A program made the position numbers and the translations under genes. Shown here piece by piece: positions 1 to 64,000 of a stretch of DNA of 64,000 bases. A model generated the notes under the pieces. That model did no database searches, was not told where the DNA came from, and saw nothing but the letters and a program-made list of their open reading frames with translations. Source of the stretch: Flectonema sp. DT1601 (lineage: Eukaryota); contig OZ025791.1 of NCBI GenBank assembly GCA_964019425.1, positions 1,302,001 through 1,366,000 on the forward strand, given 5' to 3'. Within the stretch, counting starts at the first letter, position 1, and every line of letters starts with the position of its first letter.

Positions 1-1
1 A

Positions 2-1352
2 CGTGTACGCAGACGATCAGAAGACATCACTGAAACCCCGCCGTTGGTGAAGTGGGAAAATGTGAAATCAAAGAAACAAAAACGAATCCAGAGAATGAAT
101 GAAGAGACCTCATTCAAATCTTCTGAAGGTAAAGTGTTGCAAACATATAAAACAAAAGAAAAGTTATTACAATCACACAAAGATATGGCGAATGACGGAA
201 CCAAACGTAGAATGACATACTCAAAACTGATTACTGATAAAGACATAAATGAGGTTGATGTTCAGTTAATTCGTCCAAGAGCTAAAACTTTAAATCAAAC
301 AGCCATCGATAAACAACTTCACGATGACCACCTTCGATGGGGAACTCGTTACGAACATCGAAGCAGAGTTTGGGTCGTCGAGGGACCAAACAACTACACA
401 CAATCAGAATATAATATATTCCTTAACTTACTTACACAAGATTTAACTAACTGTGAGTCTATTCTTCAACTCTCATTGCGTCGAATATTATTTAACTGTA
501 ATCAACTACCACTCCTTCTGAAAGCAGCAGACACTTGTCGGGTGCTATCTCACTTGTGTCTTTCTAGGTGTGGAATTAATGATGAATTGTTCACAACTTT
601 GTTATCTTATCTTCCAAAAATGATTAAACGACTTGAAATACCGCACAATAAAATAACTACTGTCGGGGTTGAAGTATTTTGCAGTATTCTGGTCACGGAA
701 TATAATAATATTGAGGGTATGGTTTTTTATTTAATAATGTTTATTGACATTTTGAGGAAAAATTAAGTTTTTGTAAATAAAAAGATGAAGCCAACAAAAA
801 ACAGCTGTCTCGTTTCATGGAAACAAGACGGGTGATGGCCCATGTCGGGCTATTGCTGATCTGTTGTCAGAAAATAGTTTGCTTCGGGATGTTAATTTAT
901 CGTTTATGGAAATAACTGATGGAGGTGCTGTTCAACTAGCCAGAGTAATACCCGACTTGAAAGGATTACAACAATTACATTTGGAAGGCAATTTACTGTC
1001 GTTATCGTCTGGGATAACATTATTTGAAGCCATGAAGAAGAATCGATCCATCACTTCTCTGCGGTTACGTCATTGTAGAGCGATCACTTCATGTATTATG
1101 AAGGCTATTTCTCAACGTCTTGAGAGTAATAAACTTAGATTACTAAGTCCTACTTTAAGATCAATATTATCAAGGAATAATGGTCAGTTACTGCAGGAGA
1201 GAAATGTTTCTTTTGCTTCTCCGACTCCAACTCTGTTCCGTCAGTTCATCGACAACTCTCCCAGTGCCAGGAGATACGAATTTGATGAAACTCATCAGAC
1301 GATTGTTCAGAGCGCTTCAGACTCTCTAGCGAGCAGTTTGAGTCAGCGATGA
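2..1352 (+). CDS. Leucine-rich repeat (RNI-like) protein, 5'-truncated by window edge; exons <2-716 and 805-1352
   Basis: The frame is open from position 2. LRR motifs include LSHLCLSRCGI, LEIPHNKIT, VNLSFMEITDGGA and LHLEGNLLS. A GT-AG intron at 717-804 (GTATGG...AAAAAACAG) joins ORFs 44..766 and 864..1352 in frame. Confidence 0.8.
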
Positions 1353-1666
1353 CTGTCCTCGTTGTCGTTAAACTGATATGTGAAGTTAACAAAAACAGTT
1401 TCCACGCTAATACGTTTTTACCTGAACGCTTCGGCCCTTGCAATTATTCTCCTTGAACGAATATCTAACAGCGCAAGTCATTCTTGCACTGATTACGTCT
1501 GCCATAAGAGCTGGAGGGAGGAAGCTCTCTGTGGGCATTAGCGTCGACTTTAGCGAAGTAGACAACAAGGAGAAGGAATTTTCATTTACACCATCTTGTG
1601 GTTAACTTTGGGCGGTTGTGTTGTCAAACATGAATATTATTTTCTTTTAGATCTCAACATCATAAA

Positions 1667-2657
1667 ATGTCTATCCAGGCAGCCCTGTCATCGGGCAAGG
1701 TAGTAGACCTTTACTCTGTGCTCAAGGGAGAAAAACCAGAAGTGACAAAAGATGATATCATTTCTGGGTTTAAAAAGAATATCGAGTGTGGAATTGTCCT
1801 TTTGACGAAGGCAGGAAAAGAAACAGCAGCGAAGGTATTTATTGAGATGGTTGAGGGAGGATTCAGAGCAGGTGTTTGCTACGCCGTAGACACTCAGGAA
1901 GTGAGTCCTGACACTACCAGTGCTGATGGAGTGCCTGCGGTAGTGATTGCAGCAAAGGCTGGTCATACTGATATTTTAATTTCACTTCTAGAACGTGGTG
2001 CAAACCCAAAAAGTGCAGACTCTGAAGGTAACACTGCTGCACACATTGCTGCAGAAGCAAACAACACTGATGCTATTAAGAGTCTTGCTTTGTTTAAGGC
2101 AGGCAATGAAGCAAACAAAGCCGGAAAAACCCCAACTGACCTTTCCCCAATTGCCAAAGACCTCACCAAGACCCAGCCAGAAGGTGAAAAAGCTGAAGCG
2201 ATGGCTCTTAAATTCAAGGCCCAGGGTAACAAAGTATTTGCAGCGGGTGAGTACGTGAAAGCTTCTAAATTGTACTCTGTTGCTATTGCTTACTCTCTGA
2301 ACAATCACGTGTTTTATTCCAACAGATCAGCTTGTCTGTTTAACCTCAAGAAATACGACTTAGCCATCGCTGATGCCACTCGTTCGGTTGCTATTAATCC
2401 AAAATGGACTAAAGGATTCTTCCGTCTTGGAAGCTCATTGTCTGCGATGGGTCTACCATACGAAGCAATGGAGGTGTGTTATTATTTTAATCAATACTTT
2501 TACTTTCACAGAAGGGGGCATTTAATAATAAATTATAAAACAGGCTTATGATGCTACTTTGAAAGTTGATCCTAAATTTGCTGATGCTAAAAAAGCAAAG
2601 GAAATTCTTGCAAAGGAAATCAGACAGATGGAGAACAAGATGTCAAAGAAGAAGTGA
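1667..2657 (+). CDS. Ankyrin-repeat plus TPR protein; exons 1667-2473 and 2544-2657
   Basis: Ankyrin motifs (GVPAVVIAAKAGH, GNTAAHIAA) are followed by TPRs (KAQGNKVF, YSNRSAC, WTKGFFRLG). Intron 2474-2543 (GT..AG) restores the last TPR helix AYDATLKVDP and ends at TGA 2655-2657. Confidence 0.9.
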
Positions 2658-3299
2658 TAAGATGACGTCCTCTAACTGTTGTCTTAGTTCAGCATCGGTG
2701 AAGTGTCAGCGACTGTTAGACTGGTAGACCAGAACACGTGTGTTCTTTAATTTCCCTATCTGAACCTTTACCAGTTTCGTAAGTGTTCGGACTTCTTCGT
2801 GTAATACCAGAGGCTGTGTTGATCCTGTTTTTTTCTCTTTTTTTTGAGATGTCAATTAACAATAGTAGGAGGCGATCTTCTTACCCAGATAATTATGTTG
2901 TTCTTATTGGTTCTTAAAGTAAAGTAAGTTCTGAAGTCGGTAGTTGATATCCCGCGATGAAGTCCTGTTTTCCCCCTTTCCCCCCTGCGCTTCTTGGAGT
3001 GCATTAGAAACACGTAGCGATAACAAAAAAAAAAAAAAAAAAAAAAAGAGAATTCTTGGCGTTGTTTTTTTTTTTTTTGATTCTTATTTAGAAAAATATC
3101 AGATTGGAATTTTATTTATTTTAAAGTTTTTTTTTATTTATACAATGACTGGAGAGAACGTTTTTTTTTCTTTTTTCCCCTTCCCTTCACAGATAATATT
3201 CAGTCAATGAAGTAATCGCTGTCAGACTAAAAAAAGGTTTCTGTTTTAACTACAATTTAAAAATTATTTATTTTTTAACACATCAGCCCCTGGTCATAA

Positions 3300-3986
3300 A
3301 TGAAATCTGGACACTACTCATTCGTGATATCGGGGGTGTTTACCACCCTCACGGTTGTATTCATGTCGATTATTCTGACAAGTGGAAGAAGTTTATTGGA
3401 AATGAAAAAGCGTCCAGCTGTTCTCCCAAAACATCAAATTACTGCGAGGGAGATTGAAGGAGTCGGATATCCCTATGGAATTGGTGTTATTTTTGATCAA
3501 TTCGGCAACGACTGGAATGAAGGAGACGCAATTAACACTTACGACATTAATTTCTTAACAACTCAAAAGGAAAGACCTGCTCACTTCGTTAGGTTAATTT
3601 CATGTGAGGATCACGCTACCAGAGGTAAACTAACAGCAGCATGTTGTTGTATTATTTTAATGATTGCTGTGGTTGGAATCATCACCTCATTAGCTTCAAT
3701 GGAACGTCACGGACACTGCACAAGACAAGTTGCTTTTGTTTGTCAAGCCTGTCTCTTCGTATTTTCTCTCATCGGAATGGGTGCAGCTGTTTCAGTGTAC
3801 CACAGCGAACTTCAATGCAACTACAAAGGAACTAAGATAACCATTGCGATGTTGGACTACTTCGATCTGGGTGAAGCTCTCCCACTTTTTGCAATCTCTG
3901 CATTCTTCCACCTGTCTTCAGTCCTCATTATTAAATTTACTGGTGGTATGAGCAGCCACAAGCAGCAGCACACAAACAAGAAGTAA
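3300..3986 (+). CDS. Amastin/claudin-like four-transmembrane protein
   Basis: Four hydrophobic segments, Cys in the extracellular loops and an amastin-like layout. Clear paralog of 5281-6081 (shared GVGYPYG and HF...C..H..RGK..A.C). Confidence 0.65.
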   Translation: MKSGHYSFVISGVFTTLTVVFMSIILTSGRSLLEMKKRPAVLPKHQITAREIEGVGYPYGIGVIFDQFGNDWNEGDAINTYDINFLTTQKERPAHFVRLISCEDHATRGKLTAACCCIILMIAVVGIITSLASMERHGHCTRQVAFVCQACLFVFSLIGMGAAVSVYHSELQCNYKGTKITIAMLDYFDLGEALPLFAISAFFHLSSVLIIKFTGGMSSHKQQHTNKK

Positions 3987-4271
3987 GTTGATTTCTTTTG
4001 TTTTGACTTTTGTGCGTGTGTGATTATCTTACACTTTAAGGGAAAAAAAGGAAGAAAAAAAAAAAAATAAGGAAAAAAAAAAAAAAAAGAGAAAAGTTCG
4101 AGTTTTGTTGTTTTTTAGTTAGGGGGAAGAAGGGAAGGGAAAAATAATGTGAAAAATTAAAAGAAGTTAGCATGAGAGGGGAGAGATGGCTAACACCAGT
4201 GATAGCCTGTTTTTCTTTTCCCTTTTTTTTAAAAAGAGAAGAAATGGAAAAGGAAATTTGCTTATTCATCA

Positions 4272-4306
<35 letters not shown>

Positions 4307-5280
4307 TATTAAACTTTTTTTTATAATATTATGTTTGTTCCTATTTCCCTTTTGATTCTTCCATGCCGTCCCTTTTATTCTTTTCTCTTCTTCTTCTTCT
4401 TTTTTTTTTTTTGGTTTTTTTTGAAAGAAGATCAGGCCTCGGTGAACGGGCAGTGTAGTTCATCAGCGAGGGCCTTATTTACATAGAGTGTTTCTGTTCC
4501 TTTACTGATTTCACACTATTACCCTTTTACCCAACGTTTTTACGTACGCAAAAAAAAGAAGAATAATACCCGTTTCTTAGTAATCGATTCCCATGCTCTC
4601 TTTGTTTTTTTTTTCATCTTGTCGCAGACTTGTGAAAAAGAACAAGTGGGTATCGTATCGGTGGTAGTGAGAATTGAACTCTAAGCAGGTTGCACCTGCA
4701 GAGCACTTCCCTTTTCTTATTCTCACGGTCGGTCGGTAAAGGCGGACGATGTGCAAACGACGAAAGGGTTTTTAGGGGCAAAAGAAAGAAAAAAAAAAAA
4801 AAAAAAAAAAGAAATGAAGGGTAGTAGTAGTGTATTAAGAAAAGAAGAAAAAAAAAAAAAAAAAAAAAGAAAAAAAAAAGTGAAAGAAAATAATCGATAT
4901 AAAATCGCATCGTGTATAATCCCGTTTTTCCATGCTTCCCGTTCACGGCCCCTCCTCAGTCCCATCCCCATGTCAAGTTGTCAGCTCTCCACACACTCTG
5001 CCGAAGGTATCTTTCGGCAACGGAGAGAGGATGTACATCCAGCTGATTTCGGAAAAAAATAAAAAATAGTAACTTCAATTTATTGGTGTCTTGTCACTGA
5101 TTCTTTATATTATTTTTACACAAGTATAATATTTCTACCTAATTATGAAAAAGCTACGCGTGTGTCCTTGACGGTACTCTTTCTTTTTATCAGCTGTTTG
5201 TTGATTGGTTAATAATATTTAATGTTTTAGAAAAGAGCATACAAAAAAACAAACAAACAAACAAACAAACAAACAAAAAC

Positions 5281-6081
5281 ATGCCGATTCCTAGAAAACA
5301 TTCATTGGCAGCTCCAACTGCCGAGGAACGACAGAAATTAGCTGAAGATGAAAATGATGAGGGAAATCCTTCATTTGAGTTGAGAGGATTTACTATGTCA
5401 GCTCTACTTGGAGTGACAATGACTGTGATGGTTGTTGGGATATTATCTGATGGTAATTCACTTATGTACATGAGAAATACAAATAAGGAGTTTGGAGGAA
5501 CACCTATAAAACTTCTCCCAGGAGTGGGATACCCTTACGGGATGGGAATAAATCACGACACCTTCCGCAAAGAATGGGGTGATGGCGCTCGTATTGAGCA
5601 ATACATTTTCCCAGAAGACGTATCGGATCACCCAGGTCACTTTACGGTTCTCTACAACTGCGATCAACATAACGTGAGAGGTAAAACTGCTAAGGCTTGC
5701 GTCTATATTATTATGATTTTAAATTGGGTTATTATAGCTGGTTCTTGTGTTGGAAATTTTCATCCAAAGAAGAAAAGATTTGGTATACTTCTGTTAGTCT
5801 GCTGTACTTTGGTATTCTTATTTGCGGTGATTGCTGTTTGTATCTCAGCAGCGATATACGACCAGCCTCTTCATTGTATCGTCGGAGGGTTTGAACTGAA
5901 AACTGAATTGAAAACATACTTTGAAATCGGACACGCGATTCCAGTACTGGTTGCGACTGTTTTGATGGGATTCGTGAATCTAATTTTAGTGTTAAAAGTC
6001 TTACCAACTCTCAAAGATGATGAAGAAGAAGAGAACGACGATTCTGATGCAAACAGCCAGAAGAACCCAATGAGACCATAG
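5281..6081 (+). CDS. Amastin/claudin-like four-transmembrane protein (paralog of 3300-3986)
   Basis: Same 4TM topology and shared motifs; acidic C-terminal tail; a (CAAA)n microsatellite lies just upstream of the ATG. Confidence 0.65.
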   Translation: MPIPRKHSLAAPTAEERQKLAEDENDEGNPSFELRGFTMSALLGVTMTVMVVGILSDGNSLMYMRNTNKEFGGTPIKLLPGVGYPYGMGINHDTFRKEWGDGARIEQYIFPEDVSDHPGHFTVLYNCDQHNVRGKTAKACVYIIMILNWVIIAGSCVGNFHPKKKRFGILLLVCCTLVFLFAVIAVCISAAIYDQPLHCIVGGFELKTELKTYFEIGHAIPVLVATVLMGFVNLILVLKVLPTLKDDEEEENDDSDANSQKNPMRP

Positions 6082-7041
6082 CACTAACAAACTTATTCAT
6101 ATGATGTTCGCAATCAGATATTTACTCAGGAAGTACGACATTATGTGTGCATAGATCGTGAATCTAACGCAATCACAGTAGAAGTTGTTTTTTATTTTTT
6201 ATTTTAAAATTGCTTCCGATTTCTTAAACCTGTTTTTTTAGTTATGTTTTCCCAAACTAACAGCCCACCTACTCAGATGGTTACCTGTCTTCCTGTCTCT
6301 CCTTGTAAAGAAAATAATAATATTATATTAATGTAAATAATGAAATTGAGAAATTATTGTTATTCGGTTCGTGTGATTGTCAACGACAAGTATCGTGATC
6401 TGATATCTATATTCGAGAGAATTATTTTATCTGTGTAGAGTCCCTTTCCCAATAAGAAGACTTAGTGTGCAAATATAAAATTATTTTTGAATGAAACGAC
6501 CACGTCATCTGTACCACCATCATAGCACTAAGCTCTTCAAGAGAGGTAGTGGGTTTCTGTTTTTTTTCTTTCTTTCTTTCTTCTTCTTTTTTTTTTTTTT
6601 TGTTCTCCTCCTTTGTTCTCGTAGCTCTAAAAAAGGAACAGGAGAGGTAGATTGGCATGCATGAACCTCTCGTCTAGTTCACGGGTTACGTTTACAAGTA
6701 AAATATTAGTGCGTGTGTGTTTTTTTTTCCTCACGCGCCTCTTTGATACTTGCACGAGACCAGCGTAATTCAAGACAGTCCTTTTATGTGGAAGGCGATC
6801 TGGTTGACTGGTACCTGACATGCCTTGTCGAACATTATTGGGAATTTTTTAATTTTTTTTATAATTTTTATAGTCCCCTACTCAGGAATTATTATAAGGT
6901 TAAGGTTTGTTGCGTATTTTCTTTTTCTTTTTTTTTTCCTTTTTTCCCCTTTCTTCCTTTTTTTTTGGTTTTACAGTTTGTGATGAATAACAGACTTCGT
7001 ATGTTCATTTCATTCTTTGCTTTACAGTCACGTTGGGTGAG

Positions 7042-10000
7042 ATGCCGAAAGACAAAAATAAGAACAAGAAAAATAAAAATGCCGGAAGCACTTTGGAACA
7101 GCAGACTAGCGTCGGAAGGGATCCAACTGTTGCAGTGGAGAAGTCTACGGCATTTGATGTACCTGACATGGATTCCACGTTCAGAATGAGTAGACGAGAA
7201 ACACATCATCAACTTCAGAGACGTACAACTCAACGTAGAATATCAACACCTGAGATAGGAAATGCTAGTCCATCAACTGATGTGATGGCATTCTCAAGAA
7301 GAGAGACTTCTGCTTTTGGTAGTTCAATGACGATGATGACCAGAAAAGAAACGGCTGTTTCAATAGTCAGGTCACAGAGTCAAGTTAGAAGAGATAGTAA
7401 CGATTCATCTCCTGGAACACTCACTCGTCAAAGTACATCAGTTTCTCGAAATAGTTCTGTTCCACAATTCACTTCGGGCAGAAGCGCAAGTCAGTTGAGT
7501 AGAAAAGGAACTCGTGTCATGGCTCGTAATGCTGAGGAAAACTTTGTTTCTGGAGGTTACGATACTTTCTCTCCTGAGACTACTGATTTATTAATAAATA
7601 ATGGACCAATGTTTCGTGGTACTTCTCCAGACAGAGTCAGCACTCCTCAGAAGAAAAAACGAGCGAAGAAACGATCTGCTGCTCCGATTGATACCAAACA
7701 ATTAGTAACCAACCTCGCAGCGAATAGTACTCTCAGTCTTGACAGATTGTTTGATAAGAATGGTAATACTAATTGTACTGTATTGACGTATGCATTTAGA
7801 CAGAGTTTGAGCTTGTTGTCGACTTTGTTTGTTAATTTATTTAAACTAAAACAACGTAAGCATGTTACCGCCAGTATTGTTGGCCATCTTATTCAGACTT
7901 ACGCTATTGACATACCAGAACGGTATAGCCGAACACAAACAATTCCGTTTTTGGTCGTTTCAAAAGCACTACTCGAATGTGACAAGTTGGATGTATTTAT
8001 AAAAGACGCGTTGAAACTTCAGGGAACTCGAGTGGGGATCGAAGACCCAATTTCAAGATCAGACTTTGCAACGTTTTTAGTTTACTTTCGACTTACTGAC
8101 GTACTAAACCAGATGATGTTAGTTGGAGCAATGTGTGACACGGAGCGTAATGCACGTCATGATATTATAGTGACAGAGTTAAATGATCCTTCTCACCCGA
8201 GGATATTTTATGATAGAGTTGTAAAACCAAACTTAGCTGCTGCAAGTGTTCAACGATTCTGGAGATGTAAAAAAGCAAAACAAGAAATGACTCGCAGAGT
8301 CCGACTACGTCAGCAAGGCGTTTACACCGATCTGAACACCTACACTGCAATTGATGATACTGAACAAGAGAAAACTTGGAGAGAACGATCACGACAACAA
8401 ACACTAGCCAGGTCTTCATCGAGGGGACAGCTTTCTAGACAGGATCGATTGTTGAGATGGCTCTCATTTGAAAATATAAAAAAGATTTTTGAAGAATCCA
8501 GCTACTTATACCCAGCTGTTATTGGACAGATGATTGGGAAATCTGATCCAAAACACGTCGTTCCTTCAAACAATCTTCTGTGGTTGTGTAGAGCCTATTC
8601 ATTTTATTTACCAGCTGAAACAGCTTGTAGAGAAGTTACTTTATGGGATGTGACTGAGATGATAAAGAAATCTTCGAGCTCATTTACTTTAATATTTGAA
8701 GACATTTTAAAATTAGTTGGAATAACTCGAGTTCAAGGAGGTCTGAAGTCCGATGCTTTTGAGAAGCTGATTCAATTCTACGACGTTGAGCCGGGTCTTC
8801 GTCATGAATTACAAGAACTTGGATTGCTATTAGTTGGAGGAGTCTTAATGGCTGGAGTCTTTTACTCTTTAGCAGACGTACATAGTGAAGCAAAACAACG
8901 ATTGCTTATAACTGACGATGGGTTGCTACAGCTTCAGCTGATGCATTCTCGCTATCAGAAATTTGCAAACAATCGACAACGTGCTACGAATATGAAACCA
9001 ATTCGAAGGCAATCGATATCTGTCAGAACAGCAGTACGAAGACCTCTAACAGACTTTAAAAACAATAAAGAATTAATTCTCCATGGTCAAGCAGGTGATT
9101 ACGAGTGTGTTATAACAACACAAGCAGTGATTCGATCATTTCTTAGTCGACTCCACTTCAAACATGCTGTCCTCCTGTTTCGAGCCGCAGTAAAAGTTCA
9201 GACACGCTGGAAAGGTGTAATAGCAAGAAGGCATTTTCAAAGTATACTAACAGCGCATCGATTAAAACAAGAAGCCGCTTCCATCAAAATTCAAAGTCGT
9301 TGGCGTCGTCAAGATGCTGTTAATCAATACCGTCAATCGAGGACAGATATTATTTTAATTCAATCTTTGGGTCGGGCGATGAATCTTCGATGTCGTCTCT
9401 GCCGTTGGAGGAATTGTATCGCAACGTTTCAAAGAATTGGTTCAGGATTGAGAGATCGTTGGAGGTTATCATGTGTGAGGTACAATTTAAAAGTTATTCG
9501 CTTACAGTGTATTTGGAGACAGCACTTTGCCGTCAAGGAACTCCTCTCTCGACGACTCCAACTGAAATCAATACTTGTGCTTCAAAGGATATCTCAATCG
9601 TACGCTGTTCGTTCGATGATTAGAAATCTATTTTACTCTTATCGACTTCAGAGAGTCATGCGAGGAGGAATGTCACGAGATAAAATGTTTAATTTTCGAA
9701 AACAAGTCAAATCTGCAACAAAACTTCAAAGTCAATGGAGGACAAGTCAGGCGAAAACTCTTCTAGCCCGGAAGCGAATTGAACGAAACAGCGCAGAAGT
9801 CATTCAGAGAACCTGGAGATGTAAGAATGCGAAAGACACAGCTGCGACAAAACGATCAGAACTGAAAGCTGCAACAACTATTCAAAACTCATGGAGATGC
9901 AGCATCGCTAGAAAGATTCACCAATCACTTCTTATTCAACGGAAAGCCTTACGGTATCTTCAAGTTATCGGAAAGGGATACTTTGGTAGGCTCGCAGTCT

Positions 10001-13000
10001 CTGAACTCTTCATCTCAATGCTAAATCTTAATAAATATAAACTATCATGTATGATGACACTTCGTAGAATATTTAATGCATTTAAACAACGTTGTTACGT
10101 CTATCAGCTTTATAATAATCGTGAATGGGAAAAAAGGATTTATGACAGTAGACTGCGACTTCAATATGTTGGGAAAGGATTCTTAGGTAGATTATTGTGT
10201 TCAAGTATCCCGAGTTTAAAAAGACTTCAGAGGATAGGAAGAGGGTACCGAGGACGATTAAACTTTTCTAAACTAAGTTATTCAGTTATCCGATTACAAA
10301 AAGTTGGACGAGCCTTCACTACCAGAACTTTACTGATGAATAATCACGGTGGAGTGTTGACCACATGTGGTGTTTCAGATTTGTTCGGAGGTGGTCTTTT
10401 CATGAAAATCTTACTGAGTCAGGCGGAATGCGGACGACGAATCACAGGTAGAGCAGTTAAAAAATTACAATCTTGCGGACGAGGTCTTCGCACTCGACTT
10501 CTGTCCCAAAAGGAATATAAAATAATACTTCAGGCTATTAGAGTAATTCAACAATCTGGTCGAGGATTCAATGCCCGGCTTACAGCTAAATACAACCACC
10601 AATATGGTGTAGAAGAAAGAGCGTGCAATTCATACGTAATTCCTTCATTGAGAGATACCTTGTTTATAACAAGGCTTCAGTTTTTAAAAAAGATGTATTT
10701 CAAAATAAGGAGCTCTCGCGGATCGTTCTGGAAAATCCAACGACTAGGAAAGGCTTATCTCGGCCGACGAGAGTTATTTCTTAGACTTGGTGCTGTTCTC
10801 GCTGTTCAAAAAATCGGAAAGGGACTTCTTGGCAGAGCAATAGCACGCATTCACTTGTTAAATAGGAAATCTGCCATCACAATTCAACAGATGACTCGAA
10901 TGGTCATTGCGAAGTCGAAATTAGAGGCATTGAGAATTCAATCAACTGCTTCTAAATATATCCAAAAAATCACACGAGGTGCCGCATCACGTTTGTATAT
11001 GAGACGACTTCGAGCGGCTTTTGTTATTCAAAAACACTGGAGATCATATAATTCTTACTTAGAAGATTGTGCTGTTCAGAAAATAACGGATTCCGAGAGT
11101 ATTATCAGCAAGACCTGTGCGGGTTACCGAAGCAGGTTGTTTTTGTCGCAAAAGAAACCAAAATCAATTGAAACTATACGACGGGTATCAATCGGAGCCA
11201 CCACTCGATTAAATCTCAGAATCAAAAAAGGAATGAAATGCGCTGAAACAGGATCAGTCATCCTTCACAGAAATATAGAACGACACAGACGAGTAAGGTT
11301 TTATAACTTGCTACGCTATTCATCATTGATGATACAAGCAAAACAAAGATCTATGTTGAACGAAGCAATTCTACGGCGACTAATAAAATTAACAGAAGTT
11401 CGTACGATGAAATATTGTTTGCGAATGCTGAATAGAAAAGTAATCATAAAATCAAATGTATTAAAATTTCAAAGAATGGGAAGAGGACTAGTCCATCGAA
11501 GTGTGTTGGGCAAGGCTTTTGATTTAATTAAATTGTCGAAACAGATTATTACAAAAGTCTCAAAGGGATTTTTTCATCGAAAAATGCTCATCGATCTTTA
11601 CTGCCGATCAACAACAGTAGTGGCGATGACGGCTTTCGTTGCAGTTGGTATTTTATATCGTCGTAGGTGCCTGACGCAGAAAGCAGATGCGTTTTTAGAA
11701 TACAATTCTCGAAGGTATCTTGCTAGTCGGCATTATAGTGTTTTGAGAAAGTTTTGTGCCGCTTCAGCAAAATCAAAATTGAGAAGGAAAGCTGCTCAAC
11801 GACTTCTGATGAGGACAACGATGGGTTCTTTATCCATCCGCTACCATCACTGGGTGAATATTGCTATTAGAAGAAAGAAAATCCAATCGGCTGTGGCTCT
11901 ACAACAAGTCAATGAGGCCCATCTTCAAAGAAAGTTCTTTATCAATTTGAGACTATTCTCTCAAAGGCGTATAGGATGTCATGTCGCTATAACCCTTGCG
12001 GCAGCCACAGTTCGAATTCCTTCCATGGTTGGGTGTTTACTATTTTATAATAATAAGACATTGTTGTATAATAAATACAAACTTTGGAAAGGATACTCTG
12101 CAGCACCTCCCCCCACAAATAATTTCAATGTGTTGAGCTACGGTGTGTGTGCTGGGATTATTGTGTTATCAGTCAGTGTGTGTCAGGACAGTTTCTTATC
12201 AAATCCTTCGAAAATAATATCAAAGCGACCTCCATCAGCACCGTTAACAAGAAGGAAATATTCTACTTGGTGTGCTGCAGCCTCATCAGTTTGTATTATC
12301 ACATCGTACGTCGTGCTTCGGCAGTTCAATGAAATTGATAGGTCGATAAAAGACGTCAGTCAGAATTATATTTGTGCATGTGATGCTGCTATTTCTGGTG
12401 CTTATTTAATTACAACAGTTATGTCTTCTTCAATAAGGCAACCAAGGAGGAAGGTGTCATCAGCTCAAATGAAACAATTGACGAAGTCAAGTGAGCAAGC
12501 TACAGTACCAATAACTCCAAAGGGTAACATGAAACCATCAGAAATGATATCCTCACTCGTCAGTAATGAGGATCAAGATAGACGAGCGGTCTGCTTTGAA
12601 CAAGTTTGTGAATTCTCAAAATTTAACGTCGATTACAACTTCTGTTTGTCTGGTATTTCTCGTCGGGCTGGAGACCGAGTCCGACTTGAGGGACGATTAA
12701 AGAATATTGAATACAAAGAAGAAAAACATCGAGTTCTAATAAGAATGAAACAAATGAAAAAATGGCAATCGATGCAACTATCTCAAGAGAATCGCTGTTC
12801 ACAAGGTTTTGCAACACAAAATCAAAATGATCATTTGGCCCTTCTGCATGAGCGAAAACAGAGAATCCAAGCCTGGGATTTGCCGCAAATCTCGAAAACT
12901 ATTTCATCTCGTCTTATCTCTGTTGTTAATCAAGAAAAGACTGCTCGTGAGGAACTCGAATCACGTCAACAGTCTAACTTTGAAATAACATCACAATATG

Positions 13001-13101
13001 GGAACGCTACACCCTTCACGAGAGCTAAGAGTCTACCCCTAACGCGATTCCAGTCTCTGGTACCCCTTCAGAGAATTGATTCTGCGGATATGATTCGGTA
13101 A
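7042..13101 (+). CDS. Large IQ calmodulin-binding repeat protein (ASPM-like repeat region)
   Basis: Uninterrupted ORF of about 2,020 aa with many IQ-like motifs (KIQSRWRR, KLQSQWR, VIQRTWR, TIQNSWR, RLQRIGRGYRGR). The first ATG, at 7042, follows the acceptor TTTACAG at 7027. Confidence 0.8.
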   Translation: MPKDKNKNKKNKNAGSTLEQQTSVGRDPTVAVEKSTAFDVPDMDSTFRMSRRETHHQLQRRTTQRRISTPEIGNASPSTDVMAFSRRETSAFGSSMTMMTRKETAVSIVRSQSQVRRDSNDSSPGTLTRQSTSVSRNSSVPQFTSGRSASQLSRKGTRVMARNAEENFVSGGYDTFSPETTDLLINNGPMFRGTSPDRVSTPQKKKRAKKRSAAPIDTKQLVTNLAANSTLSLDRLFDKNGNTNCTVLTYAFRQSLSLLSTLFVNLFKLKQRKHVTASIVGHLIQTYAIDIPERYSRTQTIPFLVVSKALLECDKLDVFIKDALKLQGTRVGIEDPISRSDFATFLVYFRLTDVLNQMMLVGAMCDTERNARHDIIVTELNDPSHPRIFYDRVVKPNLAAASVQRFWRCKKAKQEMTRRVRLRQQGVYTDLNTYTAIDDTEQEKTWRERSRQQTLARSSSRGQLSRQDRLLRWLSFENIKKIFEESSYLYPAVIGQMIGKSDPKHVVPSNNLLWLCRAYSFYLPAETACREVTLWDVTEMIKKSSSSFTLIFEDILKLVGITRVQGGLKSDAFEKLIQFYDVEPGLRHELQELGLLLVGGVLMAGVFYSLADVHSEAKQRLLITDDGLLQLQLMHSRYQKFANNRQRATNMKPIRRQSISVRTAVRRPLTDFKNNKELILHGQAGDYECVITTQAVIRSFLSRLHFKHAVLLFRAAVKVQTRWKGVIARRHFQSILTAHRLKQEAASIKIQSRWRRQDAVNQYRQSRTDIILIQSLGRAMNLRCRLCRWRNCIATFQRIGSGLRDRWRLSCVRYNLKVIRLQCIWRQHFAVKELLSRRLQLKSILVLQRISQSYAVRSMIRNLFYSYRLQRVMRGGMSRDKMFNFRKQVKSATKLQSQWRTSQAKTLLARKRIERNSAEVIQRTWRCKNAKDTAATKRSELKAATTIQNSWRCSIARKIHQSLLIQRKALRYLQVIGKGYFGRLAVSELFISMLNLNKYKLSCMMTLRRIFNAFKQRCYVYQLYNNREWEKRIYDSRLRLQYVGKGFLGRLLCSSIPSLKRLQRIGRGYRGRLNFSKLSYSVIRLQKVGRAFTTRTLLMNNHGGVLTTCGVSDLFGGGLFMKILLSQAECGRRITGRAVKKLQSCGRGLRTRLLSQKEYKIILQAIRVIQQSGRGFNARLTAKYNHQYGVEERACNSYVIPSLRDTLFITRLQFLKKMYFKIRSSRGSFWKIQRLGKAYLGRRELFLRLGAVLAVQKIGKGLLGRAIARIHLLNRKSAITIQQMTRMVIAKSKLEALRIQSTASKYIQKITRGAASRLYMRRLRAAFVIQKHWRSYNSYLEDCAVQKITDSESIISKTCAGYRSRLFLSQKKPKSIETIRRVSIGATTRLNLRIKKGMKCAETGSVILHRNIERHRRVRFYNLLRYSSLMIQAKQRSMLNEAILRRLIKLTEVRTMKYCLRMLNRKVIIKSNVLKFQRMGRGLVHRSVLGKAFDLIKLSKQIITKVSKGFFHRKMLIDLYCRSTTVVAMTAFVAVGILYRRRCLTQKADAFLEYNSRRYLASRHYSVLRKFCAASAKSKLRRKAAQRLLMRTTMGSLSIRYHHWVNIAIRRKKIQSAVALQQVNEAHLQRKFFINLRLFSQRRIGCHVAITLAAATVRIPSMVGCLLFYNNKTLLYNKYKLWKGYSAAPPPTNNFNVLSYGVCAGIIVLSVSVCQDSFLSNPSKIISKRPPSAPLTRRKYSTWCAAASSVCIITSYVVLRQFNEIDRSIKDVSQNYICACDAAISGAYLITTVMSSSIRQPRRKVSSAQMKQLTKSSEQATVPITPKGNMKPSEMISSLVSNEDQDRRAVCFEQVCEFSKFNVDYNFCLSGISRRAGDRVRLEGRLKNIEYKEEKHRVLIRMKQMKKWQSMQLSQENRCSQGFATQNQNDHLALLHERKQRIQAWDLPQISKTISSRLISVVNQEKTAREELESRQQSNFEITSQYGNATPFTRAKSLPLTRFQSLVPLQRIDSADMIR

Positions 13102-13788
13102 AGTGTTCCTTGTTTCTTATGGTCTCTTAGCTTTAAATTAAATTATTATCATGGACGTTGTGAACAACTTCACAGCAGTCAATCTCTGTATTCGGAGGAT
13201 TAGTCTTTATCACTCGTTCGATTATTAGAACGTTGTTATGTTTGAAAACAATATAATATTATATCGAATTTCCTTTCTATTTATTTCTTCGTCTGTGGAC
13301 CTCTGACTTGGGTGACAAGCACGCGTCTGGGTACAAAAGACCTGCTTGGCAACATGCTTATGTATTGTTGGTTTCTTGTGGCTCTGGTCTAGGGGAAAAA
13401 AAAAAAAAAAAAATTCCTCGCCTTTATTTACACTGGTGACCTGTGGTCCCTACACGAAGACGTTGCAGTTTTCTTTCCCTCTTGTTTCACCATCTCCTAA
13501 CTATGCCTTTTTTCTTCAGTGGTCTGCAGCTCTGACGGGCTCAGACTAAAATAGATCGACCCTGGTGTTGACACAATCACTGTACTTACGTACATATTAT
13601 ATGCTATGAAGTCTTCTTTGATGTAAAAAAAAAAAAAAAAGAAAATAAAGTTTTATATTTATCATATTATTTTCTTCCTAACTCAGTAAAGTAAAACAAA
13701 ATGTCTTCTGTCGTGCGTGATGACTAAGAAACCTTTAATATACTTCACAAGTTAACTATTTCTTCTAGAATCAGTTCCAGGGAACAAC

Positions 13789-14055
13789 ATGTCAGCGCTG
13801 TTGATATGTTCAGCAGTTGTAATGTCATATAACTGGCTTTGTGAGGCGAATTACGAAGTTGTAAATTTTCGTCGTCAAGAACTAGCAACTGATTTAATTG
13901 AATGTCAAGAGTGGTGTCGATACCACTACTGCTTGTCTCTGTCGTACTTACCATGTGGAAGATGTTTGTTATGGAATACACGTGAACCTATTACAATAGA
14001 AAAGGATGGCTCGATTACTTGTAAATATCTCGGCAAACAACCCAGCAATCGTTAA
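13789..14055 (+). CDS. Small secreted PAN/Apple-like domain protein
   Basis: Hydrophobic N-terminus. The Cys pattern W.C...DL..CQE.CR...C..LSY....CLL...GS.TC is shared with the N-terminus of 19671-20960. Confidence 0.6.
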   Translation: MSALLICSAVVMSYNWLCEANYEVVNFRRQELATDLIECQEWCRYHYCLSLSYLPCGRCLLWNTREPITIEKDGSITCKYLGKQPSNR

Positions 14056-14222
14056 CAAGTTGGGTTAACGTTGGTACTCAATTTCAATGCGCTACAACAA
14101 ATCCAAAAGTAGTCGAAAGAAAACTTTATAAACAGTTGTCGTACCTTTTGTTTATTCAGACCACTTAGTGATGATGTGTTGTCATCTCTAACACCTAAGG
14201 GTCAACCACCGTACGATAAGGG

Positions 14223-14268
<46 letters not shown>

Positions 14269-14530
14269 GGATTTACACGCTACAATTACTATTTGTATTC
14301 GTTTACTGCTTTTTGGATTATTGAGTTGTGTTGGGTTTCTGATGGGATTTCTTATTTTATTTTATTTTTATTGTTATTATGTTTTTTTTAGAGTAGGAAA
14401 CTGGAACCGATGAATAGTTACTTTTTTTTTTTTTGAAGAAAATAATTTAATGAGAACTCCAACCTTCTCCGACCTTATTTAAAATAACAATTACCATACC
14501 TACTTCTAACTCTTTTTTAAGATCTCAAAA

Positions 14531-16913
14531 ATGCCGCTGGATGAATCTTTCTCTAAATTTCTACATGAGGAAGGACTGACCCGCTCAGCTTCACTTGAGA
14601 AGCTGCGAGGTTGCCGAATCGCAATCGATGCACATCACTGGATAAAGACCTTAGCGCCACGGATTAATGAACCCTTTCAAGCAGTGATGGGAGGTGTCCC
14701 TTTGACGATGAGAAAGGCGATTCGAGCAGAGCTACAGAAGTTTAAATCAGTTGGTATTGTCCCGGTGTTTGTATTTAATGGATTACCTATTATATTGACT
14801 CAAGCTCCTTCAACTCTCGTACAAAACCCTTTTCTATACGAACTTTACGATAAACGTGAAGAGGCTTGGCACGCATACCACGAAGGGAAACCATGTCGAC
14901 CGCAGTTTGAAAACACTGGTGGAACTGTAACAAGTTCTGAATTTCAACAAAGTCTAATAAGGTTATTGAGAGAAGAAAATATTGAGTTTTTTAAAGCTCC
15001 GTACATCGCATGGGCTCAAATGGCTCTTTGGGTTTATGGAAAAGATCAATGTGTTCATCAAGTTCAGGGACCTAATGAGTTGATCATGTTTGATCATATT
15101 TCGGTGTTGCTTCTCGACTTTCACTTCGACTCATCACCACCAGAGTTCGAGTATATAATAAAGCAAGATATAATAGAAAAATTATCTGTAACTGCAAAGG
15201 AAGGAAAGCAACTAACAAACGCACAATTTCTAGACTGTTGTCTTCTAACTGGATTGAGAGGACAAATGAAACATCAAAAGATTCCCGACTCTGAAAACCT
15301 TTCATTCAGTAGCATTGCAGAAAAGATGTTGTCATTCGGAAAAGTTCAATCTTTAATATTAGCGAGACCTCCTTTGGAAGAAGGACCAGCAAATCAAATT
15401 CTCGTAAAAAACCACATGCGTATAAGAGCAATAATAAGACATAGTTTAGTATTTTCGTTGGAAGGTGAGGTTTTACCCTTGACAAGAGCAACAGTAATTT
15501 CTGAAAATGGAGAACAACAAGAACCTCCCTGCAACCTCTCAGATCTTTGGGGTCATCGCCTTCCTAATATTCTATATTATCTTTTATCTGTTGGGTCGTT
15601 ACAGACTCAAGTTTTGGTTCACGTAGTACAGAATCAAATGATAGAAATGATTCCTGTTATTGACACCGCAGAATACAGAGATTTATTACAAAAAATACAT
15701 CCTTTAAAAACACAAGTAGCTCATCATCTCATTCATCAACTTGGTGGAAGAGATGAAAAATATATACTCAGAGGAAGTATGATATGCTGGAGATGGTTTA
15801 CTTTATTTGAGACTTTGCTAAAGCCACCACAAGCAATTAAACTCGATGAGTGGGATGTTCAGGATGATGATATTAGTTCATTGTTGGGATCAAATCCAAC
15901 TTCAAAGATTGGATTCGCATTCGTCATTAGAAATTTTAATAAAATGGCTTGTCGTGAAAAGGTTTATCATACTTTTAGTGAAGTACTTTGTGCTGTCTAC
16001 TTAAAATCACTTGACATCCTTGGATACTTTACCCATACTCGGACTGCTGTATGTATTTTCCTTTTTTTTTTAAACATAACCATACCGTTCACTGTATCCT
16101 TAACAGATTGTTACACCAGTTCGATTCCCCTCATAATGACATTTGAAATATAATAATAACAAACAGGATCCTCCAGTCTCTGGGTTATCACGTTTCTCAG
16201 AGGCCCTTATGAAGGCTGACGCTCCTGAATTCTGTGAGTACTTAATACTTGTTATTGAACTACTTAGAACTAGAGCGTTGACAAGAGACCACTTTACTTA
16301 TAGAAAGCCTGATCCTTCTAATCAATTGCAATCAACCAATCCTTGGGGAAAAGGAGAGAGAGATTTAGTTCATTTCCCAGAACTAAAAATGCCTCCAGTT
16401 TACTTAAAGGGTGGAGCAGATCAACAACAACAATACGAATGGTGTACTTTATTGATAAGTAGAATTGTAAGTTTGTTACCAATGGAGCTTAGTGAGTATC
16501 CGTGGTTCGCTGAGATCTCAAAAGACTTATTAGGATTTAATACTCTTGTCAAAGCGTTGCATAAAACTCTTCGAAATCTCACAGAAGTTGTTAGTGCTGT
16601 TTTGTTCTTAGATGGTCGAACTGCGATATCACCTGACAAGTACCAACAACTTCCAACACTACTTCCATACAGTCAGGAATCGAATACAGCAATGGGAATA
16701 GTATTCAACTACATAATGAGATCAAGTGAAGACTTTGGAAAAACTGAAATCACAAATCGTGAACAGCGTATTGCTCATTTACAGGTTTGCTTTACTTTAG
16801 ATTTTTTTTTTTTTTTTTTTTTGCACCTACAAACCCATTGTTCGGTGGATTCCTTTATTAAGATTTTGTTCCGGTTGCGCACAAGCAAAACAAAAATATT
16901 GAGTATTGAAGTC

Positions 16914-16960
<47 letters not shown>

Positions 16961-17263
16961 TTTGTTTGTTTTCAAAGCGAAGGGAACTACATGTGAAAAT
17001 AAATAATAAGAACCAGCAATTAACAATTAAAAAAAAAAAAAAAAAAACAGGAAAAATTCCCCTGCTGTCTGAACATCGAAGGCGACCTTATGAAGGCCTT
17101 CCGATTCTGGCAGGCGGTTCAGATAATTTTTACTGAATTACGTGAAGAAGAAAACTGCATCTCCCCCGAACTAAAAGCTATTTTTGGTAATGCGGATGCT
17201 ATGCTTCGAATTAAGTTGCATATGATTGTTGATTTGGGGGATCAAGAGTACCCAACGGAGTAG
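14531..17263 (+). CDS. MKT1: MKT1 post-transcriptional regulator (XPG/PIN-like N-terminus plus Mkt1 domains); exons 14531-16048, 16167-16784, 17051-17263
   Basis: Motifs IAIDAHHW, PVFVFNGL, FFKAPYIAWAQM, LWGHRLP, SKDLLGFNTLVKAL and AFRFW match my recollection of MKT1. Two GT-AG introns (16049-16166, 16785-17050) join the frames to TAG 17261-17263. Confidence 0.85.
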
Positions 17264-19670
17264 TTTTTATAACAATTTAAGTTGGATAAAATGCCATCCA
17301 CTCATTGGACTTTTGGGTTTAAACGTCTGAGCAAGCTCAAGTCGATTTCAATGACGTGACTTAAAATCGTATCCAAGATAGTGGTCACCCCTTCTGATTC
17401 TTGTCTACTCAAGTGATTGCAGTGAGTTGAAACTATGGATGCACGTTGAACTCAAATGGATTTAAAGAATGTGTGGGAAAGTAAAATAAAAAAAGATTTG
17501 ATAATTTAATTTAATTTAATTTAATTTTTCTTTTTTTTTTTTTCAATGACGGCCCGCTGTTAGTCCATTCCACGCTCAGATGCAATTGTGGATGAGGAGG
17601 AGCTTTTCTGTGATCCTCCTCCTACCTTCTCTTTTTAAGTTTTACTTCTTGTTTGTTCCTCAGTTCATTCGTCAGAAAAAAAAAAAAAGAACAGAAAAAA
17701 AAAAAAAAACAAACGAATCCCTCTCTGCCTGTTAGCCTGGCATGGTTCTTTCCCCCTCCCCGACACCGCATTCAATGAAGGTATAAGAAACAGTGTGTAG
17801 GGGACGGGAAATTTCGGCGAAAAGCAAGTCCCGTAGATAATTGAAACGTGTTTTGGTTACGGTCACAAAATATAATTTATTCACCCTTACCCCATCTCCC
17901 CTTCAAAATAGTGTTTTACGGGTTTTCATTCTGACACTACTAAAGGGATGTTTTCTGGCTCAACTTTTTTGATTTTTTCCCGATTATTTTTTCTTCTTTT
18001 TCTTGAAAAGTCATAAAACTGATTGTGATGAATTTGATTCCCCCGCTGTCCCATTTGTTTTTTCTTCTTTTTTTGAAAAGAGTATACAAAGCTCATGCTG
18101 CATTAAAAAAAAGAAAACAAAAATAAAAAAACAAACAAAACGTGACGTATTGCAGGCTCTCTTATGCCGTAAAAAAAAAAAAAAAAAAAAAAAAAAACTC
18201 CCGACATTGAAAAAAAAAAAAAAAAAAAGAATATTGTGTCTTCTGCGAGTTTGATTGCTAATGCGAATGGTGATAGTCTTCAGTAGGTTTGATAGGAATT
18301 ATTATTATTATTACTATTTTTTTAAAATTTATAATTCATATTTTATCGGAAAATATGTACACCTTCGGAATGAAACAGCAAACTAATTCGATGGGTCTGT
18401 TCGCCCAGCTCTAATGAACGATTCGGGTGTCATAACTGTATCGTTCTGTGCAGGCATAGTCTCAACAAGTGTTCTTTATCAGAATCAGGCTTCTGCACCC
18501 CTCAAGTGTTAGCCCATAACAGTCCCTTTTAGTGCGGATTATGGGTTTGACACCCTAAACCTTGCACACGTGTTAGACTGGTCGTTTTACTTTCTTCAGT
18601 GAGTCTTGCGGTATTTAAGAAAATAGGAAGTAATAAAGAATTAATGCTCTCGACTATTCTTTGCTGACATCGTTCAGCTCAAGAAACAAGTGAAGAGGTA
18701 CTGCATTTGTTCATTTTATAATTAATAAGATTATTTTTTTCTTTTCTTTTTCTAAATATTTCTTTCTTTCTTTCTTTCTTTCTTTCTTTTCTTTGTAGAA
18801 TTAAATCCCAAATAACTTAAAACTGAAAGGCGAAAAGGGAACCGTGTGTGTTGTTCCATCGCACAGAATAATCCGAAACAGGTAATGTGTTTTACACCCC
18901 ACCAGCTCATAGCATAGTGTGGTCATTCGCATTGAAGTTACAAACATCTGTTTTTCTTTTTTTTGTTCTTGTTCCCTCTTTTTTTCCGAATGTTCAGACA
19001 TTTTTAGTCTACTGAGCCCGCTATGGGTTGGAGTGAACTTTTTTGTGAAAATAGGGTCTGCAGGATCGTATTATTATTGTTTTGCTTTTTTCTTTTTTTT
19101 AAAAAGTCTCGTCATCGTTTAATGGATGCTCTTTGAGCTTACTCTGTATTGACTCCCTGACCTTGATAATTAATGCGGTACTTTGGGATGCCACAATGAT
19201 TTTTTTTTTTTTTTTCTTTTTTTTGAAACGTAATTGTGTGGTGTCAGGTCCCATGACGTATCGTATGAAAAAAAAATGCAGGAGAAGAAAAAAAATGGGG
19301 TCAGTTTCATTTTGTCCTTGACTTAGGACTTATTTTCTCGAAAAAAAATAAAAATAAAAAATATATAAAAAAAACAATGAGATGAGGAAATTTTTTTTCT
19401 TCTTTTTTTTTCTTCCTACAAATCTATCGAACTCCGCTGAGCGAGAGACTCATCAAGCTCTTCTTTGTTTGCTGACCAACAATATCTAATTTGGCTTATC
19501 AGATCCTGTTAAGTTTGCATAGTAACACCCCCTCAGGGAAAAAAAAAAAAAAAAAAAAAAAAAAAACCGATCCATGAAGTGGGAAGTAGAGAAAATATCT
19601 TTTTTCTAATTCAAGTTTTTTAAAACAATTACTTCACAACAGTATCAACCTTTTTACTGAGGGTAATAAA

Positions 19671-20960
19671 ATGGCCATTAGCTTGTTGTACACAGCAGCG
19701 TTATCGTTTTCATGGTCATGTGAGGACGGAGTGAAGCTAGTTGATGATTTTGGTACTAGATTATCAGCGAGTGACTTAGTAGGATGTCAGGAACTATGTC
19801 GTCAGAAACTATGCACGACTCTGAGTTATTCAGGTAATAAAGAATGTTTACTTAGTGAGAGATCAACTCATGACACTTCAAGGAGAGAAGGTTCCGTGAC
19901 TTGTGGTTTTGTTGAATTTGATTCTGTTGAAGAAGAGAGATCGTATGACGTACTTGAATTAGTTCCATCTGATGGTCCTCCACCAACTCCAGAACCAGAG
20001 ACAGATCCTCCTTTTCCTCCAGCAGGTGGTATTGATCCTAATGGTATTAGATACTGTGAGAACTCAGAAACTTGTCAAATGAACGGAGACATGTCTGCAA
20101 CATGTGATGTTGAGACCGGTCGTTGCCTCTGCGGAGACGGCTACGAAAACAAAGTAGTCAGAAGAAGAAGACAATATTCATGTAGACCAATTATAGAAGC
20201 AGTCCGTCCTAGAAGAGTATTTATTGTTTTGAAATTCGTATTCGCTTTCGGTAACTGCGTTGAGTTCAGAATTAGAAGACTTTGGGGACGTATTATTATT
20301 ATTATTTTGGCCCGTTTTAACGGTGCGTCTACCGGTTCAAACAGTACTGGTTGTGGTTCAGTTCACTTTAACCATGAGATAAATGTTGAACAAGATGATA
20401 TTACTGATGTTTTACCAACCATCAATAGTGATGTTCAAAGATTAATCGCTCAAGACCAGGACTTAGCAGCTGTTTTAGGAACAAGTGTTACTTCGAGTGT
20501 TGAAGTTGTTCCAACTGGAGCTGGAACGCCTTGTACTCTGACGGGTTCTTCAAAAACTACACAGTTTTTGATTAATGGAAATCAGGTTTGCTCTGCTTTG
20601 CAATGTACTGAAGGATATCAACTCGTAGACAGTGACAGTGGTATCACTGAATGTCGTGTTGCTACAATCAACACACCAACAACAGTAGTAACTTGTACTA
20701 CAGATTCTCAATGTGGTTCTGATAATTGTGTTAATGGACTGTGTTCGCTTCAAACGAAATCAAGTGATGACGAAGCGACCACAACTATTATTATTGTGTC
20801 AGTTATTGGAACTGTTTTATTTTTAATTCTACTTGCGTTGTGTATCTATTTCTTGAAGAGATCTTCTGCTGATAACAACACGAACCGCTCTCGTCATGAT
20901 GCAGCAAGCTCTGAAGTGTCTTACAACTACAGCGATAATTACAATGATATTGTCGTGTAA
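19671..20960 (+). CDS. Type I membrane protein with PAN/Apple-like and EGF-like Cys-rich domains
   Basis: Signal-like N-terminus, PAN-like domain, Pro-rich linker, EGF-like CDVETGRCLCGDGY, further Cys modules, and a single C-terminal TM helix (IIIVSVIGTVLFLILLALCIYFL). Confidence 0.8.
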   Translation: MAISLLYTAALSFSWSCEDGVKLVDDFGTRLSASDLVGCQELCRQKLCTTLSYSGNKECLLSERSTHDTSRREGSVTCGFVEFDSVEEERSYDVLELVPSDGPPPTPEPETDPPFPPAGGIDPNGIRYCENSETCQMNGDMSATCDVETGRCLCGDGYENKVVRRRRQYSCRPIIEAVRPRRVFIVLKFVFAFGNCVEFRIRRLWGRIIIIILARFNGASTGSNSTGCGSVHFNHEINVEQDDITDVLPTINSDVQRLIAQDQDLAAVLGTSVTSSVEVVPTGAGTPCTLTGSSKTTQFLINGNQVCSALQCTEGYQLVDSDSGITECRVATINTPTTVVTCTTDSQCGSDNCVNGLCSLQTKSSDDEATTTIIIVSVIGTVLFLILLALCIYFLKRSSADNNTNRSRHDAASSEVSYNYSDNYNDIVV

Positions 20961-23900
20961 GTTTATTCTTTTCCCTTTTTTTTTTTCATTTTTTTTTTTC
21001 TTCCCACATTTTACCACTACCCACCTGATGTTAGAATTATATGCCGCACTGATGAGTACTTAAACTCTCAAAAAAAAAAAAAAAAAAAAAAACAAATTAA
21101 AATAATCCTTTCTGATAGCTCCCTTTGAATCAATTGTTCTGATTGCAGCTCATGGAGGATTTTTTTTTTTAATTTAAAAATTGTTGGGTAGTTTATTATT
21201 TTGTCTCCTTAGCAGTGTTAGGTGTACAATTCACTACGTTCGTACGGTTATTGCGGTTTGAAAGTTTCTTTAATTAGTTACCTGCAAGAGTTCCCATGAC
21301 CGGGGGAAAAAAAAAAAAAAAAAAAAAAGTAGACTGTAGTAGTAGTTGCAGCAGTTGTAGTAGGGGAAAAAAATAAAATAAAAATAAATAAACATAAAAA
21401 AAAATAAATTCCTATTTTTCACACCTCAAAATACGAGTGTTAGCAACTGTGTTGCTTTTGATTGGTAAACAGTTTGATGATTGTGATAGTGATTGAAGGG
21501 AAAAAAAAAAAAAATGCAGCAACATTTCCCACCCGAAAAGGGCAAGGAATTCACCTACTACATAAGATCATTTTTTCCCCCCTGAATATTTATTTTCTTT
21601 CTATTTCTGCTCGTGTCCCTTCTTTTCTATTCGGCTGTTTCCTTTTCCTGTCCCTGTTCTCCTTTTCCCTTTTTTTTTAAAAAAAAAAAAAAGAAGCGTT
21701 TATTACTTTGATTCTTGTCCCGCAAAAGTTTACTCTTTTCTTACGGGATTCATATCAGGCGGGAAATTTTTTTTTTTGATTCCCTTGTTGTGACGTTTTC
21801 GTCTTGTGAGAAGGGAGAAAAGGAATGGCGAATTATTTTTTCCCTTTCTCCCGTCGTTGGCACCCTGGCAATATAAAAAGAAAAAAAGAAAGAGTTTTTT
21901 TTTATTTTTTTATAGTTCAAGTCACTGCCCGGGATAAAGAGAATTTTTTTTTAAAAAACAAACAAAAAAAGAAAGAAAATAAAAGAACTTATATGTAGTA
22001 TTCCTCTCCAGGCTGGTTCTCAGTCAATTTTTACGGTTTTTCAGAATGGGGTCTACCAATCTGAATCCTATGGCAAGGCGCTCCGGCAACGTACCTCTTA
22101 GAAGCACCTTCTCTAACCAAAAATATGTGATCGACGGTAATCTCTCAGTGATTCTTGTTTGAGTCGATACCACCGAAGAAGAATAAAATGTGGTATGAAT
22201 TTGCAAGTGTTATTGTTTGGATACCCTTGATACCATAGGAGGCTTCTGTGCTTTTTACGTCCAGCAGTCTTGCCGTCGTTTCCCCTAATTAGTTTCTATC
22301 TCTTTCTCATCCTCAAGGCAAAGGATTGAAGTATATCTGTAGGTCATAATAGTCTCAGGCCTCTAAGAAAAAAAAAGACTTCTAACATTGCATTCGGTAC
22401 GGTGAGTACCTATTCTGTGCTGATGTAGGGCTCTCTTCGTTAGCGCAGGTTAGCGTACTATGAGAGGAGGAGGGAAAGAAAAAAATTTAAAAAATAATCT
22501 AAAGTTGTTCCCCTGTTATCTTCCTCCCCATATGATCTTTTCTTTTCTTGTATTTCCTTTATGTTGGTGGCTAATGTGTATTGTTTGTTCTCTTCCCTTC
22601 CCTTCCCTTCTTACTTCTGTTTTGTTTTCTTTTCCCTGATTTTTTTCCTCTTCTTAACTAAATATCGTCTTTGAGACACCGTCGGAGTCTGTAGCAGAAT
22701 TCTAAGTAGCTAGGTTCGGTGAAAAAAAAAAAAAAAAAATACGTGAGATAGAAAACAAATCGAATAAGCAGTTCTGTGCTTTTTACTAATTTCTACTAAT
22801 AAACGTGAAGTTTACGTTTGTTTGTTTATTTTTTTTTTTTTTTGCTACTGGAAGTTATTCTTTTTTTGCTATTGCAGTCTTTTATTTATGACAAAAAAAA
22901 AAAAAGGAAAAAGGAAAAAAAAAGGGAAAAAAAAAGAAAAAGATTAATCAGTTTTGTCCAGCGATCTCTTGAGGCTTAACTACGATCAATGAAGTCCTTC
23001 GCAAGCGAACCGCTTGGTTGGTGGGACGGCTTGTCTCGTTGTTCGGCGGGGGTCAAAAAAAGAAGAAAAAAATTGAACGAAAAAAATAAGTTTTTTTTTC
23101 CCTTAAAAAACAGACCTGAAGTTAGTGAGCTGTTCTTTTGCAGCTCCATATTTTCCCATGAACGCAGGTGTGATGCCTAGCCCTCCGCGCAAAGAGAGAG
23201 AGTCGGGAGTATTGGTTATTTATGTCATGTTTCCCAATCTCACCTTCGCAAACTTGTTTGTAACGAGTGATTAACGCAATTAACCAGTTTGACAAGCAGG
23301 CTGAGGGAAGCTAAATAACGCTAAATGAGAACCTTTTTACTCGAGTTAGGAATCCGCTTGCAGTCGCAAAGTGACGTCGGAAATTTACCGGTCGTCTGTT
23401 GTGTTCTTCGGTTGGAAATCACTCTTTTATTTTTTCCCCCTCCCAAAACACACACATACTGTCTTGATCATGCCAAATAGAAGGGAAAAAAAAAAAATAT
23501 AAACAAAAGTACCCTTGAAATTACTATTATGTTGTTGTTTATTGAGGTAGAGATACATTCAGAAACACAACTGTAGAATTACGGTAAACAGTGACACATC
23601 GTCAAACAATATTTATTGTTGTCGATATATGTGACTTCTTTTTACCACTATTGAAGTCAGTTAATACGATCTGTCTATGCTTCACTTTCTTCCCTCTTTT
23701 TTTTTTCTGTTGCTGCGAACATTTCTTTTCATAACCACCCAAATCCATGCTGTTTTGCGGGAAAAGAAAAAAAAAGAAAGTCGGGCAGACTGAACAGGTG
23801 ATAACAAGAATTAAATCGGCCTCTTTTGAGAACCGACTTACGTGATTCTCCCCCCCCTTTTCCATCCCTCCTTTTTCTTTTTAATCGGAATCCGAGTTTT

Positions 23901-24095
23901 TCTGGTGTCGAGCAAGACTCATCAATGGAATAATGTGGCAGATATTATTTATTTATTTATTTTTTGTATTGTTTGTGTTCTTTGATTTTTCCCACCATCC
24001 TCGTTTGTTTTTCAGGAGTAGTTACCACCGTAAATCTTTTTTTTTTTTTTTTTTTTTTTTTGGTACGAATGATGCCTTTTACCCCCTCTAATTAT

Positions 24096-24171
24096 CCTCT
24101 AACTAATGTTAAATTATCGTTATGTTGTCTATGATACAAAACATTTGTATTTTACGTACAAACTCGAACAG
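24096..24171. repeat. Short dispersed repeat (about 80 nt) flanked by 17-nt direct repeats
   Basis: The core AACTAATGTTAAATTATCGTTATGTTGT...TATTTTACGTACAAA.TCGAAC.GTTA recurs at about 38525-38601, 41377-41743 (split), 45953-46026 and 49588-49615 (deleted form). Here it is flanked by TTACCCCCTCTAATTAT at 24079-24095 and 24172-24188. Confidence 0.75.
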
Positions 24172-25134
24172 TTACCCCCTCTAATTATATAAGGATAGCG
24201 TACCTTTCCAATTTCGGTAGTTTTACTTCGGTCTTACGGAGACAATTTTTTTCGACGTAGCTTTTGGAGATATTAGAGAGATGACTGATTACAATTAAGG
24301 ATAATATTATTGTGCGGGAAAAAAAAAAAAAAATAATAATAATATTCGGAGCACAACCACAACCACATTAGATCTCCATCACTCTTTGGGGTGTCGCCTG
24401 TAGAAGAAATATACTTCAGATCAATCACGAAAATCAGAGAATAGTAGAAAATGAAGTAGTAGAAAAGGTGATTAGATCCATTTACCACCAAACCTTCCTA
24501 TTTCCCCCCCCCCTCCCTTTTTTTTCCTTTCGGGATATTATTGTGCGAGGAAAAAAAAAAGAGGGGAAAAAAAAAAAAAAAAAAAAAAAAAACCCGGGAT
24601 AATTCTTCCGAGTAAGAAAGGGGAGATAAAATATGCACCTGAGAGGTAAAGTACACGGCTGAACAGTCTGTTAGATTATCTTTGTGTTTGTGGATATTTC
24701 TGATGGGGGTTTTATGGTGCTGAGAAATTACTCGGTGATATCATGTCTCTTTAGTTTCCCTACCAGTAGTCGTAGTAGCGATCCTAATAGTTTCTTTGAA
24801 GCGTCCTTGCTTCTTCGCAAGAGGAAAAAGTAATAACAATATGACTAAGTATTTAGTCATTTTTTCTTTTCTCTCATTTCTTCTTCATTTTCTTCTTATC
24901 CTTCTTTTTCTTTTTGTTTCTTTTGCCTGTTTGCTGTAGGGGCTTTCTCCCCAACTCCCCAACACAGTCTTTGATTTGGATTGTTTACAAATTGTTACTA
25001 CGGCACTGAATTCATTCATTCATTCTACAGAAATAATGACCAACATTATTATATTATGACTAAGGGGATCACAGTTAACAGATATAGTACAGCTTACAGT
25101 ATAACTTTATTGATTTCCCAACACAACCCCTAAA

Positions 25135-26844
25135 ATGAAAGTACAGCCGGTCGGGTCTCTTGATGAGGCCCGATTGTTGTCCCTCTTCAGGAAATTCCTG
25201 AGTGAGGAACTGAGTGTTGAGAAGAAGAGAACGAAGAAGAAGAAGGGAGAGGCGGAAAAAACAGAAGCCAAGTGGCAAAAAGTTAGAGGTCCGCAAAAAA
25301 TAGAAAGCTCAGCGAAGAGAACAGCCATTGCTCCGGGTAAGAAGGACGGATACTATGGCGCCTTACTGAATATGGCGAAGAAGCCTGATACGAAGTCGAC
25401 CCAGCAGATTAAGACCCCGCTGATTAAGACACCTCCGTTAAAAACTCTGCCACCTTCATGGCAGAACATCACTTTACGACCAGAAGACTGGGTTTTACCG
25501 GTTGTCACTGCTACGACAGCCTTCTCAAGTATTAGCAATACCTCTGGTATTTTTATTTGTAACCCAGCAGACGCAGTCCTGGCGTCTCGCAAACAAGGTG
25601 ACTTTTCAGTCATCACTCACAAACAGTTGGAAGGTAGCACTCGGCTGACTTTTCCAATAATCATCAACGGAAAAACGTCGTCGCGTACTGGTTGGATCTC
25701 GTCCTACGGCAGCACGAAAGCCCCTCTCAGAACCCAACAGAAGTCTGAGAGAAACGTTAAAAATTGCGTAGTGTTATTTCACGCGCATAAATCTTATTTT
25801 GCTGAGAAGGTGGAAGTCACTCCGGACTTTCTGATGACACGCGCACGAGCAGCATACCTCAGTGCGTTCGGCGAAGAGATCGACAGTCACCTGGTGTGGC
25901 CATCAAAACAGAGGGAAACCTCTAATAAAATTAGAACGGTGAACATGCGAATTCCGTGTACGCGCGTTCACAAGCTGTCGTTGGAGGTCACAGTCAACGG
26001 CCCAGACGGGTATTTTGTCACATTGCCGAAATTTACCCAGGACAGTATAGATGCAAAATTAAGCATCATCATGCTACAGACAAACGATCTTCAGCAGGCG
26101 AAAAACATCGGGAAGTCCCTCAACTCTCCGGTGACTTTCTTACGTGGTACAAACAAACTAGGAATAATCTGTTCGGCATCAATGACTGACCAAACACGTT
26201 CATCGCTTGGAGAGCTTGCATGTCCTGCTCCACCGGTAGGAGATAAATACAGAATCTCTGGTGATCATGTGGGCCGCCTTTCTCGGAGCCAACTATGGCA
26301 AATCTGTAATAGCCATGGTTGGGAAATTTCGACCTGTACCCACTTCAGCAGGAAAAATTCGAAGACGAACATGAGGTCTAGTCATTGTATAGTAGTGGCA
26401 CGGACGTCGCCTCCCAGCTCGGTCCTGTGGGCTGATGACTTCTTCATCACAGTGAATGCTGTGTCTTCAACACTTCCAACGCAGAAAGATTTCCCGGCCT
26501 TGGGAAAGTCGGATGGGGATGTGGCAATGGATAATAACAGCCAGTGTTACAAAACACCTATTGACACGCCGATTGGAACCCCTTTACAACTCCCTAGTCA
26601 GCCCTCTGAGCCTTCCAATGCTGAGATCATGCAGCAACTGCAGACGCTCAACCTTACCATAGATGGATTACGAAGGGAACTGGCCGCGGAGAAAGAAGCA
26701 AATCAGAAACTTAGAGATAAACTGGGTAAATCCAACAAAGATCGCGAACGCCGCAGCGGTAGAGATTCCACCGACCAGCGCCCTCGGGCCAACTCTCACG
26801 CTGATATGGCGGCTCAACTGAAGCACAACCAGTCAGCCCAGTAG
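25135..26844 (+). CDS. Retrotransposon ORF1 protein (basic, C-terminal coiled coil)
   Basis: 569-aa Lys/Arg-rich ORF directly upstream of and in frame with ORF2, with the coiled coil IMQQLQTLNLTIDGLRRELAAEKEANQKLRDKL. Confidence 0.8.
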   Translation: MKVQPVGSLDEARLLSLFRKFLSEELSVEKKRTKKKKGEAEKTEAKWQKVRGPQKIESSAKRTAIAPGKKDGYYGALLNMAKKPDTKSTQQIKTPLIKTPPLKTLPPSWQNITLRPEDWVLPVVTATTAFSSISNTSGIFICNPADAVLASRKQGDFSVITHKQLEGSTRLTFPIIINGKTSSRTGWISSYGSTKAPLRTQQKSERNVKNCVVLFHAHKSYFAEKVEVTPDFLMTRARAAYLSAFGEEIDSHLVWPSKQRETSNKIRTVNMRIPCTRVHKLSLEVTVNGPDGYFVTLPKFTQDSIDAKLSIIMLQTNDLQQAKNIGKSLNSPVTFLRGTNKLGIICSASMTDQTRSSLGELACPAPPVGDKYRISGDHVGRLSRSQLWQICNSHGWEISTCTHFSRKNSKTNMRSSHCIVVARTSPPSSVLWADDFFITVNAVSSTLPTQKDFPALGKSDGDVAMDNNSQCYKTPIDTPIGTPLQLPSQPSEPSNAEIMQQLQTLNLTIDGLRRELAAEKEANQKLRDKLGKSNKDRERRSGRDSTDQRPRANSHADMAAQLKHNQSAQ

Positions 26845-29800
26845 CAATCAATCGCTCCCATTCCTGACAACATATTTCATGAAACAGTAACAGCCCGTAT
26901 TAACCTCTTACGCTCAGGGATCCACCCTAATCCTGGGCCTCTTAGGGTACTCTCATGGAATATGAGAGCTTATAAAACATCGCGTTCACATCTCGATGCT
27001 ATTATCGAAGCTCACGACCCTGATATTATCCACCTCCAGGAAACTTGGTTGAAAGCAGACGTAACCGATGATCAACTTGGTATTACAGGATATTCATTAT
27101 TCCGCCGTGATAGGTGCGACTCTTCTAAAATGGGAGGCGGTGGACTTCTTTCTTATTTCAAAAAGTCTCTTGGTACGGTCCAATTAGAAGTAGGTAAGCA
27201 TCCATCCGCTGTTGAGGTTATCCATTGCAGTTTCTCGACTTCCATGGGCATATTTAGAACTTTTAATATTTACATCCCACCGAAGGTGTGCCAGCTGCCC
27301 TCTTCTATGTTTTTGGGGGATCTAGCAGTAGGTGATTTCAATGCACATCATGAATCTTGGTCGCGTCGAATTCCTAAGGGGTGCGTCTCTTCAGGAAGGA
27401 TAGTAAATGAATGGATTATAAATAATGGATTAGCTATTGAACCTCTGGCTCCTTCTATTCCTGCTCATGGTACAACGCCCGATTTATTATTGCACTCGCC
27501 GCAGTTCAAGTGTCTGCGTTCGCTGCAGATTGATGCTGGGCAAGTTAATTCCGATCATACCCCAATTGTTGCAGATTTTAATGTGACTCCCCTCACTGTA
27601 CCGGTAGCTATTCCGGCTCATCGTATATGGTTCAAAAACAGTTTTACGGAATCTCATTGGTCCTCCTTCTCCGCACAACTTGACTCCCATTGTTTTAGAC
27701 TTAAAAGGATACGATCTTTAAATAAACTCTGTGACAGTTTTGTTCGAACAATAGAATCTGTTGCGATTGATACTCTTCCAAATAAGTGGCACAAAGAATC
27801 TTTCCGGGTTAAACGCAAACATCGCCATTTGGACCCTGAACTTATTCTAATCGACGGTTGTAAGAAGGGCTTTAGCTGGACTTATAAGAAATTACGAGAA
27901 CTGAAAGGAGAGTCAACGGTTATTGAGACCCCGCAGGTGAACGTCGGAGCGCTCAAACGTCGCTTTTTCCCTGATTCTTCTGACAATCGTCCCTTGCTTA
28001 TTCCGCATACTTCAAAGGTGGATTTTTCAGAACCCAGTTGCTCTCCTTTTACAATGGCAGAGGCCCAAGCAGTTTTTAATTCTTTGAAAAAGTCTGACGG
28101 CTCCGGTCCGGATTCTATAAGTAACAACATGATTTATCATTTTGGAGATATGGCTAAGGAAGTTCTCCTACGTATTGCAAACTGGTCTTTCCAGAGAGGA
28201 ACCTTCCCGAAATGTTTGAAAGTAGCACATGTTCTCCCTATTCTAAAAGGTAGCAAAAAGGACCCGACTGATGCCGCCTCCTATCGTCCTATCTCATTGA
28301 CCTCAGTAGTTGCTAAATTCATTGAATCCCTTGTCCATTTTAGATTAGAACATCTGCTGATTTCTAAACTAGACCCTAAACAATCTGGGTTTGTTCCTGG
28401 TAGGTCAGCGGAGGAAAATATAGCCGTTATGATCGAAGCTGCAGCTGAAGTTAAAAACAATTATGAGAAATGTGCAACGATGATTTTCTTCGATATCTCG
28501 GGTGCGTTTGATAATGTGGATCACCATATTCTAATGAGTAGGCTTACAACACTCATCCCAGTCCCTTATGTAAGGTGGATTGGTAATTTCCTCTCGGACC
28601 GAGTAGCGCATCTTCTCCACGGCCATAACCGTACAGGCCCGATTTCTTGCAAAAAGGGGGTCCCACAAGGCAGTATTCTAGGACCGCTCTTATTCCGTGT
28701 GTACGTGAACTCCCTACCGGATGCCATCACAGCCGATTTAAAGCTGTTATACGCGGATGACTTGACAGTGTTTGTTAGTGGCTCTTCGGTTAGTGATTTG
28801 GAATCCAAGGCGAACAATGCCATAGGACAAGTGGAGAACTGGCTCGCTGATTCAGCAATGTCCCTCTCTCTGAACAAGACTGAATTTTTGGCATTCGGAG
28901 GACGTTTCTCAGACAGAAGTATTTGTAGACTTCCAAGACTTTATTTTCCCTCTACGGTGGACGATATCGACCTTCCCCGTGGCTCTGCCGACTTCATCAG
29001 GATACATCAGGATGATGGTGCCGCAGCTCTGCTCAATTTCAAAACAGGACCGGTATACCCACTTGCAATTAATGGTAACTACCTTGAGACCCGCTCTCAA
29101 CTTTCACAAAGGACGCCAAAGGGTTCTTTCGTTCTAAAGGCTGCAATCCCTCTAAGGCGTGTGTCGCAGTCGCGGTATCTAGGCATAATTATCGACGATG
29201 ATTTATCTTTTACATCGCAGTTAGCTCACCTATCAAATACCCTAAAGCGGGGAATCGGCTTGATTTCGATAGTTTCATCTTTTAAAATCAAAACGGAAGT
29301 TCTCCGACAAACAATCTATGGGCTGATCCTCTCTAGGGCCTATTACGGACTAGCTTCTTATGCACCCTATATCAAGCAGAATTCTTTGAAACTTATTGAG
29401 AATACACTTCGTTCACTTCAACTAAGACTGACGGGATGCTCCAAATCGACCTCCTCAACTGCATTATCGGTAGAATCTAGTATTCCCCCGTTCAAACTAC
29501 ACGTGGCTAAAGTCCTGGCTTTATCCTACGAACGTTTCCTGAGGCTCCCAGACGATTGCCCGACTCGGTCGTTGGTTCACCCTGAAAAGTCTAGCTCGTG
29601 GAAACTCTACGCAGAACCCCATGCCAAGACTTATGTGACCCCTAATGAAAGATCAATGCTCTGCCTACCGCATCACCAGACTCCTTGGGGACCACCCCCG
29701 GATGTTATTATCAATTCCTGGGCAGATTTCCGTAAGTCCATGGACCCATGCAAGAATTTGTTAGCTGCACTTGGAAAAATTAAGACCCTCCCAAAGTCAG

Positions 29801-30969
29801 TGGCCTCGCTGTATACAGATGCATCCTACTTCCAAGATAAAGAAAGTAACTACCATTGTGGTAATGCAGCAGTTTTAATCTTTGGAAAGAGATGCATCAA
29901 AGAAATACATCGTTACGACCCATCTCTGATGATTTATAATGCCGAGCAACAGGCTCTGTTATCAGCAGTGAATTTGATTGAAAAGTATTCGTCTTGCCTG
30001 CCAAGTGGGAGGATTAATATAATCACGGATAGTCAGTCAGCACTTCGAAGTCTTGAGCGTGGACATCTGAAGCAACATTCAGCGACTAATGCCGAATTAT
30101 TTAGGAGAATATCGCTGCTCCAGCGTCCGATCACCCTACAATTTGTCCCCTCACACTGTGGGATCATCGGAAATGAAATGGCCGATTCTCTCGCCAACAA
30201 AGCAGCGGCTTCTGCTATTCCCTTAACAGTGGTCAAGTTTGACTACAGGATGACCCAATGTTCAGTGAATAATAAAATCCGAAGAAACTGGTACGAGCAG
30301 CGCAGTACATCACATGTGCACTCTTTATCGACAATGGGCAGAGGTGCTCAACGCTTCCACCCGGATCTTAACCGTGAGGGAGAAATGCAAATCGCCCGCC
30401 TCAGGACTGGACACCATCCGCTTGTGAAGCAACCAAGAAAGGGATTATCAAACTGTCTCTTCTGTAATAAAAGAGATACAGATACTCACCATTTACTATC
30501 GAAATGTCCGGAGACTAAGATGTTTGTTCAAATTCACTTCCCACAGATGGTATTTAATGATCAAGATGAGGATGTGGGTCAACATCTACACAAGTTTTTT
30601 GCTACTGAAAACCAATTGGCTCTCATATCGCTCTTGAATGACCTCAGGAGCCTACACGACAGCTTCCCGTTACGTCGAGCGGTCCCTCGACAACGTCTTG
30701 TCAAATATTTGTCCGTTCATTCCACTGTTACCACACTTGATTCGAAGTGTAAGGAGGAAGTCAGAAAACTGATCTCAGAAGTTTATAACGCAAATGAAAT
30801 CGAAAAAGTCTACGACCATTTGTGGGACTTGGAGTTATACTGTTTCTTGAATTCGGATAAAAACAAAAACCAACATTTTAACTCATTCCTGGAGAAGATA
30901 AGGTCTTCTAAATTTACTCGGATCGATCCAGTGTGGTTCGATTCAAATAAATGGCTGCTGCCAACCTAG
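26845..30969 (+). CDS. Retrotransposon ORF2: 2A-like peptide, AP endonuclease, reverse transcriptase, RNase H, CCHC finger
   Basis: APE motifs: VLSWN, LQETW, GDFNAHH, TPDL, SDH. RT motifs: YRPISLTS, QSGF, FDISGAFD, GVPQGSILGP, YADD, YLG. RNase H motifs: YTDAS, AEQQA, TDSQS, VPSHCGIIGNEMAD. Zinc finger: CLFC...HLLSKC. The frame is open from the codon after the ORF1 TAG; the first ATG is at 26962. Confidence 0.95.
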   Translation, partial: QSIAPIPDNIFHETVTARINLLRSGIHPNPGPLRVLSWNMRAYKTSRSHLDAIIEAHDPDIIHLQETWLKADVTDDQLGITGYSLFRRDRCDSSKMGGGGLLSYFKKSLGTVQLEVGKHPSAVEVIHCSFSTSMGIFRTFNIYIPPKVCQLPSSMFLGDLAVGDFNAHHESWSRRIPKGCVSSGRIVNEWIINNGLAIEPLAPSIPAHGTTPDLLLHSPQFKCLRSLQIDAGQVNSDHTPIVADFNVTPLTVPVAIPAHRIWFKNSFTESHWSSFSAQLDSHCFRLKRIRSLNKLCDSFVRTIESVAIDTLPNKWHKESFRVKRKHRHLDPELILIDGCKKGFSWTYKKLRELKGESTVIETPQVNVGALKRRFFPDSSDNRPLLIPHTSKVDFSEPSCSPFTMAEAQAVFNSLKKSDGSGPDSISNNMIYHFGDMAKEVLLRIANWSFQRGTFPKCLKVAHVLPILKGSKKDPTDAASYRPISLTSVVAKFIESLVHFRLEHLLISKLDPKQSGFVPGRSAEENIAVMIEAAAEVKNNYEKCATMIFFDISGAFDNVDHHILMSRLTTLIPVPYVRWIGNFLSDRVAHLLHGHNRTGPISCKKGVPQGSILGPLLFRVYVNSLPDAITADLKLLYADDLTVFVSGSSVSDLESKANNAIGQVENWLADSAMSLSLNKTEFLAFGGRFSDRSICRLPRLYFPSTVDDIDLPRGSADFIRIHQDDGAAALLNFKTGPVYPLAINGNYLETRSQLSQRTPKGSFVLKAAIPLRRVSQSRYLGIIIDDDLSFTSQLAHLSNTLKRGIGLISIVSSFKIKTEVLRQTIYGLILSRAYYGLASYAPYIKQNSLKLIENTLRSLQLRLTGCSKSTSSTALSVESSIPPFKLHVAKVLALSYERFLRLPDDCPTRSLVHPEKSSSWKLYAEPHAKTYVTPNERSMLCLPHHQTPWGPPPDVIINSWADFRKSMDPCKNLLAALGKIKTLPKSVASLYTDASYFQDKESNYHCGNAAVLIFGKRCIKEIHRYDPSLMIYNAEQQALLSAVNLIEKYSSCLPSGRINIITDSQSALRSLERGHLKQHSATNAELFRRISLLQRPITLQFVPSHCGIIGNEMADSLANKAAASAIPLTVVKFDYRMTQCSVNNKIRRNWYEQRSTSHVHSLSTMGRGAQRFHPDLNREGEMQIARLRTGHHPLVKQPRKGLSNCLFCNKRDTDTHHLLSKCPETKMFVQIHFPQMVFNDQDEDVGQHLHKFFATENQLALISLLNDLRSLHDSFPLRRAVPRQRLVKYLSVHSTVTTLDSKCKEEVRKLISEVYNANEIEKVYDHLWDLELYCFLNSDKNKNQHFNSFLEKIRSSKFTRIDPVWFDSNKWLLPT

Positions 30970-31388
30970 CGTTAATTGTTAATGCTCTACGAGTGCTTTA
31001 GTATATTATCAGTGTAATTGTTCTATCCCGTTTTAATTTTGATGATTTTTATTTATTTATTATTAATTTTTTTTTTTGTTTATTTTATTTTATTTTATTT
31101 TATATTTTTTTTATTTTTTATTTTTTTTTAGTTCGATAGTTTAATAAGCTAGGCGAGGCGGAAAGCTGGAGATTGGTATTTATTAATCTTTCAGTCGATG
31201 CTACTTCAACAATCCATGCGAAATCTTCGGATATGGCTACGGATTGGGTCCTCTGTTACTGTGAGTTACCTAGCACTCATAATATACAGTAACGTTGGAT
31301 TAAATAACTAACTAACTAACTAACTAACTTATAGTAATCCTTTAACTCAACTCACGGCAGGTTTAGTTTGAACTTCAAATACATAAAA

Positions 31389-32640
31389 ATGACCGCCCGT
31401 TTAGAAGTTATGAAGCAGCACCTCACTCCTTACAGAGTTGTAGACACTCCGTACAGAGAGGAGATGATTGCCACTTGCAAGGCGATCACCCGTCCAGGAA
31501 AGGGACTTCTCGCAGCCGACGAGTCAGTCGGTAGCTGCGACAAGAGATTCAACCCAATCGGATTAGAGAACAACGCTGAGAACAGAAGAAGATACAGAGA
31601 CCTCATGTTAGGAGCTGAAGGACTTGAACAGTACATCAGCGGTGTGATCTTCCACGAGGAGACTCTTTACCAAAAGTCTGACAGTGGAGTCGTATTCCCA
31701 GAGCACCTTCGCAAGCTCGGAGTTATCCCGGGAATCAAAACTGACAAGGGAATGGTTGCATCCGGTTCAGGTGCACCAGGTGAACAATGTACTCAGGGAC
31801 TTGATGACTATGAGAAGAGATGCTCGAAATACTACTCTGCTGGAGCTCGTTTCTGCAAGTGGAGAAATACCTACAAGATCCAGAACGGAACTGTTTCTGA
31901 CTATTTGATTCACGCCAACGCTGAGACCCTCGCGAAGTACGCGCAGCTGTCACAGAGAGTTGGATTGGCTCCGATTGTTGAGCCTGAAGTTATGATTGAT
32001 GGTGACCATGATTTGGCTACCTGTCAGGCTATCACTGAGAAGGTTCAGGCTGCCGTAGTGAGTGCTCTTCACCGTCACGGGGTCATCTTCGAAGCGATGT
32101 TGTTGAAGCCTAACATGGTTGTCTACGGTGCTGATTCGGGTAAAACTGGAGTTCCTGTTGAGGTTGCTCGTGCGACCGTCACCACTCTTTCCCGTACCCT
32201 TCCAGCAGCAGTACCGGGAATTACCTTCTTGTCAGGTGGTCTTTCTGAGGGACAGGCATCGGCGTACCTTAACGCGATGAACCAGATCAGTGACATCGCG
32301 AGACCATGGGCACTCACATTCTCATATGCCAGAGCTCTTCAGTCATCAGCTCTTAAGGCGTGGAAGGGTAAGGACTCAAACAAGAAGGTTGCTCGTCAGG
32401 TATTCCTTCACAGAGCCAAGATGAACTCGAAGGCTAACCAGGTATGTTCTTCTTCTTTTTGCTAAAGTACTTCTTAATCATGTGGTGATTACGATTTTAG
32501 AGAACCTTATATTTTTGATAAATTCATTCACATCATTCTGATAACTACTTACTATAATTAAAAAACAGGGTGTTTACGATGCCAACGAGGACACAGCAGG
32601 TTCCCAAACGTCTCTCTACGTTAAGGGACACACTTATTAG
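31389..32640 (+). CDS. ALD: Class I fructose-bisphosphate aldolase with PTS2 (glycosomal/peroxisomal type), copy 1; exons 31389-32441 and 32569-32640
   Basis: Motifs [31 protein letters not shown] and [10 protein letters not shown]. The N-terminal RLEVMKQHL fits the PTS2 consensus RLx5HL. Intron 32442-32568 yields the canonical C-terminal SLYVKGHTY. Confidence 0.97.
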
Positions 32641-33178
32641 GAGATTCATTTTGTGCCAATAGCTTGCAATGAGCTGCTTTGGAAAGCATTTGAAAAAAAA
32701 GAAAAAAAGTAAAGTAAAGTAAAGTAAAATAAGTGCGTTACGTGCGTAAGTCTATTCTAGCTTATATTCCTCTCTCTATCCGATGAACACGTCTTGTGGC
32801 TCTTGGTGTTTTACTTTGCAAATATGACTGACCTCTCAGGGAGGATGCGATGCCCCCTGAGTGTTCACAATATAGTGCAAGTTCCCTCTTTTGTTCTGCT
32901 ATCTGTAGGGCTATTTGATTTTGTTGTGTTTTTCATATGGAAAAAAATAATCTCTTCTGTAATTCAGGTTCGTTGTAGTATGTGGGTATGTCTCCAATTG
33001 TGTTATATTGATAATAAGACTGGTTAAGTGTGATTAACATCTACTGACTCATCTTGAAGAAGGTGGGAAATGTTTTCAATGTGATCCTGAGCGAGGAATT
33101 GCGGAGACATTGCAATGACATGTTACGAAAGTTTTATAATTTATTCGGACATCAGATACTAACAAACCTATCGCAAAA

Positions 33179-34382
33179 ATGACCGCCCGTTTAGAAGTTA
33201 TGAAGCAGCACCTCACTCCTTACAGAGTTGTAGACACTCCGTACAGAGAGGAGATGATTGCCACTTGCAAGGCGATCACCCGTCCAGGAAAGGGACTTCT
33301 CGCAGCCGACGAGTCAGTCGGTAGCTGCGACAAGAGATTCAACCCAATCGGATTAGAGAACAACGCTGAGAACAGAAGAAGATACAGAGACCTCATGTTA
33401 GGAGCTGAAGGACTTGAACAGTACATCAGCGGTGTGATCTTCCACGAGGAGACTCTTTACCAAAAGTCTGACAGTGGAGTCGTATTCCCAGAGCACCTTC
33501 GCAAGCTCGGAGTTATCCCGGGAATCAAAACTGACAAGGGAATGGTTGCATCCGGTTCAGGTGCACCAGGTGAACAATGTACTCAGGGACTTGATGACTA
33601 TGAGAAGAGATGCTCGAAATACTACTCTGCTGGAGCTCGTTTCTGCAAGTGGAGAAATACCTACAAGATCCAGAACGGAACTGTTTCTGACTATTTGATT
33701 CACGCCAACGCTGAGACCCTCGCGAAGTACGCGCAGCTGTCACAGAGAGTTGGATTGGCTCCGATTGTTGAGCCTGAAGTTATGATTGATGGTGACCATG
33801 ATTTGGCTACCTGTCAGGCTATCACTGAGAAGGTTCAGGCTGCCGTAGTGAGTGCTCTTCACCGTCACGGGGTCATCTTCGAAGCGATGTTGTTGAAGCC
33901 TAACATGGTTGTCTACGGTGCTGATTCGGGTAAAACTGGAGTTCCTGTTGAGGTTGCTCGTGCGACCGTCACCACTCTTTCCCGTACCCTTCCAGCAGCA
34001 GTACCGGGAATTACCTTCTTGTCAGGTGGTCTTTCTGAGGGACAGGCATCGGCGTACCTTAACGCGATGAACCAGATCAGTGACATCGCGAGACCATGGG
34101 CACTCACATTCTCATATGCCAGAGCTCTTCAGTCATCAGCTCTTAAGGCGTGGAAGGGTAAGGACTCAAACAAGAAGGTTGCTCGTCAGGTATTCCTTCA
34201 CAGAGCCAAGATGAACTCGAAGGCTAACCAGGTATGTGTATTTAGTTTAAATAATTATTCTATTGAGAGAGTACTGATAAGTCTTACGAAGTAAATAATA
34301 ACCACCGCAGGGTATCTACGATGCCAACGAGGACACTAAGGGTTCGGAGGAATCGCTTTACGTTAAGGGACACACTTACTAG
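33179..34382 (+). CDS. ALD: Class I fructose-bisphosphate aldolase with PTS2, copy 2; exons 33179-34231 and 34311-34382
   Basis: Exon 1 matches copy 1; intron 34232-34310; exon 2 encodes [23 protein letters not shown]. Confidence 0.97.
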
Positions 34383-35029
34383 GTTAACACTGTTTAGTGC
34401 GTGTAAATTACTTTACTCTCTAATTATTAAGTTATAAAAAAGAAATTGGATAACAAAAACCACCATGAAAAAAAAAAAAAAAACCAAGCCAGGGAAATAG
34501 TTGATATTATACAACGTGCAACAGTCTTTTTTTTAAAAATATTTCTTGTTACACGCTTGATGGCAGCCCACGCATAGTTTCTGTTCGTTCCCCGCCCTTT
34601 TTTCTTCTTCTTAATTATTTTCGGTTCTTCGGTATTCTCCTTCTCAGGTGGAGTAGTGAAGAAGAGCATAAACATGTGTACAACTTAAACAGGAAGCGTG
34701 AGGCTGAGAAAGACTGTCAAAAAACCAATACCGTACGCGAACAAAAAAAAATTTCGGGGGTTTTCTAAAAGGTGGGATGTAGGAAAAAAAACAAACAAAA
34801 AGAACGTTTTTTGCTCAAACAGTTAACCCCTCCTCCCCTCTTCCCTAAAAATTGTTTTCTCGGCTACAAAACCCCTGGAGAAAAAAAAAAAAAAAAAAAA
34901 AAAAAAAAAGCACTTGGTGAAAGATAAAAATAAAAAGAAAAAAATAAAAAGAAAGCGGATTCTACTTCCAAATGGAATTGACGTAAGAGTGAATCTAGCT
35001 ACATAAAAATCCCGTCCTGACGTGTTGAG

Positions 35030-37379
35030 CAGGTCAGGTGGGATTATTCAAGTCGTTGCGTGTTACGTGATATTGTCGTATCATTCATTTTGAAATTTAT
35101 TTCTATTTTCAATTCCTCAACATGTAGGACTGTCTGTTCCCTTTGTGTCTTTTTCAATTAGACTTTCAGCACATTATTAAAATCACTTTCTACCTTCGTC
35201 AGATGTCGAAGAAAATTGAGAAAGCGTTGTCTTGGGTAACGTTATGGATTCCACCAGACAAATGGGACGTGAAACAAACCAAATGCGAGAGCTCAGAATG
35301 GTTTAGTGCTGGAGTACTAGCGGGTTCGGCTTGGTTTTTAGTCTTTTTGAACTTCGGGTTCTCGTGCGTCTTAGAGTTGCTGGCGGGTTTTTATCCCATG
35401 TTTTTAGAAATGGCACCTGTTGGAAATGGGGCCATATTCGGCTTAACAGCGGTTGCGTTTTCCGCTGCGTTTGCTGCTTTCGTACATCATCTAACCCATA
35501 TAACACTCGAGGTTGGTTGCGCAGTTTACACCACTTTTCTTGCCTGCATAGTTTCCCATTTGAATCTGTTGTTTTACGTGATTGCTGTTGTGTTAATTTG
35601 CTGCTACACAATTGCGTTCCTGACACAAGGACTTATCGGTCAGGTACTGTTTGCCTTAAAACAAGAAAAGACAATTTGTATTGTTGATGAATATTGTAGA
35701 ATATTAGCACCATCTACTTGTGGAACTGATCCTCTCTCTCTTGAGGGTGAGGTATTTACCTCAAGCTTACTGGGTGTTGGTTGTGATGAGATTGGATCAT
35801 TTACTTGTTACACTGACTGTGACACTGCTTCTTCTTATTTATCAACACCTATTGAAGTGAATGAGATTCCTCTGATATTAACTTCCATATATATACTCAT
35901 TGGATGGCTGGCTGCTCTCTATTTCAAGTTTCACTTTAGCAAATTTTCAAAAAGATTCGATGAAAAAAAAGGCACATTCCTTTTCACGATTTTCTGTTTT
36001 CTCCTTCCAATGTTTTTACTGACAGTAACGAGTATGTATGTCTACAGCAATACTGGTTTTTCGAATGAAAAATGCGGAGCCGTGAAACGGGTTGAGACAA
36101 CCTCAAACAAATGTGTTGGAGGTCACAAAAACAATCAGCTATCTCAACTCGTGTACTTGATACAGGTCCCACAGAGTATCTTTAATCAAACGAAAAGAAA
36201 ATACACTTTAGCACAGACTGACTGCAGACAAGATACAACATTAACTGACAGAATTAGAAACGGTTGTTATATTTCTTCAAGTGGATCTGAAATCAAATTA
36301 AGTCAACTTCTTGATTCGGGAGTAGAGTTTGGAATATTTTATTACTCTTTCTGCATTTGTGTTTATTTATTTGCGCAGTTTCTTTGGGCTCGTGAAGATG
36401 CCCCAGAAGACACTTCTGCCGAGGATATGATTATCATCAATGAACCTTCCTCGGAATCATGTGGACCTCCCTTGGAGTCATATGAGCCTCCTCTTTCAGA
36501 TTCATTTGATCAGGTGGGAGTACCTCCAGTATGTGTTCCACCATCAGAGTCCTCGGTGCCTTCTGGTCGGTTGAGTGATTCGATTTCTCATATGCCGGGG
36601 TTGGTGATCCAACCCCATCACATGGGTAGGGCATCTGAACCGCCACCTTTGAATCCATTTCGTCTCCAACGTGAAGGAATGCATCCATTATGTGTTCCAC
36701 CATCAGAGTCCCCAGTGTCATCTGGTGTGTTGCAACCTCCGTACCCGATATCGAATTCATCCTTTAACGAAGGTCTTTATCCAACAAGTCACATGGGTAG
36801 GTCATTAGGACTATCAACTCATCACGTGGAGTTAGCTCCCAGTAGAAGTTCTTCGTTTAACAATCCATCGCTGAGTCAATCTGTGGATTCTCTACACCTC
36901 CAGCAGCCGTATGATGAGAATCCTCTTCCAAGAGTTTCGGATTACCCAGAGTTAGCTCCTCCTGTTCGGAGAGTTCGAGAGTTTTCATTTCGTAATCCTC
37001 CTCATTGTTAGTAACGATCAGTTAGTGTTGTTAATTCTTCATTGAAGGAATCATCTTTAGAAAGAGAAAATATACGAAGACCTCGTTCACTTTCTCAGTT
37101 ATTGATTTAGTTGTCAACATCTACACAGTAAGTACTTTGGTATTGAATAAGAGTTCAATCCTGGAGGGTCATCATTGATGATCAGCTCAAGTCTTTTGTG
37201 ACTTCTTTTTTTGCACAACCAAAACTATTTAAACGGTTTTCGATGTGGTAAAAAAAAGACATGCTAAGTCTGAAACTTTTTCTGCCTTAGCGCTGGTTCG
37301 TATTTTTTGATTGACTTTCGTTGCGAAAAAACAAATTGAATAATTGCTTTTCTTTTCCCTCTTTATTTTAAAAGCTATT

Positions 37380-37419
<40 letters not shown>

Positions 37420-39346
37420 CCCTATTATTGTAAATTTTATTTTTCTTACTCACAATGTAATATTTACTTAACTTCGGATTTTAACTATTTTTCACAAAAA
37501 GAATTATGTGAAAAGTCAAAAGAATGATCAAAATATCCATCACACCGAGTAGTAGATATCTGTTTGTTTCATTCTTTGTGATGTTTTAAATCAGTGAGGC
37601 GCTAATACGTGGATCGTCTCTCTTTACTGTAGAGACCACTTCAGTGAGTTGCCTCGAAAAGGTTTCTTGCTAATACATAGATCAGGTCTAAAATAACTAT
37701 TTTCCCTTTTGTGTACATGCATGATGTTGTTCTGTACGAGAGGTTGTATCTGTACCTGCGCCAATCTTATTTAGTTTGGTTTAGTTTTTTTTTCTTTTTT
37801 TCTTTTTTTCTTTTTTTTTTTTTGTCATTCTTTGTTTGCCAAAAACAAAATTACTGTTTCGATTTAGTGGGTACCACCTGGTTTTGTTTGTGCGCAACCA
37901 GAAACAACGTCTATAAAGTAAAGGCGATAACCTTACGCTGCCACAATTCTCTCTTCGCTCGTAAAACATGTATTCGAGATGGAAAAAAAAAATGTGACAG
38001 ATATAATTGTACAGCTGCCATCACCACACACACGTGGGGGTGCTCTTTTTATTGAAGCGTGAGAATTATTTAGTGAAGTGTCGATTCTTTCTTGGGATCC
38101 AGTCCCTGGTTTCCTTTCCTCTTTTTTTTCTCTGAACAGCAGTTTTTTTTCTTTTTGTTTTCCCATCTCGTATCGGTACTCATCGAGTCAAAAGCGTCGT
38201 TTAGCTCAATTCCGGCCAAGGTCATTTTATTATGGTCTGGCGCAGTTATGATTAAACTGACTGTCTTCTTGATCTTTTTGTTTTCATTTCTTGCTGAATG
38301 ATATGGCTATGTGCTGCCCAATTCTTGTGGTACTTTTATAAAGCTTTCGGTAAGCCCACAGTACAATTATAATGCTTTGGACAACTGGGTGAACGATCCT
38401 CGGTGGGTTTCTATTGTCTTTCGTGGTATGTGGGCATATGGCAGATATAGTCGTATTACAAAGAAAGATGTTGTGTATGGAAGAAAGGGGTTTTTTATTT
38501 ATCCAAGTCCCCCCTCACATCTAGAACTAATGTTAAATTATCGTTATGTTGTTTATGATACAAATGCACTTGTATTTTTACGTACAAAATCGAACGGTTA
38601 ACTCCCCCTTTTGTTTACATTAAGTTAAACCCCCACATCAAATTACCCCACTCCGAAGGTATAATTATCCTTTTTATGTTTTCTTTGATTAACAACTACA
38701 AATGTCTTTTTCAGTCAAGTACTTAATATTAATTTGTTATTAGTACCTAAAGTGTTATTGTTGTTAAGGTTTCACTCCCACTCTCGGATCATTTCTCTTT
38801 TATTTTCTTTAGTTGTTTTCAACCTGTTAGCCTCTGGGTAAGGTGGGAGCTGAAGTCGATCATTTCTAGCGGAAGCTGTGAAACTACAATCTTCGCGATT
38901 GGATCCTTACTGATGCGGGCTACCCAGACCCCTCGTAGTCATCAGTTCTGTATTTTGATAACTAACTATTGCAAACTTATATTATGATCGCTCTAGTTGA
39001 TAAAAATAGTTCTTCAAAGGTTGTTTAAATTGAAACTAAATAATTTTTTTTTAATTTTTTAAAAACCTTTATTGTAGTCGTAACAAAACGTGCGATATTT
39101 TTGTTTTGTTTTTACTTTTTCCGTATAATAATATTTTCTACATTCCGTACAATTATTTTCTTAAACACGTTTTTTTTTATTAAAAGCCCTTTAATTTCCC
39201 CTTTGTTTTGCCCCCTTTAAAGGGGTACAAGTATGAACACGTTTTTTTTTTTTTTTTTTCCACCGGAAGAAATACAACTTCGTTAAGCAAAATCAAATTT
39301 ATGCTGACCCGTCATGGCGATAAGAAATATTTCTGAAACTGATTTA
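35030..39346 (+). repeat. Segmental duplication unit (TM gene plus downstream spacer plus PIBF1 upstream region)
   Basis: Near-identical to about 46122-49985 plus 51410-51630, apart from the variable 5' part of the TM gene, one inversion, small indels and the TIR insertion. Confidence 0.9.
35203..37011 (+). CDS. Multi-pass membrane protein with Cys-rich loops and Pro/Ser-rich tail, copy A
   Basis: About 7 hydrophobic segments; the ATG directly follows the acceptor-like CCTTCGTCAG; two near-identical copies lie downstream. No family recognised. Confidence 0.75.
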   Translation: MSKKIEKALSWVTLWIPPDKWDVKQTKCESSEWFSAGVLAGSAWFLVFLNFGFSCVLELLAGFYPMFLEMAPVGNGAIFGLTAVAFSAAFAAFVHHLTHITLEVGCAVYTTFLACIVSHLNLLFYVIAVVLICCYTIAFLTQGLIGQVLFALKQEKTICIVDEYCRILAPSTCGTDPLSLEGEVFTSSLLGVGCDEIGSFTCYTDCDTASSYLSTPIEVNEIPLILTSIYILIGWLAALYFKFHFSKFSKRFDEKKGTFLFTIFCFLLPMFLLTVTSMYVYSNTGFSNEKCGAVKRVETTSNKCVGGHKNNQLSQLVYLIQVPQSIFNQTKRKYTLAQTDCRQDTTLTDRIRNGCYISSSGSEIKLSQLLDSGVEFGIFYYSFCICVYLFAQFLWAREDAPEDTSAEDMIIINEPSSESCGPPLESYEPPLSDSFDQVGVPPVCVPPSESSVPSGRLSDSISHMPGLVIQPHHMGRASEPPPLNPFRLQREGMHPLCVPPSESPVSSGVLQPPYPISNSSFNEGLYPTSHMGRSLGLSTHHVELAPSRSSSFNNPSLSQSVDSLHLQQPYDENPLPRVSDYPELAPPVRRVREFSFRNPPHC

Positions 39347-39551
39347 CAAGAAATTTGGAATAAAGTCCCCGAACTTACTGATGAAGGTCTAAAAGGGACA
39401 GGTGGTATAAGATTAAGGCCTGAAACTACATGTTCCTCACTAACTAACAAACATGTTTAATGTCTCAACGAACCTTTTTGATTGATCTGATTTATAATAG
39501 CAATTGTTCACTCATATTTATTTTTTCACTCATTTTTTTTAACTCACTTAT

Positions 39552-40123
39552 CATAGATGGAAGTGCCCTACAATTTGGAGGGCGTGTAGAGCGCTTTTAA
39601 TATAAATATTATTTTAGAGGGCGCTTTTTTTTACCTTTTTTATTACTATAAGACAGCTAAATTGACGGGGACTTACACTGACGCACAAGTATTTTGACGC
39701 AGAAGCCAATTTTCTTTTTTTTTGACATGCTTGGCAGTCTTTCGAAAAAGAGAAAACAGGTGTCACGGGGTTCGAACCCGAGACCTCCAGGTCATGGTTC
39801 GGCGGTCAACAATGGCAAAAACAATGGGTCACTCCTTGAGAGCTTCCGGAGCCTGCTGCAATCCCTGAAGCTGAAACTCATTTCAGTGGACGATGCATCC
39901 CAGATCTACAAGGAGCTGATTAGCCCGCAGAATGCACCGAGTCGAATATAGAGGGATTCAAGGAGGGAGAGTGCGTTCTTGCTAACCTGTTCATAGGCCG
40001 GTCTTCACGGTACCTTGTGAGAAAAAAAAGAAGTTTACTGGTGGCAAGTAAACTGATATCCCAGAGACGCATTTGATCGGGTGAACAGGCGCCCTCCAAA
40101 TTTGGAGGGCACTTCCATCTATG
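39552..40123. mobile_element. Non-autonomous TIR element (MITE-like), copy 1
   Basis: Termini CATAGATGGAAGTGCCCTACAATTTGGAGGGCG and CGCCCTCCAAATTTGGAGGGCACTTCCATCTATG form inverted repeats of about 33 nt. The interior matches 44337-45046. Confidence 0.85.
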
Positions 40124-40385
40124 AAAGAATTTAAAAACTAAAAAAGGAATAAACAATGTTATCATTGTTTTTTTTAATCGATCGGCTATGTCGATTAATT
40201 TCTATTTTCCGTCCTGGTCAAGACGCTAAACTGATTGTTTTTTTTTTTTAAAAAAAATAAATAATAAAAGAATATCTAAAAAAAAAATAAACAATGTTAG
40301 CATTCCATTATTTTTTTTAACTCAATTATTGTTAATTTTGACCTTTCATAAATCACTATTTACTTCGTCACTCCAGAGGCATAAG

Positions 40386-40700
40386 ATGGCCAGGGCAGCT
40401 GTTGAAAATGTCTGTTTGAGTGGATCTGGTTCTGACTCCTCGCGGGAAATGGCTTCAGAAGAAGATGAGGATAGTTTTGTTTTTAACAACAGCTACTCGA
40501 GCGTAGGGAGATCTATAATAACAGAGAGACTGCTGAACAGAAGGCCAGACTTGCTCCACATCACAGTCCTCGGTGCCTTCTGGTCGGTTGAGTGATTCGA
40601 TTTCTCATATGCCGGGGTTGGTGATCCAACCCCATCACATGGGTAGGGCATCTGAACCACCACCTTTGAATCCATTTCGTCTCCAACGTGAAGGGAACAT
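40386..40700 (+). pseudogene. Chimeric pseudogene: decayed PIBF1 5' fragment fused to a fragment of the TM gene tail
   Basis: About 40386-40552 matches PIBF1 51718-51930 with a 15-codon deletion and frameshifting indels. About 40565-40695 matches TM gene 36549-36678 and then jumps to the TM gene 3' flank. Confidence 0.85.
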
Positions 40701-42191
40701 CTACACAGTAAGTACTTTGGTATTGAATAAGAGTTCAATCCTGGAGGGTCATCATTGATGATCAGTTTTTTTACGCAACCAAAACTATTTAAACGGTTTT
40801 CGATGTGGTACATGCTAAGTCTGAAACCTTTTCTGCCTTAGCGCTGGTTCGTATTTTTTTGATTGACTTTTTGTACCGACGTAGTCGGAGGAGAAACTAT
40901 TCAGATTGAAAGTCGTTATTTCTTATAATCATGACTTATGATTTATTTCCCCGTGCGACAGGATTCTGTCTGCTTTCAACTCGTCAGCTTGTAATTTGCT
41001 TACTAACTTAAGAAAGATGCTTTAATTTCAGCCACCGAAACCAACTATTATTTGTTTGTTGTCCTACGAACTTTTAGCATTTGATTTTGATTAACTGATA
41101 TTTAGTTATTCTAACTTATCTAATTTAACCATCTCGGGTACCGAGAAGCGTCTTCGTACTTCTGGCGGTGCCATGAGACTCAGACGGAGATATAGAATAC
41201 TGTATGAACATGAGTGGAAACCTTTTTATTTTTTTTTATTATTCATCCCTCTAAATATACCCCTTAAAAGAAGAATTCTAAAAAAAAGAAATAACGCGAA
41301 AATAATAAAGAGGGCATTTTTTTTTTTCCCCATAAAAAAAGTCGAATAAAGAAGTAAAGGCCCCCATTTTGTTTGGAACTAATGTTAAATTATCCTTATG
41401 TTGTTTATGATACCATACATCGAGAGAATAAAGTTCCAGGTGAGATTTGGACTGTTAGCTTTTGGCTAAGGCCCTCCCTGAAAGGCAAGAACAAAAAAAC
41501 TACTCACACCTGAAGAAAACATACACAAAGAACACACATACAAGTACATCACATCGCTTGCTGAACCTCCATCGATCTGCTTCCATCGTCCCTTGGCAAA
41601 AACAGGTAACGGAAAAAAAGCAAGACAAACCTGTTTTAATTGTGTTGTAATTTTAGCAGAGGATTTGAATAACAGGGAAAGAACAAGTGTTATTTTTAAA
41701 AACAATGCCAGGGAAGTATTTTACGTACAAAATCGAACGGTTAACTCCCCCTTTTGTTTACATTAAGTTCCCTTTATTATTTTTAACCCTTTAAAAGGGG
41801 TCCAAGTATGTAATTTTCTTTTCATTTTTCTTACTCACAATGTAATATTTACTTAACTTCGGGTTTTAACTATTTTTCACAAAAAGAATTATGTGAAAAG
41901 TCAAAAGAATGATCAAATGTCCATCACACCGAGTCTTGTGATGTATTAAATCAGTGAGGCGCTAATACTTGGATCATCTCTCTCTCTAGTGTAGAGATGG
42001 TGTTGTTATGTTAAAGTACAGGTCAGGTAGGATTATTCAAGTCGTTGCGTGTTACGTGATATTGTCGTATCATTCATTTTGAAATTTATTTCTATTTTCA
42101 ATTCCTCAACATGTAGGACTGTCTGTTCCCTTTGTGTCTTTTTCAATTAGACTTTCAGCACATTATTAAAATCACTTTCTACCTTCGTCAG

Positions 42192-43988
42192 ATGTCGAAG
42201 AAAATTGAGAAAGCGTTGTCTTGGTCTCCGTTTTGGGAAGCGGAGCTGCGGGAAAATCGAATCGACCGTTCGAATAAGAAGCAAATCTTTTCACAAATGT
42301 TCGTGGTTTGGTTTATTTTTGCAATGAGCTGCTTTCTGTCATTCGTTTATTTACGTCTGTATACTTATCCCATGGTTTTAGAGATGGCGCCCGTCAATGC
42401 AGGTGGACTTATATTCTTAGCAGTGATCATATTTTTCGCTGTAGCTGCTGCATTCTTTACTGTTATTGTCACCAGTTCAACACTCGAGGTTGGTTGCGTA
42501 TCTTACACTACTTTTCTTGCCTGCATAGTTTCCCATTTGAATCTGTTGTTTTACGTGATTGCTGTTGTGTTAATTTGCTGCTACACAATTGCGTTCCTGA
42601 CACAAGGACTTATCGGTCAGGTACTGTTTGCCTTAAAACAAGAAAAGACAATTTGTATTGTTGATGAATATTGTAGAATATTAGCACCATCTACTTGTGG
42701 AACTGATCCTCTCTCTCTTGAGGGTGAGGTATTTACCTCAAGCTTACTGGGTGTTGGTTGTGATGAGATTGGATCATTTACTTGTTACACTGACTGTGAC
42801 ACTGCTGCTTCTTATTTATCAACACCTATTGAAGTGAATGAGATTCCTCTGATATTAACTTCCATATATATACTCATTGGATGGCTGGCTGCTCTCTATT
42901 TCAAGTTTCACTTTAGCAAATTTTCAAAAAGATTCGATGAAAAAAAAGGCACATTCCTTTTCACGATTTTCTGTTTTCTCCTTCCAATGTTTTTACTGAC
43001 AGTAACGAGTATGTATGTCTACAGCAATACTGGTTTTTCGAATGAAAAATGCGGAGCCGTGAAACGGGTTGAGACAACCTCAAACAAATGTGTTGGAGGT
43101 CACAAAAACAATCAGCTATCTCAACTCGTGTACTTGATACAGGTCCCACAGAGTATCTTTAATCAAACGAAAAGAAAATACACTTTAGCACAGACTGACT
43201 GCAGACAAGATACAACATTAACTGACAGAATTAGAAACGGTTGTTATATTTCTTCAAGTGGATCTGAAATCAAATTAAGTCAACTTCTTGATTCGGGAGT
43301 AGAGTTTGGAATATTTTATTACTCTTTCTGCATTTGTGTTTATTTATTTGCGCAGTTTCTTTGGGCTCGTGAAGATGCCCCAGAAGACACTTCTGCCGAG
43401 GATATGATTATCATCAATGAACCTTCCTCGGAATCATGTGGACCTCCCTTGGAGTCATATGAGCCTCCTCTTTCAGATTCATTTGATCAGGTGGGAGTAC
43501 CTCCAGTATGTGTTCCACCATCAGAGTCCTCGGTGCCTTCTGGTCGGTTGAGTGATTCGATTTCTCATATGCCGGGGTTGGTGATCCAACCCCATCACAT
43601 GGGTAGGGCATCTGAACCGCCACCTTTGAATCCATTTCGTCTCCAACGTGAAGGAATGCATCCATTATGTGTTCCACCATCAGAGTCCCCAGTGTCATCT
43701 GGTGTGTTGCAACCTCCGTACCCGATATCGAATTCATCCTTTAACGAAGGTCTTTATCCAACAAGTCACATGGGTAGGTCATTAGGACTATCAACTCATC
43801 ACGTGGAGTTAGCTCCCAGTAGAAGTTCTTCGTTTAACAATCCATCGCTGAGTCAATCTGTGGATTCTCTACACCTCCAGCAGCCGTATGATGAGAATCC
43901 TCTTCCAAGAGTTTCGGATTACCCAGAGTTAGCTCCTCCTGTTCGGAGAGTTCGAGAGTTTTCATTTCGTAATCCTCCTCATTGTTAG
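42192..43988 (+). CDS. Multi-pass membrane protein, copy B
   Basis: Nearly identical to copy A beyond about residue 110, with a different N-terminal segment. Confidence 0.75.
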   Translation: MSKKIEKALSWSPFWEAELRENRIDRSNKKQIFSQMFVVWFIFAMSCFLSFVYLRLYTYPMVLEMAPVNAGGLIFLAVIIFFAVAAAFFTVIVTSSTLEVGCVSYTTFLACIVSHLNLLFYVIAVVLICCYTIAFLTQGLIGQVLFALKQEKTICIVDEYCRILAPSTCGTDPLSLEGEVFTSSLLGVGCDEIGSFTCYTDCDTAASYLSTPIEVNEIPLILTSIYILIGWLAALYFKFHFSKFSKRFDEKKGTFLFTIFCFLLPMFLLTVTSMYVYSNTGFSNEKCGAVKRVETTSNKCVGGHKNNQLSQLVYLIQVPQSIFNQTKRKYTLAQTDCRQDTTLTDRIRNGCYISSSGSEIKLSQLLDSGVEFGIFYYSFCICVYLFAQFLWAREDAPEDTSAEDMIIINEPSSESCGPPLESYEPPLSDSFDQVGVPPVCVPPSESSVPSGRLSDSISHMPGLVIQPHHMGRASEPPPLNPFRLQREGMHPLCVPPSESPVSSGVLQPPYPISNSSFNEGLYPTSHMGRSLGLSTHHVELAPSRSSSFNNPSLSQSVDSLHLQQPYDENPLPRVSDYPELAPPVRRVREFSFRNPPHC

Positions 43989-44336
43989 TAACGATCAGTT
44001 AGTGTTGTTAATTCTTCATTGAAGGAATCATCTTTAGAAAGAGAAAATATACGAAGACCTCGTTCACTTTCTCAGTTATTGATTTAGTTGTCAACATCTA
44101 CACAGTAAGTACTTTGGTATTGAATAAGAGTTCAATCCTGGAGGGTCATCATTGATGATCAGTTTTTTTGCACAACCAAAACTATTTAAACGGTTTTCGA
44201 TGTGGTACATGCTAAGTCTGAAACCTTTTCTGCCTTAGCGCTGGTTCGTATTTTTTTGATTGACTTTTTGTACCGACGTAGTCGGAGGAGAAACTATTCA
44301 GATTGAAAGTCGTTATTTCTTATAATCATGACTTAT

Positions 44337-45046
44337 CATAGATGGAAGTGCCCTACAATTTGGAGGGCGCTTGCAGGGCGCTTTTAATATAAATATTATT
44401 TTGGAGGGCGCTTTTTTTTTACCTTTTTTTACTATAAGACAGCTAAATTGACGGGGACTTACACTGACGCACAAGTATTTTGACGCAGAAGCCGATTTTC
44501 TTTTTTTTTGACATGCTTGGCAGTCTTTCGAAAAAGAGAAAACAGGGTGTCACGGGGTTCGAACCCGAGACCTCCAGGTCATGGTTCGGCGGTCAACAAT
44601 GGCAAAAACAATGGGTCACTCCTTGAGAGCTTCCGGAGCCTGCTGCAATCCCTGAAGCTGAAACTCATTTCAGTGGACGATGCATCCCAGATCTACAAGG
44701 AGCTGATTAGCCCGCAGAATGCACCGAGTCGAATATAGAGGGATTCACGGAGGGAGAGTGCGTTCTTGCTAACCTGTTCATAGGCCGGTCTTCACGGTAC
44801 CTTGTGAGAAAAAAAAGAAGTTTACTGGTGGCAAGTAAACTGATATCCCAGAGACGCATTTGATCGGGTGAACCGGAGAAAAGTCAAATAAGATGCGATT
44901 TGACCCTCGCTGAGGGCAGGGGTGTGTCAAAATGAGCTCGGCATTACATTAAATTTAATTAAAAAAGCGCCCTACGCGCCCTCCGGCGCCCTATTTTGGC
45001 CCTACAAATTTTTGTGGCTGATTTTCGCCAGGCACTTCTATCTATG
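44337..45046. mobile_element. Non-autonomous TIR element (MITE-like), copy 2, with target-site duplication
   Basis: TIRs CATAGATGGAAGTGCC / GGCACTTCTATCTATG are flanked by ACTTAT on both sides (44331-44336, 45047-45052). The paralogous empty site with a single ACTTAT is at 40934-40939. Confidence 0.92.
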
Positions 45047-46294
45047 ACTTATGATTTATTTCCCCGTGCGACAGGATTCTGTCTGCTTTCAACTCGTCAG
45101 CTTGTAATTTGCTTACTAACTTAAGAAAGATGCTTTAATTTCAGCCACCGAAACCAACTATTATTTGTTTGTTGTCCTACGAACTTTTAGCATTTGATTT
45201 TGATTAACTGATATTTAGTTATTCTAACTTATCTAATTTAACCATCTCGGGTACCGAGAAGCGTCTTCGTACTTCTGGCGGTGCCATGAGACTCAGACGG
45301 AGATATAGAATACTGTATGAACATGAGTGGAAACCTTTTTTTTTATTTTTTTTATTATTCATCCCTCTAAATATAACTCAGCACCACTCATTAGTTGGTA
45401 TCTCGTGTTCACTGATGTTTTATTTAGGGGGACTGTGTTAAATAGCAAAATAAATAACTACGTTAACGTGATCTCTTTCCTGAGAAGACACGATGAGTAG
45501 GACAGGCCTGACTCCCCTTGCTTTCTTCGCTGAAGAAGGCTGGGTAAGGGGAATGGTCTGAAGAAATGTTTTTATAATTTAAACACCGGTTTCAAACCAT
45601 TATTTATTTATTTATTTATTTCTCTGATTGATTGACTGATAAGTTGCTAATTTTAGCTTACTCAACAATCATGTGTTCTCAAATGAATTTTTTTAATAAT
45701 CTCATATACGAACTTATAGAAGGATTATCTGAATGGCTTCTTTACTTAGACGGATTGAATAGTTTCTCTTCGTTTTCTCTCTTTTTTTTTTTTTTTTTTT
45801 AAATATATTATAGACCTTACTTGTACCCCTTAAAAGTTACCTAAAAAAAGAAATAAAGCGAAAAATAATAAAGAGGGCATTTTTTTTATTTCCCTTTTTT
45901 TTTCCCCATAAAAAAAGTCGAATAAAGAAGTAAAGGCCCCCATTTTGTTTGGAACTAATGTTAACTTATCGTTATGTTGTTTATGATACCATACATTTGT
46001 ATTTTACGTACAAAATCGAACGGTTAACTCCCCCTTTTGTGTGATGTATTAAATCAGTGAGGCGCTAATACTTGGATCATCTCTCTCTCTAGTGTAGAGA
46101 TGGTGTTGTTATGTTAAAGTACAGGTCAGGTAGGATTATTCAAGTCGTTGCGTGTGACGTGATATTGTCGTATCATTCATTTTGAAATTTATTTCTATTT
46201 TCAATTCCTCAACATGTAGGACTGTCTGTTCCCTTTGTGTCTTTTTCAATTAGACTTTCAGCACATTATTAAAATCACTTTCTACCTTCGTCAG

Positions 46295-48091
46295 ATGTCG
46301 AAGAAAATTGAGAAAGCGTTGTCTTGGTCTCCGTTTTGGGAAGCGGAGCTGCGGGAAAATCGAATCGACCGTTCGAATAAGAAGCAAATCTTTTCACAAA
46401 TGTTCGTGGTTTGGTTTATTTTTGCAATGAGCTGCTTTCTGTCATTCGTTTATTTACGTCTGTATACTTATCCCATGGTTTTAGAGATGGCGCCCGTCAA
46501 TGCAGGTGGACTTATATTCTTAGCAGTGATCATATTTTTCGCTGTAGCTGCTGCATTCTTTACTGTTATTGTCACCAGTTCAACACTCGAGGTTGGTTGC
46601 GTATCTTACACTACTTTTCTTGCCTGCATAGTTTCCCATTTGAATCTGTTGTTTTACGTGATTGCTGTTGTGTTGATTTGCTGCTACACAATTGCGTTCC
46701 TGACACAAGGACTTATCGGTCAGGTACTGTTTGCCTTAAAACAAGAAAAGACAATTTGTATTGTTGATGAATATTGTAGAATATTAGCACCATCAACTTG
46801 TGGAACTGATCCTCTCTCTCTTGAGGGTGAGGTATTTACCTCAAGCTTACTGGGTGTTGGTTGTGATGAGATTGGATCATTTACTTGTTACACTGACTGT
46901 GACACTGCTGCTTCTTATTTATCAACACCTATTGAAGTGAATGAGATTCCTCTGATATTAACTTCCATATATATACTCATTGGATGGCTGGCTGCTCTCT
47001 ATTTCAAGTTTCACTTTAGCAAATTTTCAAAAAGATTCGATGAAAAAAAAGGCACATTCCTTTTCACGATTTTCTGTTTTCTCCTTCCAATGTTTTTACT
47101 GACAGTAACGAGTATGTATGTCTACAGCAATACTGGTTTTTCGAATAAAAATTGCGAAGCTGTGAAACGGGTTGAGACAACCTCAAACAAATGTGTTGGA
47201 GGTCACAAAAACAATCAGCTATCTCAACTCGTGTACTTGATACAGGTCCCACAGAGTATCTTTAATCAAACGAAAAGAAAATACACTTTAGCACAGACTG
47301 ACTGCAGACAAGATACAACATTAACTGACAGAATTAGAAACGGTTGTTATATTTCTTCAAGTGGATCTGAAATCAAATTAAGTCAACTTCTTGATGCGGG
47401 AGTAGAGTTTGGAATATTTTATTACTCTTTCTGCATTTGTGTTTATTTATTTGCGCAGTTTCTTTGGGCTCGTGAAGATGCCCCAGAAGACACTTCTGCC
47501 GAGGATATGATTATCATCAATGAACCTTCCTCGGAATCATATGGACCTCCCTTGGAGTCATATGAGCCTCCTCTTTCAGATTCATTTGATCAGGTGGGAG
47601 TACCTCCAGTATGTGTTCCACCATCAGAGTCCTCGGTGCCTTCTGGTCGGTTGAGTGATTCGATTTCTCATATGCCGGGGTTGGTGATCCAACCCCATCA
47701 CATGGGTAGGGCATCTGAACCGCCACCTTTGAATCCATTTCGTCTCCAACGTGAAGGAATGCATCCATTATGTGTTCCACCATCAGAGTCCCCAGTGTCA
47801 TCTGGTGTGTTGCAACCTCCGTACCCGATATCGAATTCATCCTTTAACGAAGGTCTTTATCCAACAAGTCACATGGGTAGGTCATTAGGACTATCAACTC
47901 ATCACGTGGAGTTAGCTCCCAGTAGAAGTTCTTCGTTTAACAATCCATCGCTGAGTCAATCTGTGGATTCTCTACACCTCCAGCAGCCGTATGATGAGAA
48001 TCCTCTTCCAAGAGTTTCGGATTACCCAGAGTTAGCTCCTCCTGTTCGGAGAGTTCGAAAGTTTTCATTTCGTAATCCTCCTCATTGTTAG
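46295..48091 (+). CDS. Multi-pass membrane protein, copy C
   Basis: Same N-terminus as copy B, with a few substitutions (SNKNCEA vs SNEKCGA, LDAG vs LDSG, ESYG vs ESCG, VRKF vs VREF). Confidence 0.75.
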   Translation: MSKKIEKALSWSPFWEAELRENRIDRSNKKQIFSQMFVVWFIFAMSCFLSFVYLRLYTYPMVLEMAPVNAGGLIFLAVIIFFAVAAAFFTVIVTSSTLEVGCVSYTTFLACIVSHLNLLFYVIAVVLICCYTIAFLTQGLIGQVLFALKQEKTICIVDEYCRILAPSTCGTDPLSLEGEVFTSSLLGVGCDEIGSFTCYTDCDTAASYLSTPIEVNEIPLILTSIYILIGWLAALYFKFHFSKFSKRFDEKKGTFLFTIFCFLLPMFLLTVTSMYVYSNTGFSNKNCEAVKRVETTSNKCVGGHKNNQLSQLVYLIQVPQSIFNQTKRKYTLAQTDCRQDTTLTDRIRNGCYISSSGSEIKLSQLLDAGVEFGIFYYSFCICVYLFAQFLWAREDAPEDTSAEDMIIINEPSSESYGPPLESYEPPLSDSFDQVGVPPVCVPPSESSVPSGRLSDSISHMPGLVIQPHHMGRASEPPPLNPFRLQREGMHPLCVPPSESPVSSGVLQPPYPISNSSFNEGLYPTSHMGRSLGLSTHHVELAPSRSSSFNNPSLSQSVDSLHLQQPYDENPLPRVSDYPELAPPVRRVRKFSFRNPPHC

Positions 48092-49984
48092 TAACGATCA
48101 GTTAGTGTTGTTAATTCTTCATTGAAGGAATCATCTTTAGAAAGAGAAAATATACGAAGACCTCGTTCACTTTCTCAGTTATTGATTTAGTTGTCAACAT
48201 CTACACAGTAAGTACTTTGGTATTGAATAAGAGTTCAATCCTGGAGGGTCATCATTGATGATCAGCTCAAGTCTTTTGTGACTTCTTTTTTTGCACAACC
48301 AAAACTATTTAAACGGTTTTCGATGTGGTAAAAAAAAGACATGCTAAGTCTGAAACTTTTTCTGCCTTAGCGCTGGTTCGTATTTTTTGATTGACTTTCG
48401 TTGCGAAAAAACAAATTGAATAATTGCTTTTCTTTTCCCTCTTTATTTTAAAAGCTATTGTTGTTGTTTTTTTTTTTTTTTTTTTTTTATTTCCCTATTA
48501 TTGTAAATTTTATTTTTCTTACTCACAATGTAATATTTACTTAACTTCGGATTTTAACTATTTTTCACAAAAAGAATTATGTGAAAAGTCAAAAGAATGA
48601 TCAAAATATCCATCACACCGAGTAGTAGATATCTGTTTGTTTCATTCTTTGTGATGTTTTAAATCAGTGAGGCGCTAATACGTGGATCGTCTCTCTTTAC
48701 TGTAGAGACCACTTCAGTGAGTTGCCTCGAAAAGGTTTCTTGCTAATACATAGATCAGGTCTAAAATAACTATTTTCCCTTTTGTGTACATGCATGATGT
48801 TGTTCTGTACGAGAGGTTGTATCTGTACCTGCGCCAATCTTATTTAGTTTGGTTTAGTTTTTTTTTCTTTTTTTCTTTTTTTCTTTTTTTTTTTTTTGTC
48901 ATTCTTTGTTTGCCAAAAACAAAATTACTGTTTCGATTTAGTGGGTACCAATAAAAAGAGCACCCCCACGTGTGTGTGGTGATGGCAGCTGTACAATTAT
49001 ATCTGTCACTTTTTTTTTCCATCTCGAATACATGTTTTACGAGCGAAGAGAGAATTGTGGCAGCGTAAGGTTATCGCCTTTATAGACGTTGTTTCTGGTT
49101 GCGCACAAACAAAACCAAAGCGTGAGAATTATTTAGTGAAGTGTCGATTCTTTCTTGGGATCCAGTCCCTGGTTTCCTTTCCTCTTTTTTTTCCCTGAAC
49201 AGCAGTTTTTTTTCTTTTTGTTTTCCCATCTCGTATCGGTACTCATCGAGTCAAAAGCGTCGTTTAGCTCAATTCCGGCCAAGGTCATTTTATTATGGTC
49301 TGGCGCAGTTATGATTAAACTGACTGTCTTCTTGATCTTTTTGTTTTCATTTCTTGCTGAATGATATGGCTATGTGCTGCCCAATTCTTGTGGTACTTTT
49401 ATAAAGCTTTCGGTAAGCCCACAGTACAATTATAATGCTTTGGACAACTGGGTGAACGATCCTCGGTGGGTTTCTATTGTCTTTCGTGGTATGTGGGCAT
49501 ATGGCAGATATAGTCGTATTACAAAAAAAGATGTTGTGTATGGAAGAAAGGGGTTTTTTATTTATCCAAGCCCCCCCTCACATTTAAAACTAATGTTAAA
49601 TTATGGTTACGGTTAACTCCCCCTTTTGTTTACATTAAGTTAAACCCCCACATCAAATTACCCCACTCCGAAGGTATAATTATCCTTTTTATGTTTTCTT
49701 TGATTAACAGCTACAAATGTCTTTTTCAGTCAAGTACTTAATATTAATTTGTTATTAGTACCTAAAGTGTTATTGTTGTTAAGGTTTCACTCCCACTCTC
49801 GGATCATTTCTCTTTTATTTTCTTTAGTTGTTTTCAACCTGTTAGCCTCTGGGTAAGGTGGGAGCTACCCAGACCCCTCGTAGTCATCAGTTCTGTATTT
49901 TGATAACTAACTATTGCAAACTCATATTATGATCGCTCTAGTTGATAAAAATAGTTCTTCAAAGGTTGTTTAAATTGAAACTAA

Positions 49985-51408
49985 ATATATATGAGAGGAT
50001 GCCAAAAGTAGGGTACCATTTTGTACCACGGGTAACTGCCGGCCTCTAAATCTTGGTCTGAGCACTTTTTTGGCCCACTCTGTATATTAGAAAACTCAAT
50101 TCCGGGTCTGGGATACAACTTTACTTGTCACCAGTTCAAAAATTCTGCAATTTTTAGGGGAAATTGACTGTATTACTGTGTTATGCAGTACACACACAGG
50201 GGGCAGGTTTACTTCACATATCAGACCTCTGTAATTAGATGCATTGTTCTCCGTGGCTGTCGAACTCCATATCCTGGGCAAGCAGACCCATCCCCATCCG
50301 ATGAATTTAGAAACTGCATGACAAAATTAATACGTAAGTTTTGGCACAAGCAGCGAAGCTAAGAGGACTGATGGACTGATATTGATCATTCGTGTGCATT
50401 CTGCACCTACACTAACTTACTAATAATGTTGTACACACTTACGTTTTTTAAGGGGTTACACTGCTACTTGAATCAGAGCTTTCGGATTCAGAACGACGGT
50501 CTGGACAATTTCGGAGATCATGAGTAAGAGAGCTGCACTGGCTGCATTGGCGCTTCTTTCTAACAGGCTTCTCGGGGGCACTTTTCCGTTTGCAGGCTCG
50601 TTGTTGGATGGTGTGCTCCCTGTCTAACCTTTCAAAAAAGGCTTCTTTTCTTGCTCGTTTATTCTTCAGGGAATCGATATGCTGACTGTGCTCTATCTCT
50701 GCAAACTTGTTGTTGTCCGCGGTTGTGTCAAGGGGTGTAGATCCAATAGTGCTCTTCTCAGCTCTAGTAAGGGGAAGCTTATCTGATATTTTGGGCTTGT
50801 GGTTCAGTAGCAAAGTAGCCTTACCTCCGTCAAGTGCAAATTGCGGGTTTTCGTCAGAGAAAGCTGTGATATATATCTGACCTGAAGTATCCTTTCGGTA
50901 GGTGGGGATGCTGGTTACGGCTGGGATGCGGAGGTTCTGCACACTCACTTCTTGCTCTTCAAAGAAGAGGAATACAAGTGTTGTGTCGCTGAGCGTTCGG
51001 AGTACGCCTGCCACCTCGGTGAGGGTACGCACCGGTGCCCACTCTCGATGAGGTCTGGATGACATTTGATATGCTGCCGAAATGCCTGTCACAGTGGCTC
51101 TCGTTCTAGAGTATCCTTAATTGTCATTGTTATTTGTGAAGCTGTGATTCAAGCGAGTGACACTCTCCTACTACTACCTTACAAATTGGTCTCAACTGTG
51201 CACAAGCATCTTACAGTGTAATACAGTCAATTTCCCCTAAAAATTGCAGAATTTTTGAACTGGTGACAAGTAAAGTTGTATCCCAGACCCGGAATTGAGT
51301 TTTCTAATATACAGAGTGGGCCAAAAAAGTGCTCAGACCAAGATTTAGAGGCCAGCAGTTACCCGTGGTACAAAATAGGCCCTACTTTTGGCACGTCCAT
51401 TATATATA
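49985..51408. mobile_element. Long-TIR (about 177 bp) non-autonomous DNA element, Mutator/foldback-like, in a TA-rich site
   Basis: About 50000-50176 is the near-perfect reverse complement of about 51218-51393. TATATAT occurs at both ends. The paralogous empty site is at about 39030-39070. Confidence 0.9.
50448..51065 (-). CDS. Element-encoded protein with C-terminal CCHC zinc knuckle
   Basis: ORF of about 205 aa from the ATG at 51065, located between the TIRs, with a basic stretch and RQCSQCSSLTHDLRNC (C-x2-C-x4-H-x4-C). No DDE core is visible. Confidence 0.65.
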   Translation of the reverse strand: MSSRPHREWAPVRTLTEVAGVLRTLSDTTLVFLFFEEQEVSVQNLRIPAVTSIPTYRKDTSGQIYITAFSDENPQFALDGGKATLLLNHKPKISDKLPLTRAEKSTIGSTPLDTTADNNKFAEIEHSQHIDSLKNKRARKEAFFERLDREHTIQQRACKRKSAPEKPVRKKRQCSQCSSLTHDLRNCPDRRSESESSDSSSSVTP

Positions 51409-51717
51409 TTTTTTTTTTTTTAAAAAACCTTTATTGTAGTCGTAACAAAACGTGCGATATTTTTGTTTTGTTTTTACTTTTTCCGTATAATAATATTTTC
51501 TACATTCCGTACAATTATTTTCTTAAACACGTTTTTTTTTTTTCCACCGGAAGAAATACAACTTCATTGAGCAAAATCAAATTTATGCTGACCCGTCATG
51601 GCGATAAGAACTATTTTTGAAACTGATTTATTTTTTCACTTATTTTTTTTAACTCAATTATTGTTAATTTTGACCTTTCATAAATCACTTTTTACTTCGT
51701 CACTCCAGAAGCATAAG

Positions 51718-54066
51718 ATGGCCAGGGCAGCTGTTGTTCATCTTCAACAACAGTACAACCTGTCTGAAGATTTCGTTAAAAGATTAGAAAATGTCTGTTT
51801 GAGTGGATCTGGTTCTGACTCCTCGCGGGAAATGGCTTCAGAAGAAGATGAAGATAGTTTTGAACAACAGCTTCTCGAGCGTAGGGAGATCTCTAATAAC
51901 AGAGAGACTGCTGAACTGAAGGCCAGACTTAATGCGACGGAACAAGAACTGAAATTAATGTCCAGCAACTGCGCAGTTCTAAAAAACGAAATCCAAAATG
52001 CGACCATTCAAAAACAACATTTCGAAGAGCGTTACAAAGAAATGTCTCAAATGGCTGGAGAAACAGCTGCCAGAATAGAACGTGTTTCTCAAGAGGATGA
52101 GAAATTCCGAAACAATATAAAAACATCGATTCACAACAGATTGTTTATTGGAGCAGAAGTTGCTGCCTCTTTATTAACAAAACCAACGGAAATGCTCGAC
52201 CTGATTGAATACATTCAACTGAAGGTTCATCAAGCAATGGTCACAGAGTATTCATTCAGAGAGGAAAAGACTTCCAATGTTGATATTTTAACCAGAGACT
52301 TACAATTTGCACGTGCAGAAGCATCTCGCTTACAAGGACTGCAAGAAGATAGCAGTACGTTGTTAGAAAGAATGAAAGAAGATCATTCGAGAAAGATTTC
52401 AAGATTGACAGATTCTATTCAAAGACTTGAAGTAGAGCTTGAGGAAGCAACACAAAGCATTCATGACAATAAAGCAAAAGTGAGATTGGCTGCTAAACAA
52501 CAGGATGATCTAAATACGAGAACTATGCAAGTTCAAGAATTAGAAACTGAAAGAATTCAACTGGCAAAAAGAATTGAAATTCTCTCCGAAGACGTCAAAG
52601 TTTCCAGGACTGACATCGAACAAGATAAATATAACAGCAAAGCAAACGGCATGAAAGCTGAGTGTTTAATAAGTGAAAATACCATTCTAAATAAAAGATG
52701 TTGTTCCCTTGAACAAGAGAAGACCGATCTCACTACGCAATGTAAATCACTTCAACAACAGCTAACTAACTCTTTGGATAAATATTCAGCAGACATATTA
52801 TTAATAAGAAGTCAACACGATGAGAAACTATCAACAGAATTAAGTAGAGCTCAGTCACAAGCATCTATTGAGATTCAAAGAATAAGAGAACACACGACAG
52901 CTATAACAGAAAGAGAATCACATCAATTAAAAACTGATAAAGATATTTGTAATCAGGAATTGAAAGCTTCTCGTATGCGTGTCGCTGACTTAGATTCTGA
53001 TATTCGACAACTCCGAATTGAACACAAAGGAGTAGAAGAATCCCTTCGACTTAACATCTCTACCGTACAATCCGAACTAAAAATCAAACTCCTTGAAAAC
53101 CAACAACTTTCCATCCTAAAAGAACAACACGAAGGAACCATCCACGAGTTAAACATCGAAGCGGAATGTAGCAACAAAAAACTTGATACTTTAAAAGCTG
53201 AGTTCTACGAACAGAAGATGGCCCACAACAGTAGAACATGTGAATTAGAAGGTCAAGTGTTATCAATAAAAGAAAGACTAACGATATACGACGAACTGGA
53301 GACAGAATGCGATACCGCAATTGAAATGGCTGGTGAACAACATGGAGATCTGGGTCCCAACAGAGCTGCTGACATTTTGGGTACGGTGCCATCAGCTGCT
53401 GGACGACGGGTTCAGCATAGCTTGGTGTTGGCACAAAAAGCGTTGAGATTGCAAAATGAATTGGCGTCTGTCGAGAAAAAACTTCGTCAAAAGTCTGATG
53501 AACATTCGAAAACAACATCCGAACTAAATCGTGTTAAGGGAATTGTTGGAACACAAGGCCAACCATACCAATACTTTGTTGATACTTTAGCATTAAAGGA
53601 CGCAGAGATTTCTGAATTGAAACACGATCTTACCTCTGCTGAATCAAACAACAACTTTGATAGAAAAGACGTAAACGCATTATCAAATGAGAACGATGTG
53701 TTGAGGAATAGACTTGAGCAGTTAACTTCTGACATGGGACTTCTGTATGAACAAAGAACAGAACTTAGTAACTACATTCAAACTAACCTTTCACATAATC
53801 GCCAGTCGAGTAAGGGAAGACGTTCCACAAGAACAACTGCTGAATTTTCAGAACAAAATCTCGAACGAGTTCACAGCATTTCATCTTCTCGTCGTCCAAA
53901 AGATACGAAGCGACGCAGCACCGTTAGCATCGCTCCTAAAATTTCAATTGAGAGTGCAGTTCCACTGTTCCCACCGCATCAACATCCACCAGCACCACTT
54001 ACCTCTCTTGTGACTGATCTAAGTGCCGGTTCTATTCTTACGCAACCCATTGTTATATCTGCGTAG
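51718..54066 (+). CDS. PIBF1: PIBF1/CEP90 centriolar coiled-coil protein
   Basis: Long coiled coil with PIBF1-like motifs YDELETECDTAI, VPSAAGRRVQHSLVLAQKALRLQ and QPYQYFVDTL. The ATG at 51718 follows the acceptor CACTCCAG. Confidence 0.8.
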   Translation: MARAAVVHLQQQYNLSEDFVKRLENVCLSGSGSDSSREMASEEDEDSFEQQLLERREISNNRETAELKARLNATEQELKLMSSNCAVLKNEIQNATIQKQHFEERYKEMSQMAGETAARIERVSQEDEKFRNNIKTSIHNRLFIGAEVAASLLTKPTEMLDLIEYIQLKVHQAMVTEYSFREEKTSNVDILTRDLQFARAEASRLQGLQEDSSTLLERMKEDHSRKISRLTDSIQRLEVELEEATQSIHDNKAKVRLAAKQQDDLNTRTMQVQELETERIQLAKRIEILSEDVKVSRTDIEQDKYNSKANGMKAECLISENTILNKRCCSLEQEKTDLTTQCKSLQQQLTNSLDKYSADILLIRSQHDEKLSTELSRAQSQASIEIQRIREHTTAITERESHQLKTDKDICNQELKASRMRVADLDSDIRQLRIEHKGVEESLRLNISTVQSELKIKLLENQQLSILKEQHEGTIHELNIEAECSNKKLDTLKAEFYEQKMAHNSRTCELEGQVLSIKERLTIYDELETECDTAIEMAGEQHGDLGPNRAADILGTVPSAAGRRVQHSLVLAQKALRLQNELASVEKKLRQKSDEHSKTTSELNRVKGIVGTQGQPYQYFVDTLALKDAEISELKHDLTSAESNNNFDRKDVNALSNENDVLRNRLEQLTSDMGLLYEQRTELSNYIQTNLSHNRQSSKGRRSTRTTAEFSEQNLERVHSISSSRRPKDTKRRSTVSIAPKISIESAVPLFPPHQHPPAPLTSLVTDLSAGSILTQPIVISA

Positions 54067-54410
54067 TTATGTGATGACACTGACACGGTTTGATTCGAGT
54101 TACCGATTTAGTTGAGGTCGTATGACCGTTTTATTAGATACAAACGAAACCAATAAGCAAACACATGCTTTGCGATAGAATATAGAAGAATATATAGTAT
54201 TCCCCTCCTTTATCCCTCCTTCTTATTATTTTTTAAGAATTAGAAAATTTCTATTATACGAAAGTACTAATCTAGTTGATTGCTCAGTCTTGTCTTAATA
54301 ATATTTCTTACTTCGACAGTTCTTCAGATGGGAAGTGATAGAATTCTTCTTGGTAGTAATCGCATGCAGAATATAATTTTATTATTTTAATTTTTTCAGG
54401 TGTCAGAACC

Positions 54411-55148
54411 ATGTCATCAACAGTTGGATTCCTTCAGGAATTTGACGTCTCTGGCGTTGGTATAAAAATGGTCGGCAACGATTCTGTTGACAATACTGGT
54501 GCAAAGAGAGTTTGGGACGCAGCAGTAGTACTAGCAGCGTATTTTACAGGAGGAAAGGGAGGAGGTAAAGGAAAACGAACAGATGTCACTGGTAAGAAAA
54601 TAATCGAACTCGGATCAGGATTGGGATACCTCGCTAGCGTACTAGCAATGCAGGGAGCCGATGTCCTTGCGACGGAAATGGAAGAAATGCTTCCACTTCT
54701 TTCTAGAAATACCTCCATTGCTACAGCCACTGCAAGGGGTGAAGGTAAAAGTAAATGTAAAGACGTGTTGACTGCAAAGCTTGATTGGACAACTCATGAA
54801 ACTGACATTCCAAAGTTACCAACAGAGCTGTCCTTTGATATGATTATTGCTACTGATGTTATATATTTAGAACAGTACCTTCCTCCATTTCTTGAGACTG
54901 TTGCATCCCTACTACGTACCTCCCCTTCAGCAGTAGTTTATATTTGTGTTGATGTTCGTAATGAAAATACTCTGCGACAGTTTCACAAGTCTCTTGTTGA
55001 TGATCTGAAGCTTTCTATTAAAACGATTCCTCACAAGAAATTACCAGCTCCGTATAACGGACCTGACTGGGAGCATGCGACTATACTTCACGGGAAGTTG
55101 GGAAAGATAAAAAGCTTAAAGACAAGTCCAGTCGAAGAAGAAGTCTAA
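54411..55148 (+). CDS. Family-16 protein-lysine methyltransferase (METTL21-like)
   Basis: Motifs VWDAAVVLA, IIELGSGLG (SAM motif I), LDW and FDMIIATDVIY. Confidence 0.9.
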   Translation: MSSTVGFLQEFDVSGVGIKMVGNDSVDNTGAKRVWDAAVVLAAYFTGGKGGGKGKRTDVTGKKIIELGSGLGYLASVLAMQGADVLATEMEEMLPLLSRNTSIATATARGEGKSKCKDVLTAKLDWTTHETDIPKLPTELSFDMIIATDVIYLEQYLPPFLETVASLLRTSPSAVVYICVDVRNENTLRQFHKSLVDDLKLSIKTIPHKKLPAPYNGPDWEHATILHGKLGKIKSLKTSPVEEEV

Positions 55149-55281
55149 CCATCTCATCAAATCATTTGATCATATTATTTGTTTAGGATCAGCACCTTTT
55201 AGAAGAGTATTTCATTAAGGGAGGTAGTCACTTGTATTAATTTATTTTATTCCTACAGTCTTACACTTCTCAATGTGAGCA

Positions 55282-58119
55282 ATGAAAGAGACGCACAACC
55301 CTGTTGTATCAAGGCTTAAAAACAGAGAGAAGAGTTTCTATTCAGGAGTGAGGGTATCACCAAGAAGCCCATGGAGGACCAGTACTGCATCTGCTGCTAT
55401 CACACCACGACTGGTAGGGACATCAAAGAAAGGCACTAATACAGATCCGGATATGGAAAATGAAATTCAGGATTTGAGACGAAAATTGAATGAACTGACA
55501 ACAGCTGGTGTGGTCTACAGAAAACAAGTCGACAACCTGTTTGGAGAGCTGCAAAATGAGGTCGCAGAAAAAAAAATTGAAATCGAAAAACTACGACTTC
55601 GACTCTCCTCATCACCACTCGCACCTACAACAGATGAACGAGAACCTCGCGAGCAACTGATAGCCTGCGTGAGTAGTCTGCGGTCTTTGTATGAATCAAA
55701 CCTAATCACACCTCAGGCATGGGAACCTTACCTTCCACTACTACAACAGATATGTAACTCTTCATCAAGTAAGTTAGTAACAACACCAGCAACTAGAGAA
55801 CGACTTGCTACACTACTTCAAGACACGAAGGTAGCTGATGCTTTTGTTTTAGATCTTGAGAAACGATTATCACAACAAGTAGAGACATCAGAGTCTTTGA
55901 AATCTGATAATAAAAAACTTCAGAAGGCGGTGCTACTTGCCGAATGCAAGTGCAAAGATCTGGAACAGCAGAAAACTATTTTGATGGACAACCAGCGTCG
56001 TGATGTTGTTACTGCTGCTGTCAATACAGAAACAGAAACGGAATCGGATTTAGATGAAATGGTGACTGATATCCCGCATTCACCAATGTCTCCACAGCAT
56101 TTGGAACTGCGTTCAGAGTTGCATGCGAAGATCTCGTCTTTGGAATTTGAAGTCAGTCGAAATACTCAACTGGAACGATCGATATCTTTATGTAATGATA
56201 CAATTAGTAGATTAGGTAATAGGGTTATCACTCTTCAGCAAGAAGCAAATAAAGTTCCTTCACTTCAGCAACAGCTATCACAGTTCCACACACAGAATTC
56301 ATTAACTCTTCAACAATATCAAGAACGAAACACATCACTCCGACTTCGATGTGATTCAGCTGAAAAAGTATCAGTTCAGCACCAAGTTAGTCTTCAAGGT
56401 TGTATTACAAAGATGTCTGAGTCTTTTCAGTTTCATTCAAAAAAAGTGAAAGACACGCAAAAAAAAACCGTAAAAACATACCTATCAACTCTGAAACTCA
56501 GACTCGCACAACGTTATTTTTCACTCTGGAAATGCGTAATTCTTCAGAATAAGATTGTGTTATTGGAAAATGGAATGTCAGCTGCATCAGGAAAAATAAA
56601 AATACTCAGAGACAGGTGCATCAATTCTGAAGCATTTCACAAGATAAAAAATGCACAAGTCCAGGCTGTTTCAAGCGAAATTCAACATGTGAACGCTGAG
56701 CGCGACAGACTCATTACGCAACTTCAAATTGAAGCCAATAAAAGAGTATCTTCATCGCAAAATTTCAAACGAACTGAATCGATTATTAAAAAAAGATCAT
56801 CGGACTTTATATCGAGAATAGTCCAACGGAGTGTACTATCAGCTCGATATGTACAGTGGAATGCGATGACTGCTATGAAAAAATCAACTCGAAAGCATGC
56901 AATGATCATTTCCGATCAGTGTTCATTAGAAATAAATTCCGTAACTGATTATAAAAACGTGATCATACTACAACAGAAAAACAAATATCAAAAATATATT
57001 TTTAATTTTGGAAATCGTGAATCGGTTTTGAAGATATTACAAAAATCATGGATGAATCTGTGGATGTTCATTCAGTTGAAAAGGGATGTGAAAAAAACAA
57101 ATTTGCATCAACAACAACGATCAAACCAACTTGAAAGATCATCCGCAAGCATCGCAGAGTTGCAACACCAAGTTCAACTCAGCTTATTTAAGTCAAAAAC
57201 TGTGGGTGCGATGACATTACATAAAAAGATAACTCAAATCCATCGATCGATATCATTTCGAAAATGGTTTTTATGGAGAACTCAAATCCAAAATGTGAAA
57301 TCTTTAATTAGAGTAAAGACAATAACACGTCGTCAAGCAACTCAACTTGGAAAAGTTATCACTGCAGGGCGTATGATTTCCACTCTTGATACGGCGAGGT
57401 TACAATATGGATATTACGGTATACTTGAGCGATGCATGTTTACCAATAAATTAAAAAAATCAGCCAAAACTATTAACATTATGCAACTCAAGTTCAACAA
57501 ATCGCTTTGCTATTGGATGAAAAAATCTGAATTATTTTTAAAAAAATTTAACGAAATTAAATTTTTGTTTAGATACTTTGTAAAATTGAAAACACACTCC
57601 GATTTTATGATACTTAAAAAAGAGTCAATTCAGAGAAACCAATCTGAAAAAAATAAAATTAAAAATAAACTAAAAACCACTTCCACCATATCATCTCTAA
57701 GACGTGATCTCCAACTGTTGATCAGGTATTATATATATTGGGTGTCAGTGGAGAGGATGAGAAAAGATAAGTTCACTCGCAAGGTACAAAAATCAGCAGG
57801 TGATTGTGAAAAGCTATTAAACGTCAGAGATCATCATATCAAGGACCTCTCTCTTAAGTTAGCCAATCAGACTACTTCTCATGAAACTTTGTTAGTAAAA
57901 TTTGACAACGATGCGTCAACAGCATTGACGGTATCGTCATCACTGTGTCGTTTATCTGCTCATTGCACTGAGCTGGGAAGGTCGCTTATTAACCTTGAGA
58001 GCGCTCTTATTGATGTTCCTGTCGATCAGCATTCATCTGATGTTCTGATTTTTATTCAATCTTGTCGGGGATGGTGGGAAGGTGTTCACCCGATTATTCC
58101 AATTGAGGGTTTAGAGTAA
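55282..58119 (+). CDS. Coiled-coil protein of unknown function
   Basis: 945-aa ORF with heptad-rich regions and Sfi1-like (F..W) repeats in the C-terminal half; acceptor TCCTACAG lies upstream. Confidence 0.75.
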   Translation: MKETHNPVVSRLKNREKSFYSGVRVSPRSPWRTSTASAAITPRLVGTSKKGTNTDPDMENEIQDLRRKLNELTTAGVVYRKQVDNLFGELQNEVAEKKIEIEKLRLRLSSSPLAPTTDEREPREQLIACVSSLRSLYESNLITPQAWEPYLPLLQQICNSSSSKLVTTPATRERLATLLQDTKVADAFVLDLEKRLSQQVETSESLKSDNKKLQKAVLLAECKCKDLEQQKTILMDNQRRDVVTAAVNTETETESDLDEMVTDIPHSPMSPQHLELRSELHAKISSLEFEVSRNTQLERSISLCNDTISRLGNRVITLQQEANKVPSLQQQLSQFHTQNSLTLQQYQERNTSLRLRCDSAEKVSVQHQVSLQGCITKMSESFQFHSKKVKDTQKKTVKTYLSTLKLRLAQRYFSLWKCVILQNKIVLLENGMSAASGKIKILRDRCINSEAFHKIKNAQVQAVSSEIQHVNAERDRLITQLQIEANKRVSSSQNFKRTESIIKKRSSDFISRIVQRSVLSARYVQWNAMTAMKKSTRKHAMIISDQCSLEINSVTDYKNVIILQQKNKYQKYIFNFGNRESVLKILQKSWMNLWMFIQLKRDVKKTNLHQQQRSNQLERSSASIAELQHQVQLSLFKSKTVGAMTLHKKITQIHRSISFRKWFLWRTQIQNVKSLIRVKTITRRQATQLGKVITAGRMISTLDTARLQYGYYGILERCMFTNKLKKSAKTINIMQLKFNKSLCYWMKKSELFLKKFNEIKFLFRYFVKLKTHSDFMILKKESIQRNQSEKNKIKNKLKTTSTISSLRRDLQLLIRYYIYWVSVERMRKDKFTRKVQKSAGDCEKLLNVRDHHIKDLSLKLANQTTSHETLLVKFDNDASTALTVSSSLCRLSAHCTELGRSLINLESALIDVPVDQHSSDVLIFIQSCRGWWEGVHPIIPIEGLE

Positions 58120-58394
58120 TCGTCTTATTTTATTTTATTTTATTTTTTATAATATTAGAAATTATTTTTTTTTTTTTAAAATCTTGTTCATTTGTTATTG
58201 TAGGGGCAGCAGTTCTTCTGGTAATGTCAGCCTTCTAAAATAATTTTTAATTTTTTTTTCCATCACCCCCTTCTAAGAACCAAATGATCGAGTAGTGACT
58301 GATAGAGGCGGAGGTTCTTATTTAGTGTTTTGTTAGCTATCCTTAATAAGATTAATTTTTATTTCAGCATCCTGTAGGTGTCAGGCATAATTAA

Positions 58395-60972
58395 ATGTCG
58401 CTGACCCCGAGGGGGGCAACCACCCCTCGACACTATCCACAGAGAAAGAGTTCATCAGTTGGAAGACGTGTCGTTAGACATTCAACAAGCACACCAGGAC
58501 CAGGTGAATACAATCAAGATCACAACACAATATATAAAGACACTGTCGAAGGATGGAGACGTCCATACGTCCATGGTAGAAGCATCTCAAGAAGTACTAT
58601 GACTGAACATAGAGCTCTTGAAGATGAAGTTGAGTATCTACAAAATAAAATAGAAGTCCTCGTTCAAGCTGGTGCAGACTATCGTCAAATGGTCGATGAA
58701 CTATTCACGACAACAAAGAACGAGGCAGAGATGAAAGATGATTCTATGAGTGGACAGTTAGAAGCTTTGGAATCCCAACTTATCAACTCTCGTAAAGACA
58801 CGGCGTCAGCTGAAGATAATATCAGTAATCTAACTAAAGAACTTTATACTTTAACAGAGGATTTGACTACTATGAAAATGAGAGCTGATGAGGCCACAGA
58901 AGCAAGAAAACGAGTAGAAGACGAACTCGAAACTTTTGCTCTCAGACACATCGAATGTGAACATCAACGTGAAAGTACTCAAAAGGTCACTCAGAGAGCT
59001 GAGGAAGACATATCAAAATTGCAAAACCAACTCCATCTTCAGCAGCAAACCTGCCGCGAATTGGAATCAACTGTTTCTCATTTACAGAAGAACGTTCATG
59101 AGACCTCTGCGGCAGTCGCTGAAAAATCAATTTTAGAAAATGAAATTGCGACCCTCCAGGAGTTAATCACAGCACTCCAAGAACGAAATGCCAGTTTGGA
59201 AATGGAAACTGCTGCTGCGAATAAGCGAACGGATCAACTTCCTTCAGCAGAAGCATATGCAGAATCTCAGAGGGTGGAACAAAACTTAAAAGATAAGATA
59301 AAAAAATTAGAAGCCTCAAAACGAGTGCTTCACTGGGACGTAGACAGGAAAAAGAAAGCAGTTTTAGAACATGAAAATACCATCGGAGAACTTCAACAAA
59401 AGGTTGCTGATCTTTTTAGTACCGGGATTGTACAGAGTAGAAAGGAATGTGAAGACGTTGGAACTGAAACGAACATCGACGAAACGGTATTTAATTATAA
59501 TCAACTCCACCAAGACTATCAACTGCTATGGCAACAGTTTCAAGAAGAACGTTCACGTGACTCAGTTATCTCACAGCTGTGTGAGGAGCTTAACGAAGAA
59601 GTTCAGAAGTTAACATCAGAAAATGCAACTCTTAAAGAAGGCTTAACAAAAATAGAATCAACTTTTGGTACCATGCTTCCACAAGATGATCCTTCAACAG
59701 AAAGTCTATTCCCATCTGAACTGTTAGATAACAGTACTCTTCAACATTCATATTTAGATGTGAGTAGGAGAGTTATTCGATCTCGAGACTCGATGACTCA
59801 AACAAATGACGTTATTGAAATGTCATCATCTCAACAACCAACAGCAGTGCAGTCTGCTGTTAGTGACGTTCGGAGTAAATATGAACTTGAGATGCAAATA
59901 TTAAAACAGAGATTTAGAGAACAAGCATTAAGTGTTTTATCGAGTTCTAAAGAACATGTTGAAGAAACTACTTATAGAAAAGTTCTTCAAGAATTGAGAA
60001 CATCAGAACGTGAAAGAGAAACAGCACAATTACTTGCTGCTGAACTATCTGAAGAGAATGATGATCTTCGTGAACACTTGAGGAGACTAGTCACAGCTGA
60101 TCCCGTCACCAAGACAGTACAAGGACTCTTAGCATCTACTATTCGTACGGCAGAGAAACGGATTAATGAAGTTCTTACAAAATATAAAAATATTATCCGA
60201 AACAGGAGTTCATTAATTCAAAGGGTTTACAATGCTTATGAAGCTGTTGAAGCTGTTGCGACTTGTTTCGGTGTTCATGTTGTTAGCGAAGGAGAAATAA
60301 CACTTTCACCTGATAAGTCAAAACAACCCACATCGTTTATTACTAAAATAACTGAGCTATTAGATACGGCTGTCTCAAATCACAAAGTAGTCATGTCTGA
60401 GTGTGTTACTCCCTGGGAAAAAACTGCTTTAGGACTCATTGACTCCAACGTTTACCCTCAAGGTGACATCGTAGCACACCTTCGAACTACTGAGGACCTG
60501 TTAAATATGTTATGGGTCACATTTACGGTTCCGAGGTATGTTCTTTTTATCTTATCTTTGCAAATTCTACTTTTGAGGAAAAAAATAAAATAAAATCCAA
60601 CTACAGAATTACTCGCAGAGATGCACAGACATACGCACCTGCTTTTATCCAGGAAGTACCGTTTACGACATCGGTATGTGTTAGGGGGGTCTGATTTGAT
60701 AAGGTACTGGGATGTGAATACTAAATAATAATACCAAACAGCTATCACCACCTCTCGTTCATATCGGTCATCAGCCACCTAATGCAGTCTCACCTCCAAG
60801 AAAACCTAGAGATGAATATCCAAATAGAATGAACAAACGGCAATATTCAAAAGAATATGATGTCAGAGAGAGAGCCAAGTTTCACTTCGGTTCTCATCAA
60901 CGTCCTAACACGAGGGTCGATCCAACTCTTGGGATGGCACCTCTTCTCTTTGATCCTGATGAGCCTTCGTGA
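58395..60972 (+). CDS. Coiled-coil protein with N-terminal STPGPG (SHIPPO-like) motif; exons 58395-60535, 60607-60673, 60742-60972
   Basis: STPGPGEY motif and long heptad repeats. Two GTATG..CAG introns (60536-60606, 60674-60741) keep the frame open to TGA 60970-60972. Confidence 0.75.
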
Positions 60973-62163
60973 TAAAATAATCTAATTGTTGGATATCAAT
61001 TTAAAGAAGTCATCTTTTTGACACGTTCGATGATTGAAAACGTCACTGAAAGCTCTCGATTTTTAAAGAAACTAAAAAAAGTTCAACCTGTAGAGCTTTT
61101 CATCATCAGTGCGGCAGTTGTTTGGTATTTTCGTAGATCACATACGTTTATTATTATTATTTCTTTTTTTTCCTTCCATAGAATTTTACTATTGAAATTT
61201 ATTCTTTTTTTCAAAAAGTTTTTTTTTTTACTCCATTCGGTTGATGAAATCAGGAAATAACAAAACGTGGGAGTCTAACCTTGTAGCCTTTTCTTTTTTC
61301 TCACTTTTTTTATTTATTCATTTTTTCAAAAAAAAAAAAAATATTAGATTATATTCCGTTTCTCTTTATTTGTTAGATTTTATTTCTTTTTCCAAGTTTC
61401 TTTTTTTTTTTTTTTTCCTCTTTTTTATTTTTTTTCTTTTTTCATACTTGCAAAGTTAATTGTCATACGAAGGGGGGAAAAAAAAAAAAAAAAAAGAAAG
61501 CATGAATGTGTGGACACAACTAAGTAACATTTTTTTTATTCAGCTTTTTTTATACAGCTTTCCTACGAGAAGGTTAGTTCTGTTTTTTTTTTTATAATTT
61601 TTTTTTTATTTATTTTATGTGTACTTTAAAAAGAGTGATTTTTTAGTGGATTTTCTCCTCACAAAAAAATAATTCCTTTTTTCAGTATATAAAACTGCTA
61701 AGTAATAGTTCGTTGCTGTGTAAGTCAAACGGAACAGTGATTGACTGCAGCGGAGCTCACTTACTTTTTTTTTTGATTAAAGTTTCTATGAAAGCGTGGC
61801 GTGATGTGTACACCGTTAAAGTATACACGTGTCACTGAAAATAACGAAGTAATCCTGTAATTTTTGTGAACAAGAAAAAAAAAAAAATGTGAATATTTCC
61901 GCAAGAAATTCTTCCACCCAAATTTAGGTGAGCGAGAATTTTTCACTGCAGCATAATTGTCTTATTGCGGCTGTTGGGTTCTCTTCGACATCGGTCCCTG
62001 CTCTTCCTCTGACAATGCTGATACAAAAAAGTAATCGCAGTCGCCATGTGATGTCTCTTATTATTTGTTATAGTGATGTATTATAACTAAACTATTCCTC
62101 CTCATCTTCATCTTCATCCTCATTCTCTTCAGTAACAATATAAAGTAAATGACTTAAAGTACA

Positions 62164-64000
62164 ATGCCGCTCTATCAGTCTCCAGAAGAGAAACAGAAAG
62201 CGAAACAGACAGCAAGAGCAACTCTAGGTGACCTATTCTCATCAAGTGGTAGTCATGCGAGGAGAACTAAGAAACCAAGGATGATCTCAAGAGCGAATCC
62301 ACTTCTAAAGACAAAAGTTAAAATGGTTGAGGCACTCACAAAGGCACATCAAATGGAAGGAGATGGTTTACTCTTGTTGTTGTACTTTCAACTATTCAAA
62401 AAGACTTGGAATAGTAGAAAAGAATTTCAAAGTTGCCCAGGTGCTAGATGCCCAGACACAGTAGTGTACGAACACAACTTTCCTCAACATTGGTACACAT
62501 ATGATAGTAAGCATGGTGAATTATTAAAGAGACCTGGTTCCTTCTTAGATACTGCTCAGATATTAAAATACTTTTCAAGACCTGTCGACAAGGATTCAGG
62601 AATCGTAGCTCAATACCTCTGTAGTCATGAGAATACAGAAACTGAAGAACTTGAAACTAGTGTTGAATTCTTTACTCAAGAAACACTTAAGGATTTTCTT
62701 CATAATCGAAAACATCGACCAGACGGAGTTTTACAGAGATTCATAACTCCGAAGGGTGAACATAATTTTCAAATTCAAGCTGTCTGGTCACCAAAAGTAA
62801 CTCTCGTGTACAAAAGAACCAATACATACCGAATGAAGGACAAGACCGTCGGAGTTTACACAAGAGCCGTAACATGCGATGGTCCTCCTCACTTTTCAAG
62901 AGAAGATCTCCTGGCGGAGAAGACAAGAGAAGAAGTAGTTAAAATATGTCAAAATTTTGTACAACACTTTAGCAGCACAGAACACAAGCCTGTTTCCAGG
63001 GTAGTCCTCTATTTTAAAGTCGATGATAAAGATTGTATTTGGATTATGTGGGCCAGCAGCCTGCGGATTGGAACATCGAAATTCAGCGCAAACCATCAAC
63101 GAATTCCACTCAATCTGTCAACTAAGTTTACTACTCCCGATGCTGAACAGCGAAAACGAAGAGAAAACGTTGAAGGGGAAGAGTTGGAAAGGAAGTTACT
63201 TTCAAAAGATGTTGAGCAGTACAGACTCTCGTCTGATTTTATGTTCGCAACAACCTTCTGTCGAGAGATAAATGAGAAGTCGAGACCGTATACAGCTAAG
63301 AAAAGAAATTTAATCGAAGCAAACAATACACATCAACCCTCACCTCCCAGGGAACCTCTTCTCCTACTCGACAGACGACCAAGAACTGCTGAGAGACCTG
63401 TCTCACCTCCTGTTAGATGTCAGTATTTCGTTACTTCTGATAGGCCTCCATTTCTTCCTAGCCCTAGGATTAATTCAGTACCACCACCTTGGTCACCAAC
63501 TAATCCTTTTCACAAACAAGTGATTCGATTAGGATTGGAAGGGTTCAGCGCTCCTGCAAAACTAACTAACCAACACAATATAAAAAGAGATCAAGTTAAG
63601 AAAATAGAAGAATCGAATATGACTTTATCACAACAAGAGCAAAACGAGTGGGAAACTGGTTGGTGGTGTGCAACCGAAAAGTCTGAACGAGAGTACAGAG
63701 AGTTATTAAGAAATGAAGAACAAGTAAGAAGTTGGGGAAAAGATCAATTATATCACATGTACAGTCACACACTAAATCACGGAATGCAGAAACCCTATTA
63801 CTTACAACCTCCTCAAGAGATTTGGCAACTCCTATGTTCAAATGATAACACGAGATATGCTGAAGAAGTGATGGCAGCACTCGGTCTTAAAGAACACGAT
63901 GTTGATGATGACTTTTCAGATAGCCGAGTCCCTACTTTCTACTACTGCGGGTATGGTTGCTCAGCTCACATCAACTCTGCTGGAGCTAATATTACTCAAC
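62164..64000 (+). CDS. Hypothetical protein, 3'-truncated by window edge (absent from ORF track)
   Basis: ATG at 62164 after the acceptor CATTCTCTTCAG. The frame was open in the stretches I translated and at the window end. It contains globular-looking motifs CPDTVVYEHNFPQHWY and GVLQRFITPKGEHNFQIQAVWSP. Confidence 0.75.
   Translation, partial: MPLYQSPEEKQKAKQTARATLGDLFSSSGSHARRTKKPRMISRANPLLKTKVKMVEALTKAHQMEGDGLLLLLYFQLFKKTWNSRKEFQSCPGARCPDTVVYEHNFPQHWYTYDSKHGELLKRPGSFLDTAQILKYFSRPVDKDSGIVAQYLCSHENTETEELETSVEFFTQETLKDFLHNRKHRPDGVLQRFITPKGEHNFQIQAVWSPKVTLVYKRTNTYRMKDKTVGVYTRAVTCDGPPHFSREDLLAEKTREEVVKICQNFVQHFSSTEHKPVSRVVLYFKVDDKDCIWIMWASSLRIGTSKFSANHQRIPLNLSTKFTTPDAEQRKRRENVEGEELERKLLSKDVEQYRLSSDFMFATTFCREINEKSRPYTAKKRNLIEANNTHQPSPPREPLLLLDRRPRTAERPVSPPVRCQYFVTSDRPPFLPSPRINSVPPPWSPTNPFHKQVIRLGLEGFSAPAKLTNQHNIKRDQVKKIEESNMTLSQQEQNEWETGWWCATEKSEREYRELLRNEEQVRSWGKDQLYHMYSHTLNHGMQKPYYLQPPQEIWQLLCSNDNTRYAEEVMAALGLKEHDVDDDFSDSRVPTFYYCGYGCSAHINSAGANITQ

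Follow-up and report, generated by a model that had tools for sequence, protein, structure and literature searches.

A candidate readthrough and StopGo cassette at the ORF1/ORF2 junction of a LINE retrotransposon from Flectonema

The translation of ORF2 from the bicistronic RNA of LINE retrotransposons has been described as unclear (PMC3708506). Several LINEs, namely L1Tc, Ingi, Ingi-1_AC, CR1, L2 and Rex1, carry a 2A peptide just before the endonuclease; its presence there correlates with the loss of ORF1, and it has been proposed as a replacement for ORF1 down-regulation, while CR1-26_BF, CR1-53_BF and CR1-1_LG are described as having both 2A and ORF1 (PMC3708506, PMC3894237). In Cordylochernes scorpioides, a 2A-like peptide is placed between fused ORF1p and ORF2p domains (PMC13405545). 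As regards stop codons, the hexamer CARYYA behind UAG or UGA promotes readthrough in plants, in yeast-like contexts and in human cells (PMC4132726), and readthrough into a reverse transcriptase has been described for murine leukaemia virus and for the LTR elements Tca2 and VdLTRE5 (PMC8310308, PMC3441728). The position of a 2A ahead of the endonuclease is established for LINEs, but readthrough feeding a 2A would be new as far as the open-access literature goes, in which no LINE combining readthrough with a subsequent StopGo was found.

Anatomy of the element and of its ORF1/ORF2 junction

The window, by which we mean the whole stretch of 64,000 nucleotides of contig OZ025791.1 from Flectonema sp. 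DT1601 that was analysed, contains an intact two-ORF LINE retrotransposon of a marine protist (Table 1). ORF1 and ORF2 share one reading frame and are parted by one stop, and the ORF2 frame, which starts with QSIAPIPDNIFHETVTARINLLRSGIHPNPGPLRVLSWNM, remains open for 1374 codons (26845-30966). According to Pfam, an AP endonuclease is followed by a reverse transcriptase of the non-LTR type, as is characteristic of APE-type LINEs, and among solved proteins the latter comes nearest to human L1 ORF2p (entries at E about 7e-16) and then to R2. Dispersed near-identical and 5'-truncated copies, which are typical of LINEs, were present as well, since the ORF2 protein cluster has 15 members on different contigs, many of which are C-terminal pieces. 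A search for target-site duplications returned only AT-rich matches of 8-9 nt across the flanks, and the ends of the element are not fixed. The product of ORF1 is likely an RNA-binding ORF1p, to judge from a structure model (pLDDT 59.7) in which tandem alpha/beta domains and a long C-terminal helix are predicted. The RRM matches of this model are weak (best E 0.003), the atlas matches of ORF1 do not exceed 0.80 and serve as leads only, and ORF1 had no match in Pfam. The strongest predicted RNA folds of the element are located at the start of ORF1 (25060-25240, z about -3.2) and just past the RNase H core (30100-30280, z about -4.0), hence away from the ORF1/ORF2 junction. Just downstream of the element there is a tandem, near-identical pair of aldolase-like genes (31338-34294), which we take to resemble class I fructose-bisphosphate aldolase, and a membrane-protein frame of 623-627 codons is present in three tandem copies at 35128-48091, the first of which differs in its N-terminal part.

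Table 1. Features of the LINE and of its ORF1/ORF2 junction, in positions of the window.
Feature	Position	Strand	Remarks
ORF1, 569 aa + stop	25135..26844	+	likely RNA-binding ORF1p
Lone in-frame TAG between ORF1 and ORF2	26842..26844	+	preceded by CAG (Gln)
CAATCA	26845..26850	+	fits the CARYYA readthrough hexamer (motif as given in PMC4132726)
Linker, from stop to Gly of NPG/P, 31 codons	26845..26937	+	without in-frame ATG, GTG or TTG
Predicted RNA stem-loop	26871..26964	+	begins 26 nt past the stop; weak readthrough-stimulator candidate
2A-like peptide, 21 residues	26878..26940	+	with GIHPNPGP as its core octamer (26917-26940)
Predicted skip point	between 26937 and 26938	+	
AP-endonuclease domain	26941..27567	+	Pfam PF03372 and PF14529, PDB alignments; motifs intact
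Reverse transcriptase domain (YADD)	28255..28893	+	PF00078, E 1e-36
RNase H domain	29806..30207	+	PF00075, E 1.1e-9
CCHC-like zinc knuckle near the C-terminus	30454..30507	+	read by eye
ORF2 stop codon	30967-30969	+	

The junction has the arrangement known from CARYYA-type readthrough, in which UAG or UGA is followed by CARYYA in the same frame, in the form of TAG-CAATCA. From the base composition, CARYYA would occur by chance at one site with a probability of about 1/420. It was found at 6 of the 1373 codon pairs of ORF2, and of the 19 stops that close long plus-strand frames of the window it follows only one, the ORF1 stop itself. The shared frame and the hexamer together point to readthrough. 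The joint TAG-CARYYA/NPGP pattern had no match in 100 shuffles, a result that is not independent because the pattern was drawn from the site. It should be noted here that the identity of the stop codon and the hexamer were read in one copy, relatives being compared as proteins. The use of TAG as a sense codon was ruled out, as four long host frames (up to 2036 codons) contained 0 TAG versus 294 CAA or CAG codons; since these frames were defined as stop-free, the evidence against reassignment is their length. The stem-loop at the junction (z = -2.48) was equalled in stability by 4 of 200 shuffles and ranked 8th when 100 windows of the element were compared, which makes it unexceptional. Gln is the last residue in three of the four full-length ORF1 families and Lys in the other, so that the Gln-ending ORF1s weakly match a CAR-stop-CAR context. 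A MAAQL-like motif near the ORF1 C-terminus (26806-26820) recurs in all four of these families despite the variable ORF1 tail, its Met lying in frame 12 codons ahead of the stop.

The original prediction had placed a 2A-like motif directly behind a stop in a leaky-type context, 31 residues from the stop to the G/P bond and abutting the AP endonuclease, and this anatomy was borne out. GIHPNPGP lies in the same frame as TAG-CAATCA; its NPGP, which begins at 26929 and yields the predicted count of 31, is the single occurrence across the six frames of the window; and the match to solved endonucleases begins two residues beyond the site (residue 2 of 1ako and 6wcd, where their alignment starts, is paired with residue 34 of the ORF2 frame). 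No usable AUG precedes the endonuclease. The first in-frame AUG of ORF2 is Met40 (26962), which lies past the conserved SWN strand, and a start there would remove the first endonuclease strand including the conserved Asn. Both AUGs of the linker are out of frame and open frames of 3 and 6 codons. Near-cognate in-frame codons (ATC, ATT, ATA) are present at linker codons 3, 6 and 10.

Conservation within the family and in its relatives

The element was compared with its own family through protein clusters, in which placements may repeat one locus across assemblies and one placement is presumably the window itself. With this proviso, the ORF1 cluster has six members, comprising four full-length variants (7 contig placements) and two broken pieces, and the 15 members of the ORF2 cluster comprise four full-length variants (7 placements) and 11 pieces. 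All four full-length ORF1 variants, the most divergent copy included, end at the same residue. The four full-length ORF2 variants were all annotated with Met40, an internal residue, as their start; the 15 ORF2 members include no ORF1-ORF2 fusion; and ORF1 and ORF2 variants occur on the same contigs. As read from these proteins, the stop at the end of ORF1 is a family trait.

The conservation of the 2A-like motif among related elements had been set in advance as a test that could refute the prediction, and the motif passed it: in a sister family of 10 members that is 59% identical to ORF2 overall, it is kept in all four members with an N-terminus (P0004, P0024, P0025, P0031). Residues 12-32 of ORF2 are identical to P0024 at 20 of 21 positions, whereas identity amounts to 2 of 11 over residues 1-11, to 58% in the endonuclease and to 70% in the reverse transcriptase. 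The score of 20/21 is tied for the highest, being reached by 10 of 1354 overlapping windows and exceeded by none. In length, this conserved block corresponds to a 2A peptide. This pattern suggests that the 2A-like peptide is under strong selection. Conservation at the protein level implies translation of the linker, for which the own family offers no AUG. In the sister family, however, an AUG stands 29-30 codons before G/P in all four members with an N-terminus (P0004 has two Met residues, of which the second can only be encoded by an AUG). The sister family being AUG-led, the tandem cassette is not shared by the whole clade. On the sister-family contigs a search for full-length ORF1 came back empty, which is a weak absence given that the search library also missed the ORF1 of the window itself.

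In a third family, which is 53% identical, an ORF1 homologue and ORF2 share their contigs. Among the 15 listed members of its cluster of 18, five have an ORF2 annotated from about residue 80, which suggests that this family may likewise have no AUG ahead of the endonuclease. ORF1 homologues share 27-39% identity overall, and the nearest named one, from Flectonema neradi, is 39% identical over the full length; judged by this one homologue, the host is probably a diplonemid. ORF1 also terminates as a protein of its own in the third family, in a fourth sequence and in Flectonema neradi. In a quick tree, families 1-3 were joined with full support, their branching order being left as a fork. A word-based ORF1 search gave matches confined to the own family, and in a search with the ORF2 N-terminus for Flectonema ORF2 none of 206 candidate proteins under 755 aa scored.

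Possible routes to the ORF2 protein

In keeping with the original prediction, which the evidence supports in part, we propose that a minority of ribosomes reads through TAG-CAATCA into the linker and ORF2, and that the 2A-like peptide then makes these ribosomes skip the Gly-Pro bond, which would free ORF2p from ORF1p. The main product would be ORF1p of 569 aa, and the minor one would be ORF1p extended by one residue plus 31, that is 601 aa. ORF2p would comprise 1343 aa, starting from the Pro two residues before the first endonuclease strand, and where skipping is incomplete a fusion of 1944 aa would appear. Readthrough would hold the ratio of ORF2p to ORF1p low, and StopGo would leave the endonuclease with a free N-terminus. 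In our estimate, readthrough of the TAG is quite likely and native skipping at G/P fairly likely; the combination of both steps is somewhat better than an even proposition. For the diplonemid LINE clade, we regard as evenly balanced the view that CARYYA sets the reverse transcriptase dose and a Gly12/His14 StopGo frees the enzyme within a cassette of ~100 nt, the sister family being AUG-led. If this view is correct, the clade would contain a natural switch between the two-ORF mode of expression and an Ingi-like one, the latter represented by the AUG leader of the sister family.

The non-canonical motif, which lacks the usual D and E, had been regarded as a caveat. Gly and His do stand at these positions, but each of them is documented in active StopGo sequences, and the caveat on 2A-like activity appears weaker than first stated. 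The StopGo core was recently expanded to (D/G/C/N)(V/I)ExNPGP, with Gly12 included (Li et al. 2026, PMC12846837), and the peptide fits 7 of its 8 positions, the exception being His in place of Glu14. In the same source, His14 is a rare functional variant that is over-represented in the Asp12 and Gly12 sets, rare variants have about 90% activity or more, and the active His14 test case is DVHPNPGP, hence one with Asp12 and not Gly12. The viral dataset of that paper contains GIHPNPGP 10 times and GVHPNPGP 5 times. The 12-20 conserved upstream residues with a Leu-rich part that are required of StopGo sequences are present in the 2A-like peptide; the upstream motif 5 of PMC12846837 ends with (A/G/S)G at position 12 and goes with Pro15, and the motifs assayed there were 1, 3, 4 and 6, motif 5 lying outside this set. 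In a scan of P2A, E14H was the sole tolerated change at D12, E14 or N16 (10.64898/2026.09.24.754024). Among 10 HPNPGP peptides of a human-cell screen, 2 skipped, 2 showed fall-off only and 6 did not skip (PMC13405545). The 27 Gly12-type rows shown in this screen (the first 30 of 70 places, with 3 dropped as another type) included 10 with skipping, 5 with fall-off and 12 without skipping, one of the last ending with LLLRSGIEPNPGP; G[IV]HPNPGP was not found among the peptides of that screen. No test of Gly12 combined with His14 was found in the open-access literature. The invariant upstream Trp that defines Class B 2A (Rao et al. 2025; PMC12338488) is absent from the 31-residue linker.

The published screen bears on the possibility that readthrough is real and skipping is poor, or is replaced by stalling and drop-off, in which case an ORF1p-ORF2p fusion would be made or the peptide would act as a second damper on ORF2p. 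We consider this rather unlikely. It is favoured by the lack of skipping in human cells for 8 of the 10 His14 peptides and, among the Gly12-type rows shown, for 17 of 27, by the lowered protein abundance that was the majority outcome for retrotransposon 2A-like peptides (PMC13405545), and by the Asn at position 7, where F2A has a critical Leu; however, the peptide is conserved at 20 of 21 positions including NPG/P and sits exactly at the endonuclease start, and the screen used 20-mers in human cells, whereas 2A activity rises with longer native context (PMC12338488). Termination at the TAG with AUG-less reinitiation in the linker, of the kind proposed for mammalian L1 (PMC5972666), after which StopGo would trim a variable leader to a uniform ORF2p N-terminus, is quite improbable in our view. 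Such reinitiation needs neither the same frame (1 in 3) nor CARYYA (about 1 in 420), even though termination-reinitiation is a described route for SART1 and L1 ORF2 (PMC3708506, PMC5972666), caliciviruses tolerate start-codon changes in this process, near-cognate codons occur in the linker, and the sister-family AUG lies at a nearly equal distance from G/P.

Production of ORF2 from a separate RNA, through spliced-leader trans-splicing or through cis-splicing at the AG of the TAG that would drop the stop, seems very unlikely. Euglenozoans do trans-splice and diplonemids have GT-AG introns (PMC10161547), an AG is present in both CAG and TAG, and three in-frame GT donors are found within 450 nt upstream. 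These donors are weak GTG sites, however, no pyrimidine tract is present (C+T amounts to 45% in the 40 nt ahead of the AG), and on a trans-spliced RNA AUGs one and two would be out of frame while the third is Met40, which bypasses the conserved peptide. The least probable explanation, and one that is largely refuted, is that the TAG is a nonsense mutation or an assembly error in a single-ORF element whose copies are dead. The full-length ORF1 variants share their end residue down to the most divergent one, there is no fused member, the ORF1 homologues of two other families and of Flectonema neradi also end separately, and both ORFs are otherwise intact. Readthrough followed by StopGo is the reading that we retain below.

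Similar arrangements elsewhere and comparison with known systems

Outside the clade, a G[IV]HPNPGP ending was present at 16 loci of a metagenome scan. By reading, 10 of them are Leu-rich before this ending (2 PHD-endonuclease LINEs, 1 Helitron, 4 zinc-finger ORFs and 3 others, the one tested of these three having no Pfam match), and the remaining 6 look like chance. The ending stands at the head of ORFs from mobile elements that are unrelated to one another, and it is also borne by the LINE protein P0006. A wider DNA scan returned 11 LINE loci, all of them distant, 4 of which have GD[IV]H-x-NPGP ahead of the endonuclease. On the basis of these sequences His14 appears to be common in mobile-element 2A-like peptides. 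None of these four distant 2A-bearing loci has the stop plus 2A cassette, and among the upstream in-frame stops of 15 metagenome loci CARYYA follows only one, without a long ORF1 in frame. This locus, L007 (57-150), is a PHD-endonuclease LINE with G-I-H-P-NPGP and a TGA-CARYYA 55 codons before G/P, with no Met between them and only 41 codons upstream of the TGA in that frame. Its relative L014 (78-180), likewise a PHD-endonuclease LINE with G-I-H-P-NPGP, has TGA-CGG, another readthrough-like context, 53-55 codons before G/P, and just upstream a weak match to an HDV ribozyme (E 2.7, below the family threshold), L007 being similar by eye. Both loci more probably represent elements with one ORF and a 5' ribozyme, and chance may account for the hexamer of L007. 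Scans of viral contigs, of metagenomes (with a narrow pattern) and of prokaryote genomes gave no DNA of a close relative, and the two matches to TAG-CARYYA plus NPGP in viral contigs were both out of frame.

These scans also turned up other elements. A Helitron-like ORF (PF14214) in L003 opens with a Leu-rich GIHPNPGP 2A-like peptide (591-622). The related AT-rich loci L001, L008, L011 and L016 have LLRSGIHPNPGP before C2H2 zinc fingers, with endonuclease VII in L011, and may represent an element of DNA virus-like or Polinton-like type in which StopGo is used. Eukaryotic LINE ORFs were encountered in prokaryote-MAG contigs (L019, L022-L024, L026, L025, L027, L029), probably as host contamination; the contig of L029 measures 813 kb.

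If our reading is correct, two recoding events in series would constitute a new route to ORF2, and a 2A could sit behind ORF1 and need not replace it as Odon and Luke proposed. A leaky stop with a 2A would be a simple device for making a free second protein at a low dose. The cassette is short and has a natural control within the clade, the AUG-led sister family with the same peptide, which makes the proposal directly testable. Among eukaryotic mobile elements, StopGo sequences that end in G[IV]HPNPGP may have been under-counted.

Compared with the 2A-bearing APE LINEs, the element shares the 2A-like peptide directly before the AP endonuclease and the APE-RT-RNase H layout, and the AUG leader of 29-30 aa in the sister family fits their single-ORF plan. 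It differs from them in its long in-frame ORF1, in a 2A without an AUG of its own, and in the 2A core, which is G-I-H-P-NPGP here and D-V/I-E-x-NPGP in those elements. Unlike members of the Ingi/L1Tc clade, which have a single ORF and no ORF1, the element has a 569-aa ORF1 on the same contigs as ORF2. This clade is also marked by a 5' HDV-like ribozyme (the Pr77 hallmark); between 24300 and 31400 of the window there was no Rfam match to a ribozyme at E up to 1, a search that divergent forms could escape. With the Gly12 motif 5 of StopGo (as described in PMC12846837), the peptide has in common the Leu-rich stretch leading to (A/G/S)G at position 12, Ile13, Pro15 and NPGP, and it differs by His at position 14 and Asn at position 7. 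The fusion in Cordylochernes scorpioides is one protein, apparently without a stop that meters ORF2 (PMC13405545). Type I viral readthrough, as in tobacco mosaic virus, likewise has UAG-CARYYA ahead of the polymerase frame (PMC4132726), whereas here the element is a LINE, in which the product of readthrough would be divided again 31 codons further on. Tca2 and VdLTRE5, unlike the present LINE, are described without CARYYA (PMC8310308, PMC3441728). With these two elements and murine leukaemia virus, the LINE shares the arrangement in which a structural protein is encoded in frame with the reverse transcriptase and one stop lies between them. The gag-pol-type fusions of those LTR elements and retroviruses are processed by a protease, whereas in the LINE described here, for which Pfam revealed no protease domain, StopGo would separate the two proteins instead.
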